From NCBI GenBank assembly GCA_965231045.1, contig OZ246406.1:116295-180294 (forward strand): a DNA stretch of 64,000 nt, written 5' to 3'. Under the pieces are notes generated by a model, which worked only from the letters and a program-made list of their open reading frames with translations, was not told where the DNA came from and did not search any database. This stretch comes from an uncultured Candidatus Saccharibacteria bacterium. Its GTDB lineage: Bacteria; Patescibacteriota; Saccharimonadia; Saccharimonadales; JAGQNJ01. The position numbers and the translations under genes are program-made. Shown one piece after another: positions 1 through 64,000 of the stretch; within the stretch, counting starts at the first letter, position 1, and each line of letters starts with the position of its first letter.

Positions 1-498
1 CCTGAGATTTCAGAAGCAACAGTGAGTTTACCCCTGATCAATCGTCGACCAATTGTATACATTCAGATCACACAGCCAGTTTTCTTCCTTAACAAAGGTA
101 ATGAAATTTTTGCTATTGATCAACAGGGAAGAGTAATTATGAAAGGCGATGCTAACCTCCCGAAATCTAATCTGATACACATTGAAGACCAAACATCACA
201 AGCCGTAGAAGTTAGTAAGCCGTTTTTGCCTGCTCGACAAGTAAAATTCATGCAAGACATAGCTGCTCAGTTAAAAAACAAGGGAATTACGGACATATCC
301 TTTGTCTTACCACCCTTGCCAGACGTCGTTTACGTCAAAATAAAAGATAGGCCCTATTTGGTAAAAATGACGTTCCAGAACGACCCTAGATTACAGGCAG
401 GCACCTTCTTAGCCGTTAAAGACAAGCTTGAAGCCGATAAGATTACCCCAGCTGAATATATAGATGTTCGTGTTGACGAACGAGCTTACTATAAGTAG
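1..498 (+). CDS. ftsQ: FtsQ/DivIB-like cell division protein, C-terminal part (5' end lies outside the window)
   Basis: Frame 1 is open from base 1, with no stop before the GTG at 22. The C-terminal domain ends in ...AEYIDVRVDERAYYK, which resembles FtsQ/DivIB C-termini. The call rests on motif memory only. Confidence 0.55.
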   Translation, partial: PEISEATVSLPLINRRPIVYIQITQPVFFLNKGNEIFAIDQQGRVIMKGDANLPKSNLIHIEDQTSQAVEVSKPFLPARQVKFMQDIAAQLKNKGITDISFVLPPLPDVVYVKIKDRPYLVKMTFQNDPRLQAGTFLAVKDKLEADKITPAEYIDVRVDERAYYK

Positions 499-639
499 TA
501 GGGTAGGCTAGGCTAAGCTAAGGAACAACTAGACTTATACCTAAAAGTTTATTGACAGCAATACACCCTTGGGCGCTCTGAGTTCATGTGATGAATAAGT
601 ACTGATAGATTAACAGCACTTCTTTCACTCTCCCCTAGA

Positions 640-655
640 TGTTCGCAAAATGTTC
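640..655 (+). repeat. Copy 1 of a perfect 16-nt direct repeat, TGTTCGCAAAATGTTC
   Basis: The exact 16-mer recurs at 1195-1210. Both copies lie in the same 730-bp non-coding gap. Confidence 0.9.
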
Positions 656-1194
656 ATACATCGCTAATACTGTATTTGCAGAAAAACATATAAAAATACC
701 AAAACCGTGAAAAAGCAAATTTTTCGTGAAATATAGGAAGTGAAGGGGAAATACAAAAAACAATATAAAGCGACATAAAAGTCAAATATTGCAAACACAT
801 CGGCTGTGGAAAACATATTGTGGTAAATTTTGCAAATAGCGACATTGAAGTACGAGAGTAATAAATAGCACATATGCGATTGTGGCACATAAGCATAGTT
901 AGTGCAGTAGTAAATTGAAAAGTCATGCACAATTAACTAAAAACATCAAAAACTCCCCTGTTAGGAAGGTATACACACTTAACCTTAAGAACTAATATAC
1001 GAGTCGCAAAATATACATTGTGCGACGTAAGATCTATGAACCAATATGTCGTCTGCTCCACATGTTTTGAAGCGTATTTTTGTATTTGTATTTTTCAAAT
1101 TTTGTTTTTGATTTTTATTTTCCTACTACTCTACTGTGTTTTCTGCCCAACACGTTAATACCATTATCCTGCTACTACCACTATGTATATATCG

Positions 1195-1224
1195 TGTTCG
1201 CAAAATGTTCGATATTGGTTAAAT
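1195..1224 (+). other. Copy 2 of the 16-nt repeat, extended into a dif-like candidate Xer site (TGTTCGCAAAA-TGTTCGAT-ATTGGTTAAAT)
   Basis: The left arm matches the E. coli dif XerC arm GGTGCGCATAA at 8 of 11 positions. The outer right arm GTTAAAT is identical to the dif XerD-arm end. The central region would be 8 nt rather than 6. The site lies at a convergent strand switch. Confidence 0.35.
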
Positions 1225-1230
1225 TGAGTT

Positions 1231-1935
1231 TTAGACTTTGATAGTCACTTTTTGTGTCGGAACATTAGGAATGGAACTTGGTGCTATTGAATATGCCGCG
1301 TAGCTGGCAATGAGCGCGCGCGTTGAAGTATCTAGCTTTCCTTGCCTATCGCTAGCCGATGTGGCGTGAAAAGCTGGATAAGGGTGATTAGGAAATATAA
1401 CCCAGTCGCCTGGCTCCTGTTCAACGTTGCTCATGTGTCTCGCCCAGACCGAAGGACCGGAGTTATCTAAGTGTTTGTGTCGAATTTGCCAATCTGTAAG
1501 TGCACTTACATCTTGTTCGCCTACTAAAAGAGTAGGGGTTTCTAGGCGTATACCATAAAAATAACGCTTTATACCGGCGTTGTTGTCTACCCTAGCACTG
1601 TAGGTTACTCCTATTCGGCTACTAGCATCGAAGTGAGGGTTGCTTAGCTGCTCACGATTGAAAACAGACCATAACCCATCGCGCATCTTCCAGCCTAGGT
1701 TAACGCCGTTTTTTTGCCACCAGTTTTCCACTATCTCTTTGGCATCAATTATTTCTGGGACTAGTTGGGGTAGCTGGTCTCTGTTGCGAGAAGTATTACC
1801 GCCATCCCAGGCCTTCCCTACTATTTCACCAATATTTCTAACTACTACAAGATCTAGACTTTGATCAGTCAAAGCCCTATGAGTAGCTTCTACGAGCTCT
1901 CCACGCCCTTCAAACTCTGCAACCCGGTTCCTCAT
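1231..1935 (-). CDS. Hypothetical protein, possibly a 2OG-Fe(II) oxygenase/cupin-like fold
   Basis: 234-aa ORF. An HxD motif (NPHFDAS) is followed by a distal His (PAFHATS) after a GDWVIFP strand, a pattern seen in 2OG-dioxygenase-like proteins. The assignment is weak. Confidence 0.5.
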   Translation of the reverse strand: MRNRVAEFEGRGELVEATHRALTDQSLDLVVVRNIGEIVGKAWDGGNTSRNRDQLPQLVPEIIDAKEIVENWWQKNGVNLGWKMRDGLWSVFNREQLSNPHFDASSRIGVTYSARVDNNAGIKRYFYGIRLETPTLLVGEQDVSALTDWQIRHKHLDNSGPSVWARHMSNVEQEPGDWVIFPNHPYPAFHATSASDRQGKLDTSTRALIASYAAYSIAPSSIPNVPTQKVTIKV

Positions 1936-1945
1936 CTCTTAGTCT

Positions 1946-2986
1946 TTAGTCTTCGGCGAGAGTGTAAGTAGCTTTGGCAACTCGCTTGAATTGCTTCTTG
2001 CCCTGTAAGTTTAAGAGAATAGTTGTCTCTTTAACATAACGGTTTTTAAGAACGCGCTTAACGATTTCATCACGATGTAGTGGCTCGCCGGCTTTTCGCA
2101 AGACATCAGAGATAACGTCGGCCACAGTTCCCTTCTTATAGCCCCACTCTTTTAGGGCGTAAATACCACGACCAACCAGCACGAAACGAGAATCTTTAAT
2201 CAACTCGTTATGAATTGCTTGGGTTGTTACATCTTTACGCTTGAATTCAGATTTCTTGATAGAAGCTGCAATTTCAGAGAAGTGCATGTGTTTGCCGTTC
2301 TCGTAAAGAATAACGTAGATTTTGTCGCGAATGTTCTTAGGATTGACCATTGGCCACTTGATAAGCCCCCAGCGACCGTTTAAGTGAGCTAGCTGCTTTG
2401 ATGTGCTGGCAAGTGCCGCTACCTCTTTAGGATCAGTGTGCTTAACGGCTTCAGCAACTTTATCGATTGAAGTTGGCTCACCAATCTTCTTAACAGCATC
2501 AATTACCTGGCCTGCAGCATCTTTTAGCGACTTTTCGTTGTAAGCATCAGCAAGACCAACACTCAAGTAGAAAAAGTCGTTTTCATCAATGACAACCAAC
2601 TTTGGAACCAGTTGGCTGAGGAATGATACACGTGCCTGATCCAAACGTGAATTTTCAGAGGTTAAACGGGCTGCAAGTTCACTCACCCGCCCTGCTTTAC
2701 CCATATCTGTTACTTCTTCGACAAATTTTGTCTCGATATCAGTAATATGCGGCAAGTTACCCTCAGAAGCTTGAGCTTTGAGTCGTGAAACAACGGCTTT
2801 TTCTAGCTGGCGAACTCGCTCACGAGTAATGCCAAGCAACTCCCCTATCTGTTCTAGTGTTTCTTTGCGGTCGAATAAGCCAAAACGTCGAGACACGATT
2901 TCTCGTTCTCGTTCCTTGTCGATAGTCTCTAAAATATCGTTTACGTATTTTTCTACTGAGACGGTGGTTTTCTGGTCTTGAGCCAT
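1946..2986 (-). CDS. Sigma-70 region-4 HTH domain protein with a C-terminal winged-helix (HARE-HTH-like) region
   Basis: The N-terminus SRRFGLFDRKETLEQIGELLGITRERVRQLEKAVVSRLK is a classic sigma region 4.2 HTH. No region 2 is visible. The C-terminus DEIVKRVLKN...KRVAKATYTLAE resembles HARE-HTH. Confidence 0.6.
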   Translation of the reverse strand: MAQDQKTTVSVEKYVNDILETIDKEREREIVSRRFGLFDRKETLEQIGELLGITRERVRQLEKAVVSRLKAQASEGNLPHITDIETKFVEEVTDMGKAGRVSELAARLTSENSRLDQARVSFLSQLVPKLVVIDENDFFYLSVGLADAYNEKSLKDAAGQVIDAVKKIGEPTSIDKVAEAVKHTDPKEVAALASTSKQLAHLNGRWGLIKWPMVNPKNIRDKIYVILYENGKHMHFSEIAASIKKSEFKRKDVTTQAIHNELIKDSRFVLVGRGIYALKEWGYKKGTVADVISDVLRKAGEPLHRDEIVKRVLKNRYVKETTILLNLQGKKQFKRVAKATYTLAED

Positions 2987-3170
2987 TAATTCTTCTCTTT
3001 CTTGCGCAATTATATCAGGTTGATTAATATAATTATAAAACTTCCACTGCTAAAAGTCAAACATATATTGTTATGAACTTATTGTAGCACAAAATGGCCT
3101 ATTCTGCGGGTGTATTGCCTGCCAATATTACAACAAAATATCTATCGACAGATGACAACCTGTGGGTAAC

Positions 3171-3581
3171 CTAGCTTTGGTGGTTGGCCGTGTAGTAGTT
3201 AAGATAGGCCAATGTATTTCTGCTTCCATAGTCGCCTCGACTTTTGACAGTTACCGCATCAGACCCAAAAACTTCAGTTATCGAGTCAAGTGAGGTCCTT
3301 GATATGATGCAGGCAGTAATTAATTCAGCTTGTACTTCTTCTGCCAAACCAAGGGCTGATCTAAGAAGTAATTTCCCAAGTCCCTTTCTTGGCACTGCAG
3401 AATAATACATCTCAATATCAAAAATGTCAGTTACATTGTCAAAGCTTGCCTCAAGAAATCCAAGCTGATGATCCAATTCGACAAAATAACCAATAATATC
3501 ATTGACGTCTCGTTTAACATGCACGCCTACTTGCGCCAATGATTCCATAGGGACTAAAGCCATAAGGTAATATAATACCAC
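3171..3581 (-). CDS. GNAT-like acetyltransferase (putative)
   Basis: 136-aa ORF. The segment PRKGLGKLLLRSAL resembles the acetyl-CoA binding motif A (R/Q-x-x-G-x-G/A). The true start may be an internal Met. Confidence 0.4.
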   Translation of the reverse strand: MVLYYLMALVPMESLAQVGVHVKRDVNDIIGYFVELDHQLGFLEASFDNVTDIFDIEMYYSAVPRKGLGKLLLRSALGLAEEVQAELITACIISRTSLDSITEVFGSDAVTVKSRGDYGSRNTLAYLNYYTANHQS

Positions 3582-3604
3582 ATTTAAAGCGTTTTGGCAA
3601 TATA

Positions 3605-5890
3605 TTATTGTTTTTTGCGGGGGAAACGGCGGCCCTTGCCTTTGGCAGGTGCCTCATCAAGAAGTTTTTGAGCGTCTTTTTCGGTTAACTTCTTAGGATC
3701 CTGTTCCTTTGGAATCTTAGCATTCTTTTTGCCATCTGTTACGTACGGGCCGTACATGCCGTTTAACACCTTAATTTTACCGAAATCAGCAATGTTCTTC
3801 TTGGCTTCTTTGTCTAATTTCTCTTTATAAAGTTTACGTGCCTCGGACTCTTTAACAGTGAATGGGTCGAGATCTTTAATGGAAACAAAAATCTTCTCAA
3901 CCTGAATATATGGACCAAAGCGACCAATATTCGCAGTTATCTCTTTGCCATCTTCAGTTTTGCCAACTACTCGAGGTAGTTTAAACATTTCAAGCGCTTC
4001 TTTTAGGGTTACGGTCTCAAGCTTGGCCCCGTCAGGTAACGGAGCAAATTTAGGCTTTTCTTCGTCCTCGGCTTCACCGATTTGGAGCATTGGGCCATAG
4101 CGCCCGTATCTAGCTATAACTGGTTTGCCCGTCTTAGGATCTTTGCCAAGTTCTCGAGCCTGTGAGGCCTCTTCTCGGCTGGCACCTTCGGCTTTGCCAA
4201 TCATCGGGTGAAATAGCTTGTAGAAGCCCTTTATGTAGTCCTGCCAGGCTTGCTTGCCTTCTTCGACATCGTCAAATTTCTTCTCGGCGTCCGCCGTGAA
4301 GTCATAATCGAGAATATCACTGAAGTATTTTAATAAGAAATCGGTGGTAACTAAAGCAACAGAGGTCGGTAGAAGTTTATTTTGATCCTTCCCCACTACT
4401 TGGGTTACTTCATCAGTTGTCACATCCTTGCCCTTTAGCTTCAATACGGTGATCTTACGTTCTTCACCTTCGACATCGCCCTTTTCGACGTAGCCTCGAT
4501 CTTGAATTGTACTAATTGTTGGCGCATAGGTACTTGGCCGGCCAATGCCTAACTCCTCGAGCTTCTTAACCAGAGCGGCTTCAGAGTAGCGGGCTGCTGG
4601 TTTGGTAAATATTTGAGTGGCTAAGATTTCATTGGCAGTTAGTTTTTGCCCCTCTGATAATGGTGGCAAAATAGTGTCCTTGAGGCTATTGTCATAAACC
4701 TTCAAAAAACCATCAAATTTGAGGACTTCACCCTTAGCAACAAAATGCTCTTTGCGGGTACTAACTACGATTTTAGCTTCAGTTTTTTCTGTTTGGGCTG
4801 GTGCCATTTGACTAGCAACTGCACGTTGCCAAATGAGTTTATATAGTCGTTGTTCTTGCGGTGTACTGCCAGCGTTAAGCTTTGTAACATCAGTTGGTCG
4901 AATAGCCTCGTGTGCTTCTTGAGCGCTGGCTGACTTGGTTTTATACTGACGAACTTGATGATATTTGTCACCATAGTTTTTCTTTATATATTCACCAAAG
5001 GTACTGATGGCCAAACTTGATAAATTGGTGCTATCCGTACGCATGTAAGTAATATGACCGTTCTCGTATAATCCTTGGGCAAGACGCATGGTCTGGCGAA
5101 CAGAATTACCAATTTTACGCGATGCTTCTTGTTGGAGCGTACTAGTTGTAAACGGCGCGCTTGGATTTCGACTACCTGGTTTTTGATCAACGCTTTTGAC
5201 AGTAAAAGTAGCCGCCATGCAGTCGTCTAAGAATTTTTGGGCGGTTGATTCGTCCTTGAGTTTATCGGCAAGTTCGGCTGGCACTGTATCTTTGCCACTG
5301 TTAAATTCAGCTGTTACCTTATAACTACTTTCAGCATCGTGAGCTGCAATTTCGCGCTCTCGCTCAACAATTAACCGAACCGCAACTGATTGAACGCGCC
5401 CAGCGCTTAGTCCAGTTTGGACTTTCTTCCAAAGGATTGGCGAAAGTTCATATCCAACCAATCTGTCTAGAACTCGTCGGGCTTGCTGAGCATCGACTAA
5501 GTTTAGATCAACTGTCCGTGGGGTTTTAATAGCGTTTTCAATCGCCGATTTGGTGATTTCATGGAACACAATACGCTTGGTTTTCTTGGGGTCTAATTTG
5601 AGTGCAGAACAGAGATGCCAAGCAATGGCCTCTCCTTCACGATCTTCATCACTTGCTAACCAGACTTCTTTGTCTTTAGCAGCTTTTTTAAGTTCACTAA
5701 TTACTTTGGTTTTATCGGGGCTAATAGCATATGTAGGCTCAAAATTATTATCAATATCAATGTTTAGACCTTTTTTGGGAAGGTCTCGGACATGCCCAAA
5801 GCTACTTTTAACCAAGAAATCTTTTCCTAAATACTTCTCAATTGTCTTTGCTTTTGCTGGGCTCTCAACGATTACTAAATTTTTTGCCAT
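3605..5890 (-). CDS. topA: DNA topoisomerase I
   Basis: 761 aa. It has an N-terminal TOPRIM domain (LVIVESPAKAKTIEKYLG ... ASDEDREGEAIAWH), the active-site region YITYMRTDS, and C-terminal Topo-C repeats (GRYGPMLQ, GRFGPYIQ, NGMYGPYVTDG) in place of zinc ribbons. Confidence 0.97.
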   Translation of the reverse strand: MAKNLVIVESPAKAKTIEKYLGKDFLVKSSFGHVRDLPKKGLNIDIDNNFEPTYAISPDKTKVISELKKAAKDKEVWLASDEDREGEAIAWHLCSALKLDPKKTKRIVFHEITKSAIENAIKTPRTVDLNLVDAQQARRVLDRLVGYELSPILWKKVQTGLSAGRVQSVAVRLIVEREREIAAHDAESSYKVTAEFNSGKDTVPAELADKLKDESTAQKFLDDCMAATFTVKSVDQKPGSRNPSAPFTTSTLQQEASRKIGNSVRQTMRLAQGLYENGHITYMRTDSTNLSSLAISTFGEYIKKNYGDKYHQVRQYKTKSASAQEAHEAIRPTDVTKLNAGSTPQEQRLYKLIWQRAVASQMAPAQTEKTEAKIVVSTRKEHFVAKGEVLKFDGFLKVYDNSLKDTILPPLSEGQKLTANEILATQIFTKPAARYSEAALVKKLEELGIGRPSTYAPTISTIQDRGYVEKGDVEGEERKITVLKLKGKDVTTDEVTQVVGKDQNKLLPTSVALVTTDFLLKYFSDILDYDFTADAEKKFDDVEEGKQAWQDYIKGFYKLFHPMIGKAEGASREEASQARELGKDPKTGKPVIARYGRYGPMLQIGEAEDEEKPKFAPLPDGAKLETVTLKEALEMFKLPRVVGKTEDGKEITANIGRFGPYIQVEKIFVSIKDLDPFTVKESEARKLYKEKLDKEAKKNIADFGKIKVLNGMYGPYVTDGKKNAKIPKEQDPKKLTEKDAQKLLDEAPAKGKGRRFPRKKQ

Positions 5891-5955
5891 TTCGCTATAG
5901 TTTATCAGATTAGTTGCAAAGCTCGATACTACGGGATTTTTTTATCAAATGCAAA

Positions 5956-6810
5956 TTAGTTTTTTGCCCACTTATTATTGCCAAGGGCTTTTATTCTTCC
6001 GGTTATCTCAAGCATAGTAAGAGTTTGATTAAAAAGTGTGGGACTTAATTTACTCCTAGTAAGCAGATCTGATCCATCGCTGATGTTTTGGTTTAGAAGT
6101 TGTAAAATTATCTGTTCTTCTTGATTGTTGGCGATCAGTTCATCTGTGATTTCTGTAGACTTAATATTGAGGCAGTCAAAGATGTCCTGCGTGTCCGTAA
6201 CGGGCGTCGCCCCCGTTTTTATTAGGTTATTCGTTCCCTGGCTCATCTGACTAGTAATGTTGCCCGGTACCGCCAAAACTGTCTTTCCCTGTTCCAGAGC
6301 AAAATTCACAGTGTGCAGTGTCCCGCTCTTTATAGCCGACTCTGTTACAAGCAATGCATCCCCAAGTCCAGCAACTAATCTGTTACGAGCAATAAAGTTG
6401 GTTTTATAGGGTTCACTGCCATCTGGGTATTCACTAACAAGCGCCCCGCCCTTCTCGATTATTTCTCGTGCAAGTTGTGTATGTGCGCGAGGATAAACCT
6501 GATCCAAGCCTGATGGCAGCACAGCGATAGTAAGACCTCCAACAGATAAGGCTGCCCTATGAGCAATACTATCAACACCAAAAGCCAGCCCGCTAATTAT
6601 GACCACCCCAGCTTGGGCTGCTTCACGGACTAATTGCTCGGTTACGGCTTTGCCGTAAGGAGTGACCTTGCGACTGCCCACCACCGTTAAACAAGGTCTT
6701 TTAAGTAAGCTGTCTAGTTCACCTATAACAAACAATTCCCTCGGAGGTGAAGGAATTGTCTGTAATTTGGCCGGTAAACCTAAGCTTTTGAGCTTATGCT
6801 TTTTTACCAT
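5956..6810 (-). CDS. dprA: DNA processing protein DprA/Smf
   Basis: 284 aa. Rossmann-like DprA core with VVGSRKVTPYG, ISGLAFGVDSIAHRAAL and LVTESAIKSGTLHT. Confidence 0.93.
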   Translation of the reverse strand: MVKKHKLKSLGLPAKLQTIPSPPRELFVIGELDSLLKRPCLTVVGSRKVTPYGKAVTEQLVREAAQAGVVIISGLAFGVDSIAHRAALSVGGLTIAVLPSGLDQVYPRAHTQLAREIIEKGGALVSEYPDGSEPYKTNFIARNRLVAGLGDALLVTESAIKSGTLHTVNFALEQGKTVLAVPGNITSQMSQGTNNLIKTGATPVTDTQDIFDCLNIKSTEITDELIANNQEEQIILQLLNQNISDGSDLLTRSKLSPTLFNQTLTMLEITGRIKALGNNKWAKN

Positions 6811-6844
6811 TAGTTTTAATATACCACAATTTTATTTTTTAGTA

Positions 6845-6873
6845 TTGACATAACGTAACATTCTTGCTAAAAT
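6845..6873 (+). promoter_or_regulatory. Sigma70-type promoter: TTGACA, 17-nt spacer, TGcTAAAAT (extended -10)
   Basis: TTGACA at 6845-6850 and TAAAAT at 6868-6873, with a TG at -15/-14. No ORF follows; the structured RNA candidate does. Confidence 0.55.
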
Positions 6874-6879
6874 TGCAAC

Positions 6880-7205
6880 TCGTAAGTCCGCTTAAGCGGT
6901 TTCTTACGCACCTTTATCCCCCATTCTAACCTCTCAAGAAGTAATTCTTGGGAATCGTTAGGTTGTTTTAGAGCGCGCTAGTAAGTTGTTACCCTCCACT
7001 TACTCTTAGCATCTCCTTTATTGGAAACGCTCTAAAACAGACTAACCCCTTTAACTACCCGGTTTTTCAATAGCGAGTACGCCAGTATGGACACTTGTCC
7101 GGCACAGGTCTTTACGTGGAGTTTGACCCAGATGCTTCGCTCGTGGTGGGTTGAAGGGTGTAATAGGCCTCAAGTGGTGCCCACCCCCTCTTGAGGTCTT
7201 TTATA
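6880..7205 (+). ncRNA. Unclassified structured RNA candidate (~325 nt)
   Basis: No ORF on either strand. The region is bracketed by a promoter and a terminator. Visible helices are a hairpin at 6881-6908, a 9-bp stem with a GUAA tetraloop at 6932-6953, a 19-bp helix (6957-6975 pairing with 7028-7046, one mismatch and one G-U) enclosing a nested hairpin at 6977-7010, and a GGAC-ACUU-GUCC hairpin near 7100. Confidence 0.5.
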
Positions 7206-7208
7206 TTT
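7166..7208 (+). terminator. Intrinsic terminator of the RNA candidate
   Basis: GGCCTCAAG (7166-7174) pairs with CTTGAGGTC (7190-7198) and is followed by TTTTATATTT. A T-run follows the hairpin only on the + strand. Confidence 0.5.
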
Positions 7209-7292
7209 GTCCTCATTTTATACACACCTCTGTTGACAGCTGGATGTATTAAACATACCATTTAGTCATAAACATAAGCAGGATAAGTAAAC

Positions 7293-8066
7293 ATGAAAAA
7301 ATTAGACCAAAGAGGCTCCCATGCGCTGGTAGTCGTTTTAATTGTTGTAGTGGTTGCCGTTGTTGGTGCCGTCGGGTGGTATGTGTTTAATAAGCAAAAG
7401 AAAAGCACTAACGGGTCTGTAACAGATTTAGTTAAACAGTCGGCGACTAAGTGTGACTCCGAAGATAAGGATATTTGTAAGTTTTTTGCTAGCTGGAAAG
7501 ATAATAAATACTACTCGGTTGATACAACGACCACAGCTGCTGGTCAGACCTCAACAATGAAAATGCAGTACGTAGCAACAGATAAATATCACTTTGTTAC
7601 TACTGGCGAAGGTGCCATGGAAATAATTACCATCGGCAACGATACCTATACAAAGTCTGGTGATACTTGGTATAAGCAGACCCAGAAAAAGGACGATACT
7701 ACAACAAAGCTTAAGGACGAAACTACAACTGACTTTAAGGAACCAACAACAGATCAGGCGTCAACACAGGCACCTACCTATAAGCTTATTGGTAAAGAAG
7801 CTTGCGGCAAGCTTACTTGTTTCAAATACCAAGTGGTAGACCCTAATGCCAAAGATACTACTGAATATATATGGTTTGATACAAAAGATTACCAATTACG
7901 CAAAGAAAGCACTCAGACTGGCGACACTAAGAGTGAATCAACTTTCAGCTATGACAAAGTCGAAATCAACGTCCCTTCACCTGTAAAAGAGCTTGGTCCA
8001 AACCAAGTTGTTGTACCAGGACAAGGTGTTGTTGATCTGCCAAGCGCAGCTGATGTTACGCAGTAA
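7293..8066 (+). CDS. Membrane-anchored or secreted hypothetical protein, Thr-rich
   Basis: 257 aa with an N-terminal TM/signal anchor (ALVVVLIVVVVAVVGAVGWYVF). It has its own TTGACA-17-TACCAT promoter-like pair at 7233-7261. Confidence 0.6.
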   Translation: MKKLDQRGSHALVVVLIVVVVAVVGAVGWYVFNKQKKSTNGSVTDLVKQSATKCDSEDKDICKFFASWKDNKYYSVDTTTTAAGQTSTMKMQYVATDKYHFVTTGEGAMEIITIGNDTYTKSGDTWYKQTQKKDDTTTKLKDETTTDFKEPTTDQASTQAPTYKLIGKEACGKLTCFKYQVVDPNAKDTTEYIWFDTKDYQLRKESTQTGDTKSESTFSYDKVEINVPSPVKELGPNQVVVPGQGVVDLPSAADVTQ

Positions 8067-8090
8067 AGTCTATACGCAGTAAAGTCTATA
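8059..8090 (+). repeat. Perfect tandem duplication, 2 x 16 nt (CGCAGTAAAGTCTATA)
   Basis: Unit at 8059-8074 repeated at 8075-8090. The first copy contains the stop codon of the 7293-8066 gene. Confidence 0.9.
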
Positions 8091-8097
8091 AGTCTAA

Positions 8098-8736
8098 TCA
8101 AACAATGAATGAGCGGGTTTCAACAACCAGCTCATTCTTGTATATGTAATCAGTCAATATATTAATTGTTTCTCTTTGGAGCTTAGAAAACTGATCTCGT
8201 TCCTCTTTTGAAAACTTGGCCAACACAAAGTCGGCACTGTCAATTTTATCGCTTAATTCGTTTCGAATCCCCACACGTACTCGATTAAAATTTTCACCAA
8301 TATGTTGGATTACTGATTTAATACCGTTATTACCTGCTGCTCCGCCGCCAATACGGGTTCGAATCTGTCCAAATGGAACATCTAGCTCATCATGAACCAC
8401 AAGTGTCTGTTCGGGGATAATCTTGTAAAAGCCTTGTACGGCCTGTACGGCCTTGCCGCTGTTGTTCATGAGTGTCGTGGGCTTTATGGCGATTACGCGT
8501 GTATCTCCTAATCTGAGGCTTGTAATGTGGCTGGAGAGGTCTTTTTTTTCGTGCCAGGCCGGAAACTCCTGTTGCTTGGTAAAGGCGTCTATAAGCTCAA
8601 AGCCAATGTTATGCCTTGTGCCTTCAAACTCTTTACCAATATTTCCTAAGCCAACTAGTAAAATGGTTTTCTCGGAACCTAAGGTAAATAAGGGCGAATG
8701 AGTCCCTGTTTCATTTTTCTTAACGAATAAACCCAT
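8098..8736 (-). CDS. pth: Peptidyl-tRNA hydrolase
   Basis: LLVGLGNIGKEFEGTRHNIGF is the canonical Pth N-terminal motif. About 24 extra N-terminal residues mean the start is uncertain. Confidence 0.92.
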   Translation of the reverse strand: MGLFVKKNETGTHSPLFTLGSEKTILLVGLGNIGKEFEGTRHNIGFELIDAFTKQQEFPAWHEKKDLSSHITSLRLGDTRVIAIKPTTLMNNSGKAVQAVQGFYKIIPEQTLVVHDELDVPFGQIRTRIGGGAAGNNGIKSVIQHIGENFNRVRVGIRNELSDKIDSADFVLAKFSKEERDQFSKLQRETINILTDYIYKNELVVETRSFIV

Positions 8737-8749
8737 GAATATTAGTGTA

Positions 8750-10063
8750 TCAACTTTTTTCGATGAACCAGAACTTTATCGGTGTTCCGATAAGGTCATA
8801 TTTTTCGCGTAGACTGCGCTCCATAAAGCGCTTATAACTCCAGTGCATTAGCTTAGTATGTGAGCCAAACACTTTGAAGCTTGGTGTTGGGTTGTCATCT
8901 TCCTGAACTATATAGCGTAGCTTAGGCATGGTGTTTTTAAGCCCAGCTGGTGGGTGGGCATCGATAACTGTTTTAAGCCAACGGTTTAATTCTGGGGTAG
9001 CAATTTTTTGCTTACGTCGCTTAGATATTTCGAGCACAAGGTCGAATAGTTTGGCTACGTTTTGGCCGGTAACTGAGCTAGTAAAAATCAGTGGTGCCCA
9101 TGGTACAAAGATAAAATTATGTTGTATTTGAGGTGCCAGTTGATCACGAGTGAAGGCATCCTTATCTAGAGAATCCCATTTACTAACGACCAGTACCAGT
9201 CCCTTCCCTGACTCTTTAATCATGCCGGCAATTTTTTGATCTAGCTGAACATTGAGTTCATTGGCATCCATAAGTAAAAAACAGATGTCGGCCTGCTCGA
9301 TAGCGCTAAGGCTGCGTATGACGCTGAACTTCTCTACCCCCTGCTCTATCTTGCCACTGCGACGGATACCAGCCGTGTCCATAAGCTCAATCTCTTGCCC
9401 ATTGTATTTAACGACAGTTCGGTTAATATCACGTGTTGTTCCGGCCTTATCGGCCACGATAGCCTGCTGCTTTTTAGCTAAAGTGTTAAACAGATGTGAT
9501 TTACCTACGTTTGGTCGACCGAGCAACGCTACGCGAATACGGTTATCATCTTCTTTTAGCTGTTGTTTTGGAATATCATCAACGACTTTATCTAGTAGCT
9601 CGTCAATACCCCGATTTTGTGAAGCGGTGGTTAGAAAGATATCTTTTATGCCAAGTCGGCGAAAATCATCGACGGTAGCTTTGGGCGCTTTATCGGCTTT
9701 GTTCACGACTAAGATAACTGGCTTCTTGCTTTTAAGGGCAAGCTTGGCGACTCGACGATCTTCTTCGGTGATTGCTACATTTGCCTCTATGACAACCCAG
9801 ATAATATCCGCACTATCAGCAGCTTGAGTTATTTGTTCTTGAATAGTGAATTCAAAGTCGTCCTCTGGGTCTTTCATCCCGGCTGTGTCAACAAGCCAAA
9901 AATCATGATGACTCCAGGTGGCTTTGGCTACAATGCTGTCTCTGGTTGTACCAGGCTCATTAGCCACAATTGCCTCCCGCCTACGCAGGACAGAATTAAA
10001 AAGGCTCGATTTACCAACATTGGCTCGGCCCACAATTGCAACGATCGGAAGTTTGTTATTCAT
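8750..10063 (-). CDS. der: Ribosome-associated GTPase Der/EngA
   Basis: Two tandem GTPase domains (GRANVGKSSLFN...DTAG and GRPNVGKSHLFN...DTAG, each with NKxD/SKWD) plus a C-terminal KH-like domain. Confidence 0.96.
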   Translation of the reverse strand: MNNKLPIVAIVGRANVGKSSLFNSVLRRREAIVANEPGTTRDSIVAKATWSHHDFWLVDTAGMKDPEDDFEFTIQEQITQAADSADIIWVVIEANVAITEEDRRVAKLALKSKKPVILVVNKADKAPKATVDDFRRLGIKDIFLTTASQNRGIDELLDKVVDDIPKQQLKEDDNRIRVALLGRPNVGKSHLFNTLAKKQQAIVADKAGTTRDINRTVVKYNGQEIELMDTAGIRRSGKIEQGVEKFSVIRSLSAIEQADICFLLMDANELNVQLDQKIAGMIKESGKGLVLVVSKWDSLDKDAFTRDQLAPQIQHNFIFVPWAPLIFTSSVTGQNVAKLFDLVLEISKRRKQKIATPELNRWLKTVIDAHPPAGLKNTMPKLRYIVQEDDNPTPSFKVFGSHTKLMHWSYKRFMERSLREKYDLIGTPIKFWFIEKS

Positions 10064-10110
10064 TTGAGATTATTATAACAGAGGTAGAGGCGCTTGACAA
10101 CGCATAATTT

Positions 10111-10758
10111 TTATTTTACTGTTTTGAACTTTCCTGATTTTAAGTCGCCCAGGCTGTATTCGCCAAAGTTTGTGCGGTGGAGTTTGTTTACTTTGTAGCC
10201 AAGAGCTGCAAAAGTTCGGCGGATTTGGCGATTCCGCCCCTCACTCATGGTCACTTGCCAATGCTCCCCCGCTCCATCAAGTTTTAATTTGCTCGGCCCA
10301 TCTTCTAGCTCGATCCCATTTTCAATAACTTGTTTGTCAGTGGTTGTTAATTTCTTGTCGAGCATGATTTCATAAATTTTGTTTTTACGGTATTTAGGAT
10401 GTGTAAGTTCATTGGCGTATCGGCCGTCATTGGTTAGCAGCAGTAGACCTGAGGAGTCTTTATCTAGCCGCCCGACAGGTTTTAAATTGTGAAGTTCATT
10501 TGGCAAAAGTTCATAAATTGTCTTGCTGCCCTGACCTTCTCTGGAACAAACGTAGCCCACAGGTTTATTGAGCAGTATTGTTACGATTCCCATCTGGGTT
10601 ATAGGTTTGTTGTCAATCAGAACTAAATCATTCTCCTGAACAATATCACCTAATTTTGCTGGTGCTTTATTTATACTAACTCGCCCGGCTTCAATTACCT
10701 TATCTGCTGCTCGGCGTGAAATGCCTGTTGCTAAAGCAATATATTGGTTAATACGCAT
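10111..10758 (-). CDS. Pseudouridine synthase, RsuA/RluB family
   Basis: N-terminal S4 domain (MRINQYIALATGISRRAADKVI) and the catalytic motif GRLDKDSSGLLLLTNDG. Confidence 0.88.
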   Translation of the reverse strand: MRINQYIALATGISRRAADKVIEAGRVSINKAPAKLGDIVQENDLVLIDNKPITQMGIVTILLNKPVGYVCSREGQGSKTIYELLPNELHNLKPVGRLDKDSSGLLLLTNDGRYANELTHPKYRKNKIYEIMLDKKLTTTDKQVIENGIELEDGPSKLKLDGAGEHWQVTMSEGRNRQIRRTFAALGYKVNKLHRTNFGEYSLGDLKSGKFKTVK

Positions 10759-10790
10759 GGTATTAGCCTAAAAACTTTAATGACGAATGT

Positions 10791-12248
10791 CTAGAGTGCA
10801 ATGTTACCTGGGCTGGCTGGAGGCGTTTCGTTCTCGGCGGGTGGCGCTGGCGTGACTGATCCCTGACCGGTCAAGTTACTGGCGTCTGGTGATGCTGCAG
10901 GGGATGTTGTATCCGAAGGCATATTTGTACTAACAGTTCCCCCAGGAGCTATTACTGTGTTGGCACTTGGTGGCGTTAGAGCGTCATTGGCTTCTTCTTT
11001 GGCAAGTAAGGCTTGCAAATCGGGACCCGAATCATTGGGATCTGTTAGTGGAGTAATAACTCGTTCTCCACCACGCTTTTTAGCGAGTTGTGGTTCGTCT
11101 GAAGTTTCTTCTTCCTTGGTGTCGGATTTTTCTTCTTTTTCGTCGCTACTATCTGAAGGGGCTGATTTATCCCCAACTAAGTTATCAATAGCATTAGCTA
11201 AAGATTGATCAGCATCAGATCCAGATGAGTTCACGGGCGCTTCACTCGTTTTCTCGGCCTTAGGTGTTTCGTCCGACTTATCATCTGCGACAGTTACAGG
11301 TATTGAGGTTGCTGTAGTTGGTTTGATCATTACTGGGCTAGGTGCACCAATAACTTCCTCAGTAAAATCACTACTAACGGCTGGCGCTGAAGTTGCTAGC
11401 CCATCTTGTTTATCTATAGTTGCTGAATCATTACCGACTGCTTGAGCTATTTGCTCGTTGACCACCGACTCTTCTTCTGACGTCGGCGAGCTAAGCTCCT
11501 CACTAGAGTGTGATAGATTACCATCTGGAGTTATATTTATCGTTGGTTTTTCATCGCTATCCTTTTCTAGGGGCGGATTGCTTGAGGTTGTCGAGTCGAC
11601 TACTTCATTAGTCGAGCTTCTTTTTAGGTCGTCAGGTTCTGAGACGGTTTTGGCTGATGAGTCAGTTCCTGAAGCATTATTATTGTCGACTGGTGATGTT
11701 GTCGGTGCTGGCGTAACTGGCACTTCTTCTGCGGGTGGTTCGGTTACAGCGACAGGAGCCGGAGCTACAGGCGCGGTATCGTTAACAGGATTGTCGTCTG
11801 AGGGTTGATTCGTTGGTGTATTATCGCTTGGCGGCAGTGCTGGAGTTGGTGTACTAGCTGGAGGTGTTGCTCCTCCACTATTCCCAGAAAGTATTTCACC
11901 AGCAACTTTAACCACATCCTCAAGAGTAACCTGTGATTTAACAAGATAGCGATCAGCACCAAGCTTTTCAGCCCGAGTTTTATCCTCGGCTTGGCTTAGG
12001 GCGGTCATCATAATTATTCTAGTATCTTTGGTTTCGGGAGTGCTTCTTAATATGTCCAACATATCAAAACCACTAACTTTAGGCATCATAATGTCAGCAA
12101 TAATTAGGTCAGGACGCTCTTTTACAGCTAGAGCCAAAGCTTCTTCGCCGTCTTGGGCAGAAACAATTTCGTAACCTTCTGCGGCCAGTCGTGCTTCATA
12201 TATTTCACGGAGGTTGTTATCATCCTCAACCAACATGATTTTTGCCAT
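10791..12248 (-). CDS. Response regulator: receiver domain followed by a ~365-aa low-complexity P/T/S/D/E-rich tail, with no recognisable output domain
   Basis: The receiver is MAKIMLVEDDNNLREIY...DLIIADIMMPKVSGFD...TALSQ...KLGADRYLVK. The remainder is compositionally biased. Confidence 0.85.
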   Translation of the reverse strand: MAKIMLVEDDNNLREIYEARLAAEGYEIVSAQDGEEALALAVKERPDLIIADIMMPKVSGFDMLDILRSTPETKDTRIIMMTALSQAEDKTRAEKLGADRYLVKSQVTLEDVVKVAGEILSGNSGGATPPASTPTPALPPSDNTPTNQPSDDNPVNDTAPVAPAPVAVTEPPAEEVPVTPAPTTSPVDNNNASGTDSSAKTVSEPDDLKRSSTNEVVDSTTSSNPPLEKDSDEKPTINITPDGNLSHSSEELSSPTSEEESVVNEQIAQAVGNDSATIDKQDGLATSAPAVSSDFTEEVIGAPSPVMIKPTTATSIPVTVADDKSDETPKAEKTSEAPVNSSGSDADQSLANAIDNLVGDKSAPSDSSDEKEEKSDTKEEETSDEPQLAKKRGGERVITPLTDPNDSGPDLQALLAKEEANDALTPPSANTVIAPGGTVSTNMPSDTTSPAASPDASNLTGQGSVTPAPPAENETPPASPGNIAL

Positions 12249-12298
12249 ACATATTCCTTTGCTTCTTTTCTAAATGCTTATGTCTTTATCAAATTGTA

Positions 12299-13618
12299 TC
12301 ATGAACTTGTTAAAGATGTTACTTCGGGCAATTTTGTTGAGCTACTCTCTGTTGTCTGGAGCTCAGTTGCCTTTTGGTTTGTCAGGCGAGGTATGTTTAT
12401 GAAAAATGTACTGCCCTTGCCTAGATCACTTTCGACCCAAATGCGACCTCCATATAACTCAACAATTTTTCGACAGATGAATAGCCCCAGCCCTGTACCG
12501 CCGATGGTACGAGTAGCTGAGTTATCAACTCGGTAGAATTTTTCAAATAGGTGCGGTATGTCCTCACCAGGGATCCCTGGCCCAGTATCCTTGATATAAA
12601 ATTGCACGACTTCATTGTTGCCGGTGAGCCCGATTGATATTTTGCCAGTATCAGTGTATTTCACGGCATTATCAAAAAGATTAGTGATTACCTCTTGAAG
12701 TCGGTCTGGGTCGGCATGTACATAGTACAGAGGCTTGATAACTTTATTACCACCGCTTGCATCAATGGTTTGATTAGCAGTGCCGATAGTAAACTCCATG
12801 GCTAGGCTTTTCTTTTGAGCGGCAAATTTAAGGTCTTCAACCAGTTTTTCAAGAAATTGTCCCATTTCAACCACCACGGGGTGGCTGGATAGACGGCCAT
12901 CTTCGGCTTTAGCTGAGGTGAGCAAATCTTGGAAGAGCTTACCAAGGTGCTGGGTTGATGTGTGGGCTTTCTCAAGATAATCACGGGCTTTGGTATCAAT
13001 CTTGGCAACTTTATCATTCATGGCTAGCGCTAAGTAACCTTCAATTGCGGCGACTGGTGTGCGCATTTCATGACTAGCCGTGCTAATAAACTCAGCTCGC
13101 TGACGTTCCTCACTACGCTCCTTACTAACATCACGGAACACCCCAACTGCGCCAGTTACATTACCCTCTTTATCAAATAGTGGCGAAACACTTAAGTTAA
13201 CGGCTATTTTTTTATTGGAGCGTGAAACAAAAGTTGCATGATGATCACGAATCGTTGCCTTTTCGGAAAATACTCGTACCATCGGGTTATTAGCATTTAC
13301 GTACTCAGCACCTTTTTCATCAATTAGTTTGAGAACAAGGTGAAAGTCCAGACCTTCAGCCTCGTTACTTGGCCAGCCAAGTATCTTTGATGCTCCGGGG
13401 TTAAATATTCGAATAACATTGGAGGTGTCAATAAGGACAACCCCGTCATCTATTGCACTCAGAACAATATCAGACTTAAGTTTCTCGTTGTGTAGACTGG
13501 CCGCCAGGGGGTCCTTTTTAGTCTTTTGTTTCTTTGAACGACCCATTAGACTCATTAACAGCAGCAAGAACCCTAAAACAGCTAAAACAGAGCCACCGAT
13601 GATAATTAACATTTTCAT
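12299..13618 (-). CDS. Sensor histidine kinase (TM, PAS, HisKA, HATPase_c)
   Basis: H-box FISTASHEMRTPV, N-box LFDNAVKYT, and G-boxes DTGPGI and GGTGLGL. It has an N-terminal TM segment. Confidence 0.9.
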   Translation of the reverse strand: MKMLIIIGGSVLAVLGFLLLLMSLMGRSKKQKTKKDPLAASLHNEKLKSDIVLSAIDDGVVLIDTSNVIRIFNPGASKILGWPSNEAEGLDFHLVLKLIDEKGAEYVNANNPMVRVFSEKATIRDHHATFVSRSNKKIAVNLSVSPLFDKEGNVTGAVGVFRDVSKERSEERQRAEFISTASHEMRTPVAAIEGYLALAMNDKVAKIDTKARDYLEKAHTSTQHLGKLFQDLLTSAKAEDGRLSSHPVVVEMGQFLEKLVEDLKFAAQKKSLAMEFTIGTANQTIDASGGNKVIKPLYYVHADPDRLQEVITNLFDNAVKYTDTGKISIGLTGNNEVVQFYIKDTGPGIPGEDIPHLFEKFYRVDNSATRTIGGTGLGLFICRKIVELYGGRIWVESDLGKGSTFFINIPRLTNQKATELQTTESSSTKLPEVTSLTSS

Positions 13619-13721
13619 AATTGCTTACGGTTATTATCGCCGTTTTTTGTATCTGTTGCAACCTCTGGCAAAACCTTAACAGATATGATAAGATTCGGAA
13701 GTTCAAAATTATGTCTGACGA

Positions 13722-13796
13722 GGCCTCTTCGTCTAACGGTTAGGACACCAGGTTCTCATCCTGGCAATAGGGGTTCGATTCCCCTAGAGGTCACCA
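13722..13796 (+). tRNA. tRNA-Glu (anticodon CUC), CCA encoded
   Basis: Manual cloverleaf: acceptor GGCCTCT/AGAGGTC, anticodon stem CCAGG/CCTGG with loop TTCTCAT, T-arm GGGGTTCGATTCCCC, discriminator A, then CCA. Confidence 0.93.
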
Positions 13797-13804
13797 ATTT
13801 TGTT

Positions 13805-14473
13805 ATGCTAGATCATCATATACAACGAGCGATAGTTTACCGCCTGGCACTTAGCCACGAACTACATTTTACTGAGTTAAAACCTGATCAAATCGAGAAT
13901 AAGCTATTCACCTATCATCTTCACAAAGTTGAAAAAGCTGGGTATGTAAAAAAGGATAGTAACGGTCTTTATACACTAACACCGGAAGGTCGCCGGCTTG
14001 GGATTCGCGTACTCCAAAGTCAGCAAGCTCTAATTGACCAGCCAGAGTCAGTGCTATTTTTAGTAATTCGTCGCAAGTCGGATAATGCCTGGCTTTTGTA
14101 TAAAAGAAAAACCCACCCCCTTATTGATCGAGTCGGCTTTATGCACACAACGCCAAACGCCACTGAGGAGTCTATTGAGACGGCCAAAACGGCATGTAAG
14201 GCAGCTACCGGCCTAGACTGTACGTTCAAAGTCTTAGGCGGTGGATATTTTAGAGTCTATGACAAAGATGAGCTAGAGAGTTTTACGCACTTTACGCTTC
14301 TTGTCTGTGAAGATGCCACAGGTGATCTTGTCCAGAATGACGAATATGCTGATTATTATTGGGAGCAAGAGCCAGATTTTCTTGGTGAATCTATGCTCCC
14401 AAACATGCCGACCCTTGCCGAACTGTATAGGGCTGGAAAACTCTTCTTTATCGAAAAGACTTTGCATATTTAA
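13805..14473 (+). CDS. Winged-helix domain followed by a Nudix-fold-like protein (degenerate Nudix box)
   Basis: The tracked ORF starts at 13685 but overlaps the tRNA, so I take the ATG at 13805 as the start. The N-terminus QRAIVYRLAL...HLHKVEKAGYVKK is wHTH-like. The C-terminus GFMHTTPNATEESIETAKTACKAATGL occupies the Nudix-box position but lacks the REx2EE signature. Confidence 0.5.
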   Translation: MLDHHIQRAIVYRLALSHELHFTELKPDQIENKLFTYHLHKVEKAGYVKKDSNGLYTLTPEGRRLGIRVLQSQQALIDQPESVLFLVIRRKSDNAWLLYKRKTHPLIDRVGFMHTTPNATEESIETAKTACKAATGLDCTFKVLGGGYFRVYDKDELESFTHFTLLVCEDATGDLVQNDEYADYYWEQEPDFLGESMLPNMPTLAELYRAGKLFFIEKTLHI

Positions 14474-14477
14474 CGCC

Positions 14478-15233
14478 TTACGCTGCTAAATGTAACTCAG
14501 CTGCTTGGTGGTAGGCACGCGCTGCTTCATTTGGTGCTTCCCTTCGCCAATAGACCGACAGGTGGCTATCTGGGTCCGCAAGCTGTGCTACTGAAGGTGG
14601 TAAACCGATCTCGGCAGTCATAGTTCTAGAGTCGTCAAGTGCACGCAAACATCTTTGGCGAACTAGGTTTTGCGTATCAACACCTGTAAGTGGATACTGA
14701 CGAAGTGCATCACCAAGGTTCACGCAAGCTAGAGTCAAAGATGCTTTGCCAACTCGTCGCCCAAAGGTTTTTCTCAAGCGTTCTTCCTTACGTTCACTAG
14801 AGCCTATAGTTGTTATTAGTTCTTGGCCAGTTTGTCGAGCTTCGCTGAAATAAAACGCTGAATCACTAAGTAAATCATCAGAGCTTGGTCTAAATTCTGG
14901 CTCATGTGCAACCAAGAAGGGTAACTTTAATCTCCGTCGCATTACTTCATATTCAGCACCACGGGCGAAGCTGTACCACGCTGTATTTAACCCGGCCGCT
15001 GACAATACTCTTGAAGCAAAGTTAATATCATCAGGTCTGTGGACTATCTTCAATATAGTCGAAGCTACTGCTACTCCACGTTCTTGGTGCTCGGCTAGCA
15101 GCACTCCCCTATACAATCCACGTCGACGCTCAATCTCTTCCTCGTCGCGGGCTTTGGCTGGCACAAAATGTTTTGCTTCATCCAAGTGCTTAGTTGGTAA
15201 ATCAAAATCCTTGTATACTACTTCTTTTTCCAT
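14478..15233 (-). CDS. Hypothetical protein
   Basis: 251-aa ORF with ordinary composition. It is the last gene of a co-directional run after umuD, umuC and the HEAR-repeat gene. No motif recognised. Confidence 0.55.
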   Translation of the reverse strand: MEKEVVYKDFDLPTKHLDEAKHFVPAKARDEEEIERRRGLYRGVLLAEHQERGVAVASTILKIVHRPDDINFASRVLSAAGLNTAWYSFARGAEYEVMRRRLKLPFLVAHEPEFRPSSDDLLSDSAFYFSEARQTGQELITTIGSSERKEERLRKTFGRRVGKASLTLACVNLGDALRQYPLTGVDTQNLVRQRCLRALDDSRTMTAEIGLPPSVAQLADPDSHLSVYWRREAPNEAARAYHQAAELHLAA

Positions 15234-15303
15234 GCCCTAATCATGGGCTGGTGTATTCAAAATAGCAGTGAATACTTTTTCAGGGAAAAATTTTTCACCT
15301 AAC

Positions 15304-16455
15304 TTAAGCAGCTATTTTTAGGTAGTCTAGATATTCTTCCATGGGCCACATATCATCCATCACACCAAGTTGTTCAGCTTTAACTTCAACCTTGGCTGGC
15401 GACAGAGTCCCTTCTGAGTCGGCGACTAATCTTCTCACGATGACTTCTGTGTCTTTAGAGGACAACTCAATAAGTGATGATGCTGTCATGCCTGACTGCA
15501 TTGCAGAAACAAGCTTGTATTTAGCTACTCTGCGAATAAATTCTGTCGGTTGTTCTGTATCGTCTAAAGATTCCACAAGTTTTATTGGGAGTTGACCTTT
15601 ATTAATTTCTGAAAGGTATTCTGCGCAAGTTCTGCGTTGAGTCAATTTTTCTACTTCACTACGAATTGTATGCTCTGTAGTAATTTGCTCTTTGTATTTT
15701 GATAACGTGCCAAAATGGTTAACTATTGATCTAGTTGATGGCCCGCGTTTTCGTTTTGATAATTCATCAAAAACATCCCTAGTTAATTTTAGCTCCGGGT
15801 TCGCTTTGATTACTCGAACGCCATACTCGATATAATCCTCTTCCGCCCAGTCATTGATGTTCGGGAACCCTAACAATTCCTGTAAGGTGTCAACTCCGCC
15901 AACACGTCGCCTAATGTATGCGGCGCTAGGTCCTTTACCATTTTTGAACCAACGTTGGAAATCTGCTGTGGTAGGTTTTTTGCCATGTAATGCTCTGGCC
16001 ACTCTTCGCCCGTACTCTACAAAATCCCTGGTGCCCCACTCGCTATAGCGGCCACGAGCATAGCTATTATTTTCTCCTATGGCATCTTGAAATTGCCATA
16101 ATTTACCACCAAATTTGCCAGCTAGACTTTTTTGATATGGCCCCAACCCAAGTCTATAAGCACTTTCAATAACTGCTTCAGTTACATGTCTATCTTTGTC
16201 ATCGCTTTTTATCAAACCAGAAAGCCACTTGCCGTAAGCGACACAATCCTCTGCGGACCACTTGTTACGCCCCATCCCTTTGATGGCCGTACTTTCTGGA
16301 ATGATATCAAGATTATCTATAGCATCTAAAACGGGCACAATATCCCTTTGGTCATGACCAGAGTCTATGGCATCAGCAAGTGCTAATTCACCAATATACA
16401 GATCACCACTTAATACGTGGATGTATGTTTCTGGAGTACGTGCCTCAACACTCAT
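15304..16455 (-). CDS. Protein with three HEAR-like (homing-endonuclease-associated) repeats; no nuclease motif seen
   Basis: There are three modules of roughly 60 aa: KWSAEDCVAYGKWL...GPYQKSLAGKFGG, EWGTRDFVEYGRRV...GPSAAYIRRRVGG and DWAEEDYIEYGVRV...GPSTRSIVNHFGT. Confidence 0.6.
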   Translation of the reverse strand: MSVEARTPETYIHVLSGDLYIGELALADAIDSGHDQRDIVPVLDAIDNLDIIPESTAIKGMGRNKWSAEDCVAYGKWLSGLIKSDDKDRHVTEAVIESAYRLGLGPYQKSLAGKFGGKLWQFQDAIGENNSYARGRYSEWGTRDFVEYGRRVARALHGKKPTTADFQRWFKNGKGPSAAYIRRRVGGVDTLQELLGFPNINDWAEEDYIEYGVRVIKANPELKLTRDVFDELSKRKRGPSTRSIVNHFGTLSKYKEQITTEHTIRSEVEKLTQRRTCAEYLSEINKGQLPIKLVESLDDTEQPTEFIRRVAKYKLVSAMQSGMTASSLIELSSKDTEVIVRRLVADSEGTLSPAKVEVKAEQLGVMDDMWPMEEYLDYLKIAA

Positions 16456-16490
16456 ATCGTTGACATTATAACAAAATGATGTGATTAAAT

Positions 16491-17939
16491 CTATATTTTT
16501 ATCTTTGGTAATTCATCCCACCTAGTTGTAAACCTTGGCATTTGCATTCCCCTCTTTGGCTGCCAGCTATTGCCCATATCTTCAGCTGCGTAATAGACAG
16601 TCCCCTTGCCGTAGCGTTTGTTGAGTGTGTCCAAGGCATCCATACGGTTAGTAGAAAGATCATGTACATCTGGCCTAGCGTTACCAAGCAGGTCAATTTG
16701 AAAAGCCTTTTCGGGCACTAAGTCATATAGCCACACGCCGGCTCGATGATAAAAATTACGTTGATTAAATAATTCGTGTAGTTTTTTGGTAACAGCCTGT
16801 GTTATCTGCCCCGTATCGGCGGTTGGTGCTACAAACCGAATTTCAGCTGTTTTTATCTGATAACCTGGTTTGTGTCTATTGGTAGCAATAAATATCCCAG
16901 CCCTATTGGCTAGTTGCTTGCTTTCACGTAGCTTTCTTGATGTTTTGGCAGCAAAGGCAGCTATAGCCGCCTCAAGTACATGTAATTGATTGGTATCTTC
17001 ACCAAAAGTTCGTGTATTGGCGATACTCTTAGCTGGCTTCCCTACTTTTTGCAGCGGTAAACAGCTCATGCCTTTGAGCTCAGCTATCATCTGACGACCA
17101 TGAATCCCCATAAGGCTTTGAGCTAACTGTGGACGAAGTTGAATAAGGTCAGCAGCGTTGTGGATCCCCTCGGCTTTAAGTTTGGGCGCTAACCGCCAGC
17201 CGACTCCCCAGATATCTTTAATTGGAGTACGTTCCAGATACGGCAATCTATCGACTGGTGTTGGTGAATACAAATCAAGGACTCCTTGTAATCCAGGCTC
17301 TTTCTTGGCTCGATCAGCTGACAGCTTGGCCAGGGTTTTGCTACCAGCTATGCCAATAGCTACGGGCATACCCATCCACTGCAAAATTCGCTTACGAACC
17401 TCCAGTGCCCAAACTGTGTAATCCTCAATGTTGAGTTCAGACAGATCCAAGAATGACTCATCAACAGAATACATTTCTATGTGAGGTGTGATTGATTTCA
17501 ATAGAGTTGTAATTCGCCGGGATATATCGGCGTAGAGCTCAAAGTTTCCAGAAAATTGAATTACGTTATTCCTAGCAAAAACGTTGCGCCACTTAAATAC
17601 AGGTGCTCCCATAGGAATGCCAAGTGCTTTCGCTTCATTGCTTCTGGCTACCACGCAGCCGTCATTGCTAGACAGGGCCACAACGGGCTTACCTTCCATA
17701 TCGGGCCTAAATACGCGTACGCAACTGACAAAAAAGTTATTACAATCAATTAACGCGAAGACAGGCATCCTTCTGGCCTGCTGTATGGCAGAGCCAGACA
17801 CACTGCCAGAAGTTGAAGCGCTATGCTGCGTTCCAGTCTGCGCTGTTCCTTTACCGTATTGTATATACGGCTCAGTCCACTGCTCGCCTGCGCCTTGCCT
17901 ATCATCTTCATGCCAGATTCGCTTGTTCAAATGTTTCAT
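16491..17939 (-). CDS. umuC: Y-family translesion DNA polymerase UmuC
   Basis: MPVFALIDCNNFFVSCVRVFRP...SNDGCVVARSNEAKALGIPMG matches the UmuC/ImpB N-terminus. The start is ambiguous. ATG 17939 forms an ATGA overlap with the umuD stop. ATG 17768 gives a canonical-length 426-aa protein. The tracked ORF starts at 17978. Confidence 0.9.
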   Translation of the reverse strand: MKHLNKRIWHEDDRQGAGEQWTEPYIQYGKGTAQTGTQHSASTSGSVSGSAIQQARRMPVFALIDCNNFFVSCVRVFRPDMEGKPVVALSSNDGCVVARSNEAKALGIPMGAPVFKWRNVFARNNVIQFSGNFELYADISRRITTLLKSITPHIEMYSVDESFLDLSELNIEDYTVWALEVRKRILQWMGMPVAIGIAGSKTLAKLSADRAKKEPGLQGVLDLYSPTPVDRLPYLERTPIKDIWGVGWRLAPKLKAEGIHNAADLIQLRPQLAQSLMGIHGRQMIAELKGMSCLPLQKVGKPAKSIANTRTFGEDTNQLHVLEAAIAAFAAKTSRKLRESKQLANRAGIFIATNRHKPGYQIKTAEIRFVAPTADTGQITQAVTKKLHELFNQRNFYHRAGVWLYDLVPEKAFQIDLLGNARPDVHDLSTNRMDALDTLNKRYGKGTVYYAAEDMGNSWQPKRGMQMPRFTTRWDELPKIKI

Positions 17940-18301
17940 GAGCGGTACCTGTGTACGATGGAAATCACCACGCCCCAAACACTAGTATCCAGTGGTAATT
18001 TATGAAATTTAGAGATTACAAAACTAGTTTCGTCCCACCATATAACCAGGTCAATTGGCTTTGGTGTAAGCGACCGGTCAATAATCGCCAAATCTTCTTT
18101 AAAGATTCCAAACTTTTCCCATAAGTTACTGTCAATCCGCATAAAGAATGTGCTGAGGGGATGCTTAATTAGCAGCTTATGAAGATCTAGCGGCACGATG
18201 GTGGTATCGCTAGCCGGGTTTGGGAACCCTCTATGCTCAGTAACTACACCTTCCTCTAAATTGCCATCAATTTTATCGTATGAATTATCTACTACAACCA
18301 T
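17936..18301 (-). CDS. umuD: UmuD-like S24 peptidase
   Basis: GFPNPASD...LDLHKLLIKHPLSTFFMRIDS...DLAIID...FVISKF aligns with E. coli UmuD GFPSPAAD...[24 protein letters not shown]...DLLIVD...FTVKKL. Ser and Lys are present at the catalytic dyad positions. Confidence 0.8.
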   Translation of the reverse strand: MVVVDNSYDKIDGNLEEGVVTEHRGFPNPASDTTIVPLDLHKLLIKHPLSTFFMRIDSNLWEKFGIFKEDLAIIDRSLTPKPIDLVIWWDETSFVISKFHKLPLDTSVWGVVISIVHRYRS

Positions 18302-18480
18302 TACAAAGACTCCTGTTTTAACAGTTTATAAGAGAGTTTTGTCGCTCGGCTTCAGCCTCAGCACGACGATAAGTCGGACAGATGTTAGTCTGTAATGGTT
18401 TTAAGCTTGTAGGTGGAAATTTACGCGAACGTAAAAGTACCTACACTGCTAATACTTATTATACGCTACGTATGCAAGTT

Positions 18481-18918
18481 TTATTTTTCTAGAGACTGCA
18501 GAATATCAACTAGCTCGTAAGGAGTTACGTTGGCCTTTACTATATAGCCATCAGCTTGTTTTTCGATAGCTTTACGAGCATCTTCAGTTTGTTCCAGGTT
18601 AGTGGTAATAATAATCTTGGCCTTAATTGGCTTCGGCTGGCTTGGATCACGCAATTTCTTAAGGATTTCGATGCCGGTAAGGTTTGGAACCATAATATCA
18701 AGCAAGATAATGTCATAATTATTAGTAAGAGCTTCTTTGAGGCCATCTTCGCCATCAATCACAACTTTAACTTGATAGCCTGCCTTGGTAAGGGCGCGAG
18801 TATAGAGCTCGCTAATGAAATGCTCATCTTCTATGCACAACACGTTTTTATAATGCGGGCTTGACGAGGATATCTGTTCCGACGGTAATTTGACTTGGTC
18901 TGATTGATCATGGTCCAT
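18481..18918 (-). CDS. Single-domain response regulator (receiver only)
   Basis: VLCIEDEHFISELY...DIILLDIMVPNLTGIE...IITTNLEQ...ADGYIVKA. 145 aa with no output domain. Confidence 0.88.
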   Translation of the reverse strand: MDHDQSDQVKLPSEQISSSSPHYKNVLCIEDEHFISELYTRALTKAGYQVKVVIDGEDGLKEALTNNYDIILLDIMVPNLTGIEILKKLRDPSQPKPIKAKIIITTNLEQTEDARKAIEKQADGYIVKANVTPYELVDILQSLEK

Positions 18919-18921
18919 TGG

Positions 18922-20466
18922 TTATCTCCTATAAAATGAATGGTTCTTAATCCAGCCATGAGCGATACGTGTGATATCCTCTTTATTATCAGATTTTTTA
19001 AGTTCGGCGGCAAGCTGGGTATATGGAACTAATGAAAAACCAAAGGTACTACCTTCGTTTTCTTTGGATTGTACCCAAATTTGACCACCGTGAGCCGTTA
19101 CAATCGATTTGGATAAATATAGACCGAGGCCAGTTCCACCAACTTGTGCTCGACTTCTATGGTTACGATAAAACTTCTCAAAAAGATTACCAATGATGTT
19201 GGCAGGAATACCAATTCCAAAATCCTGAACCGTAGTTTCAACCATGCCATTATTACCAACAAATGACCTAACAACAATGCGATTACTCTTATTGCTATAC
19301 TTTATGGCGTTATCGATAAGGTTTATGATTACCTCGGAGATAGTTATTCGATCAATTGCAACTGTCGGTAGATTGCTCTGTAATTGCAAAACTATTTGTT
19401 TGCCATGTACCTGAGCACGTAGATTTAGGGTTTCTAGGGTACTTCGTAGGACATTTTCCCATTTCTCTTCTTTAAGTTGTAGGAATAACTGATCTTCCTC
19501 GACACGGGCAACGTTCAGGATGTTGGTGACAAAATTAGCTAACTGTTGAGCGGCAGCCTGCATTTTTTTAACATATCCAGTGAGTTCTGGATCTAGTTTG
19601 CCGGCCAGCTCTTTATCCAGGACTTCTATATAACCCCTAATCATCGTTAGCGGGGTTCTAAGCTCGTGCACAGCAAGTGCCACAAAGCCCATGGCATCAT
19701 CATCCTGACTGTACTTAGTTGTTTGATCGAATAGTCCAACTATCGTCTCGACATTGTTAGGGTTGTTTTTGTTGTAGTAGGCAACCATATCGAACTGTTT
19801 TCGTTGCTTTTGAGGGGTTTCTACACGAACTCGTTCCCAGGTGCCAGTTGCAGTTAGTTTGTCCTTTCGACAGGCCGCCAACCAAGTATCAAAAGTTTGG
19901 TCACTAGCAAACGACAAATCCAATATAGAGTACATATTCTTGCCAATAATTTCGTTGATGGGCAGACCAATATATTCGCTTATTGCTTTGTTAGCAAAGA
20001 CAATAATCTGTTCCCTATCTAAAACGACCACAGGAATCGGTAGATTATTTACTACTGCTTCACTTTGGTCGCTAACTGTCTTAGTCTCTTGTTTTGTAGT
20101 TATATTCTTATTCTCTAGAGTACTGGCCAGTTGATAAACCTCAAGAGCTAATGTCGTTACAAGCTCTCGACCAACTTTTGTTTTCTCAAGATTAGGCGCG
20201 GGTGTTCCTTGGTGCTCCGGAGCAACATGAAGAATCGCCTGTCTTAATGTCTGAAGAGGTTCTGTAACGTAATTAGTTAAATATTTAGAATACGCAAATG
20301 AAATTATTACAACTAATACTGCCGCAATTACTCCAGTTATGTAAGTATTTACGTGCAAATAGTTGACTAGTACAAGCCCAAAACCAATCAGCAATAAATT
20401 TGTCCCCAACATCACCATTAAGACATGCTGTTGGATTTGTTTTTTAAGTTTTTGGAAGTGATCCAC
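18922..20466 (-). CDS. Sensor histidine kinase (2 TM, PAS-like, HisKA, HATPase_c)
   Basis: H-box ALAVHELRTPL, N-box LIDNAIKYS, and G-boxes DFGIGIP and GGTGLGL. Confidence 0.9.
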   Translation of the reverse strand: MDHFQKLKKQIQQHVLMVMLGTNLLLIGFGLVLVNYLHVNTYITGVIAAVLVVIISFAYSKYLTNYVTEPLQTLRQAILHVAPEHQGTPAPNLEKTKVGRELVTTLALEVYQLASTLENKNITTKQETKTVSDQSEAVVNNLPIPVVVLDREQIIVFANKAISEYIGLPINEIIGKNMYSILDLSFASDQTFDTWLAACRKDKLTATGTWERVRVETPQKQRKQFDMVAYYNKNNPNNVETIVGLFDQTTKYSQDDDAMGFVALAVHELRTPLTMIRGYIEVLDKELAGKLDPELTGYVKKMQAAAQQLANFVTNILNVARVEEDQLFLQLKEEKWENVLRSTLETLNLRAQVHGKQIVLQLQSNLPTVAIDRITISEVIINLIDNAIKYSNKSNRIVVRSFVGNNGMVETTVQDFGIGIPANIIGNLFEKFYRNHRSRAQVGGTGLGLYLSKSIVTAHGGQIWVQSKENEGSTFGFSLVPYTQLAAELKKSDNKEDITRIAHGWIKNHSFYRR

Positions 20467-20477
20467 CGCCTACCACC

Positions 20478-21710
20478 CTACGGCTTGGCGCTGATGTTAT
20501 TGGCATCGCCCACCGCCGTTATCCAGGTTGCCCCGGGGGTCAATTGTATTGGCTTACCTGCTGGGTCAGTAAAGGTAATCTGGCTACCGGCATCTTTTTT
20601 AGACCAATTACCTTGTAATTGTTCACCGTTTTGAAATATATAAACTGGACCAGTCCCGCCGGTTTGATACAGTGAGTGATAGCCATCGCCCATCAGTCCA
20701 ACTTTAGTTACCATGACAACTACAACTTTTGCACTTATCTGTTGACCGCTCTTGTCATCGACATGTGGCTTGCCGCCCTCACTTCTTAGGTAGCTATTTG
20801 ATGCGCTGTCGTAATCCCAGTGTGGGTTGTATAAAAATCCCGATAAGTTAACATCAATTGTTTTGTATGTTGGTGTAGCCACTGGCGCTTCTTTTTTGGC
20901 GCGAGTAAAACCAGTATAGTCACTGCTAGTCCAACCTTTGGAAGTTTCAAGGGCCCGAAGTTCGCCCATACTTGTATAGACGTTGTGTGGCGCGAAACGG
21001 GTTGAAATCCTATGATAGGGTGCTGGGTTATAAAATTGATCCATATCTTTGACACCAAGTTCCTTAATACGCGCTAAACCATCTCCACTTCCACCAACAT
21101 GAGCATAAGGAGCGTCAAAAGCTTTCTCCCACTCAACATAATATGGTCGGGCGCTTCTAACTGGTCCAATGTACCCAGGTTCAGTATCTTGAAATAATGC
21201 TAAGAACCGGGTAATACCACCTTCGGCTACGGCCTCAAAAACAACACCGGCTTCTTTTAGACCAGCCTGTGGCCTGGCATCTGGGCTGTTCTCTATCATC
21301 ACGGCAGTAACCGGACGTTTATTAACGTCAAAACCTACCTGAAGACCTGTTAGTTTTGAGGCTTCCGTAGTAGGTTTCGGTTCTGCTTTTTTGGCTACTG
21401 GCGCTGACGCCGTGCTAGCCGGAGCCTTTTTGTGCTTCCACACCCATGCGTAGCCTAGCAGCCCCGCTAAACACACGATTAACAAAATGATCAATATTAT
21501 CTTCTGTTTTTTACTCAACTTTTGATTCAATTTTTTAAAAATTCCCTTTTTTTCGTTCATCGTTTTTGGCGGTTCCTTTGGTTCTTGCAATTCTTCATTT
21601 TGAGCAGCCTCCTCTGGTGTCTTGAAATCAGACTCACTAATGTCGAGATTGTCTGCGGCGTTATCAGTATTACTTTTTTGGTCGTTTGGCACTAAAAAAT
21701 CATCATTCAT
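20478..21710 (-). CDS. DUF3048 (YerB-like) membrane-anchored protein
   Basis: One TM segment (IILIILLIVCLAGLLGYAWVW), then VMIENSPDARPQAGLKEAGVVFEAVAEGGITRFLALF, which is typical of the DUF3048 family. Confidence 0.78.
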   Translation of the reverse strand: MNDDFLVPNDQKSNTDNAADNLDISESDFKTPEEAAQNEELQEPKEPPKTMNEKKGIFKKLNQKLSKKQKIILIILLIVCLAGLLGYAWVWKHKKAPASTASAPVAKKAEPKPTTEASKLTGLQVGFDVNKRPVTAVMIENSPDARPQAGLKEAGVVFEAVAEGGITRFLALFQDTEPGYIGPVRSARPYYVEWEKAFDAPYAHVGGSGDGLARIKELGVKDMDQFYNPAPYHRISTRFAPHNVYTSMGELRALETSKGWTSSDYTGFTRAKKEAPVATPTYKTIDVNLSGFLYNPHWDYDSASNSYLRSEGGKPHVDDKSGQQISAKVVVVMVTKVGLMGDGYHSLYQTGGTGPVYIFQNGEQLQGNWSKKDAGSQITFTDPAGKPIQLTPGATWITAVGDANNISAKP

Positions 21711-21742
21711 ATAAGGGGTGCTTTTACGCTTATGTTTACTGT

Positions 21743-23167
21743 TTATAGTTTAGCACAAGTTTCATCTATACGAGATAGACTTTTCTCTTTGCCGAGTAGT
21801 TCTAAAGTTTCAGCAAGTCCTGGTGAGGCTGGGGCCTGGGTTGTGGCAATTCGGATGAGGCTAAATAAGACTCCGGGCTTTTGGTTCGTCTCTGTCAATA
21901 GGTCATTAAGGGTCTTAGTTAGCGACTCTTGAATAAAATCTGTCTGAGAGAGTGTTGTCTTGCTAGTTTCTAGCAACTTTTTGAGTTCGTCATGACTGAA
22001 TTTTTTCAGTTGTTTGTTGTTATCTATCAAGCTCAAGTCAACAGGCAGATCCTTAAAGAAAAACAAAGTTAACGCCGGCAGTTCTTTAAAATATTTTAGT
22101 CTTTCTTGTATTAGCCCTAGAACTTTCGTTTTATATGTGTCATCAAACTTACTGGCTTCTTCCGGCCAGAAACCAGGCGCCATCTTAAACAGTTCATTTA
22201 TTTTGGCTTGACGAATGAAGTGGCCATTAGTCCAAAGTAGGCGTTGTTCATCAAAACGTGCACCACTTTTTTGAACACGATTCAAACTAAACTTATTTAT
22301 TAATTCCTCATGGGTAAATACTTCCTGTTCGGTGCCGTCATTCCAGCCCAAAGTTGCTATAAAGCTCACCAGTGCCTCAGGCAGATAGCCGTCGCGAATG
22401 TAGTCAAGAACGTCCTTGGCACCGTCACGTTTTGATAGTTTCTTGGTGCCACTCTCACCTAAAATGTGCGGGACAGTGGCAATGATTGGCGGCTTAATCC
22501 CCAGAGCTTCATAAAGATTTAGGTAATTTGGAGTGCTCGCTAAAAATTCTTGACCTCGGATGATGTGGCTTACTTCCATTTCGGCATCATCAACAATGTG
22601 AGAAAAGTTATAGGTTGGAAATCCATCAGATTTAATTAATACGAAGTCGTCAATGACTTCTGCCCCAGTAGATAGTTCCCCCATGACTTCGTCATGCCAA
22701 GTGTAAGCCTTGGGATCTGATTTGAACCTGAGCGGTTGGCTCCCATCCCAGGCCGGAGGGTTCTCTGGCCGATGATTACGATATAAAAATGGTTTCTTTT
22801 CTTTCTGTGCTTGATCACGAAAAGTTTGCACCTCTTCCGGGCTGTATGGGTCGGCGTAGGCGCGGCCCGCATCAACTAGTTTTTGGGCCCACTGTTTGTA
22901 GCTCTCAAGCCGTTCACTTTGGCGGTATGGAGCAAATTTTCCCCCAACATCGGGCCCCTCACCATAATTAATGCCAAGTGCATGAAGGCTGTCATAAATA
23001 TGCTGATCAGCGCCCTCAACCTCGCGCTTTTTATCGGTGTCTTCAAGCCTGAGTATAAACTCTCCCTTGGCTTGTTTTGCAACGAGATATGCGAATAGAG
23101 CAGTGCGAATACCGCCAACATGCAAATAACCAGTAGGGCTTGGTGCGAAACGAGTCCGAACTTTCAT
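21743..23167 (-). CDS. gltX: Glutamate--tRNA ligase
   Basis: RTRFAPSPTGYLHVGGIRTALF carries the HIGH motif, and LSKRDGA is the KMSKS-like motif. Confidence 0.96.
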   Translation of the reverse strand: MKVRTRFAPSPTGYLHVGGIRTALFAYLVAKQAKGEFILRLEDTDKKREVEGADQHIYDSLHALGINYGEGPDVGGKFAPYRQSERLESYKQWAQKLVDAGRAYADPYSPEEVQTFRDQAQKEKKPFLYRNHRPENPPAWDGSQPLRFKSDPKAYTWHDEVMGELSTGAEVIDDFVLIKSDGFPTYNFSHIVDDAEMEVSHIIRGQEFLASTPNYLNLYEALGIKPPIIATVPHILGESGTKKLSKRDGAKDVLDYIRDGYLPEALVSFIATLGWNDGTEQEVFTHEELINKFSLNRVQKSGARFDEQRLLWTNGHFIRQAKINELFKMAPGFWPEEASKFDDTYKTKVLGLIQERLKYFKELPALTLFFFKDLPVDLSLIDNNKQLKKFSHDELKKLLETSKTTLSQTDFIQESLTKTLNDLLTETNQKPGVLFSLIRIATTQAPASPGLAETLELLGKEKSLSRIDETCAKL

Positions 23168-23188
23168 TAGTAGTATTGTATCAGATAG

Positions 23189-24283
23189 CTATATAGAGTC
23201 TGCTATATGAATAAGCTGGTCACTATTTAGAGACGAATTGCCTTCAACTTGGTACCAAACACCACCACTCACCCAGGTTGCACTACTGCCGTCATATATA
23301 TAGATCGTTCGACCATTGTCTTGGTAAGTTTGATATTGCTTGTTATTGGCCAGAAGAAAGTTTGATAACAAAGCTTCACTGCTCCAATTAGATACTTTTT
23401 GGGTAACGTGAAAATTACGCTGATCACTGTTTGACTTGAAATTAAGTGTAACTTGGCCTGGCCCATATTCTATAGGTCCCTTAAGCCCGAAACCTGATGG
23501 TTGATATCTTGGCATGGCAGCTGCGAACCCTGCCCTATTGGCGGCAATACGCATACTTATATTGGGGGCGTTTTGGTAAGCCACAAAACCAGCAAGTAAT
23601 AAGGCTGCAAGGGCGCCAGTACCAAAATGAATTACCCTAGGGCTGACACCAAGCCTTTTGGCAACCCGATGTTTACGAACTTTATGATGTTGCACCTCAG
23701 GTTCTTTGGCATCGCGCATAGCTTTAGACAACATATGCTCTTTAATTATTTGATTATGAGTTGGTACGTGAGCATTTTCAGAGTGTTTACTATCTGTACG
23801 GGCAGGAGCCGGTTTGACGTGTAACGGTTCAGTTTTCTTAATAACCCGATGTGGTGCTGCAAGAACTGATCCAAATTTTGAGATAAGTGGGCTTTTGGGG
23901 ATGGCTTTGGCCCGTTCTTCACGTGGTGAATGTGAAGTTTTTGGCTTAATATGCTGGTTTTCGGTCTGGGTGCTGGTAAATGACGGCTTTTTTAGCCCTT
24001 TGCGCATCAATGTTTTAGCGTGGTGCACTCGGTGTCTAGAGGCATTACTTGCGGCATGATGAACGGCTGTTTTGGATTTCGGTGTGGCAGGCTTAGGGCG
24101 AGGTAGGTGTGAAGTATGGGATTTAGGTCGTTTTACAAAACCATCAATAACTGCGCCATTTTGTGGTTTGATGACAACAGGTTTAGCTGTAGTAGGAGAA
24201 GTGTTAGAAGCACCTAGCTCTTTACCGCTAGTTGCATCATATAATTTACCGTTAAGTTCAATAACATTTTTGTGGGCGCTCAC
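23189..24283 (-). CDS. Hypothetical bitopic membrane protein with a basic, His/Lys/Pro-rich cytoplasmic half
   Basis: 364 aa with one TM segment (FGTGALAALLLAGFVAY) and an extracytoplasmic C-terminal domain of about 130 aa. Confidence 0.6.
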   Translation of the reverse strand: MSAHKNVIELNGKLYDATSGKELGASNTSPTTAKPVVIKPQNGAVIDGFVKRPKSHTSHLPRPKPATPKSKTAVHHAASNASRHRVHHAKTLMRKGLKKPSFTSTQTENQHIKPKTSHSPREERAKAIPKSPLISKFGSVLAAPHRVIKKTEPLHVKPAPARTDSKHSENAHVPTHNQIIKEHMLSKAMRDAKEPEVQHHKVRKHRVAKRLGVSPRVIHFGTGALAALLLAGFVAYQNAPNISMRIAANRAGFAAAMPRYQPSGFGLKGPIEYGPGQVTLNFKSNSDQRNFHVTQKVSNWSSEALLSNFLLANNKQYQTYQDNGRTIYIYDGSSATWVSGGVWYQVEGNSSLNSDQLIHIADSI

Positions 24284-24438
24284 GCCTTGTTACCCTCGAT
24301 ACTGTTTATGCTAACAATTTCTATACTAATCTTAACTCCGAATTGTCTGTCGAGCAAGTATACAAGTGATTCTTTGGTTTAGGTTATAGACTTTTAAGCG
24401 GTTATGAGTATAAACTGTGTCTAGAGAAACAAAATTAT

Positions 24439-25923
24439 ATGGATTTTCTAGACCCTCGTAAAAAACGTGCTCATCTTATTCGTCTCTACATCGGTTATGC
24501 GCTTATGGCAATTGCCGTTGGTAGTGCGACTATAATTTTATTGTATACATCTTTTGGCTATGGGGTTGATAGACATACCGGTAAAGTTATCCAGAATGGT
24601 CTCGTATTTCTATCATCAAATCCTAGCAATGCCAATATTTCAATTGTTGATAGTCGTGGCAAGAAACAACCTAATGCTCAAACTGATACTCGGCTAAATA
24701 TCCCAGCCGGAGATTATACAGTTACCCTTTCTAAGGATGGCTATAGGGATTGGAGGCGTAATTTTACCTTAGATGGAGGAAGTGTCGAACAGCTGGTTTA
24801 TCCTCTATTGTTCCCAAAAGATCTTAAGACCAAAGAAACCGAGTTATACTCAACTACCCCCGCTCTTATTACAAATAGCCCCGATCGACACTGGATTTTG
24901 GTTTTAAAGCCTGGGTCACAAACTGACTTTGATGTCTACGATGCTAATCAGACCGATCCAACACCTAAAACAGTATCGATTCCTGGAGATCTGATTACTG
25001 CTGGCCCTAATCAATCGCTTAAAGTTATTGAATGGTCGACCGATAACAAGCATGTTCTGCTCAAACATACATATGCCGATACATATGAATTTATTATGTT
25101 CAACGAGGACGCTCCAAATGAGAGTGTTAATATCAACAAACAGCTAAGCATGTCGCCAACTGAAGCAGTTCTATATAACAAAGATGCTAACCAGTTATAC
25201 GTTTATAACGCTCAGGGCGGTGTGCTGCAACGAGCAGTAATAAAAGATAAGAAAGTAACTCCTCTACTAAGCAATGTGTTGGCCTTCAAACCACATGGTT
25301 CAGATATGCTTGAATATATTTCGTCTGACACGCTGGCTAAGGACGGTAAAGTGGCGGTTCGTTTGTGGAATAACGATAATGAGTACACCCTACGAGAATT
25401 ACCAGCAAACACAACCTATTTACTTGATCTGGCTCGCTTTAATAACAACTGGTACGTGGTTGCTGGCGCAAAGAGTGATAATCAAGTGTATGTTTATAAG
25501 AACCCATTAGATGTATTAACAAAGAAAGATTCTAAGCTAACACTTCCAGCACGAACTCTCAGAATGGAAAGCCCTGAAAAAGTTGGCTTCTCGGCTAATA
25601 CCCGATTTATTTCAGTGCAAGGTGGCAAAAACTTTAGTATTTACGATGCCGAAGCCGATAGACAGTATCGTTTCAAAGTTGATAAGGATTTTGACCCTAG
25701 TACTCCAGCATCATGGATGGACGGGCATCGTATCACGGCTGTCAGTAACGGGCAGATTATTGTGTTTGATTTTGATGGCAGCAACTTACAAACATTAAAT
25801 AGTGCTGCTGGCGGTACTACACCATTATTTGACCGAGAATATTCAGCTATTTATTCCCTTGCTGACTCTAGCCAAGTCAAAGGGCGCGCTGCACTAACCA
25901 GAACTGCCCTTAGAGTACCCTAG
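24439..25923 (+). CDS. PEGA-domain membrane protein with a C-terminal beta-rich (propeller-like) region
   Basis: N-terminal TM segment. NANISIVDSRG...LNIPAGDYTVTLSKDGYRDWRRNFTL is a PEGA-like module. Confidence 0.7.
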   Translation: MDFLDPRKKRAHLIRLYIGYALMAIAVGSATIILLYTSFGYGVDRHTGKVIQNGLVFLSSNPSNANISIVDSRGKKQPNAQTDTRLNIPAGDYTVTLSKDGYRDWRRNFTLDGGSVEQLVYPLLFPKDLKTKETELYSTTPALITNSPDRHWILVLKPGSQTDFDVYDANQTDPTPKTVSIPGDLITAGPNQSLKVIEWSTDNKHVLLKHTYADTYEFIMFNEDAPNESVNINKQLSMSPTEAVLYNKDANQLYVYNAQGGVLQRAVIKDKKVTPLLSNVLAFKPHGSDMLEYISSDTLAKDGKVAVRLWNNDNEYTLRELPANTTYLLDLARFNNNWYVVAGAKSDNQVYVYKNPLDVLTKKDSKLTLPARTLRMESPEKVGFSANTRFISVQGGKNFSIYDAEADRQYRFKVDKDFDPSTPASWMDGHRITAVSNGQIIVFDFDGSNLQTLNSAAGGTTPLFDREYSAIYSLADSSQVKGRAALTRTALRVP

Positions 25924-27098
25924 TTACTAAACCAGTCAGTTAACCTAGACCACAAACTCTGAGAGTTACCTGGTACGATTGCTGGCTGTTTATCGTTACC
26001 TACGGCAGTGCTTGCAGTGTTACCGCTTGGATCTGGCGATATTTGCTCACCTACTACAACTAAACGATTCAAAGATGTCCCTGGTGGATCACAAGTAATT
26101 AAGGTCGCAGTGGCTATTTTATCCGTAGCGCCAAGGACAGAAACATCGTTAGGTTTAACGATTTTTTTCTCATAAATTTTATAAACGTATTGCTTACTAT
26201 CTTTGGTAAGCGAGAAAGTATCGCCCACTTCCATACGATTTAATAGTACGAAGGCAAACTTATACTTACCTTTGTTGAATATGTTGTTACTCGAATGCCC
26301 AACAATAGCAACGTTGCCTTTCTCGCCTGGAGACGGTGTTGTTGGATAGTGAACCACGCCATTTTCAAGTGCGGCATCGATTGCTTTCTCGTCAATTGAA
26401 TTTTGATCATAGACGACGGGTATCTCAACATTAATTTTAGGGATAATAACTTTGGGTTCTGGACCGACAGCGGTTGAATTAGGGTCGATAATAATTGGGG
26501 TTGAGCTAACATTTCGACTCGGTGAAATGAAGGGGGCTACAAAGCGCTCGTTAAAGAACCCAAATAGTAAAATAACCATAGTAATGGCCCCAACGCTAAG
26601 ACCAAATAATATTGATTGCAAGTGGTGTTTTTTGGATAGTTTGCCTCGAGCTCCAACAGTGGTTAGCAGTTGTTTCTTAACATCAGCAACACTTCGTGGG
26701 TCAGATTTGTGCTTAGAAGTTTTACGATGGTGAGCTGGCATAGGTTCAGGTGGTGCTGGTTTGGGTTGCTCTTGAGGCATATGAAGTGAGCGATCGTGTT
26801 CCTGATAGAATTCCTGCCAGACTTCATGTTTTTCTTTGTCCGGCAGGCCAACGTAATAATTGTGCCAGGCAGTTTGGATCTGAGCTAACGACATGCCTGA
26901 TGTACTAAGTTTGTACATATAATCTTGGTGTTTACTACGATGGCGACCAGCTTCTTCGGCTTCTATCTCTTCTTCTTTGGCGTCGGGTTCACTAGCATAA
27001 AGAGTATCCAGTTTAGAGCGAATAATATTGGCTGCTGACTCAGCATTTTTGCTCTCTTCGTCTTGTGGTGTTGATTGTTGATTATTATCAGGTTGCAT
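25920..27098 (-). CDS. Sortase-family transpeptidase with a long disordered N-terminal region
   Basis: One TM segment, His motif NVAIVGHSS, and the catalytic ATLITCDPPG (TLxTC) motif. Confidence 0.85.
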   Translation of the reverse strand: MQPDNNQQSTPQDEESKNAESAANIIRSKLDTLYASEPDAKEEEIEAEEAGRHRSKHQDYMYKLSTSGMSLAQIQTAWHNYYVGLPDKEKHEVWQEFYQEHDRSLHMPQEQPKPAPPEPMPAHHRKTSKHKSDPRSVADVKKQLLTTVGARGKLSKKHHLQSILFGLSVGAITMVILLFGFFNERFVAPFISPSRNVSSTPIIIDPNSTAVGPEPKVIIPKINVEIPVVYDQNSIDEKAIDAALENGVVHYPTTPSPGEKGNVAIVGHSSNNIFNKGKYKFAFVLLNRMEVGDTFSLTKDSKQYVYKIYEKKIVKPNDVSVLGATDKIATATLITCDPPGTSLNRLVVVGEQISPDPSGNTASTAVGNDKQPAIVPGNSQSLWSRLTDWFSN

Positions 27099-27164
27099 GT
27101 TTTTACGCTTAAGCTAGCCTTAACAGATTAAAGTATAGTACAATACGTTGCGTTCTCCTACCCC

Positions 27165-27249
27165 GGGCAAGTGGCGGAACTGGTATACGCGCACGACTCA
27201 AAATCGTGTTCCTCACGGATTGAGGGTTCGATTCCCTCCTTGCCCACCA
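27165..27249 (+). tRNA. tRNA-Leu (anticodon CAA), CCA encoded
   Basis: Acceptor GGGCAAG/CTTGCCC, anticodon stem CACGA/TCGTG with loop CTCAAAA, a long variable arm, T-arm GAGGGTTCGATTCCCTC, discriminator A, then CCA. Confidence 0.92.
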
Positions 27250-27259
27250 ATATATATTT

Positions 27260-27556
27260 ATGAAACATAGATCTTCAAAGATTCGATTTATTTTTACCGG
27301 ACAGAATGTTTCGGGTATGTCTATTGAGGGTATGCAAGACCAGAACCTTGAAACGGATAGATATCATGAATCAGCTAAGCCCCAACTTCCAATCGGTGCA
27401 GACATTCTTGACGGCCCGATACTTGGCTGGCCATCATTGCCTGGTATAGCGACACCTGAAGAAGTGTCAAGATTTAAGAATGCACTTGATATGATGGATG
27501 ATGCGAGTACCCCCACGGCAGAGGACGTGCCTCTTATCCCTCCTTTCCTGCAATAA
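27260..27556 (+). CDS. Hypothetical small protein (doubtful)
   Basis: 98-aa ORF directly after tRNA-Leu. No Shine-Dalgarno sequence is visible. Its 3' end overlaps the convergent gene by 23 nt. Confidence 0.3.
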   Translation: MKHRSSKIRFIFTGQNVSGMSIEGMQDQNLETDRYHESAKPQLPIGADILDGPILGWPSLPGIATPEEVSRFKNALDMMDDASTPTAEDVPLIPPFLQ

Positions 27557-28325
27557 TAGAAGTTGTTAAGGCTTCGAATGGTTTGCTTGGGTTTTGCATC
27601 CACCAGACACAGGCTTGAGCAGCAATTTTGGTACGCCAAATCGACTCAGTATTATGAGTTGTCGAAACCTTACCTTCCACGCTGACAATCAAATCATCAT
27701 TATGCTTGGTGATAATGTAGCCTGGAGCTTGGCTTGTGAACCCGTGAATTAATTCAACATTTTTGGCTAGGCCATGAGCATATTTGATCATGTGATTATT
27801 CATGACTAGTCTTGGCCACATTTTTTGAAGCTGCCCGAAAGCTGGGACAATTAAAGTTTTGTGGCGCGCAAAAAGTTTATCAGGCCAAGCCATAAATGGA
27901 TCTAGGGCATCCTCAGTTATTGCCAGCATCCCAGAATATTTATGTAGGAACTCCTCGATTACAATTGTTGTCTCGCTGTTATGGCCAATATCGCCAGCAA
28001 TTAATACACAATCTGCCCAAGAAGCTTGTTCGAGCCAGCTATCAAGAGCTGTTCGAGCAAAACTGCCGCTCTTATTAGTTGGCGCAAACTCACAGTTTTC
28101 TAAGACACTCCCAATAGTTTTCTTTAATGCATCAGGCAGAAGTACTCGAACAACTCCTGCGCCAGACTTAAGTGCTGACTGATAAGCTGTTGCCGGTGCG
28201 CTGAAGTTATGTTCGTTGCCGCCAATAATTAGGAGTTTTCCAGCGTGGAGTTTATTCTCTGGCCTACTCCATAGCAAGTCACCAAACAGCGGCTCACTAG
28301 CCTGTTTAATCCAATACTTATCCAT
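27534..28325 (-). CDS. YjeF C-terminal-type carbohydrate kinase family protein (NAD(P)H-hydrate dehydratase-like)
   Basis: HAGKLLIIGGNEHNFSAPATAYQSALKSGAGVVRVLLP and ADCVLIAGDIGHNSET match the family layout. I did not see the C-terminal GxGDxL motif, so the protein is divergent. Confidence 0.55.
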   Translation of the reverse strand: MDKYWIKQASEPLFGDLLWSRPENKLHAGKLLIIGGNEHNFSAPATAYQSALKSGAGVVRVLLPDALKKTIGSVLENCEFAPTNKSGSFARTALDSWLEQASWADCVLIAGDIGHNSETTIVIEEFLHKYSGMLAITEDALDPFMAWPDKLFARHKTLIVPAFGQLQKMWPRLVMNNHMIKYAHGLAKNVELIHGFTSQAPGYIITKHNDDLIVSVEGKVSTTHNTESIWRTKIAAQACVWWMQNPSKPFEALTTSIIAGKEG

Positions 28326-28341
28326 GGGAGCAGTATAGCCC

Positions 28342-29496
28342 TTATGCGGCGTTTGAAGCTACTTGTTCGCTTGCACCAAGTTTAATAGGATGTTGTTTTT
28401 CTCCGCTAAATTTAGAGACAAAATGGTCAAAAATCCATCCTCCTTGGCCAAATTGCTTAAAGAATTCATGGGTGTCTAGTTGGCGATGAATGGCTATACG
28501 TGTTGCCATCCAGGCAGCTTCAGATATACCCAAACGCTCTTTGGTTTGTTCCCAGCGCAGATTGTTCTTGCGGTCGCAAAAATCAATAGCGGCACTTACT
28601 CCGTCGCCTACTGGATGACTTAGTGATACGTTCGCAGTTTGTTTTTTCTTATTCCACACTAACTCAGCACCGAATTGCCAGCCAACATTCTCCATTATTT
28701 CGGTGACCTTTTCTATGTCACGTGGGCGAACGCCATGACTAGCTCGAGAAAGATAGCACAAAACTTGAATGAGTGGATGGAACACCGGGATGGTTTCAAT
28801 TTCCATAGTTTCTTTGTTAAGTAATTCCATCTGCCACGTCTCAAAATAGTCTTCTGGTAGCGCCACCATTTGGTCTCCAATAGCTACAAAACGACCACCT
28901 GCAGGATTTTCTAGGCGGTCACTTACCCAGTCTTTTTTAATGTGGTCAATAAAAGAGGTCGAAGTTTGGCGATCATAATAATTCTCTGAGGTGTGTAGAC
29001 CCGTCACGCCAACTTTTAATTTGTTGCCATAGGCAACTTCTAGGGCTGCACGGACACGATCAACATCAGTAACATCTGTTTCGTCCTTAGTATCAATGGC
29101 AAAGACTAACACATCGATGTCGGCTATTGTGCCGTTGTCTTTACGGAATTGGTCTTTATGGATGTCTGTAGGTGGAATAATTCGCCGAGCTTGAATATCA
29201 AATTGGGTACGCTCATCCATCAGTGCTGCTGAGGCACCTCCACCCATCATGACATAGCCAACATCTTCACCAACAGCTGCAAGCACAGTATTATGAAAAC
29301 CCTGAATAATATCAAAATAGTTTTCGCCAGGTTCAAAATGCTGTTCAGGTTTCAGCGCTCTATATAGTGCTATCCCCCCAGCGACAGCAGAAGCTGCAAT
29401 AATCGCATTCCGTGATGCTGGGTGTTCGCTGCTCAACTGCCTCAAAGATTCAATCATATTGTGAACCAATATAAGACTCTTGGTATTCGAACACAA
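28342..29496 (-). CDS. Hypothetical protein, possibly a nucleotidyltransferase fold
   Basis: 384 aa. It contains MGGGASAAL...(~40 aa)...IADIDVLVFAID, resembling G-[GS] then hDhD, but the spacing is atypically long. The start may instead be Met14 (29457). Confidence 0.5.
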   Translation of the reverse strand: MCSNTKSLILVHNMIESLRQLSSEHPASRNAIIAASAVAGGIALYRALKPEQHFEPGENYFDIIQGFHNTVLAAVGEDVGYVMMGGGASAALMDERTQFDIQARRIIPPTDIHKDQFRKDNGTIADIDVLVFAIDTKDETDVTDVDRVRAALEVAYGNKLKVGVTGLHTSENYYDRQTSTSFIDHIKKDWVSDRLENPAGGRFVAIGDQMVALPEDYFETWQMELLNKETMEIETIPVFHPLIQVLCYLSRASHGVRPRDIEKVTEIMENVGWQFGAELVWNKKKQTANVSLSHPVGDGVSAAIDFCDRKNNLRWEQTKERLGISEAAWMATRIAIHRQLDTHEFFKQFGQGGWIFDHFVSKFSGEKQHPIKLGASEQVASNAA

Positions 29497-29505
29497 GCAT
29501 TAGCA

Positions 29506-30225
29506 CTAATCTTCTAGTAAGTATGTACCTTTTTTATTTGTGAGTTTATATACTACGTTTTTGCGCTCAACTACAACATCCCAGCCTTTGGACTTGGCAA
29601 TCTGAAGAAGTTTTTGGCTTGGGTTAAAAGCGATTGGTTTTTCGACAATCTCTAGCATAGAAATATCCCCTTCACTATCACCAACGGCCATACTCCCCTT
29701 TAGGCCCAGGCTGTGTTTCTTCATTAAATCTTGGATAATCTCATGCTTACGCCCGAATGGGGTGACTCGGTTGCCTGTGAATTTGCCATTCTTGCTCTCA
29801 AATTCACTGCCTACGAATTCATCAAATCCGTAATAGTTAGCTACTTTTTCGACTATCACTTTAGGTGACCCAGATATTGCAAAAAGCATGTAGCCTTGCT
29901 TTTTCAGATCTTTTAAAAGCGCTCTGGTGTAGGTATAAACCTGGTCTTTATACTCACTAAATACTTTTTCCGCGGCAGTCTCAAAATCTTCAACCCGAAG
30001 ATCGGTCAAAAGCATATTAAACGTTTCCACCAGTCGATGCTCGTATTCAATGTAGGATTCTTGATGTTTGCGTTGTTTCCAACTCATACGAGCAGCCTTA
30101 ACTGGAGCAAAAGCATCCGTATCGAAACTTCCAAGATCAACCAAGGCGTCACTAAGAGCATGATACAACTGCCAGCGTATCAACGTGCCATCAATATCAA
30201 ACACCGCAAATTTTTTCATAAGCAC
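29506..30225 (-). CDS. HAD-IB family hydrolase (SerB-like)
   Basis: FAVFDIDGTLI is motif I, ISGSP is motif II, and GDSEGDISML is motif IV. Met3 (30219) would give an ATGA overlap with the upstream gene. Confidence 0.8.
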   Translation of the reverse strand: MLMKKFAVFDIDGTLIRWQLYHALSDALVDLGSFDTDAFAPVKAARMSWKQRKHQESYIEYEHRLVETFNMLLTDLRVEDFETAAEKVFSEYKDQVYTYTRALLKDLKKQGYMLFAISGSPKVIVEKVANYYGFDEFVGSEFESKNGKFTGNRVTPFGRKHEIIQDLMKKHSLGLKGSMAVGDSEGDISMLEIVEKPIAFNPSQKLLQIAKSKGWDVVVERKNVVYKLTNKKGTYLLED

Positions 30226-30776
30226 TCTTTAATTATATCCACATACTTATCAGGCTGTTCCCAAATATCGTCATGATCGCCACTGACTTGGTAGTAAGTC
30301 CAATTTTTCTCTTTGGCTAAGGCTTCTACCGCAGAGTTCCTGTTAAATATATCCTGTCGATTATTAATGATAACTATTTTCTTGGCCTGGAGATGATTTA
30401 AGTTATTAACATCTAGCCGCTTAAGCATTTCGAACCAAATAAGTGGATGCCTAAAGAAGTAATAGGAATTAAAGCTTGTCTTTTGAGCCCAGTCTCGGGT
30501 TCGCTGCTGTTTACGATAGGTGTCAAAATCTCGGTAAACTTTTTTACTGATTTTAGCGATCGTAGTTTTTCTTGAGAACATTGGCAGGCCGTTTATAACT
30601 AGTAAGTCGACACTTTTCCTGGCTTTCGGCAGATAAATTCCAGACGAATGAGTTATAAGAATATTTGCCTGTTCGATAGGCGTAACGGCGAACCCGTTAG
30701 TTTCCAGTGAGCTTAGTAATCTGGTTGTGTGCCACTTCCCTTCAGTGAACCCGGGTATTACAGCAATGTTCTTCAT
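30216..30776 (-). CDS. Alpha/beta-hydrolase-like protein (putative)
   Basis: 186 aa. ITHSSG is a nucleophile-elbow-like segment and GDHDD lies near the C-terminus. The assignment is weak. Confidence 0.45.
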   Translation of the reverse strand: MKNIAVIPGFTEGKWHTTRLLSSLETNGFAVTPIEQANILITHSSGIYLPKARKSVDLLVINGLPMFSRKTTIAKISKKVYRDFDTYRKQQRTRDWAQKTSFNSYYFFRHPLIWFEMLKRLDVNNLNHLQAKKIVIINNRQDIFNRNSAVEALAKEKNWTYYQVSGDHDDIWEQPDKYVDIIKECL

Positions 30777-30778
30777 AT

Positions 30779-31576
30779 CTAGATATCTAATTTTATGCTA
30801 ATTGGGCAATGGTCAGAACCCATTTGCTCTGGATAAATTTCGGCCGATTTTACCTGGCTTTTCAAACTTTTTGAGACCAAGAAATAGTCAATGCGCCAAC
30901 CAACATTTCTTGCTCTAGAATTTGCAAAATGACTCCACCATGTATAGAAACCGTTTCCCTGTTTGAACATTCGGAATGTATCAATAAAGCCGGCAGTCAA
31001 CCAATTATCAAAGCCACTTCGCTCTTGTGTCGTAAAACCCTTCTTGCCAACATTTGGTTTTGGATTAGCAAGGTCATCTTCTGTATGGGCGACATTCATA
31101 TCGCCGCAATATATAACTGGTTTTTTCTTTTGTAACTCTGCACAGTACGCAGTCATAGTTTTATCCCACTGCTCACGAAGCGGTATTCGACTAAGGTCAT
31201 CCTTGGCATTAGGGGTGTAGGCTGTTACAACAAAAAACGTATCAAATTCGGCGGTAATTACTCGCCCTTCGTCGTTGCTGTGACCATAAGAATCCTTTGA
31301 CAGACCATTTCCTTTTACTAACTCTTCTGGGATGTCATTTATAACTTTTATAGGTTTGATCTTTGTGAAGATTGCTGTACCACTATAACCCTTTTTTGCT
31401 TTGGACGAATTCCAATACTCTCCATATTCAGGTAAGTCTATCTCAGCTTGTCCCTGCTCGGCCTTGGTTTCCTGCAAACACAAAATATCGGGCTGATACT
31501 TGGCCATAAACTTTTGAAAGTCGCCTTTTCGCACAACAGCTCTGATGCCATTTACGTTCCAAGAGTATATCTTCAT
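30779..31576 (-). CDS. xth: Exodeoxyribonuclease III
   Basis: MKIYSWNVNGIRA...LCLQETK...GDMNVAH...RIDYFLVS...GSDHCPI. Confidence 0.95.
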   Translation of the reverse strand: MKIYSWNVNGIRAVVRKGDFQKFMAKYQPDILCLQETKAEQGQAEIDLPEYGEYWNSSKAKKGYSGTAIFTKIKPIKVINDIPEELVKGNGLSKDSYGHSNDEGRVITAEFDTFFVVTAYTPNAKDDLSRIPLREQWDKTMTAYCAELQKKKPVIYCGDMNVAHTEDDLANPKPNVGKKGFTTQERSGFDNWLTAGFIDTFRMFKQGNGFYTWWSHFANSRARNVGWRIDYFLVSKSLKSQVKSAEIYPEQMGSDHCPISIKLDI

Positions 31577-31629
31577 AAAAATAGTATAGCCTGATTAGTA
31601 TAAAACCTGCTAGACTAGTTATCGAATAT

Positions 31630-32343
31630 ATGGCAACAAAGTACAAGCGAATTCTACTTAAACTTTCTGGAGAACAATTAGCTGGTGAGCACGAGTTTGG
31701 GGTTGACCCAAAAGTCGCTCGTTTTTTGGCTCATGAAATAAAGAAAGTTGTTGATTCTGGCTGCCAAGTAGTTGTTGTAGCGGGCGGTGGTAATATGGTC
31801 CGCGGAGCTGAAATTGCTGGCAATGGAATCCGGCGAGTAACGGCTGATCAAATGGGCATGCTGAGTGGTCTTATGAACGCCATGGCGCTTACTGATATTT
31901 TTGAGAACGAAAAAGTGCCAACTCGCTGCGTTAGCAATGTTTATGCCGAGCAGCTGGCTGAATCATATTCATATCGTTTGGCTGAAAAACACTTAGAAAA
32001 AGGTCGCGTGCTGATTGTCGCTGGTGGCATTGGGCGACCTTACTTTACTCACGACACGGCTGCGATTTCACTTGGGCTTGAGCTTGATTGTGAAGTAGTT
32101 TTAAAAGCCACCAAGGTTGACGGTGTCTATGACAAAGATCCAACTAAACACAGGGATGCTATTAGACATGAGACTCTTGAGTTTCAGCATGCGGTTGAAA
32201 ATCCGCACATCAAAGTTATGGATAAAGCAGCTCTAGGCCTAGGTATGGAACATTCCAAGCCGGTTATTATCTTTGATGGTTTTAAGAAAGATAACCTACT
32301 TAAGATTGTCAAAGGCAAAAACGTCGGCACTCTTATTAGCTAG
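31630..32343 (+). CDS. pyrH: UMP kinase
   Basis: YKRILLKLSGEQLAG...VVVAGGGNMVRG...ATKVDGVYDKDP. Confidence 0.96.
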   Translation: MATKYKRILLKLSGEQLAGEHEFGVDPKVARFLAHEIKKVVDSGCQVVVVAGGGNMVRGAEIAGNGIRRVTADQMGMLSGLMNAMALTDIFENEKVPTRCVSNVYAEQLAESYSYRLAEKHLEKGRVLIVAGGIGRPYFTHDTAAISLGLELDCEVVLKATKVDGVYDKDPTKHRDAIRHETLEFQHAVENPHIKVMDKAALGLGMEHSKPVIIFDGFKKDNLLKIVKGKNVGTLIS

Positions 32344-33913
32344 ATATACTTACTGCGCTGCATGTAACTACATAATTGCCAAACACACGTTGAGGGTAAT
32401 CATCTACTGTAAAGTTAACTTGATGCATGGGTATTTCATTATTGCGACGTAATTCTGCTAATAAGCTCCAGCCAAGTTGTTGGCGAATTTGTATGTCTTT
32501 TTCAACGCCATCTGGCTTATGCCAGCCAACTTGATATATTAGTTTATCATTTTCAGTTTTTGGGAGAACAATGAAGTTGTAATCCGTGGGTTGTAAATGA
32601 TCTTGCCCTGGATAGTTAAGTATCGGGACAGTTCGAAAACTAGTATGTTTAGTAGGGCTGGCATCATCAATTCCAGGGGTCTGAAAGCATTCGGTTGTTA
32701 GTGAATTTGCCTTGGCAATTTCTTTTGGAAACGGTTGCCACCCTATATAGCCTAAATATCGTCTATAGGCTTCAAAATCAGGTTCAACGAGGCTAAATCT
32801 CCTAGAGATTACATCTTGTTTTGCATTCAAGATTGACTTATTTAATACCAGGAGGTTGGTAGCCTTGCCATTTAGGAGACTGGCCCCTGTATCTGCTACA
32901 TCTTCTCTATATGCTGTGCCAGCATAATAGGTTTGAGTAACCCCGTTCTTATTGGCTGTATCCCTGAGTTTGCTATCCTGTGAATAAATAAATCCTCCAG
33001 GGTTATTTTTTGTAAACTCTTGATCAGACTTGCCGTCAGTTTGCCTTTCGGATATATCATCTCCACACTGGTCTTGATGAATTACATGGGTCAGCTCATG
33101 CTTGAAAGCCCAATCAATATTATCTGGGAATGAGGTGTCTAGAATAATATTACGTCCTTTAATCGTTGGTCCAGCCAGGTACCCGCCATCCAAATCCTTG
33201 TCGCCAATTGAAGGAGAATGTGTTAAATATAGATTAAAGCCCTCGAGGTGTTTTAGTAATGACGCAGGTATTTGTGACATACCTATCAATAATTTATCAG
33301 TGCTTTGACGAGCCTCATCGACCGTCAGCAAGTCTACGTTATGGTGCTCACGAATGTCTGCAGTCTGGAGTATCCCGAACTGGGCTTGGGGCAAGTCGCC
33401 TAATTCTACATGTACATTAAACGGTTCCATGCCCTTTTGGAGGACCGCTTGGATGTCGTCTAAACTTTTGGCCTCATCTAACTCTTGCTTAAGAGAGACA
33501 TATCTTTCTTTTTCCATCCCGAAAGACATAGCTGCAACAGTTTCACGAGCCTTATCTAAATTATTTGTATCTTCTGCACTTGGTTCAGCTGCCACTGGGC
33601 AGTCATAACCTTTGGCTTCTGAAACAAATCTCGACCCAAAGCCAAACACCGTCGGGACAACAATGGTAAAAAATGCTGCAGTTTTTGCTAGGCCCCATGC
33701 CGTACGAGAATTCCTAACCCATCTAGGTGTCGGCGGGCTATCATGGTATGAATCAAGATCATTACCAGAAAATTCAGCCATACTTGCATACGTCATCTCG
33801 ACACTTTCAACGATCTGATCGGCTGTAATTACAGATGGTGGCCTATATGATTCAGGACTCTCCCAATTATAAGGCGTACCAGGGTTCTTATGTACGATAT
33901 GTTGAAAACTCAT
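32336..33913 (-). CDS. Membrane-anchored putative zinc metalloprotease (HExxH)
   Basis: 525 aa with one TM segment (AAFFTIVVPTVFGFG). FKHELTHVIHQ contains an HExxH motif. Nothing else is recognisable. Confidence 0.55.
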   Translation of the reverse strand: MSFQHIVHKNPGTPYNWESPESYRPPSVITADQIVESVEMTYASMAEFSGNDLDSYHDSPPTPRWVRNSRTAWGLAKTAAFFTIVVPTVFGFGSRFVSEAKGYDCPVAAEPSAEDTNNLDKARETVAAMSFGMEKERYVSLKQELDEAKSLDDIQAVLQKGMEPFNVHVELGDLPQAQFGILQTADIREHHNVDLLTVDEARQSTDKLLIGMSQIPASLLKHLEGFNLYLTHSPSIGDKDLDGGYLAGPTIKGRNIILDTSFPDNIDWAFKHELTHVIHQDQCGDDISERQTDGKSDQEFTKNNPGGFIYSQDSKLRDTANKNGVTQTYYAGTAYREDVADTGASLLNGKATNLLVLNKSILNAKQDVISRRFSLVEPDFEAYRRYLGYIGWQPFPKEIAKANSLTTECFQTPGIDDASPTKHTSFRTVPILNYPGQDHLQPTDYNFIVLPKTENDKLIYQVGWHKPDGVEKDIQIRQQLGWSLLAELRRNNEIPMHQVNFTVDDYPQRVFGNYVVTCSAVSISS

Positions 33914-33963
33914 CCGGACTATTAAAACACAGAATATCCACTTTAGCTATAAAATGTTATATC

Positions 33964-34076
33964 TGGCGGAGAGAGGGATGGAAGCTGCGCTTCCGCTACG
34001 CGAACGAACCTGGCTCGAACCCTGCTTTCTTCAAGAAGAAAAACAGCCAGACCGGTTGGCCTGACTGTTTCTCTCC
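33964..34076 (-). other. 113-nt tRNA-Ser-flanking element: decayed tandem tRNA copy or att-like scar
   Basis: It starts with GGAGAGA immediately after the tRNA-Ser CCA and ends with ATCCCTCTCTCCGCCA. That end copies the tRNA-Ser 3' end (ATCCCTCTCTCTCCGCCA) minus one TC. The interior does not fold as a cloverleaf. Confidence 0.4.
34031..34067 (-). terminator. Intrinsic terminator-like hairpin downstream of tRNA-Ser
   Basis: On the minus strand, CAGUCAGGCC-AACC-GGUCUGGCUG forms 10 bp (2 of them G-U) and is followed by UUUUUCUUCUU. Confidence 0.5.
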
Positions 34077-34168
34077 TGGCGGAGAGAGAGGGATTCGAAC
34101 CCTCGATGCAAGTTACCTCACATACACGCTTTCCAAGCGTGCTCCTTCAACCACTCGGACACCTCTCC
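34077..34168 (-). tRNA. tRNA-Ser (anticodon GGA), CCA encoded
   Basis: The reverse complement reads GGAGAGG-TG-TCCGAGTGGTTGAAGGA-G-CACGC-TTGGAAA-GCGTG, then a long variable arm, GAGGGTTCGAATCCCTC, TCTCTCC, G and CCA. Confidence 0.93.
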
Positions 34169-34265
34169 TCAATTTGCTTATGGAAAACAGATTAACTATA
34201 GCACGAAAATAATTACAAAAACACCTTGCACCTCTCTTGTAAAGTGAGTATCCTAAGAAGTACGA

Positions 34266-35162
34266 ATGGCATTAATAGAAGTTAACGACGTCAGCAAACT
34301 CTTCGGATTCGGTGACGCTACTACTGTAGCACTCGATGAAGTTAACTTTGTAGTGGAAAAAGGCGAATTTGTCGCAATTATGGGTCCAAGTGGCTCGGGA
34401 AAATCCACACTAATGAATATCATAGGTCTTCTTGATCATCCTAGTCACGGGACATACAAATTAAATGGTCGCTTATCAACAAAGTTTCGAAGTAACCAAC
34501 GTTCAAAATTGCGACGAGATACCATTGGTTTTGTCTTTCAATCATATAATCTACTGCCACGACTAACTGTGGTTGAAAATGTGGCTCTCCCCCTCGCTTA
34601 CAAAGGTATGACGCCAGTTAGACGTCTTAAACGAGCTAGTGAAATTCTACAGCGTGTTGGCCTAGAAGATCGTGAGTACTACTACCCTCGCCAACTTAGT
34701 GGTGGACAAGTTCAACGAGCGGCGATTGCCAGAGCACTTATAAACAATCCGAGTCTAATTATTGCCGACGAACCAACAGGAAATCTTGATAGTTTATCAA
34801 GCCGTGTGGTCATGGAGTTGCTTAGCGAAATACATAAAGCCGGTAACACAATTTTAATGGTGACCCATAATCCAGAGCTCACTCGTTATGCAAATCGTGT
34901 TGTATACATGCATGACGGTGCAATTATTCATGATCAAAAGAGTGCGATTGGTGAAGTGCCACGAGCTATTCGCAAAACCATGTACTTTACTCCAACTACA
35001 AACGAGGATGATCAGCTTGCCGGTATTTCTGCTCTAATGAAAGTAATTCCTGGCGGCGATACTAAAGAAGTCAAAAAAGGCAAAAAATCTAAAACCAGTA
35101 AAAAAACTACAACACGAAAATCACGAGCTAAGCGTGTATCTAAGCAAAAGGCGGCGAAGTAA
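34266..35162 (+). CDS. ABC transporter ATP-binding protein (MacB/LolD/FtsE-like) with a ~70-aa Lys-rich C-terminal tail
   Basis: Walker A GPSGSGKST, signature LSGGQ, Walker B LIIADEPTGNLD. The tail is ...KKGKKSKTSKKTTTRKSRAKRVSKQKAAK. Confidence 0.92.
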   Translation: MALIEVNDVSKLFGFGDATTVALDEVNFVVEKGEFVAIMGPSGSGKSTLMNIIGLLDHPSHGTYKLNGRLSTKFRSNQRSKLRRDTIGFVFQSYNLLPRLTVVENVALPLAYKGMTPVRRLKRASEILQRVGLEDREYYYPRQLSGGQVQRAAIARALINNPSLIIADEPTGNLDSLSSRVVMELLSEIHKAGNTILMVTHNPELTRYANRVVYMHDGAIIHDQKSAIGEVPRAIRKTMYFTPTTNEDDQLAGISALMKVIPGGDTKEVKKGKKSKTSKKTTTRKSRAKRVSKQKAAK

Positions 35163-36388
35163 TGATTATCAATAACATCAAGCTATCTACGCATGCTATC
35201 AAAACTTCACGATGGCGAAGCCTCTTGACTATGTTTGGGATTATTATTGGTGTGGCGTCAGTTATTACAACCGTAAGCCTTGGAGAAGGCGTCAAAACTC
35301 AGATAACCCAACAAATTAATTATCTTGGACGTGACGTAATAACCATACGCCCCGGCCAACCGGTAAAGCGAGATAACCAAGGCGGCATAACAGCCATCAA
35401 TTTTATATCGAATCTCGGCAGCAATACCTTGACTGATGAAGATTTAAAAACAATTCAAAATACCCCAGGTGTAGAAAAAGTCGTGCCACTAACGCTAATA
35501 AACGGAACGCCAACTTATGAAGGCACCGATTTTAACAAGGCGGTTACAATTTCTAGCACTAGTGATCTACCAGATATTTTGAAACACAAAATCGAATTTG
35601 GAGAATACTTCCATGCCGAGGATGAAGGCAAAAATGTCGCAGTAATTGGCTCAAAAGTAGCCCACGAACTTTTTAAAGAAAATGTACCAATTGGTAAGTC
35701 GTTTACTTTTCGCCATCAAGACTTTGTGGTTAGAGGTGTGTTTGATAATTTTGATAGTAACCCGCTTATACCGGGAGTTGATTTTAACTCAGCAATTTTC
35801 ATCCCTAACCTGACGGGCAAAACTCTCACCAATAACAGTGCTCAAATATTCCAGGTTTTTGTTAAACCCCAAGATACAAACAATGTTGATGGCGAGATTA
35901 ATAATTTGCGCTCACAATTAATGGCATCGCATGGCGGTGAAGAAGATTTCACCATTCTTACCCAAGCTGAAACACTCAGCCAAACCAATGATGTTCTGTC
36001 ACTGTTGACAAGTTTAGTTGCAAGTATTGCTGCTATTTCACTAATTGTCGGTGGAATTGGCGTTATGAATATTATGCTTGTTTCTGTAATAGAAAGAACT
36101 CACGAAATTGGTATTCGAAAAGCAATCGGTGCGACTAATCGCCAAATACTAAATGAGTTTTTGATTGAAGCCATGGTTATAAGTGTTATGGGTGGCATTG
36201 CTGGTAGCATCTTGGCTGTAATGATAAATATACTCTTGAGAATATTTACAAATCTGCAACCAGTAATTACTTGGCCAATGTTTGTAATTGCCAATGCTGT
36301 ATCGTTGGCCGTCGGGGTTATATTTGGTGTGGCACCAGCCATAAAAGCTGCCCGCAAAGACCCTATTCAAGCTCTACGTAATGAATAA
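35162..36388 (+). CDS. ABC permease, MacB/FtsX type
   Basis: TM1, then an extracytoplasmic domain of about 230 aa, then the FtsX 3-TM module with ERTHEIGIRKAIGA. It overlaps the ATPase gene by 1 nt (TAATG). Confidence 0.9.
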   Translation: MIINNIKLSTHAIKTSRWRSLLTMFGIIIGVASVITTVSLGEGVKTQITQQINYLGRDVITIRPGQPVKRDNQGGITAINFISNLGSNTLTDEDLKTIQNTPGVEKVVPLTLINGTPTYEGTDFNKAVTISSTSDLPDILKHKIEFGEYFHAEDEGKNVAVIGSKVAHELFKENVPIGKSFTFRHQDFVVRGVFDNFDSNPLIPGVDFNSAIFIPNLTGKTLTNNSAQIFQVFVKPQDTNNVDGEINNLRSQLMASHGGEEDFTILTQAETLSQTNDVLSLLTSLVASIAAISLIVGGIGVMNIMLVSVIERTHEIGIRKAIGATNRQILNEFLIEAMVISVMGGIAGSILAVMINILLRIFTNLQPVITWPMFVIANAVSLAVGVIFGVAPAIKAARKDPIQALRNE

Positions 36389-36396
36389 ATAGTTGA

Positions 36397-36636
36397 TTAC
36401 TTATACCAAACAAAACGCCAGACGCCAAAGATAATACCCAGTAGAGAAACGACACATATGGCTACGCCTATCCATAGCACTAAACTATTTATCACCTCTA
36501 TACCAATTACTGTTGAGTAAGTGCCGGTATTGATCGCATCAACAATTGCCCGGCCAGCAGCCACCAGCATCAATCCAGCCAATAGCCCAATTGCTGAGTA
36601 GACTAAGACTGAATTTCCACCGCCGGTGACTGCCAT
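36397..36636 (-). CDS. Small membrane protein (2 TM)
   Basis: 79-aa hydrophobic ORF immediately downstream of the DUF308 gene. Confidence 0.5.
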   Translation of the reverse strand: MAVTGGGNSVLVYSAIGLLAGLMLVAAGRAIVDAINTGTYSTVIGIEVINSLVLWIGVAICVVSLLGIIFGVWRFVWYK

Positions 36637-36659
36637 GTTAATTCCTTACTAAAGTTTAA

Positions 36660-37208
36660 CTAACCTTCAATAGAATGCTTTAGATCGAGTGCCAAAGCAA
36701 TCCAGATTGGGCCGGTAACAAGTGCATACAAGCCAAGTACCCATACGAATGCCACGCCACCTGCAACTGGTTGCAAGAGAACGATTACACCAACAAGTAC
36801 TGATAAACCGCCACTAATGAATAGTAGAGTTCGGTTGGTTGCAGAATACTCGTCAACAAGCGCCATGATGGCCTGGAAGACACCACGTGCAACCAGGATA
36901 AGACCTGCAATTAGCACGAAAGTTGCAAATGATGCACCTGGGTGTCGTACAAGGTACAGACCTACCCCAAGTTCAGCAATACCGAGCAACATTGTCCATA
37001 CCCAGCTGCCCTTTCGTGTTAGTTGTACGACTGATTCAACAATGCCTACAACACCACTGACGAGGATGTAGATACTGAAGATGTACACCAGTACAACTAA
37101 TGTTAATGATGGCCAAAACACGGCTGAAATTCCAAATAGAATACCAGCAATACCGCGTACAACCATTGATTCCCACATTGGTTTGAGCGCTTTTGCGTCC
37201 ATACGCAC
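36660..37208 (-). CDS. HdeD/DUF308 family membrane protein
   Basis: Repeated GxxxIxxGI-type TM pairs (VVRGIAGILFGISAVFWP...) as in the HdeD family. Confidence 0.72.
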   Translation of the reverse strand: MRMDAKALKPMWESMVVRGIAGILFGISAVFWPSLTLVVLVYIFSIYILVSGVVGIVESVVQLTRKGSWVWTMLLGIAELGVGLYLVRHPGASFATFVLIAGLILVARGVFQAIMALVDEYSATNRTLLFISGGLSVLVGVIVLLQPVAGGVAFVWVLGLYALVTGPIWIALALDLKHSIEG

Positions 37209-37305
37209 CTCCTTTTATTGATACATATATTTATAGGCTTCTTTTGCAATTTCGTCAAATGCCCCTTTTCATTTGAAAAGTACAAGATAAATAATACGGG
37301 GTGGT

Positions 37306-38055
37306 CTATACGTCAGATCTTATCTGCTCTTCAGCTCGAGGAAGCCACTCTGTTACAAGAAAATGTTTTTCTCGGGCCATACCTTTTTCTTGAAGTCTGG
37401 TTACTGTTCCGTGATTTCGCCATTCGCGACGCATCTTGCGAGTTACCCTAAATCGATCACGACCGATTCGAAGTCGTTGAATATCCTCTTGTGAGGCAAT
37501 GTCATATGGTGGCAAACCGTCCTTGCCAACTATTTTGTCCATCCAATGGAATGTGGCTCCAGCATAAGGTAATCGTTGACGCATTATTTCTTTATGAGCT
37601 TCTTCACCGTATTTTCCGGCTGTTGCAGGTAACGGTGCTGGATGAAGATTGGCGATGTCTATTTGTTCAAGTACAGAGCCGATGACTAACTTAAGGTATC
37701 CAAGCCCAACGTACATATGAAGTCCCCTGTCATCGGCAAGACTTACTAATTTATCACTTACCTCTCGGCTTATGGCTCCTCTTACAGGGACCATGATATT
37801 TCCATCCTCATAAGGGACTTTCGGCACAGTGCAGTGGCCAGTACGGGCTTCTTCGGTAACGTTTGAGACATGAATAATTGGTATATGTAGTCGGCGAGCT
37901 CGTTCCCAAACACCTGGATCATTTTTTTCGCTCCAGTTACAGACTACAAGACCAATTTCGGTATTTGGTAATTCCCCAGCATCGATTGCGTTCTGGACAT
38001 GCTCAAACGTGCTTCCTCCACCACTTGCCAGTACTCCTAGTCTAATATCTTGCAT
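37306..38055 (-). CDS. Formyltransferase-fold protein (PurN-like) with a C-terminal extension
   Basis: GVLASGGGSTFEHV... and IANLHPAPLP (the N-x-H-P catalytic stretch) and GATFHWMD...DGLPPYD parallel the PurN segments SGNGSNLQ, NIHPSLLP and GCTVHFV..D.GPII. Confidence 0.65.
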   Translation of the reverse strand: MQDIRLGVLASGGGSTFEHVQNAIDAGELPNTEIGLVVCNWSEKNDPGVWERARRLHIPIIHVSNVTEEARTGHCTVPKVPYEDGNIMVPVRGAISREVSDKLVSLADDRGLHMYVGLGYLKLVIGSVLEQIDIANLHPAPLPATAGKYGEEAHKEIMRQRLPYAGATFHWMDKIVGKDGLPPYDIASQEDIQRLRIGRDRFRVTRKMRREWRNHGTVTRLQEKGMAREKHFLVTEWLPRAEEQIRSDV

Positions 38056-38149
38056 AACTCTCCTTAACTATCACATTCTCTCAATTAGGGTAGCAAGACA
38101 CAAGCACTAGCAAAATCAATTAAATACTATAAAATTAGGGATAAATTCT

Positions 38150-38177
38150 TTGACTGATTTAGCCCTTATGCTAAACT
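38150..38177 (+). promoter_or_regulatory. Sigma70-type promoter for the giant-protein operon: TTGACT, 16-nt spacer, TGcTAAACT
   Basis: TTGACT at 38150-38155 and TAAACT at 38172-38177 with an upstream TG. A GAGGGAA Shine-Dalgarno-like sequence lies before the ATG at 38214. Confidence 0.45.
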
Positions 38178-38213
38178 GTTAATAACACGAAGTGAGGGAA
38201 CTAAACACAAAAT

Positions 38214-41200
38214 ATGAGTGTTGTACGTGTCATTGCCAAAAAAACTAGAACACACGTCAAAAAAATACGAAAAAAGACGCGACCTCTATTAGTCTCTCTT
38301 AATAAATCTCTCAAGAAAAATCTAAAAATACTGGCAAAACAGGTAAAAAAAATCACTATTGTTGGCGCCCTAACTTTGCACAGATTGGCCAAGTTTACAC
38401 ATCACCACGTAGCTACAAGGCCACATCAACACCTATCTAATAAATACAAATGGTACCGCGATTGGCATGAATGGCCGCACTCAAAGCGCGTACATGCTAT
38501 TGCACTAAGCATGTATATTCTTTTCATCGCGTCTTTGATCATATCGAGCTATAGGCTGACATTTGCTTCTGATTTGAACAGTACTTGGGATTTTTCAACA
38601 CCATCAAACTACACTTACGACAATGGTATTGAGCTTAACGGTAGCCTATCAAGGCTAAAAGCTCAAAACTACAGTAGTGATGCTAATACGTCGGCGCTAT
38701 ATCATCTTGATGAATCAAACGGCACGGCAGCTAGTGATTCATCTTCAAACAACAATACGGCAACTACTTCTGGATCACCAACTTTTGGTACGGGCAATCT
38801 AAACAATGCCTTAAGTTTTAACGGTACTACACAGAATGCGAGTGCGCCAGACTCCACTAGCCTATCGTTAAGCCAACAAAACTCGCTTGAAGCCTGGACC
38901 AAGTTTAACAGTAGTTTTAGTGCTGGGTCACATGACCAAAAGCAAGGAATTCTAGACAAAGGTGCCTACAAACTTTACTACGACCAAGAGACCGGAAAAG
39001 TTACCTATGAGCTAGCCAACAGTACGGCAACTGCATGGTCACAACAAGCTGGTAACGATATAAACGGGAGTTGGGATCTAAATGGTAAATTTGCGGTAAA
39101 TGCTCAACAGTATGTAAACGGTAAACTCTACGTTGGTTTAGGTAATGCTGTTGGTGATGCTGAAGTGTGGAGTTGGGACGGCACTAGCTGGTCACAAGTC
39201 GGCGGTGACGGGAAAAACAGTAGCTGGGCAGATCAAACTTATGAAAACGTCGATACATTAAATTTCAATGGGAACACTTTGTATGCTGGGCTTGGCTCAA
39301 GTACAGGTGATGCCGAAGTATGGAGTTGTGATACATCAACAAGCTGTGCAACCTGGACGAAAATCGGTGGAGACGGAATTAACTCGGGATGGGCTGTTAA
39401 CACCTATGAAGACGTGACAAGTATGACGGTAATGAGCGGCACTCTATATGTTGGACTGGGGACGACAGCCAATGATGCTGAAGTTTGGAGATGGAATGGA
39501 TCGGCCTGGACGAAAATCGGTGGGGATAGCATCAATAGCGGCTGGACGACTAATTATGAATCTGTGTATAGCCTGACAAATGATGGAACCAATGTTTACG
39601 CTGGGCTTGGCTTGACTGCCGGTGATGCTGAAGTTTGGAAATGGAACGGATCTGCCTGGTCTAAAATCGGTGGTGATGCTGTCAACTCTAGCTGGGCAGA
39701 TGTTACTTATGAAGAAGTGATAAGCATGCGTTACTTCGGAGGTAATCTATACGCTGGAATTGGATTGACTGCTGGCGACGCTGAAGTTTGGAGTTGGAAT
39801 GGGACGACATGGACTAAAATTGGGGGTGATACTCTTAACTCATCTTGGGATAGCGTTTCATATGAAGGCGTTTATAGCTTAGCCGATGATGGCACTAACC
39901 TCTATGCCGGGCTTGGCTCAACGGCTGGGGATAATGAAGTCTGGAAATGGAACGGATCGGCGTGGTCTAAAATCGGTGGTGATGCTGTAAATAGTGGATT
40001 CACGAACACACACACGATTGTTCAGTCGCTAGTGTATGCCAACAGTACTCTGTACGCTGGGCTTCAGGCTACAGCCAATAACTCTGAAGTCTGGTCATTT
40101 AACGGTACTTCCTGGACCCGTATAGGTGGTGGCGGAATTAATAAAAGCTGGGGCTATTTCAACCTGCAAAACGTTGAGAGTATGACCAGGTCCGGCGACT
40201 ACCTTTATGCGGGCACCGGTTATACCGTAGCCGGGAATGCTCTGATTTGGAGATTTGATGGTACTAGCTGGCAGCTAGTGGGCGGTCAAGGCGTTAATAG
40301 TAGCTGGTCGGCCACCACATACGAAGATGTTATGAGTATGACTAGTTTTGGCGGCAATCTGTACGTTGGCTTAGGTACAACCGCTAATGACGCTGAAGTT
40401 TGGAAATATAATGGGAGTACTTGGACGCAGATTGGGGGTGATAGTCTTAACAGTGGCTGGGGTGCAGGTTATGAAGAGGTCTACTCTATGGCTGTCTATG
40501 GTGGAAATCTTTATGCTGGATTGGGAAACTCGGCCAATGATGCTGAAGTCTGGAAATGGAACGGCACAACTTGGACAAAAATTGGGGGCGATAGCCTTAA
40601 CAGTGGCTGGACAACTAATTTTGAAAGAGTAAGTAGCTTGGCGGTATATGGAGGAGATTTGTATGCAGGTCTTGGTGCTTCAACTACCGACGCTGAAGTC
40701 TGGAAATGGAACGGTTCGGTTTGGAGCAAGATTGGCGGTGACGGTGTTAGCTCTAGCTGGAATGTCAATTATGAACAAGTTGAGACTTTGTCGGTATATA
40801 ATGGCAAGCTTTATGCGGGTCTTGGAAATAGCACTGCAGATGCAGAAGTTTGGGAGTATAACGGTACGGCATGGTCGCAAATTGGGGGTGACGGTCTTAA
40901 CAGTGGCTGGGCAGATGGTCAGTACGAGCAAGTAAAATCAATAGCCGTCTATAATGGCAAGCTTTATGTTGGTCTTGGAAACACGGCTGGAGATGGTGAG
41001 GTTTGGGTTTATGAAAATGGTGTTTGGGCCAAGAGTGCTGGTGGTGGCACCAATTCAAGTTGGGTAGCTAATACTATAGAAACTGTACAGACTTTGTGCG
41101 TATTCCGCGGGAAACTTTACGCCGGCCTTGGAAATACTGCCAACTCAGATGCCCAAGTTTGGTCTCTTGGCAATAATGGTTTTCTGCAATCTGCTTCTAC

Positions 41201-44200
41201 TTCACAGGACACTGGTTGGCATCATATTGCTGCGACGTACGACGGTACGACTATGAAAATATATATAGATGGGGCTCTCAATAGTTCGACAAATACTTCC
41301 CTCTCCATGCCAGATACAACCCAACCGTTATTACTTGGTTCGACTTATGGTGGTGGTAGTCCAGAATCAGGCTGGGCCCAGGGATACTTTACGGGAAGTC
41401 TTGATGAGATTCGAATAAGTAATACTGCAAGAAATAGCTTTACTTCAAAGCCGTATGTATCAACAGCACAAAGCATTACCTTAAATACTAACTCTTTAAC
41501 ACAAGGAGTTAAGTCACTTGATAGTTTCTCAGCAAGCGAAAGCCCAAATGGAGGGACCATAACGTATCGTTTGAGCGACGATGGCGGTAGTACTTGGAAA
41601 TATTGGAACGGATCCGCATGGGCGACGTCATCAAGTACTAATGAATCAAATGCCGCATCGGTTATTAACACCAACATACCAACCTTCCCAGTTACATTTT
41701 ATGGCTTACGTTGGCAGGCAATATTTACGGGTAGTGGTTCGCAGCAAGTTACTCTTAATTCGGTAACCGTACTGGCTACATCTGACAATATTGAGCCAAG
41801 TACGAATGCTAGCAGTATACTGGCATACAAAACTAACGGCGGCACAGCCCTTAACTCCAATGATTGGACGAATGGTGGCTCTCCGTACTTCACATGGACG
41901 GCAGGTAGCGATGCGGAATCCGGCATTTATGGCTATTGTCTTTATCTTGGCCAAGATAATACAGCTGACCCAATAACGACCAAGGGCCTACTCGGTACTA
42001 GCCCTACATATACCGGTAGTCATTGCCAATTCTTGGTTACTTCGGCTAGTGTTGACCTGGCGACATCAGGATACCTTGGCACGGCCATGACTACTTCAAA
42101 TACGCCGTACTATTTGCGAATAAAAGCCATCGATAAAGCTGGAAATGTCTATAGCACGAGTGCTGCACAGTTCCAGTTTAGATTTGATAATACGCCACCA
42201 ACAAATCCGGGATACATTACTGCCCCATCAGGATTTATTAACACTAAAAATGCCACGTTATCATGGCCGACAGTTGGCGGTCAGGCTCCTGCAGATGGTG
42301 CATCAGGGGTTGCCGGCCTTCAGTATCGCGTTAATAACTCACTTTGGTATGGCGATAGTCATACCGGCGCTGGTGACATCAATGATCTGCTTACAAATGA
42401 TGGTAGTTATAACACGACCGATCCGCCAGACTTCGGTAACTTAACAGAGGGTATCAATACAATATACTTTAGAACTTGGGATCAGGCAGGAAACGTTACT
42501 ACTAGCTACATTACTGCTGCCTTAAAGGTAAACACTTCTGGCGCACCTTCTGAGCCGCAAAATGTACTTGTAAATCCATCAACCAATACAGCCAACTCAT
42601 TTGCCTTTAGCTGGGATGCTCCGGTTACTTATGTTGGTGACGTCAGTAACATAACCTACTGCTACACAATTAATGTTCTGCCATCGGAAAGCAACTGTAC
42701 TTATACTAGCCCTGGCATACGTAGCTTAGGGGCGGGCCCCTATGCTACTCAACCCGGATCAAATACTTTCTACGTAGTTGCCAGGGATGAATCCAGCAAC
42801 ATCAACTATTCTAGTTATGCGACTACGACATTTACGGCAAATACGCCATCTCCTGGTATTCCGACAAACACAGATATTGTTGACGTGTCTATAAAAGCTA
42901 CCAGCAATTGGCGATTGGCGCTAACTTGGGAACCACCGGCAAATCCTGGGGCCGGAATTAGCAATTATAAAGTCTATCGATCAACGAACTTAAACGGTAG
43001 CTTTAGCTTTGTAGGAAGCAGTAGTAGCACAACTTATATCGATGCTGGTTTGAGTCCGCAGACCTATTATTACCGCGTACGCGCTTGTGATAGTACAAAC
43101 AATTGTAGTGCCGACGGTACGACTGTATCGATGCTGCCTACAGGTAAATTTACGTCACCTGCCAATCTGACTAGTGAGCCTCAAGTTTCTGGCGTTACTA
43201 CTAAGCGATCTAAGATCACATGGTCAACGGATCGCACTAGCGATTCAAAAGTCGCCATTGGTACATCAAGCGGCAAATATAGTGCTTCAGAAGTTGGAAA
43301 TTCCGATCAAGTTACGAGCCATAGTATCGATTTAGATAACCTAGCTGCGGGGACTACCTACTACTTTGTCGTCAAATGGACCGATGAAGACGGTAATACC
43401 GGAACCAGCCAAGAGTATAGCTTTACGACATCCCCTGCACCGGTCGTGAAAGAAATAAATGCGGTCAAGATCGGCTTAACAACGACGACTCTGCAGTTCA
43501 CTTCCAAGGGGGCCAATAAGATTAATGTTTACTATGGCCTAAGTGAATCTTATGGCGGCCTGGTTACTATCAACACCTCACAAGCCGAATCAACGTATAA
43601 TGTAGAATTAAGTGGCCTAAGCGACGGCTCAAAATACTTCTATAAGCTAAGTGCCTTTGATAGCGAAGGTACTGAATATCAGGGCAATGTATTGTCATTT
43701 ACTACCCCTGCCCGACCACACATATCCGACCTAAGGTTCCAGCCCGTCAGTGGTGAGCCAACTAGTACGCAAAAAGTCACCTGGTCCACTAACGTACCAG
43801 CTTCATCGACAATTACTTATGGAAAAGTTAACACTAACGGAATTGACGTTCAGGACTCTACCCTTGCAACCAGCCATGAAATAACGATAAGAGGCCTTGA
43901 GGATGACAGCGAATACTTCTTGCTTGCCCAAAGTCGTGACAAGGATGGTAACTTGGCTGTGTCCGACAAACAGGTCTTTAAGACAGCTCTTGATACTCGA
44001 CCACCGAAAGTTTCGGACATTAACGTTGAGCCATCGATTCGGGGGCTTGGAGCTGAAGCGCGTGGACAAGTTATTGTGTCGTGGAAGACCGACGAGCCAT
44101 CATCAAGCCAAGTTGCCTACGGCGAAGGTTCAAATGCCAAAGTCTTTAATAGCAAAACGACCGAAGATACTAGCTTGACCACTGAACATATAGTTGTTGT

Positions 44201-44363
44201 TTCGGACTTGCCTACTTCAAAGGTCTACAGCCTGGCTCCTGTGTCACGCGATAAGGCCGGAAACACAGGGAACGGAGAACCACAGTCGGCAATTATTGGT
44301 CGAGGTAGTGAAAGCGTGCTGACGATAATTCTTAATACATTACAGAAAGTGTTTGGGTTGTAG
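38214..44363 (+). CDS. Giant (2049 aa) N-terminally anchored surface protein: split LamG-like domain, 14 blade repeats, FN3-like modules
   Basis: Lys-rich N-terminus and a TM segment near aa 94-113 (HAIALSMYILFIASLIISSY). LamG-like halves lie at aa ~150-270 and ~989-1075 (WHHIAATYDGTTMKIYIDG...GSLDEIRISN). Fourteen repeats occupy aa 275-988. FN3-like modules follow, for example SNYKVYRS...YYYRVRACD. Four tandem modules of about 92 aa occupy aa ~1650-2025. Confidence 0.9.
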   Translation: MSVVRVIAKKTRTHVKKIRKKTRPLLVSLNKSLKKNLKILAKQVKKITIVGALTLHRLAKFTHHHVATRPHQHLSNKYKWYRDWHEWPHSKRVHAIALSMYILFIASLIISSYRLTFASDLNSTWDFSTPSNYTYDNGIELNGSLSRLKAQNYSSDANTSALYHLDESNGTAASDSSSNNNTATTSGSPTFGTGNLNNALSFNGTTQNASAPDSTSLSLSQQNSLEAWTKFNSSFSAGSHDQKQGILDKGAYKLYYDQETGKVTYELANSTATAWSQQAGNDINGSWDLNGKFAVNAQQYVNGKLYVGLGNAVGDAEVWSWDGTSWSQVGGDGKNSSWADQTYENVDTLNFNGNTLYAGLGSSTGDAEVWSCDTSTSCATWTKIGGDGINSGWAVNTYEDVTSMTVMSGTLYVGLGTTANDAEVWRWNGSAWTKIGGDSINSGWTTNYESVYSLTNDGTNVYAGLGLTAGDAEVWKWNGSAWSKIGGDAVNSSWADVTYEEVISMRYFGGNLYAGIGLTAGDAEVWSWNGTTWTKIGGDTLNSSWDSVSYEGVYSLADDGTNLYAGLGSTAGDNEVWKWNGSAWSKIGGDAVNSGFTNTHTIVQSLVYANSTLYAGLQATANNSEVWSFNGTSWTRIGGGGINKSWGYFNLQNVESMTRSGDYLYAGTGYTVAGNALIWRFDGTSWQLVGGQGVNSSWSATTYEDVMSMTSFGGNLYVGLGTTANDAEVWKYNGSTWTQIGGDSLNSGWGAGYEEVYSMAVYGGNLYAGLGNSANDAEVWKWNGTTWTKIGGDSLNSGWTTNFERVSSLAVYGGDLYAGLGASTTDAEVWKWNGSVWSKIGGDGVSSSWNVNYEQVETLSVYNGKLYAGLGNSTADAEVWEYNGTAWSQIGGDGLNSGWADGQYEQVKSIAVYNGKLYVGLGNTAGDGEVWVYENGVWAKSAGGGTNSSWVANTIETVQTLCVFRGKLYAGLGNTANSDAQVWSLGNNGFLQSASTSQDTGWHHIAATYDGTTMKIYIDGALNSSTNTSLSMPDTTQPLLLGSTYGGGSPESGWAQGYFTGSLDEIRISNTARNSFTSKPYVSTAQSITLNTNSLTQGVKSLDSFSASESPNGGTITYRLSDDGGSTWKYWNGSAWATSSSTNESNAASVINTNIPTFPVTFYGLRWQAIFTGSGSQQVTLNSVTVLATSDNIEPSTNASSILAYKTNGGTALNSNDWTNGGSPYFTWTAGSDAESGIYGYCLYLGQDNTADPITTKGLLGTSPTYTGSHCQFLVTSASVDLATSGYLGTAMTTSNTPYYLRIKAIDKAGNVYSTSAAQFQFRFDNTPPTNPGYITAPSGFINTKNATLSWPTVGGQAPADGASGVAGLQYRVNNSLWYGDSHTGAGDINDLLTNDGSYNTTDPPDFGNLTEGINTIYFRTWDQAGNVTTSYITAALKVNTSGAPSEPQNVLVNPSTNTANSFAFSWDAPVTYVGDVSNITYCYTINVLPSESNCTYTSPGIRSLGAGPYATQPGSNTFYVVARDESSNINYSSYATTTFTANTPSPGIPTNTDIVDVSIKATSNWRLALTWEPPANPGAGISNYKVYRSTNLNGSFSFVGSSSSTTYIDAGLSPQTYYYRVRACDSTNNCSADGTTVSMLPTGKFTSPANLTSEPQVSGVTTKRSKITWSTDRTSDSKVAIGTSSGKYSASEVGNSDQVTSHSIDLDNLAAGTTYYFVVKWTDEDGNTGTSQEYSFTTSPAPVVKEINAVKIGLTTTTLQFTSKGANKINVYYGLSESYGGLVTINTSQAESTYNVELSGLSDGSKYFYKLSAFDSEGTEYQGNVLSFTTPARPHISDLRFQPVSGEPTSTQKVTWSTNVPASSTITYGKVNTNGIDVQDSTLATSHEITIRGLEDDSEYFLLAQSRDKDGNLAVSDKQVFKTALDTRPPKVSDINVEPSIRGLGAEARGQVIVSWKTDEPSSSQVAYGEGSNAKVFNSKTTEDTSLTTEHIVVVSDLPTSKVYSLAPVSRDKAGNTGNGEPQSAIIGRGSESVLTIILNTLQKVFGL
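39036..41177 (+). repeat. 14 tandem coding repeats, period ~150-165 nt (50-55 aa)
   Basis: The recurring pattern is LYAGLGxxxGDAEVWxWNGxxWxxIGGDxxNSxWxxxxYExVxS. The GDAEVW-equivalent positions fall at aa 314, 365, 420, 470, 521, 572, 622, 674, 725, 775, 825, 875, 926 and 978. Confidence 0.92.
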
Positions 44364-44365
44364 CA

Positions 44366-45142
44366 ATGAATAGTAATCTGAACACAGTTATAAGTATCTC
44401 TAAGGTAAGCCAGTCGTTTAAAGTTGGTGATGAAAATATACAAGTGCTGAGCGATGTTAATTTCAAGATTTTAGAAAATACTTTCAATATTCTTTATGGA
44501 CCATCTGGGTCTGGTAAATCAACCTTACTTAATATTCTCACGGGTTTGCAGAAGCCAAGTCAAGGTAGTGTAACTTTTAATAATCGTGATATCTACAATC
44601 TAATACCTAATCAACTAGCGCATTTCCGAGCGAACGATATCGGCATTATGTATCAGCAGAACTATTGGGTAAAAAGTCTTAACGTCGTTGAAAATGTTTC
44701 AGTCCCTCTATACTTCTTAGGTTATTCCCGAGCCAAAGCGCAAAAAATTGCTCAGGATACACTAAACAGATTTAGCATGGGTGAATATTCTAAGAAAACA
44801 CCATTCTTGTTATCTGGTGGTGAGCAACAACGTATTGCCTTAGCCCGTGCCGTCGTTAATGATCCGCTAGTCATTGTTGCGGATGAGCCAACTGGAAATT
44901 TGGATAGTAAAAATGGTGATATGATTATGAACTTACTTCAACAATATCAAACAGAACTAAAACGTACGATTATCTTGGTCACCCACAACCTTGAGTATTT
45001 GCCGCTTGCTGATCAGTTGATTCATATTCAAGATGGTCGTGTTGAAGAAATGCTAGATGGTGATATTCAAGAAACCACCAACCAGTTGCTTGGCGATATG
45101 AAAGCCCGTATTGATCGATTGTCGAAAGCGAGGCAAAAATGA
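44366..45142 (+). CDS. ABC transporter ATP-binding protein (FtsE/LolD/MacB-like)
   Basis: Walker A GPSGSGKST, signature LSGGEQQR, Walker B VIVADEPTGNLD. Its ATG lies 2 nt after the giant gene's stop. Confidence 0.92.
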   Translation: MNSNLNTVISISKVSQSFKVGDENIQVLSDVNFKILENTFNILYGPSGSGKSTLLNILTGLQKPSQGSVTFNNRDIYNLIPNQLAHFRANDIGIMYQQNYWVKSLNVVENVSVPLYFLGYSRAKAQKIAQDTLNRFSMGEYSKKTPFLLSGGEQQRIALARAVVNDPLVIVADEPTGNLDSKNGDMIMNLLQQYQTELKRTIILVTHNLEYLPLADQLIHIQDGRVEEMLDGDIQETTNQLLGDMKARIDRLSKARQK

Positions 45143-46377
45143 GCCTACGACAAAATATTAATGACTATCTAAAGAACCGTAAGAATTACCGAGCAATCCA
45201 CTTGAAGGTTCTGCTTTACATGGCCTGGAAGAATCTAATCAGCAAGAAGCTTAGAACAGCTCTAACTATCTCAGGTGTTGTCATTGGTATTACAGCTATA
45301 TTCTTTTTGCTGTCCTTTGGGCTTGGTATTCAACAGCTTGTAACTAAGCAGGTTGTTGGTGATAGATCTCTAAAGTCGATTGACATAAACACACCTAACT
45401 CCAAGGTCCTCAAACTTAATGAAGAGTTTGTTAACAAGGTTAAATCATACCCGCATGTCGATAAGGTTGGCACGGAGTATTCTTTCCCCGGCGCAATTTC
45501 ATATAAAGGTGGTGAAATTGATAGTGTTGTCTACGGCATTAATGATGATTACCAAAAACTTCTTACTTTAAATCTGACGTCTGGTCGGTTATTAAAAAGT
45601 GATGACAACAAGGCAATCCTTATTAACAAATCTGCACTAGATGCAATCGGGCTAAAGGATAAGCCGGTTGACCAAAAGCTAACAATAACAATCCCTCTGA
45701 AGAACTCCAGTCAGAAAGCCCAGCAAATTAAAGAAGAATTTACGATCGTTGGTGTAGTTGACTCGGGTGCTGGAAGCGAAATATTTATGCCGGACCATGT
45801 TTTTAGCCTGGCAGGAGTTACAACCTATCAGCAAGTAAAAGTTGTAGCCGACAAGAACGACAACGTGGCGAGTCTAAGAAAACAAATTGAGAGTAATGGT
45901 TTTCAGACTACTTCACTTGGCGACACGCTTGTTGAGATGAATCGAATATTTAAGTTCTTCAATGTAATACTAGTTAGTTTTGGTAGCATTGGTATGGTTG
46001 TATCTATTCTGGGTATGTTTAACACTCTAACCATATCCTTGCTGGAAAGAACAAAAGAAATTGGACTGATGATAACTCTAGGCGGCCGGCCGTCAGACAT
46101 GCGCAAACTGTTTATACTGGAAGCCGTAGTTATCTCGATTGTAGGTGCAATCATAGGTATTATAGGTGCAGTAATGATCGGTAGGCTTGTAAACGTTGTT
46201 ATGAATGGCTTCGCGGCACATCGTGGCGTAACAGAACGTTTTAATTTGTTCTCAACGCCTATGTGGGCAATCGGGGTTATTGTCCTTATGACTACTGTCG
46301 TCGGTCTGGTTGTAGTTTACTTCCCTGCTCGACGAGCTGAAAAGATCAGCCCAATAGATGCCCTCAGACGAGAATAA
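45139..46377 (+). CDS. ABC permease, FtsX/MacB type
   Basis: TM1 (LTISGVVIGITAIFFLLSF), an extracytoplasmic domain of about 230 aa, and the FtsX module ERTKEIGLMITLGG plus 3 TM segments. ATGA overlap with the ATPase gene at 45139-45142. Confidence 0.9.
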   Translation: MSLRQNINDYLKNRKNYRAIHLKVLLYMAWKNLISKKLRTALTISGVVIGITAIFFLLSFGLGIQQLVTKQVVGDRSLKSIDINTPNSKVLKLNEEFVNKVKSYPHVDKVGTEYSFPGAISYKGGEIDSVVYGINDDYQKLLTLNLTSGRLLKSDDNKAILINKSALDAIGLKDKPVDQKLTITIPLKNSSQKAQQIKEEFTIVGVVDSGAGSEIFMPDHVFSLAGVTTYQQVKVVADKNDNVASLRKQIESNGFQTTSLGDTLVEMNRIFKFFNVILVSFGSIGMVVSILGMFNTLTISLLERTKEIGLMITLGGRPSDMRKLFILEAVVISIVGAIIGIIGAVMIGRLVNVVMNGFAAHRGVTERFNLFSTPMWAIGVIVLMTTVVGLVVVYFPARRAEKISPIDALRRE

Positions 46378-47355
46378 TCATAATATTTTCTTGGCAATCA
46401 AATATCTAAACATGAAAAAACCCGGGATTAATGGAAGCCAGAAAGCTAGAAGTCTATATACCAAGACAATACTAAGAGCGTTTGTCGAAGCAATACCAGT
46501 AGCGTATAAACCACTATAAAATCCAAGCTCGGCACCACCAATTCCACCTGGAGTTGGTGATACAGTCCCGCCGGTCAATCCAAAAGTAAAGGCTATGAAA
46601 GCTTGAGCCAAGGTTATTTGTTCGCCCAAACCCTTAGTACATAAATAGAATGCTACTAAGTAAAATGTTGTAGTACCTAAGGCACTAAGAAGCCCAAATA
46701 ATACAAGTTGGGGTCGTTTTTTATACGCTTGCAACAAATGCAATAACTTTGCTAGTGACTCCTCGGCCTTCTGTCGGATCTGCTTAACTAGACTGGCTAG
46801 CAAAATGAGCAGTACTACCCCTACTAACAAAAAAATGATCCAAGCCGAAGATAAATGTATGTTTACGAGCTTAATTGGCTCATGCGTAAAAACAATTAGC
46901 AAAAATGCTGCCAATATATATGACAAAAAACTTAGTAAATTATTTAGGGCAACAATGGCTGTGGCCTGAGTTTTACTGTGCATGACACCAGAAATGTACT
47001 TAATGTTTGTGGCTACCCCGCCCAGACCAGCTGGTAGTAATCGACTGGTAAATGCTCCAGCCAGTTCAACTTGAACCATCTGTAAGTATTCGATTTTACG
47101 ATCAGCTAACGACCAATAAACCCCGGCTGCTGTGAAGTAAGTTACAGCTATGGCAAACAGCGACAGACTAATTAGCGGCCAGTTACCTTCCGCTAGGGCT
47201 ATGGCTCCCTGCTTAAGGCTAGAATAGTTTAAGTACAGGACGACTATCGTAAGAACAAGCGACGCGGCAAATATAAGCTTTCGCCAGGACCGCTCTTTTA
47301 TGGCAAAACTAAATGTCGCGTGCAAGAGTTGTTTAATAGGATTTTTGTGCGACAT
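46378..47355 (-). CDS. UPF0104/LPG-synthase-TM (flippase-like) membrane protein
   Basis: 325 aa with about 8 TM segments. The motif RLLPAGLGGVATNIKY is typical of this family. Confidence 0.68.
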   Translation of the reverse strand: MSHKNPIKQLLHATFSFAIKERSWRKLIFAASLVLTIVVLYLNYSSLKQGAIALAEGNWPLISLSLFAIAVTYFTAAGVYWSLADRKIEYLQMVQVELAGAFTSRLLPAGLGGVATNIKYISGVMHSKTQATAIVALNNLLSFLSYILAAFLLIVFTHEPIKLVNIHLSSAWIIFLLVGVVLLILLASLVKQIRQKAEESLAKLLHLLQAYKKRPQLVLFGLLSALGTTTFYLVAFYLCTKGLGEQITLAQAFIAFTFGLTGGTVSPTPGGIGGAELGFYSGLYATGIASTNALSIVLVYRLLAFWLPLIPGFFMFRYLIAKKIL

Positions 47356-47440
47356 GAGATATTCCTTTACAACTTTATTATAGCAATACGATCGAGTAAT
47401 AACTTGTTATCATATACTAATAACGAAAGGATATTTTGAT

Positions 47441-48163
47441 ATGAAAGAATGGGATTTCAGTAACCTTAAGGCAGTGTTCATTAATTGCACGCTTTCTCCG
47501 TCCCCTAAAATTAGTCATACCGAAAAACTTGCTCAAATAAGTATAGATATAATGAATAAACATGGTGTAAAAACGGAAATGATTCGCCTGGTTGATCATG
47601 ATGTTGCCCCAGGTGTTTATCCTGATATGACCAAGCATGGTTTTAAAACTGATGAATGGCCAAAGATTCAAAAGAAAGTTATGGATGCCGATATATTGGT
47701 GCTGTGTGGGCCTATTTGGCTTGGTGACAACAGCAGTGAAATGAAGAAAGCCATTGAGCGACTTTATGCTAATTCGGGTGATCTTAATAAGGCTGGTCAG
47801 TATGCTTATTACGGTAAAGTCGGTGGTTGTCTTATCACTGGTAACGAAGACGGCATAAAACACTGCGCTATGAATATCCTTTATAGTTTGCAACATCTTG
47901 GGTATACAATTCCACCACAAGCGGATGCGGGTTGGATTGGTGAGGCTGGGCCTGGAGCAAGCTACGGTGACAAATTAGAAGATGGAACGATCGTTGGTGT
48001 AAGCAATGACTTTACGAACCGCAATACTACTTTTATGACGTGGAACTTGATGCACCAAGCAAAACTGCTCAAAGAAAATGGCGGCGTACCAGCTTATGGT
48101 AACCAGCGATCAGAGTGGGATGCGGGCGCTCGTTTTGATTTCGAAAATCCAGAATACCGTTAG
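47441..48163 (+). CDS. Flavodoxin-like NAD(P)H-dependent FMN reductase family protein
   Basis: KAVFINCTLSPSPKISHTEKL...ADILVLCGPIWLGDNSS... is the typical layout of this family. Confidence 0.78.
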   Translation: MKEWDFSNLKAVFINCTLSPSPKISHTEKLAQISIDIMNKHGVKTEMIRLVDHDVAPGVYPDMTKHGFKTDEWPKIQKKVMDADILVLCGPIWLGDNSSEMKKAIERLYANSGDLNKAGQYAYYGKVGGCLITGNEDGIKHCAMNILYSLQHLGYTIPPQADAGWIGEAGPGASYGDKLEDGTIVGVSNDFTNRNTTFMTWNLMHQAKLLKENGGVPAYGNQRSEWDAGARFDFENPEYR

Positions 48164-49182
48164 GTGTTTAGGGGCAATCTTAGAATAAACGTTGACCCGT
48201 GATTCACTTTACTTTTGACTTCAATGCTACCATCATGAAGCTCAATAATGTTTTTGGCGATCGAAAGTCCCAGGCCATGCCCCTCATTATGTTGCTTGCT
48301 GCGAGCTGAATCAGCTCTATAGAAACGCTCAAAAATATGACTTAATTCGGATGGTTTGATCCCGATCCCCTGGTCTATGACGTCAATCCTGACATCACTT
48401 TTAGTAAGCTGGAGCTTAACTTCGATTGATGAATTTTTAGGGCTGTACTTGATTGCATTATCAACAAGAATGGTAATTACCTCAATGATACTCGCTCTAT
48501 CAACGAGAACCATGGCATCGTTTGGTAGGGTTGTAATAATCTTTAAGTTTTTCGTTTTAGCTAAGGCTTTCGCTCGATCGGTTGATTCTAGAATCATTTT
48601 CTTCAAAGAAGCTGGTTTTTTCTCGATTGAGTCATTTTCTAGACTGGCCAGTTTTAGAAGGCCTTCTGATAGAGCAGTTAAGCGTGCCAATTCTTCTAGA
48701 TTACTCTTAAGCTGCTGTTTGGCTTGCTTTAGAGTAAGGTTAGGGTTCATGAGTGTAACCTCAATTTCAGTTTGCATAGCGGCAATTGGTGTCCGGAGTT
48801 CATGGCTAGCATCTGCAGTAAATCTTTCAAGCGCTTCATGAGACTCTTCGATCGGCCGTAAGGTTCGTCGCGCCAGGTAATAGCTCAAAAAGTAACCACC
48901 AACCAAGATAAATACATTAGTTAGTATTAACCTGCCTAAAATGTGTGCTCGAGCTTCGTTGAGTTCAAGTAAGCGATCATTAGTAAATTGATTAAGTGTA
49001 TCAAGTGGTATTGCCCCACCTGGCAATCTATCAATAAATACTCCTTGACGACGAAAACCACGATTTAGTTCTTGTACGGAAACACTATACAAATTAATAC
49101 TGAAGAATATGCTTATAGCCATCATTATTGATAAGTAAACGGCGGTAAGCTTGGTAGATGTTTTATGAAAAATTAGATTCAC
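48160..49182 (-). CDS. Sensor histidine kinase
   Basis: 2 TM segments, H-box FTADASHELRTPI, N-box LVDNAIKYS, and G-boxes DQGIGI and GHGLGLS. 4-nt overlap with the response regulator gene. Confidence 0.9.
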   Translation of the reverse strand: MNLIFHKTSTKLTAVYLSIMMAISIFFSINLYSVSVQELNRGFRRQGVFIDRLPGGAIPLDTLNQFTNDRLLELNEARAHILGRLILTNVFILVGGYFLSYYLARRTLRPIEESHEALERFTADASHELRTPIAAMQTEIEVTLMNPNLTLKQAKQQLKSNLEELARLTALSEGLLKLASLENDSIEKKPASLKKMILESTDRAKALAKTKNLKIITTLPNDAMVLVDRASIIEVITILVDNAIKYSPKNSSIEVKLQLTKSDVRIDVIDQGIGIKPSELSHIFERFYRADSARSKQHNEGHGLGLSIAKNIIELHDGSIEVKSKVNHGSTFILRLPLNT

Positions 49183-49856
49183 TTTTTGACCCCAAAGTAA
49201 TATCCAAAGCCCCGACGGGTGTGAATTAACTGAGTTTTAAATGGTTTATCAATTTTATTTCGCAAGTAGCCTATGTAGACTTCGATGGTGTTTGGTAATA
49301 TCTCTGAATCATAGTCCCAAACATGTTGCATTAGCGTATCTTTGGTTAGTATTTGTTCGGCATGTGTCATTAAGTATTCAAGGAGCGCAAACTCCTTGGC
49401 CGTTAGTTCGATTGACTTACCGGCTCTAGTAACGCTAAGACTCTTTGAGTCTAGGACTAGATTATCGTATTCAAGAATGTCGGTCTTACTTTGTTGTGGG
49501 CGACGCAGTAATGCCCTAACGCGAGCGACTAGTTCGACAAAAGCGAAAGGCTTAACTAAATAGTCATCGGCACCACTATTCAGCCCATGAGCGCGATCAA
49601 GCACTTTATCTTTAGCAGTTAAAAGCAGGATTGGCATATGTAATTTTTGGTCCCGAACGTTCTTAAGAATACCTATGCCATCAACTGATCCCGGTAGCAT
49701 GCGGTCAAGAATTATTAGATCATACGGCTCATTCAGGGCCATACTCAAACCATCATCGCCATCATATGCCACGTCAACGGCGTATGATTGCTGCTCCAAG
49801 CCTCGCTTGATTGCGTTGGCAATTTTATGTTCATCCTCAACTACGAGTATTCGCAT
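49179..49856 (-). CDS. OmpR/PhoB-family response regulator
   Basis: The receiver is MRILVVEDEHKIA...DLIILDRMLPG. The winged-helix output is LTAKEFALLEYL...VYIGYLRNKID...IHTRRGFGY. Confidence 0.93.
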   Translation of the reverse strand: MRILVVEDEHKIANAIKRGLEQQSYAVDVAYDGDDGLSMALNEPYDLIILDRMLPGSVDGIGILKNVRDQKLHMPILLLTAKDKVLDRAHGLNSGADDYLVKPFAFVELVARVRALLRRPQQSKTDILEYDNLVLDSKSLSVTRAGKSIELTAKEFALLEYLMTHAEQILTKDTLMQHVWDYDSEILPNTIEVYIGYLRNKIDKPFKTQLIHTRRGFGYYFGVKK

Positions 49857-49949
49857 ATATTTATTGTACCGGTATTCTACTGAGAATAAACTTAAAGAGG
49901 AGCTACGTGTCGTCCAAAACGGTAGCTCCTCGTTAAAGCCGGTTCTATA

Positions 49950-50405
49950 TTACTGCATCATATGATGTGGTCCTGGTCCTCCTTTCATGTGTCCTTCAAA
50001 TCTCTGAACGTATTGTTCAGGGATTTTATTGTCCTTAGCCCACTGTAGGAGTTCATCGTGCTTGGCTTTCATGGCATCGTGTCGCTCTTCGGGCGTTTTA
50101 TCCTTCAAGGAATCGAAGTACGTCTTCAGCTCTTGTAATTTAGCAATGATTTTATTTTCCTGGTCTTGGGTAAGTTTGCCATCTTTCACTGCTTGATCAA
50201 GATGATCCTTGATCTTCTGTTGACGTTCCTGCTCGTGCTGGGCACGATTCTCATCGAATACTTTTTGGACATCGTCCTTATTCAAGTTAAACTTCTGGGC
50301 AATTTTATCAGCTAGTGTTGATTGTCCATTAGTTTGACTTTGGGCTGATGCAAGTCCAACTCCAAGGAGACTTGTCACGCCTACGGTTGCGACGCTTGCT
50401 GCCAC
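49950..50405 (-). CDS. Secreted helical protein with one LTxxQ motif (CpxP/Spy-like?); start probably upstream at 50423 (ATT)
   Basis: Signal-peptide-like VAASVATVGVTSLLGVGLASAQS and a KLTQDQ motif. The AAGGAGG Shine-Dalgarno sequence lies 23 nt from the tracked GTG but 5 nt from the in-frame ATT at 50423. That start would give an xNKKLIVAAS... N-terminal region. Confidence 0.55.
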   Translation of the reverse strand: MAASVATVGVTSLLGVGLASAQSQTNGQSTLADKIAQKFNLNKDDVQKVFDENRAQHEQERQQKIKDHLDQAVKDGKLTQDQENKIIAKLQELKTYFDSLKDKTPEERHDAMKAKHDELLQWAKDNKIPEQYVQRFEGHMKGGPGPHHMMQ

Positions 50406-50618
50406 AATTAATTTCTTGTTAATAATGCCCTCCTTTTAAGTTTGCTTACTGCATATTGTCTTCGTGCATTGTTTCAGCGCCGCTGCGCATATTTTGATGC
50501 ATCACTCGAAGACGCTAATGTTGTCGATTGGGGTGACAACACAGCCATAATAACGTGCTAGATTGAGATTTTGCTGAATAGTAAAACAACTCCTTGAGAG
50601 ATGTCGTACTAACAGTAA

Positions 50619-51221
50619 TTATTGCAGTAAGTGACGAACTGCTTCTGTAATCGCTGCACCTAGTAGCAGAGCTAGCGTTATCCCGGCAGTTCCAATCACT
50701 ACCCCTACGATAAGCATTGCAAAGTCTTCCAAGATTAAACTAAGCGATATAACCACGACACCTAGAGCGGATAATGTATCTAGGCCTGAGAATGGTGGGG
50801 CCAAAAATGCGCCAAGTGTAAATACTAAGATAAGAATTGATACTATTCTCAAGGCGTAATGATGCCCCATCATTTTTTCAAGTCTTGGTTTCGAATAGCG
50901 CTCAAACCACCTAACGCGCCTCATCAGGAATGGCAGCATGCGTTTTAAAACAGGCTTAGGTACGCTTAATTTACGCCAGCGTTTTGGCAGCCAAACTGTT
51001 CGTCGTCCTGCCAGAAGCTCTAAACAGAGCAACATACATATTATTTCAAACAAATGTGTTACACCACCAGTTGGAATGGGCAGAGCCGGTAGTGACATAA
51101 GTAATAAAAAGACAATAGCAAAACTTTTTTCAGCGAATACTTCGGTCAACCCGACTATTGTTTTGGGTTGATCGCTTTTGAGCCAACCCTCAAGCTGATC
51201 ACTAAACCGTTTTGCTTTCAC
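50619..51221 (-). CDS. ExoD-family membrane protein
   Basis: SFAIVFLLLMSLPALPIPTGGVTHLFEIICMLLCLELLAGRRTVWLPKRW matches the ExoD family pattern. Confidence 0.78.
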   Translation of the reverse strand: MKAKRFSDQLEGWLKSDQPKTIVGLTEVFAEKSFAIVFLLLMSLPALPIPTGGVTHLFEIICMLLCLELLAGRRTVWLPKRWRKLSVPKPVLKRMLPFLMRRVRWFERYSKPRLEKMMGHHYALRIVSILILVFTLGAFLAPPFSGLDTLSALGVVVISLSLILEDFAMLIVGVVIGTAGITLALLLGAAITEAVRHLLQ

Positions 51222-51239
51222 TTATGTATAATACTTTGT

Positions 51240-51578
51240 ATGAGTAAAAAAATACAAAGTAAGTTCGAAGACCTTAAGTCAACAGTTGCTTATAGTAAGG
51301 TTGCTGGCTTTGCTGTAATGTTTATCGTATTTGGTGCTTGGTTTTATCACGTTGTTGAACACCTTAGGTGGCTAGATAGTTTTTATTTTACTGTTATTAC
51401 ACTAGCAACTGTTGGTTACGGTGATATTGTTCCGAAGACAGATTTAGGTAAAATCTTTACTATTTTCTACGTGTTTGTCGGAATTATAATATTCTTATCT
51501 TTGGCAAAGATTTTCCTGGGCGGTATTGCACTTAGGATGCAGAGCCGTAATCAACAAAAGGATAAGAATAAAAAATAG
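51240..51578 (+). CDS. Two-TM potassium channel
   Basis: Selectivity filter TLATVGYGD. I take the ATG at 51240 as the start, because the tracked start at 51168 overlaps exoD. A TATAAT at 51226-51231 lies only 8 nt upstream, so the transcript may be leaderless. Confidence 0.85.
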   Translation: MSKKIQSKFEDLKSTVAYSKVAGFAVMFIVFGAWFYHVVEHLRWLDSFYFTVITLATVGYGDIVPKTDLGKIFTIFYVFVGIIIFLSLAKIFLGGIALRMQSRNQQKDKNKK

Positions 51579-51619
51579 AGAGCCATTTTCGACTCTCTAT
51601 TAATAAAGCGTAGTAATAG

Positions 51620-52015
51620 CTATACTTTGGCTTCGTTGCCATGTACGAGCAATGCGTACAAGATCACACCATCAAGCACGGCTGCCACAATGCACCATAT
51701 TGGGTATGCTGGCAAAAATACTAAGTTTACAGCCAACATAACTGCTGTTGATATAATCCCAACTACCCGGCCCCACATTCCGCCGTGCAAGAGTGAAAAT
51801 CCTGCAGTCAAAAGGACAACCGCTAGGATTAAGTGTACCCAGCCCCAGGCTGTGAAGTTAAGTACTGTTAATGATTTTGAAGTAACTACATAGAAGTTAC
51901 TATTTGTTAGAGCGACAATTCCCATAAATCCTTGGAAAACTGCGCGTACGACCATTAGTATACCGGCAAAGTATACCCAGCCAACCCACCCGGTTGTGTT
52001 GTTCTGTGTAGGCAT
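51620..52015 (-). CDS. DUF7144-like membrane protein
   Basis: TGWVGWVYFAGILM...WGWVHLILAVVLLTAGFSLL...MWGRVVGII...PAYPIWCIV is the family pattern, from memory. Confidence 0.68.
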   Translation of the reverse strand: MPTQNNTTGWVGWVYFAGILMVVRAVFQGFMGIVALTNSNFYVVTSKSLTVLNFTAWGWVHLILAVVLLTAGFSLLHGGMWGRVVGIISTAVMLAVNLVFLPAYPIWCIVAAVLDGVILYALLVHGNEAKV

Positions 52016-52118
52016 AGAACCCTCCTTAGTTTATATACTTATGTTTACTCTAACTGGAAAATTTGTCAAATAATCGTGTTAATAATAACAGCACTTTCGT
52101 ATCTGTTAAGTTGATACT

Positions 52119-52907
52119 TCACGGGAGGTATGCTTTGGCAAATAAAATTAGTGATATCGCGAAGGCGATACCAATAATAATGCCACGTATGAATTTAGAT
52201 TCTAGTTTTGTGCTGTATTTAGCCCCAACTAAACCGCCCACCAGGTTACCAGTAATTAACATAGGTAGATATTTCCAATTTATGAGCCCAACTGAAATAA
52301 AATATATGGTAGCTATTCCGCTGATTATAATACCAGTCATATTTTTAAGTCCGTTCATCTGATGAATGTTGGTTAACTCTGTGAGCCCCAAAAAGGCCAA
52401 CATCATTATCCCGTATCCAGCACCAAAGTAACCCCCATAAATTGATAAGAAAAAGACGGCTATACCTACACCGAGCATAGTTGCTAACTGGTGTCGTCTA
52501 ACAAGCTTTTTATTCTCCTTTTGGAATAACCACTTATGAAGTCGTGGTTGCAACATAAGTAAAATCGCAGCAGCAAGTACAAACCATGGAGCTATGTATT
52601 CAAATGTCCTGTTAGGCGTATGACTAAGAAGTAAGGCCCCTAAAAGGCCGCCACCTATAGCTGGTACGAACAGCAAAAAGTACTTCCCTGGTGTTTTTCT
52701 TATGTAGCTTCTATAGCCAAATGCCGAGCTGGTCTGGCCCGGGAAGACTATAAGACTGCATGTGGCGTTGGCATTTATTGGAGGTACACCAAGACTTAGT
52801 AATATTGGGTACAATATAAATGAACCTCCACCGGCAATAGAGTTAATAGAGCCAGCTAAGAAACCGACCACAAGCAGTAGTAACAACTGCATATTTAACA
52901 TAATCAT
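52119..52907 (-). CDS. TauE/SafE family sulfite/anion exporter
   Basis: GFLAGSINSIAGGGSFILYPILL and a second internal repeat, with about 8 TM segments. Confidence 0.85.
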   Translation of the reverse strand: MIMLNMQLLLLLVVGFLAGSINSIAGGGSFILYPILLSLGVPPINANATCSLIVFPGQTSSAFGYRSYIRKTPGKYFLLFVPAIGGGLLGALLLSHTPNRTFEYIAPWFVLAAAILLMLQPRLHKWLFQKENKKLVRRHQLATMLGVGIAVFFLSIYGGYFGAGYGIMMLAFLGLTELTNIHQMNGLKNMTGIIISGIATIYFISVGLINWKYLPMLITGNLVGGLVGAKYSTKLESKFIRGIIIGIAFAISLILFAKAYLP

Positions 52908-52961
52908 ATTGTACAGTACGCTCAGGATGCTAGCTTACTTCAAGTTAGCTTAGTATATTGA

Positions 52962-54077
52962 CTAAATAGGGCTTTCTTCTTTTAGGACAGCATTACCGTG
53001 ATTTTCAATAGTGCTTGAGTATACCTGTATAGTCGAAATGATCAGGATCATAATAATCGGGCCAATTACTATGCCTAAGAATCCAAACATTGCCATACCT
53101 GAAAATACAGCAAGCATCATTAGGGCAGAATTTAAATGTGCACTCTTTGGGACGAGACGTGCACGGAGAAAGTTATCAACATTTGTTACAACTAGTAAAT
53201 GCACAAGTATAACAAAGGCTCCTTGCCAGTAGTTACCAAATAGCATCATTACGATGCCGATAGGTATAGTCAATATGCCGCTACCAAGTGGTATCACGGA
53301 TAACAAGCTTAGAATTAGTAGCATAAAAAAGAATAAGCTATGCATCCCAGCAATATATAGGGAGGTTGCTCCAATTAAGCCTTGTACAAAGGCAATAATG
53401 AACTGCCCTTTTATAACTGCCCGAGTCATGTCCCCCATTTTTTGCATATATAAGTCGGTAATTTTTGGCCCCAGAGGATTTAAGCGTTTTATTAAGGCCA
53501 CGACACTTTCCCCGTTAGTTAGTAAGCTAGTAAACACAAACAAAAAGAGTATAAACTCGGTTATTAGTCTTGGGATACTACCAATTGAGTTAAGGGTGAA
53601 GTTAAGAAATCCTTGGGCTGCCGACCTTGCAAATCCTTCAAGTGAGCTTGCAATGCTTGTTGCCGTTACAGGTTGCGTCCCTGGAATATTGCTAAGGATG
53701 TTATTAATAGAGTTAGTAAGGTCCTGTCCAAAAGCGCCGATACTATTCACATCAATCTTGGGGACTGATCTAAGCAGAGCTTCAACCTGCATGACAGTCA
53801 GGATTACAATTATTGTCAGCGGTATAATTAGCATTAAGAAGGAAGTGAGTAGCGTTAGTAAGGTAGCGCGGCCAGGTTTCTTAGTGGTCTTCAAAAAGCG
53901 CTGTCTCATTGGGTGGAACACATAAGCTAAAATGGCACCTATCGCAATCACCGAAAAATAGCGACTTAAAAAGTAGGCTCCAAAAACAATGCTAATTATG
54001 ACGGCAATTGTTAGTGCTCGTTGTTCTCGGTGTGAAAGCGTAATCTTCATGATGACTATTATAGGCTGTTTTTTCAA
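52962..54077 (-). CDS. AI-2E/PerM (UPF0118) family transporter
   Basis: 371 aa, multi-TM, with PLGSGILTIPIGIVMM...NFLRARLVPK, typical of this family. Confidence 0.86.
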   Translation of the reverse strand: MKKQPIIVIMKITLSHREQRALTIAVIISIVFGAYFLSRYFSVIAIGAILAYVFHPMRQRFLKTTKKPGRATLLTLLTSFLMLIIPLTIIVILTVMQVEALLRSVPKIDVNSIGAFGQDLTNSINNILSNIPGTQPVTATSIASSLEGFARSAAQGFLNFTLNSIGSIPRLITEFILFLFVFTSLLTNGESVVALIKRLNPLGPKITDLYMQKMGDMTRAVIKGQFIIAFVQGLIGATSLYIAGMHSLFFFMLLILSLLSVIPLGSGILTIPIGIVMMLFGNYWQGAFVILVHLLVVTNVDNFLRARLVPKSAHLNSALMMLAVFSGMAMFGFLGIVIGPIIMILIISTIQVYSSTIENHGNAVLKEESPI

Positions 54078-54086
54078 AAAAACAGG

Positions 54087-55223
54087 TTATTTGGTTGAGT
54101 GCTGTGATTTCAAAGCTTCGGACAATTCCCGCTTGGCAAATGCCGCACAGGCAGCCTTAGCGTCAGCATACATCATTTGTTTTGGCGGGGTTTTTTGTGT
54201 CCAGGCACTTGGGCCTCTAAGAGCGCCAACAATTCCCATTTCTTTGGCGACTTGTAGATAGCGAATAGCATCAATCACTACGCCAGCACTGTTTTCAGAA
54301 TCTTGCACTGATAACTTGACGTCAATTGTTACTGGAGCATCCCCAAAACCACGTAAACGTAGATTAAAATAAGCTACTTTGTTATCTTCAAGGTATGGCA
54401 GATACGTACTAGGCCCAGCAAATAAACTGTTCTTGGCGACTGGGATACCTCGAATTTCGTTTTGAGCACGAATCACATTCTCTTTTGATTTTTTCTTAGA
54501 TGCTAAACGACTCTGGACCATCATGTTGTTAAAGTCAGTATTCCCACCTATATTTAGTTGCTGATGAAAATCTACAATCATGCCGCGATCAAAAGCGAGC
54601 TCTTGAAGAACTTGGCTTAACACGCTGGCTCCAAGTTGACTACGCATATCATCGCCAACAATTGGTAGGCCCGCATCAACAAACTTCTTCTCCCATTTTG
54701 GATCGCTAGCAATAAATACAGGGATACAGTTTAAGAACGCTACTTCGGCATCAATTGCGGCCTGAGCATAAAACTCCGTTGCTTTTTGTGACCCAACGGG
54801 TAAATAATTAACCAATATATCGGCACCACTATCTTTTAAGGCTTTAGCAACGTCCACAGGTTTTTCCTTCGAAATTCTAAAAGCCTCATCTTCTGGTTGC
54901 TCAAGCATATAGTCGGATACGCCATCATGGACTTCGCCCATTAGAACTTTCGGCCCATCCGGTACTTTTGGCATAAATATCCGGGCACAGTTCGGCTTGG
55001 CAAATATAGCTCTACCAATTGGCTGCCCCACTTTACGTTTATCGACATCAAAAGCTGCCACAACTTCTATGTCGGTTGGAGAGTAGCCACCGATATCGGC
55101 AAACATAATACCGGGTATATCATTAGATTTGTTACCAGAGTAGTACGCAAAACCCTGATACAAAGCTGAAAAACAGTTACCAATACCAACGACCGCAATT
55201 TTAATGTTTTTTTGTTTAGTCAT
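54087..55223 (-). CDS. ino1: myo-Inositol-1-phosphate synthase
   Basis: IKIAVVGIGNCFSALYQGFAYY..., LPVGSQKATEFYAQAAIDAEVAFLNCIP and NIGGNTDF are hallmarks of bacterial/archaeal MIPS. Confidence 0.9.
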   Translation of the reverse strand: MTKQKNIKIAVVGIGNCFSALYQGFAYYSGNKSNDIPGIMFADIGGYSPTDIEVVAAFDVDKRKVGQPIGRAIFAKPNCARIFMPKVPDGPKVLMGEVHDGVSDYMLEQPEDEAFRISKEKPVDVAKALKDSGADILVNYLPVGSQKATEFYAQAAIDAEVAFLNCIPVFIASDPKWEKKFVDAGLPIVGDDMRSQLGASVLSQVLQELAFDRGMIVDFHQQLNIGGNTDFNNMMVQSRLASKKKSKENVIRAQNEIRGIPVAKNSLFAGPSTYLPYLEDNKVAYFNLRLRGFGDAPVTIDVKLSVQDSENSAGVVIDAIRYLQVAKEMGIVGALRGPSAWTQKTPPKQMMYADAKAACAAFAKRELSEALKSQHSTK

Positions 55224-55399
55224 CTTATAATTATTCCTTATTTAATGGAAAGCAATGAGCATAAGTGTAATGTTGTGTCTCAAATTATGCAAACTCACAG
55301 ATCAGACATAAGTCTTGTCATGGGGTCAAATTGTTGTTAGATAATACAACAAACCACTAGCCTTTTTCATGCTACAATTGTCTAAATCTAGGGGGTTTT

Positions 55400-56905
55400 A
55401 TGTCAGCCGAGATAAAAGAACACTTCTTCGATATTCGCCAAGATCAAGGTATGGCAGTCACTTATGATGATGTGACCATAATGACTGAGGCCTCAGATTA
55501 TGACCCTGATGAAGTCTCTACAGAATCTTACTTTACAGCTAACGTTCCGTTAAAGGTGCCTTTCGTTAGTGCGGCGATGGATAGCGTTACTGGCGCTGAA
55601 ATGGCTATAGCTATGGCAAAATTTGGCGGTATAGGTGTTATTAATTACGGTCTTTCTCCAAAAGAACAGAAACGCGAAGTCCGCCGTGTAAAGCTTGCTC
55701 TAAATGGTATGGTTGAAACTCCAGTGAGCTTTTCTCAAGATATGAGCTTGGAGAAAATACTTCGTAAATGCGACAAAAAAGGTTGGGATTTCAGGAGCTT
55801 CCCTATTGTTGATAATGCTGGAAAATTAGTCGGCATGTTAACAAGCAAAGATTTTATATTTTCTACAGACATGGCCGAGCCGGCATCAGCCGCAATGACT
55901 CCACGCGACGAACTAATGGTAGCCGACCCTGATACAAGTATTAAAGAAGCCTACAAACGAATGCAGAAGGAAAAAAAGAGTACCTTGCCACTTGTTGATA
56001 GTGAGGGTCGTGTTGTAGGGATGTATGTCTATTCAGATGTTGATCGAATCCAGCGCGGCAATCCGAACCGGTACAATCTGGATGATGATAATAGATTACG
56101 CGTTGCTGCTGCAGTACCAACGACCGAACAAGGTCTTCGTAGAATTGGTTTAATGCGCCGGTATGTAGATGTCGTAGTGATCGATACATCCACAGGAGAC
56201 AACAAGCACGCCAGAAATTATTTGAGAGAAATAAAAGTTTCATTCCCAGAACTTGATGTTATGGTAGGCAACATCAGTAACCCAAAGTCAGTTAAGTTGT
56301 TAGCTGACTTGGGTGCGGACGGTATTAAAGTTGGTCAAGGACCAGGGTCAATCTGTACAACCAGGCGTGAATTGGGCTATGGAGTTCCCCAGGTTACGGC
56401 GATCTATGGTTGTGCGCAAGCCGCCCGACAACTGAATCGACACGTTCCAATATGTGGTGATGGTGGTGTTGTATTTCGTGGTGATATATCCAAGGCAATT
56501 GCGGCTAGAGCAGATTCAGTAATGATGGGTAGTATGCTTGCTGGGACAGACGAAACCCCAATAAAGCCAATAGTTCTTGATAATGGAGAAACCGTAGTGC
56601 CTTATCGTGGTATGGGATCTGAAGGAGCGATGCGTGATAGTGCTGCGGCCAAGGCCAGGTATGACGCCAAATATGGCAACTCAGAATCTAGAAGACTACC
56701 TGTTCCACAAGGTGTTGAAGCGGTCGTTGCCTATAAAGGCTCGGTAATTGGCATACTTCGAGACGCTCTTGAGCAACTTCGTAAAAGTATGTCAGGGGCC
56801 AATGCAGGTACAATCAAGCAACACCAAGATAATACTGAGTTTTGGCAAACAACAACTGCGGGTATTCGTGAAGCACACCCCCATGATGTAATGATTACAA
56901 AGTAG
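55400..56905 (+). CDS. guaB: IMP dehydrogenase (with CBS pair)
   Basis: VTYDDVTIM...PFVSAAMDSVTGAEMAIAMAKFGGIGVI and the catalytic loop VGQGPGSICTTR. Confidence 0.94.
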   Translation: MSAEIKEHFFDIRQDQGMAVTYDDVTIMTEASDYDPDEVSTESYFTANVPLKVPFVSAAMDSVTGAEMAIAMAKFGGIGVINYGLSPKEQKREVRRVKLALNGMVETPVSFSQDMSLEKILRKCDKKGWDFRSFPIVDNAGKLVGMLTSKDFIFSTDMAEPASAAMTPRDELMVADPDTSIKEAYKRMQKEKKSTLPLVDSEGRVVGMYVYSDVDRIQRGNPNRYNLDDDNRLRVAAAVPTTEQGLRRIGLMRRYVDVVVIDTSTGDNKHARNYLREIKVSFPELDVMVGNISNPKSVKLLADLGADGIKVGQGPGSICTTRRELGYGVPQVTAIYGCAQAARQLNRHVPICGDGGVVFRGDISKAIAARADSVMMGSMLAGTDETPIKPIVLDNGETVVPYRGMGSEGAMRDSAAAKARYDAKYGNSESRRLPVPQGVEAVVAYKGSVIGILRDALEQLRKSMSGANAGTIKQHQDNTEFWQTTTAGIREAHPHDVMITK

Positions 56906-56991
56906 TCTTTTAGCCACTATTTGTTTATAAAAGGCGTATAATAGCCCCTGAAGATATTTGTGGGTGGCACCGATAACTTCAAGGCTAAAAT

Positions 56992-59184
56992 GTGAATAAA
57001 TCGCAGAAGCTGCTTATTATTTCAAATCGTTTGCCAGTAAGTGTGATTAAAAAAGATGGCAAACTTATTTTTACCCACAGTGATGGTGGATTAGCTACGG
57101 GATTAAGCTCGGCTGGGAAAGGCATGCAGAAGCTATGGATGGGGTGGCCTGGCATAGCATCGGATGATCTAACATCCAAAGAAAAACGACAGATTATATC
57201 CGAGCTTAAGAAAGTTAACTGCATACCAATCTTTCTGACCGATAAACAAGTTAATTCATTCTATTTTGGATATTCCAACACCACGATTTGGCCGTTGTTC
57301 CATTACTTTGCACTTTATACAAAGTACCCTGCTGAGTATTGGAAGGGATACCAGGAAGTTAATAAAATTTTTTGTCATGAAGCCGCTCGATACACAGACA
57401 CTAATACTTTGGTTTGGATTCATGACTATCAGCTGATGCTACTTCCTGAGCTTTTACGTAACGAACGGCCAAAAGCATCCATTGGATTTTTCTTACATAT
57501 TCCCTTTCCATCATTTGAGACATTTCGTTTGCTTCCTCAACGTGCTGCAATTTTACGAGGTCTATTAGGGGCTGATCTCATCGGCTTTCATACTTACAGT
57601 TACACCAGGCACTTTTTAAGTAGCGTACTGCGTGTTTTAGGCTGTGAAATTAACTTGGGCCGGGTTACTTACGGAGATCGAGTTATTAGAACTGATGCCT
57701 TCCCTATTAGTATTGACTATAAAAAGTTTGCAACTGCCGTTAAAAAAGCTAAGGCACAAAAAGAAATTGCCAGCCTGCGAAAAGCTAAGGATCAAAAGAT
57801 GATACTTTCACTTGATCGATTGGACTATTCCAAGGGTATCTTAGAACGTCTAAAAGCTTACGACTTGTTTTTAGAACAAAACCCAAAGTTCCATGGGAAA
57901 GTTACAATGCAAGTAATTGCCATCCCATCTAGGGTAAAAGTTAGTGCCTACAAAGGTCTAAGAGTTGATATTGAACAAACAGTGAGTAGAATTAACGGGA
58001 AATATTCAACCTCAAGCTGGGCTCCAATTAATTATCGCTATCGTTCAATTCCGTTCGAACAATTAGTCGCACTTTATTATCAGGCCGATGTTGCTTTAGT
58101 TACGCCACTACGTGATGGTATGAACTTGGTAGCTAAGGAGTACGTTGCTGCTAGTCAAAGTGGCCGAGGAGTTTTGATCTTAAGTGAAATGGCTGGGGCG
58201 GCTAGTGAGCTTACAGAAGCCCTGCAAGTTAACCCAAATAATAAAGAACAAGTGGCGACAGCAATTCAAAGAGCTTTGACTATGCCAGTCGACGAACAAA
58301 AAATTCGTATGCGTTCCTTGCAGCATCGAGTGTCTAACTACGACATTAAAAAATGGACCAATGACTTTTTGGAACAACTGAAAGTTGTTAAGAAAGATCA
58401 GCAACAACAGCTTGATAAAAAACTAACGACTCAGCACAAAAAACAATTGATAAATGCCTACAAAAAATCCAAAGCAAGTTTGATACTGCTTGACTACGAC
58501 GGCACCTTAATTGACTTTGCTCCTGAGCCACACCACCGACTTGCCTTTCCAACTAAACAAATGAAGGAAATACTGGGCAAACTTAAAAAGTCTAATGATG
58601 ATGAAATTGTAATTGTTAGTGGACGATCTAAAGAAACTTTGCAAGCTTGGTTTGGCAGGCTGCCTGTTTCTTTAGTTGCTGAGCATGGTGGCTGGGTAAA
58701 GCAAGGGCCTAATTGGCTACAGCAAAAAGAACTATTAAAAAATTGGAAGGATAATCTTCGGCCAATTTTGCAGCGATACGTTGATCGTACGGTGAATTCG
58801 TTATTAGAAGAAAAAGACTTTTCGCTCGTATGGCACTATCGTAATGTTTCACATTCACTTGCCGGTATTCGTAAAGCCGAGCTGCGAAATGATATATTGG
58901 CGGCTATTAAAAACACTGACATTGGTCTTTTTGAAGGTAGTAAGATTTTTGAAGTAAAACCCTTGCATATTCAAAAAGGTATTTTTACTCAAGCAAATGC
59001 TGAGAGAAAAAAATGGGACTTCATACTAGCAATTGGGGATGACTATACTGACGAGGACATGTTTAAGGCCCTACCAAAATCGGCCTATACAATAAAAGTT
59101 GGTCTAGGAGAAACAGCCGCAAAATACTTTCTAGCAAGCAGTGAAGACGTACTTGGTCTACTAAACCAAATGACGTCCAAGTAA
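56992..59184 (+). CDS. otsA: Bifunctional trehalose-6-phosphate synthase/phosphatase (GT20 plus HAD)
   Basis: LLIISNRLPV...GGLATGL...WMGWPG...IHDYQLMLLP is OtsA-like. The C-terminal LILLDYDGTLI...VSGR...IGDDYTDEDMF is OtsB-like. GTG start. Confidence 0.92.
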   Translation: MNKSQKLLIISNRLPVSVIKKDGKLIFTHSDGGLATGLSSAGKGMQKLWMGWPGIASDDLTSKEKRQIISELKKVNCIPIFLTDKQVNSFYFGYSNTTIWPLFHYFALYTKYPAEYWKGYQEVNKIFCHEAARYTDTNTLVWIHDYQLMLLPELLRNERPKASIGFFLHIPFPSFETFRLLPQRAAILRGLLGADLIGFHTYSYTRHFLSSVLRVLGCEINLGRVTYGDRVIRTDAFPISIDYKKFATAVKKAKAQKEIASLRKAKDQKMILSLDRLDYSKGILERLKAYDLFLEQNPKFHGKVTMQVIAIPSRVKVSAYKGLRVDIEQTVSRINGKYSTSSWAPINYRYRSIPFEQLVALYYQADVALVTPLRDGMNLVAKEYVAASQSGRGVLILSEMAGAASELTEALQVNPNNKEQVATAIQRALTMPVDEQKIRMRSLQHRVSNYDIKKWTNDFLEQLKVVKKDQQQQLDKKLTTQHKKQLINAYKKSKASLILLDYDGTLIDFAPEPHHRLAFPTKQMKEILGKLKKSNDDEIVIVSGRSKETLQAWFGRLPVSLVAEHGGWVKQGPNWLQQKELLKNWKDNLRPILQRYVDRTVNSLLEEKDFSLVWHYRNVSHSLAGIRKAELRNDILAAIKNTDIGLFEGSKIFEVKPLHIQKGIFTQANAERKKWDFILAIGDDYTDEDMFKALPKSAYTIKVGLGETAAKYFLASSEDVLGLLNQMTSK

Positions 59185-59197
59185 TAGTCCGTTAAGT

Positions 59198-59614
59198 CTA
59201 TAAATTTCGATGCGTTTTTATATAATCATCAATTAATTTAATGTCAGCGAGATCTTTAGGTCTTTTGCCACTTGCCTTCCATTTACGGACTTCTTCCAGC
59301 GATGCGAACGGAACGCCATCAATAATGTCGGCCGTTTCCAACAGCTTTTCAAGGGTTGGTTTATAGCTACTAAAGTTCCAGTTGTCATGGGCTTCAAAAT
59401 CATCGCTTGTTAGGGGCTCATCGTTCGGACCTTTTTTGACTGGCTTCCAACCGAGCCGAGCAAAATGTTCCTTTAGTTTTGGAGAAACAAGAAAATCAAT
59501 ATCGTTTGACTCTCGAATGCCGGCGGCAGCCATCGGACAGCTGCCAAAAACAATGTACTCACCCTCAGGTAAATTTAGTGATTTTACTTTTGTAATTATT
59601 TCGTGCAACTTCAT
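59198..59614 (-). CDS. Minimal nucleotidyltransferase-fold protein
   Basis: YIVFGSCPMAAAGIRESNDIDFLV shows the pattern G-S ... D-I-D. Confidence 0.6.
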   Translation of the reverse strand: MKLHEIITKVKSLNLPEGEYIVFGSCPMAAAGIRESNDIDFLVSPKLKEHFARLGWKPVKKGPNDEPLTSDDFEAHDNWNFSSYKPTLEKLLETADIIDGVPFASLEEVRKWKASGKRPKDLADIKLIDDYIKTHRNL

Positions 59615-59616
59615 AT

Positions 59617-60293
59617 TTATAAATGTGGTTTGTGTAGTACAAAGAGTATAGCATTTACGATTAGCAGACTGCCAAGTATTAGGCTGATATTACAAACTAA
59701 CTTTTTGCCATATTGGCTTAGCAGTTTATCAGAGGTAGTGAGTAAATGCCGCCTTTTTGATTTAGGTGCAATAATGAAAAGCACAATGATTGCCACCTGA
59801 ATAATAAGTGCTGCAATAGTATAAGCCAGGACCCCGCTTAATAGCCTTATGTTTGATAGGTGTAGTTGACCAGCATGTATCATGGCAATGATAAATACAC
59901 CGTCAAGCAATGACTGTATTGTAACGAGTAAAAAACCATAACTGAATAAAAAGAAATCGTTTACATTTATATACCTAAGTAAACGCTTTGGCCTGGTTGT
60001 TTTGTCTCGATTTTTAAGTGAGTACAGTCCGAACCCCAGCATGCGATTCCAATAAATAGTTGAAATGCCGGTACTATCCATTTGTGGCCATCCTCTGCTT
60101 TTACTATTACTTCACCAAACCCACGAGCAAAAAGTAGCCCCATTGCTGTTAGGGCTAAGGCACTGCCAAGCAAAAAAATAATCCCCCTTTTGATGGGACG
60201 CTTTTGTGTCAGGAGTACAATAATTAGCCCGATGCCGACTGGGTCAAACGCCGCCAAGCCTAGGAGTGCCATAGAGACTAATAGTGTAAGCAT
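59617..60293 (-). pseudogene. GAP/Sap-like multi-TM membrane protein split by a frameshift
   Basis: ORFs 59967-60293 and 59617-60081 overlap in different frames. Joining them at the G4 tract (C4 on the + strand, 60034-60037) restores a continuous TM segment, VPAFQLFIGIACWG|FGLYSLKNRDK. Confidence 0.55.
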
Positions 60294-60351
60294 TACTTTT
60301 ATGATATCAAAACTGCTGGACTCATGCTCACATCAAGCGTACATTATTTGT

Positions 60352-61941
60352 ATGAAGAGTAAGTGGACAGTCATCATTATATTGTGTCTAGCACAGTTTG
60401 TTATGGTACTTGATAGTACGGTTATGAATGTCTCACTCACTACTGTTGCCAGTGATTTGCATACGACCATTTCTGGTATGCAGGCAGCGATTACTTTTTA
60501 TACGCTTACCATGGCCGCCTTAATGTTGACCGGCGGTAAAATGGGCGATATTTGGGGCCGTCGCCGGGCCTTTAAAATTGGGGCGGTAGTCTATGGGGTT
60601 GGATCACTAATAACAGGGCTTAGCCCGAGCTTGCCAGTTTTACTACTCGGCTGGTCGTTCATTGAAGGTTTAGGAGCGGTATTGGTGATACCGGCTATTG
60701 CTGCCCTCGCAGCTGTAAATTATAAAGGTAAAGATCGTGTAATGGCTTTCGCGTTGATAGGTGGCGTATCAGGAGCAGCTGCTGCAGCAGGGCCACTTAT
60801 AGGTGGTTTTGTTACCACTTACCTTTCTTGGCGTTATGTGTTTATTGCCGAGACGGTAATCATGGCAGGTGTCTTGCTAGTAACCAACAGAATTGCTGAT
60901 GAGAAAAGTACAAACAAACAAAAAATTGATATTCCTAGCGTGATCCTTTCAGCAACAGGAATGGGTGTTTTGGTTTTTGGTGTTCTGCAGAGTAAGGTCT
61001 GGGGCTGGGTTAGACCACTTAGTGCTCCAGTGGTAAACGGACATGCGATAAAGCCTTTTGGCATTTCTATTGTCGCGTATTTAATCTTAGCCGGTATTAT
61101 TGTCTTGTGGCTATTCTACACTCGTCAGTCAGACCGTGAAAAACGTAACAAGCCGGTATTGCTAAAAGTATCCTTATTATCAATCAAAGAACTTAGAAGT
61201 GGCTTATCAGTTCTTATGTCCCAGTATCTTATTATCGCTTCAATATTCTTTGTAATCCCTGTGTATTTACAGATTGTGCTTGGATATGACGCGCTGAAGA
61301 CGGGTATGAAGATATTGCCACTGTCTGTCGGGCTGATTCTGGCATCCATGATAGGTACAAAACTGGTTACTCGTTACTCACAACGTCGCGTTGTGCGTAT
61401 AGGCCAAGTTGCATTGATAGCTGGTAACTTACTGCTGATGGCTGCAATTAACCCTCAGCTGCGCGGTTGGTTGTTTGGGGCAGGCATGCTTGTTGTTGGG
61501 CTTGGGCTTGGCTTACTTGCCTCTCAACTGGGCAATATAAACATGTCAGCAGTTGGCAAGGAAAATTCGGCTGAGGGCGGCGGATTGCAAGGAACATTTC
61601 AAAATCTTGGGTCATCATTTGGAACGGCTCTAGTCGGATCAATATTTATTGCGTTTCTTACTTCTGGTTTTGTCGCAAATATTAATCGATCGAACCTCCC
61701 TGCAAACATTAAGACTTACATTTCAAATAATACTAAAGCCGGTGTGCAGGTCGTGTCAGCATCAGATGTTCAGAGCTATGCTCTATCAAAAGGAGTTTCT
61801 GATTCTGACGCTCAGACGATTGCCGATAATTACTCCTCAGCTCAAATTGATGGGCTAAAAGAATCCTTTTTCTTTATTGTAGCCATATCGACACTTTCGA
61901 TACTTTTATCTAGAAATATATCGAACAAAAAAGCTGGATAG
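60352..61941 (+). CDS. MFS transporter, DHA2/EmrB-like (14 TM)
   Basis: MKSKWTVIIILCLAQFVMVLDSTVMNVSL...GGKMGDIWGRRRAF. I take the ATG at 60352 as the start, because the tracked 5' extension is antisense to the neighbouring gene. Confidence 0.9.
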   Translation: MKSKWTVIIILCLAQFVMVLDSTVMNVSLTTVASDLHTTISGMQAAITFYTLTMAALMLTGGKMGDIWGRRRAFKIGAVVYGVGSLITGLSPSLPVLLLGWSFIEGLGAVLVIPAIAALAAVNYKGKDRVMAFALIGGVSGAAAAAGPLIGGFVTTYLSWRYVFIAETVIMAGVLLVTNRIADEKSTNKQKIDIPSVILSATGMGVLVFGVLQSKVWGWVRPLSAPVVNGHAIKPFGISIVAYLILAGIIVLWLFYTRQSDREKRNKPVLLKVSLLSIKELRSGLSVLMSQYLIIASIFFVIPVYLQIVLGYDALKTGMKILPLSVGLILASMIGTKLVTRYSQRRVVRIGQVALIAGNLLLMAAINPQLRGWLFGAGMLVVGLGLGLLASQLGNINMSAVGKENSAEGGGLQGTFQNLGSSFGTALVGSIFIAFLTSGFVANINRSNLPANIKTYISNNTKAGVQVVSASDVQSYALSKGVSDSDAQTIADNYSSAQIDGLKESFFFIVAISTLSILLSRNISNKKAG

Positions 61942-62171
61942 TTTAGTACATTTATAGTTTCGTTTTAGCATTTGCTACAACAATTAAAACTTCTTATGAT
62001 AATTTTACAACGTTTGTGCACCTCTGTTAGGCTTGACTTCAAAAATATAGTGTGTAGGATTAAAACTTGTGTCTTTTTTACTCGTGAGGTGGAAAAGCAC
62101 AAATACAGAGATATACCGTAATTGGTGTCTTCTGATTTAATTAGAAATATATTCCCTAAAAGGAGGGTTAC

Positions 62172-62945
62172 ATGCGTATCACCGCAATTTTGGCGGGGGT
62201 GTTTTTAAGTGCTGCCGTATTTTTGGCAGCCAGTTCGCCGGTGCACGCCGAAGCACCACAACAATTAGCTCTCGGCAATTCAATAAATATTAGTAATGAA
62301 CAGATTGTTCTGACTGCGGTCAATACACAGCTGCAAGTCGCACAAAAAACGTCTGATCAAAAGTCGGATCCAGTTTTGCATACGGTCGTCGAAAATGAGA
62401 CGCTGACGAGTATTGCTAGCCAATATCAAACAACTTGGCAAAGATTGTTTGCCAAGAATACAAATCTTAGCGACCCAAACGTTATTAGTGTCGGGGATGT
62501 TCTTGTGATACCAAAAAATGATGAGCAGTTGACCGAACGAGTTGTGCAAGAGCCACAACCGATAGTTGAAGAGCCGTCAGTACCAAAGCCAGCGTCTGCA
62601 CCTAAGCAATCTAAGCCAGTCGTCACTGCTAGTGCCCCGCGCGGGGGTTCCGGGGGTAATACATACTCTCCTGGATACTGCACCTGGTACGTTAAGAATC
62701 GTCGACCAGACTTGCCTAATAATTTGGGTAATGCAAATACTTGGGTAGCTAGAGCTGCTGCACAAGGCATACCTACGGGTAGTTCACCAAGAGCAGGTGC
62801 TATTGGTCAACAAGGAATGCACGTTGTCTACGTTGAGTCTGTAAATGGTGACGGTACAGTTACGATTAGCGAGATGAATCACGCTGGTTGGAATGTAGTT
62901 GATACGCGTACGGTGCCAGCCAGCTATTTCAACTACATATACTAG
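62172..62945 (+). CDS. Secreted LysM plus CHAP peptidoglycan hydrolase
   Basis: Signal peptide, LysM domain (HTVVENETLTSIASQY...VGDVLVIP), and CHAP domain (GYCTWYV...GMHVVYVESV...). Confidence 0.88.
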   Translation: MRITAILAGVFLSAAVFLAASSPVHAEAPQQLALGNSINISNEQIVLTAVNTQLQVAQKTSDQKSDPVLHTVVENETLTSIASQYQTTWQRLFAKNTNLSDPNVISVGDVLVIPKNDEQLTERVVQEPQPIVEEPSVPKPASAPKQSKPVVTASAPRGGSGGNTYSPGYCTWYVKNRRPDLPNNLGNANTWVARAAAQGIPTGSSPRAGAIGQQGMHVVYVESVNGDGTVTISEMNHAGWNVVDTRTVPASYFNYIY

Positions 62946-63000
62946 ATTACTTGCTAGACTATTATTGCTTGCCATAAGTTAGTTGATGTAGGATGAATAC

Positions 63001-63258
63001 ATGATTAGAAATAAAGTTGCTGAAGGCGTGGTTCACAAGCTACCACCCGATCTAAAAAAGGCACTTTTAGGCTCAAAAGAGGCTTTAATGATGTGGGAAG
63101 ACATTACTCCCCTCGCACGTAACGAGTGGATTTGCTGGACTGTCACTGTAAAACAAGAAGCGACCCGGAAAGATCATGTAAGACGCGTTGTCGAAGAACT
63201 TATGCAAGGAATGAGACGTCCTTGCTGCTGGGCTGGTTGCCCGCACAGAAAGAAATAA
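63001..63258 (+). CDS. YdeI/OmpD-associated family protein
   Basis: LPPDLKKAL...WEDITPLARNEWICW...RRPCCWAGCPHR is the typical tail of this family. Confidence 0.72.
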   Translation: MIRNKVAEGVVHKLPPDLKKALLGSKEALMMWEDITPLARNEWICWTVTVKQEATRKDHVRRVVEELMQGMRRPCCWAGCPHRKK

Positions 63259-63270
63259 TTGAGAAGTTTT

Positions 63271-64000
63271 TTAGCTTGCCAGTGTAGCGGCGAATATTTG
63301 CCAAGCTAGCAAAGATTTGGCCACGAAACTTAGAATGATATAGGCCTTTTCACCGCGTATATAGTTGGCCCACTTGCCTTTTGCGCGGTATTGCTTGTAC
63401 TGAACGAGCGCAAAGCAATTAAAGAATACAAACAGTGAGATGACAATCCCGTAGACAAAGCCCGGAGCCGAAGTACCTACAGGACCTTTTGGAGTAAGTA
63501 GCTGTATGAGTATGATCACCCAAGGAATTATTCCTGCAATACAACCAAATATAAACGGTAACCATTGGCCGTCGCCTGGCTCGGCATACTTTTCCTGAAG
63601 CCAACCAAATAAAATCATCGAAACATTGACTCCAAATATGGCTAGTAAGGCAGCGTAGTCACTAATGCCATTCAACTGAGCTATTAGGAATATCATTACT
63701 GACGAGCTGATTGAGTATTCAACCCACCGAAAAATATTACGATTGTGTTTTAGCCCTTCTGAATATTTAGGGAAAAACTTTCTGGATGACACAATAAAGT
63801 GAAACAGCGCGGATAGTCCAAAGAACAGAGCGATTGTGTAACTTACGTTATTGCTAAACAGCAGTACGGGGTTTGTGAAGGTTGATCCTGGAGGTCCGGT
63901 CATGTAGGTTGCCGTGACAGGCAATGAGAAATTATTAGAAAGTGTTACTACGGCAATTAGCGAAGCTAGGTGTACTAGCCCAGCTGCAATGTTCCATGTT
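63271..64000 (-). CDS. Heliorhodopsin (N-terminus outside the window)
   Basis: The frame stays open to base 64000 (...TWNIAAGLVHLASLIAVVTLSNNFSLPVTATYMTGPPG). It carries His in GLVHLAS, His in ALFHFIVS, RWVEYSISSSVM, and S-x3-K in SFVAKSLLAWQIF, which are the positions of the key HeR residues. Confidence 0.8.
   Translation of the reverse strand, partial: TWNIAAGLVHLASLIAVVTLSNNFSLPVTATYMTGPPGSTFTNPVLLFSNNVSYTIALFFGLSALFHFIVSSRKFFPKYSEGLKHNRNIFRWVEYSISSSVMIFLIAQLNGISDYAALLAIFGVNVSMILFGWLQEKYAEPGDGQWLPFIFGCIAGIIPWVIILIQLLTPKGPVGTSAPGFVYGIVISLFVFFNCFALVQYKQYRAKGKWANYIRGEKAYIILSFVAKSLLAWQIFAATLAS

Follow-up and report, generated by a model that had tools for sequence, protein, structure and literature searches.

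The window analysed here, that is, the whole stretch of 64 kb, ends inside a heliorhodopsin (HeR) gene: on the minus strand, a frame of 242 codons runs from base 64000 down to a TAA stop and, as the earlier note had described, is still open at the edge. At E <= 1 the only Pfam family reported for this frame is PF18761 (Heliorhodopsin), which is matched over positions 3-242 of its 242 (E = 3.7e-90; 301.9 bits, against a threshold of 26.7); the NCBIfam equivalog NF038020 "heliorhodopsin HeR" is matched with 313.7 bits, and the best PDB matches are the ungapped alignments to the entries of HeR 48C12 (6SU3, 6UH3 and 9LJJ; E ~1e-101), followed at E 1e-53 by TaHeR (6IS6). The naming of the gene as a heliorhodopsin, which had been proposed from the letters alone, is thus confirmed by three collections, and the NCBI equivalog model is expected to name the protein automatically (314 bits, the cut-off being 100). 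The missing start, whose recovery had been suggested as a check, was obtained from a public assembly contig (L087), which agrees at every position with the final 10,730 bases of the window and continues for 2,687 bases further: the ATG lies at the equivalent of position 64038, leaving 38 nt (13 residues, MNKLTDAQIKPLR) outside the window and giving a full length of 255 aa. A protein of this same length retrieved by the protein search (P0001) is 100% identical to the window fragment. As judged from its sequence, the gene is helR of a Saccharimonadales bacterium, coding for a heliorhodopsin of the 48C12 (actinobacterial) type, and its product is almost certainly a functional HeR. The features of the locus are collected in the table.

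Table. Features of the heliorhodopsin locus (positions in the window; residue numbers of the full-length protein, which are those of 48C12)
Feature	Position	Strand	Basis and remarks
Heliorhodopsin (HeR) coding sequence, residues 14-255 of 255, with TAA stop (63271-63273)	63271..64000	-	ORF, Pfam, NCBIfam and PDB matches; 100% identical to full-length P0001
CAC codon, His23 (TM1), conserved HeR histidine	63970..63972	-	Sequence and alignment; His in 80/81 aligned HeRs, gap in the other one
CAC codon, His80 (TM2), conserved HeR histidine	63799..63801	-	Sequence and alignment
GAA codon, Glu107 (TM3), putative single Schiff-base counter-ion, within FRWVEYSIS	63718..63720	-	Alignment; invariant, 81/81 HeRs
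TM5-TM6 stretch with lateral fenestration and proposed carotenoid-site residues F162, C166, G169, F206, N207, A210	63409..63555	-	All as in 48C12
S237-F-V-A-K241, TM7 Ser-x3-Lys; putative Schiff-base Lys codon AAA at 63316-63318	63316..63330	-	Alignment to 48C12; S237/K241 motif invariant in 81/81 HeRs
OmdA/YdeI C-terminal-domain protein, 85 aa; context gene	63001..63258	+	PF13376, E = 6e-15
LysM-CHAP hydrolase	62172..62945	+	Pfam
MFS transporter	60082..61941	+	Pfam

The three neighbours which had been listed inside the window (YdeI-like, LysM-CHAP and MFS) were all found where expected, the OmdA/YdeI gene being convergent with the HeR gene, with the two stop codons 12 nt apart. On the other side, beyond the window edge, lies a gene of the PF06983 family (glyoxalase-fold, "3-dmu-9_3-mt"), on the same strand as the HeR gene, which starts 163 nt downstream of it; past the PF06983 gene there are small hypothetical genes and an AAA_33 kinase-like gene. 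A sequence scan returned no consensus promoter in the 163-nt gap upstream of the HeR gene and no intrinsic terminator in the HeR region.

The host is a member of the Saccharimonadales (CPR/Patescibacteria) with a genome of about 0.8-1 Mb. The full-length HeR and all ten window proteins looked up belong to an NCBI contig of 840,197 bp, and the glutamyl-tRNA synthetase (GltX) of the window has relatives which are 71-78% identical and which, whenever they are named, belong to Candidatus Saccharimonadales or Saccharibacteria; on these two grounds the premise of a symbiont with a reduced genome, from which the earlier reading had started, is sound.

The full-length protein aligns to 48C12, which was obtained from a freshwater actinobacterial fosmid (6SU3/6SU4/6UH3), without gaps over residues 3-253 and with 63.3% identity, so that the two proteins have the same numbering. 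The TM1 His, the TM2 His, the TM3 Glu and the TM7 Ser-x3-Lys which had been singled out as diagnostic correspond in this ungapped alignment to H23, H80, E107, S237 and K241, all of them common to the two proteins, as are the fenestration residues; R104, W105, Y108 and S112 are also kept. Homology of the Lys and Glu positions, a further check which had been named beforehand, is therefore established with respect to K241 and E107, and the motifs quoted at the outset were all found: TWNIAAGLVH (W-N-x3-G-x2-H), GLVHLAS, ALFHFIVS, FRWVEYSIS and SFVAKSLLAW. The fenestration itself was defined by an aromatic residue at positions 162 and 206, a small one at 166 and 210, G169 and N207 (bioRxiv 10.1101/2025.11.27.691015). 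The residues which differ from 48C12 (~37%) are mostly lipid-facing or in loops, and the length (255 aa) compares with ~253-264 in the 48C12 crystal constructs; the main difference concerns the hosts, namely Actinomycetota for 48C12 and, in the present case, a genome-reduced and probably episymbiotic member of the Patescibacteria/Saccharimonadales. TaHeR (6IS6), from a Thermoplasmatales archaeon, belongs to the same family and has the same key residues, but it is archaeal, ~44% identical and different in loop lengths.

Type-1 rhodopsins are characterised by Asp-x3-Lys in TM7 and by Asp counter-ions in TM3. Membership in this class was rejected, given that the window protein has no match to PF01036 (type-1 microbial rhodopsin) even at E <= 1 and carries S-x3-K in TM7 and a counter-ion Glu in TM3. 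Heliorhodopsins are defined by their inverted topology, with the N-terminus in the cytoplasm and the C-terminus outside; in the window protein, the N-terminal tail and the BC, DE and FG loops contain 16 Lys and Arg residues vs 1 on the opposite face, which by the positive-inside rule places the N-terminus in the cytoplasm, and an inverted membrane topology is thus computationally predicted. An AlphaFold2 (AF2) model displays seven long helices and a short loop helix, with a mean pLDDT of 57, a low value due to the shallowness of the alignment (24 homologues, 80-87% identity); the seven-transmembrane rhodopsin fold is nevertheless strongly implied by the crystal structure 6SU3, to which the protein is 63% identical without gaps. 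From this same degree of identity to 48C12, retinal binding, absorption, a photocycle and the absence of transport would be expected as well.

The distribution of close relatives was analysed by scanning 185,579 species-representative genomes, from which the best 80 loci were taken. Among these best 80, ~25 are of the Saccharibacteria type (65-89% identity), while the remaining ones belong to Actinomycetota (Acidimicrobiia, Nanopelagicales, Demequina and others; 61-70% identity), with no third phylum represented. Two loci, L016 and L018, are labelled "Burkholderiales" and "Acidimicrobiia", respectively; their GC content of 43-45% is Saccharibacteria-like and they have a common synteny, and on this account they are probably misbinned. 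In public protein data, more than 100 HeR clusters at 80-90% identity are present, the window HeR being identical to this extent to many proteins from Saccharimonadales MAGs; nearly all species-representative genomes with a member of these clusters bear the label Saccharibacteria or Saccharimonadales, and the contigs concerned reach 341 kb. With respect to 19 Saccharibacteria HeRs, dN ranges from 0.07 to 0.27 and synonymous sites are saturated, which is why the NG86 dS was not computable for 18 of the 19 pairs; the single computable pair gives dN/dS = 0.066. Considering also the 114 columns which are invariant among 24 homologues, the gene is, on this qualitative evidence, under strong purifying selection, and is therefore not a relic.

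A neighbour-joining tree with TaHeR as the root (100 bootstraps) recovers the main Saccharibacteria HeR clade at 66%. The clade is nested among the actinobacterial HeRs, the nodes which enclose it having 78% and 50% support, and it lies closest to Acidimicrobiia, but the node concerned is supported at only 22%. Across the two phyla, the median identity of HeR is 63%, vs 21-34% for the seven other families common to both sets of loci, a benchmark which is crude and may include paralogues. Taken together, the placement in the tree, with its moderate support, and the contrast in cross-phylum identity hint at an old lateral exchange between Saccharibacteria and Actinomycetota, a phylum which includes known hosts of Saccharibacteria. 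As to a phage vector, the scan of viral contigs yielded no close HeR and one distant match, 37% identical.

In order to compare gene contexts, 81 HeR loci were subjected to our own ORF calling and clustering, with confirmation by Pfam. Among the 55 actinobacterial loci, glutamine synthetase is adjacent to HeR in 10, SDR in 18, and the Ni-SOD gene sodN with the peptidase gene sodX in 9, which means that the published contexts (glutamine synthetase, SDR and Ni-SOD loci) are recovered. Across the 25 Saccharibacteria loci the HeR neighbourhood is highly variable, and glutamine synthetase is adjacent in none of them. With the exception of OmdA/YdeI, which lies near HeR in 8 of the 25 (immediately adjacent in 4) and in 0 of the 55 actinobacterial loci, and of PF06983, whose recurrence is weak (3 of 25; in L087 and L022 it immediately precedes HeR in the same orientation), no neighbour recurs among these Saccharibacteria loci; the OmdA linkage may be simply inherited synteny. 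At one Saccharimonadales locus (L025), sodN-sodX is found two genes away from HeR, an arrangement also seen in the 9 actinobacterial loci; the SodN encoded there is only 37% identical to actinobacterial SodN, which gives no sign of a joint recent transfer with HeR, and co-transfer of HeR and Ni-SOD was rejected on this basis.

The absence of an obvious partner among the neighbours, as stated in the earlier note, holds true when the published partner classes of HeRs are considered, none of which occurs next to the gene. Membership in the group of AbHeR, whose helR shares an operon with the genes for glutamine synthetase and NAD+ synthetase, was rejected since neither the window nor the following 2.7 kb contains a gene of the glutamine synthetase family (Gln-synt). 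The groups in which helR adjoins, and is co-transcribed with, a gene for a photolyase, ABC transporter, MerR, TerC, SDR, hydrolase, DUF2177 or DUF2238 protein (PMC11109279) were likewise rejected, the adjacent genes being those of PF06983 and OmdA; ABC/MacB genes occur only at a distance of more than 17 kb from HeR. As to two-component systems, the closest HisKA/response-regulator pair lies ~14 kb from HeR, and none falls within 10 kb. A locus which carries none of ten published partner classes represents a reasonable negative control or, alternatively, a candidate for a new partner. The likeness of the window protein to AbHeR, TfHeR and OcHeR thus lies in the family and in the Lys/Arg-rich, predicted cytoplasmic loops, which could mediate protein-protein contacts, while the difference lies in the neighbours, here PF06983 (upstream, same strand) and OmdA/YdeI (convergent).

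Much of this picture has precedents. Of the 1,326 CPR genomes screened by Chiriac et al. 2022 (Microbiome 10:84, PMC9166423), 86 contained rhodopsins, 115 sequences in all; 98 of the 115 were inferred to be HeRs, 80 of these from Saccharimonadia, with SFVAK among the commonest TM7 motifs of CPR HeRs; an inverted topology was inferred, and a sensory or oxidative-stress role was discussed. The window HeR does not differ in any substantive respect from these Saccharimonadia proteins, having the same lineage, family and TM7 motif; the CPR HeRs were, however, described as forming new clades, whereas the tree obtained here puts the clade next to or within the actinobacterial HeRs, with moderate support. 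Patescibacteria were also included in the HeR neighbourhood analysis of Bulzu et al. 2021, and host-derived retinal has been proposed for the rhodopsins of Saccharibacteria by Jaffe et al. 2022 (PMC9296517). The SacR proteins of the latter study come from the same host lineage and presumably depend in the same way on foreign retinal, probably actinobacterial, which they take up rapidly via an opening in the protein (PMC9296517); they differ in being type-1 outward proton pumps with a DTS motif, D-x3-K and the N-terminus outside, while the window HeR has S-x3-K and a single Glu counter-ion. A prototype of retinal uptake through a lateral fenestration in an organism devoid of a retinal pathway is provided by TaHeR (PMC9296517). 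The HeR family, its presence in Saccharimonadia, the TM7 motif and the idea of retinal scavenging are therefore already published. Scavenging and light sensing, the two readings offered in the earlier note, are reasonable, and both had been put forward for this lineage (PMC9296517, PMC9166423). Possibly the only new elements are that this clade of Saccharibacteria HeRs has an actinobacterial affinity and that OmdA recurs as a neighbour, each with moderate support.

The explanation which accounts for these observations, and which is considered very probable as a whole, is that the gene encodes a HeR which would be charged with scavenged retinal and would act as a light-dependent regulatory photoreceptor. 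The apoprotein would insert into the single membrane in the inverted topology, and all-trans retinal made by other organisms would enter via the fenestration. Once charged, the protein would absorb green light, pump no ions and run a slow photocycle, as expected from a retinal pocket which is nearly identical to that of 48C12; in 2018, Pushkarev et al. are said to have found 48C12 devoid of ion transport. During the photocycle, the cytoplasmic loops would modulate a partner protein, making the HeR a light-dependent regulatory or sensory rhodopsin. Among the parts of this scheme, dependence on exogenous retinal is likely. Its most plausible source would be actinobacterial hosts, a view suggested by the lack of a pathway nearby and by published rhodopsin-bearing genomes of Saccharibacteria (79-98% complete) in which no blh is present; in the lakes concerned, blh is overwhelmingly actinobacterial (Jaffe et al. 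2022, PMC9296517). A role as regulator or sensor, rather than in energy capture, is somewhat favoured, because the three bacterial HeRs whose function was tested modulate bound partners, AbHeR regulating glutamine synthetase (PMC9529153), TfHeR assisting photolyase (PMC9769723) and OcHeR up-regulating the ABC exporter OmrDE (PMC11109279), and because genomic and transcriptomic work ties HeRs to two-component signalling and to oxidative-stress genes (PMC8612252).

Energy capture would put the same protein to a different use, by light-driven proton transport as in V2HeR3 or by harvesting light with two antennas, exogenous xanthophylls being bound at the fenestration. For an energy-poor epibiont living by fermentation, an additional source of energy would be an advantage; the viral HeR V2HeR3 does transport protons (PMC9448325), and a 2025 preprint (bioRxiv 10.1101/2025.11.27.691015) presents HeRs as two-antenna light harvesters which use exogenous xanthophylls, at a site whose residues are all matched by those of the window protein. 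According to the same preprint, however, the transporting viral HeRs form a separate subfamily without the carotenoid site, whereas the window HeR would group by identity with 48C12, the sole relative found on a viral contig being only 37% identical. Moreover, the antenna hypothesis is docking-based and gives no downstream energy-conserving step, while the three function-tested bacterial HeRs all act on a partner protein. It should also be considered that the protein is 63% identical to 48C12, reportedly without ion transport, and has an essentially identical retinal pocket. On balance, energy capture is regarded as improbable.

The scavenging of retinal, in turn, has to be weighed against a chromophore of endogenous origin, made by crtE/B/I/Y and blh, or by an unrecognised analogue, encoded elsewhere on the 840-kb genome: the window covers less than 8% of the contig, and several of its ORFs have no Pfam match. 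Pfam assignments across the whole 64 kb returned none of the retinal and carotenoid families (polyprenyl synthase, SQS_PSY, amino-oxidase-type desaturase, lycopene cyclase, Blh), in agreement with what had been noted from the sequence about retinal biosynthesis in the window, nor any type-1 rhodopsin or photolyase. To our knowledge, CPR genomes are generally devoid of isoprenoid-derived pigment pathways. Given, in addition, that blh was not found in the rhodopsin-encoding genomes of Saccharibacteria (79-98% complete) covered by published surveys (PMC9296517), endogenous synthesis is an unlikely source. The great variability of HeR synteny among Saccharibacteria, together with the apparent lateral relationship of their clade to actinobacterial HeRs, could also be read as the mark of a recently acquired or decaying passenger gene without function; yet the frame is intact, no catalytic residue has been lost, low dN goes with saturated dS in comparisons covering at least 19 genomes of Saccharibacteria, and more than 100 clusters at 80-90% identity argue for long vertical maintenance, so that this reading is very improbable and effectively excluded. 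The same actinobacterial affinity of the nearest relatives outside the clade, along with the evidently wrong labels of L016 and L018, might suggest an artefact of assembly or binning, in which an actinobacterial HeR fragment was joined to a Saccharibacteria contig. The gene and its flanks were, however, recovered with identical neighbours in the independent assemblies of several sequencing runs, the GC content of the HeR locus (41.8%) fits that of the window (42.5%), the closest relatives (80-90%) come from contigs of Saccharimonadales which reach 341 kb, and the 840-kb contig already implies continuity across the HeR locus; an artefact is thus effectively excluded, its probability being next to nil.

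CPR bacteria are an attractive group in which to ask what HeRs do: with genomes so tiny, a photoreceptor which is retained has to be worth its cost, and the chromophore is apparently one which these bacteria are unable to make. In a more speculative version of the regulatory reading, the HeR clade would have been acquired from host Actinobacteria and would serve as a light-gated sensor at the cell surface which only host-made retinal, or a xanthophyll, could charge, with the OmdA/YdeI protein as a lineage-specific partner; the HeR would then report both light and contact with the host. This combination is improbable. In practical terms the value of the locus is modest, consisting in a full-length, clean sequence which could be expressed and which comes from a near-complete contig of 840 kb.

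Among the 25 Saccharibacteria-type loci, the HeR neighbourhood is scrambled except for a single recurrent neighbour, a small gene carrying an OmdA/YdeI C-terminal domain, which ORF clustering places near HeR in eight of them; it directly adjoins HeR in four of these eight, is fused to DUF1905 in the public locus L022, and was found near HeR in none of the 55 actinobacterial loci. This proximity could represent either an inherited micro-synteny or a functional link. In one of the eight, the Saccharimonadales locus L025, the HeR gene is also linked to the Ni-SOD gene sodN and to sodX, an arrangement found as well in nine actinobacterial loci; since the SodN of L025 is only 37% identical to the actinobacterial SodN of HeR-linked loci, the linkage may have arisen independently in the two groups, which, if true, would fit a connection with oxidative stress.

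On L087, the public contig that extends the window beyond its edge, a PF06983 gene (glyoxalase fold, '3-dmu-9_3-mt') lies just past the edge, directly upstream of HeR and on the same strand, separated from it by a 163-nt gap; PF06983 genes are likewise present in L022 and L008, and a possible co-transcription of glyoxalase-domain genes with HeRs has been reported (PMC8612252). The promoter scan placed its sole promoter-like site 5' of the PF06983 gene and detected none in the gap between the two genes. As for the HeR start itself, no Shine-Dalgarno-like motif is found just 5' of the ATG (…GCATGATATTATAAATTCATG), and the A/T-rich element that stops about 6 nt 5' of it is similar to a -10 box, a hint that the HeR transcript may lack a leader or have a very short one; the consensus promoter scan gave no support for this.

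Coordinates of the features discussed in the window and in public HeR loci
Feature	Sequence	Position	Strand	Remarks
PF06983 gene	L087	2025-2486	+	E = 2.2e-45
Promoter-like site	L087	1969-1996		5' of PF06983 gene
Region before HeR ATG	L087	2620-2652		window-equivalent about 64036-64068, minus strand
HeR, one gene, Ni-SOD (sodN), S26 peptidase (sodX), OmdA, in order	L025 (JBGSWE010000007.1)	10001-12936
OmdA/YdeI gene	window	63001-63258	+	also L008, L011, L019, L022, L023, L025, L031
Histidine kinase/response regulator pair	window	10791-13618	-
Histidine kinase/response regulator pair	window	18481-20466	-
Histidine kinase/response regulator pair	window	48160-49856	-
Second ABC-MacB pair	window	34266-36388
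2,049-aa protein	window	38214-44363	+	nothing beyond faint matches to fn3, PhoD_N and the purple-acid-phosphatase N-terminal domain
ABC ATPase and MacB/FtsX permease	window	44366-46377	+	directly after 2,049-aa protein gene
Inositol-1-phosphate synthase	window	54087-55223	-
Trehalose-6-phosphate synthase/phosphatase fusion (OtsA-OtsB)	window	56992-59184	+	730 aa
262-aa ORF	window	13685-14473	+	overlaps tRNA-Glu 13722-13796 (+)
ORF	window	33835-34212	+	overlaps tRNA-Ser 34077-34168 (-)
Viral-contig HeR	L093 (IMGVR_UViG_3300020465_000014)	5001-5783		65-kb viral contig

In the actinobacterial loci (L035-L086) the published HeR contexts were recovered independently, with glutamine synthetase in 10 (at a median distance of about 500 bp), an SDR oxidoreductase in 18 and sodN/sodX in the nine already mentioned; several freshwater MAGs of this set carry the label 'Bifidobacterium breve', apparently through an error in their recorded taxonomy. 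Two further contigs, labelled Burkholderiales (L016, CAYMMG010000030.1) and Acidimicrobiia (L018, DAOLGI010000024.1), most likely come from Saccharibacteria and were assigned to the wrong MAGs in binning: their HeRs are 79-80% identical to that of the window and fall inside the Saccharibacteria HeR clade, their GC content is 43-45%, and they have four flanking gene families in common. The scan of viral contigs returned a sole HeR relative, that of L093, which is 37% identical to the window protein and presumably belongs to separate viral HeR groups.

Within the window, inositol-1-phosphate synthase and OtsA-OtsB are both encoded no more than 10 kb from HeR and, since inositol-1-phosphate and trehalose-6-phosphate metabolisms are typical of Actinobacteria, might be further host-related gene content. 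The three histidine kinase/response regulator pairs, two of which contain PAS domains, all lie more than 10 kb from HeR; three pairs per 64 kb of a roughly 0.84-Mb genome amount to a fairly high signalling density for a CPR bacterium. The 2,049-aa product is possibly a giant surface protein that has its own exporter. Finally, the 262-aa ORF that lies over tRNA-Glu is likewise annotated as a gene in public data (L091) and matches no Pfam family credibly; it probably has a wrong start or is spurious.
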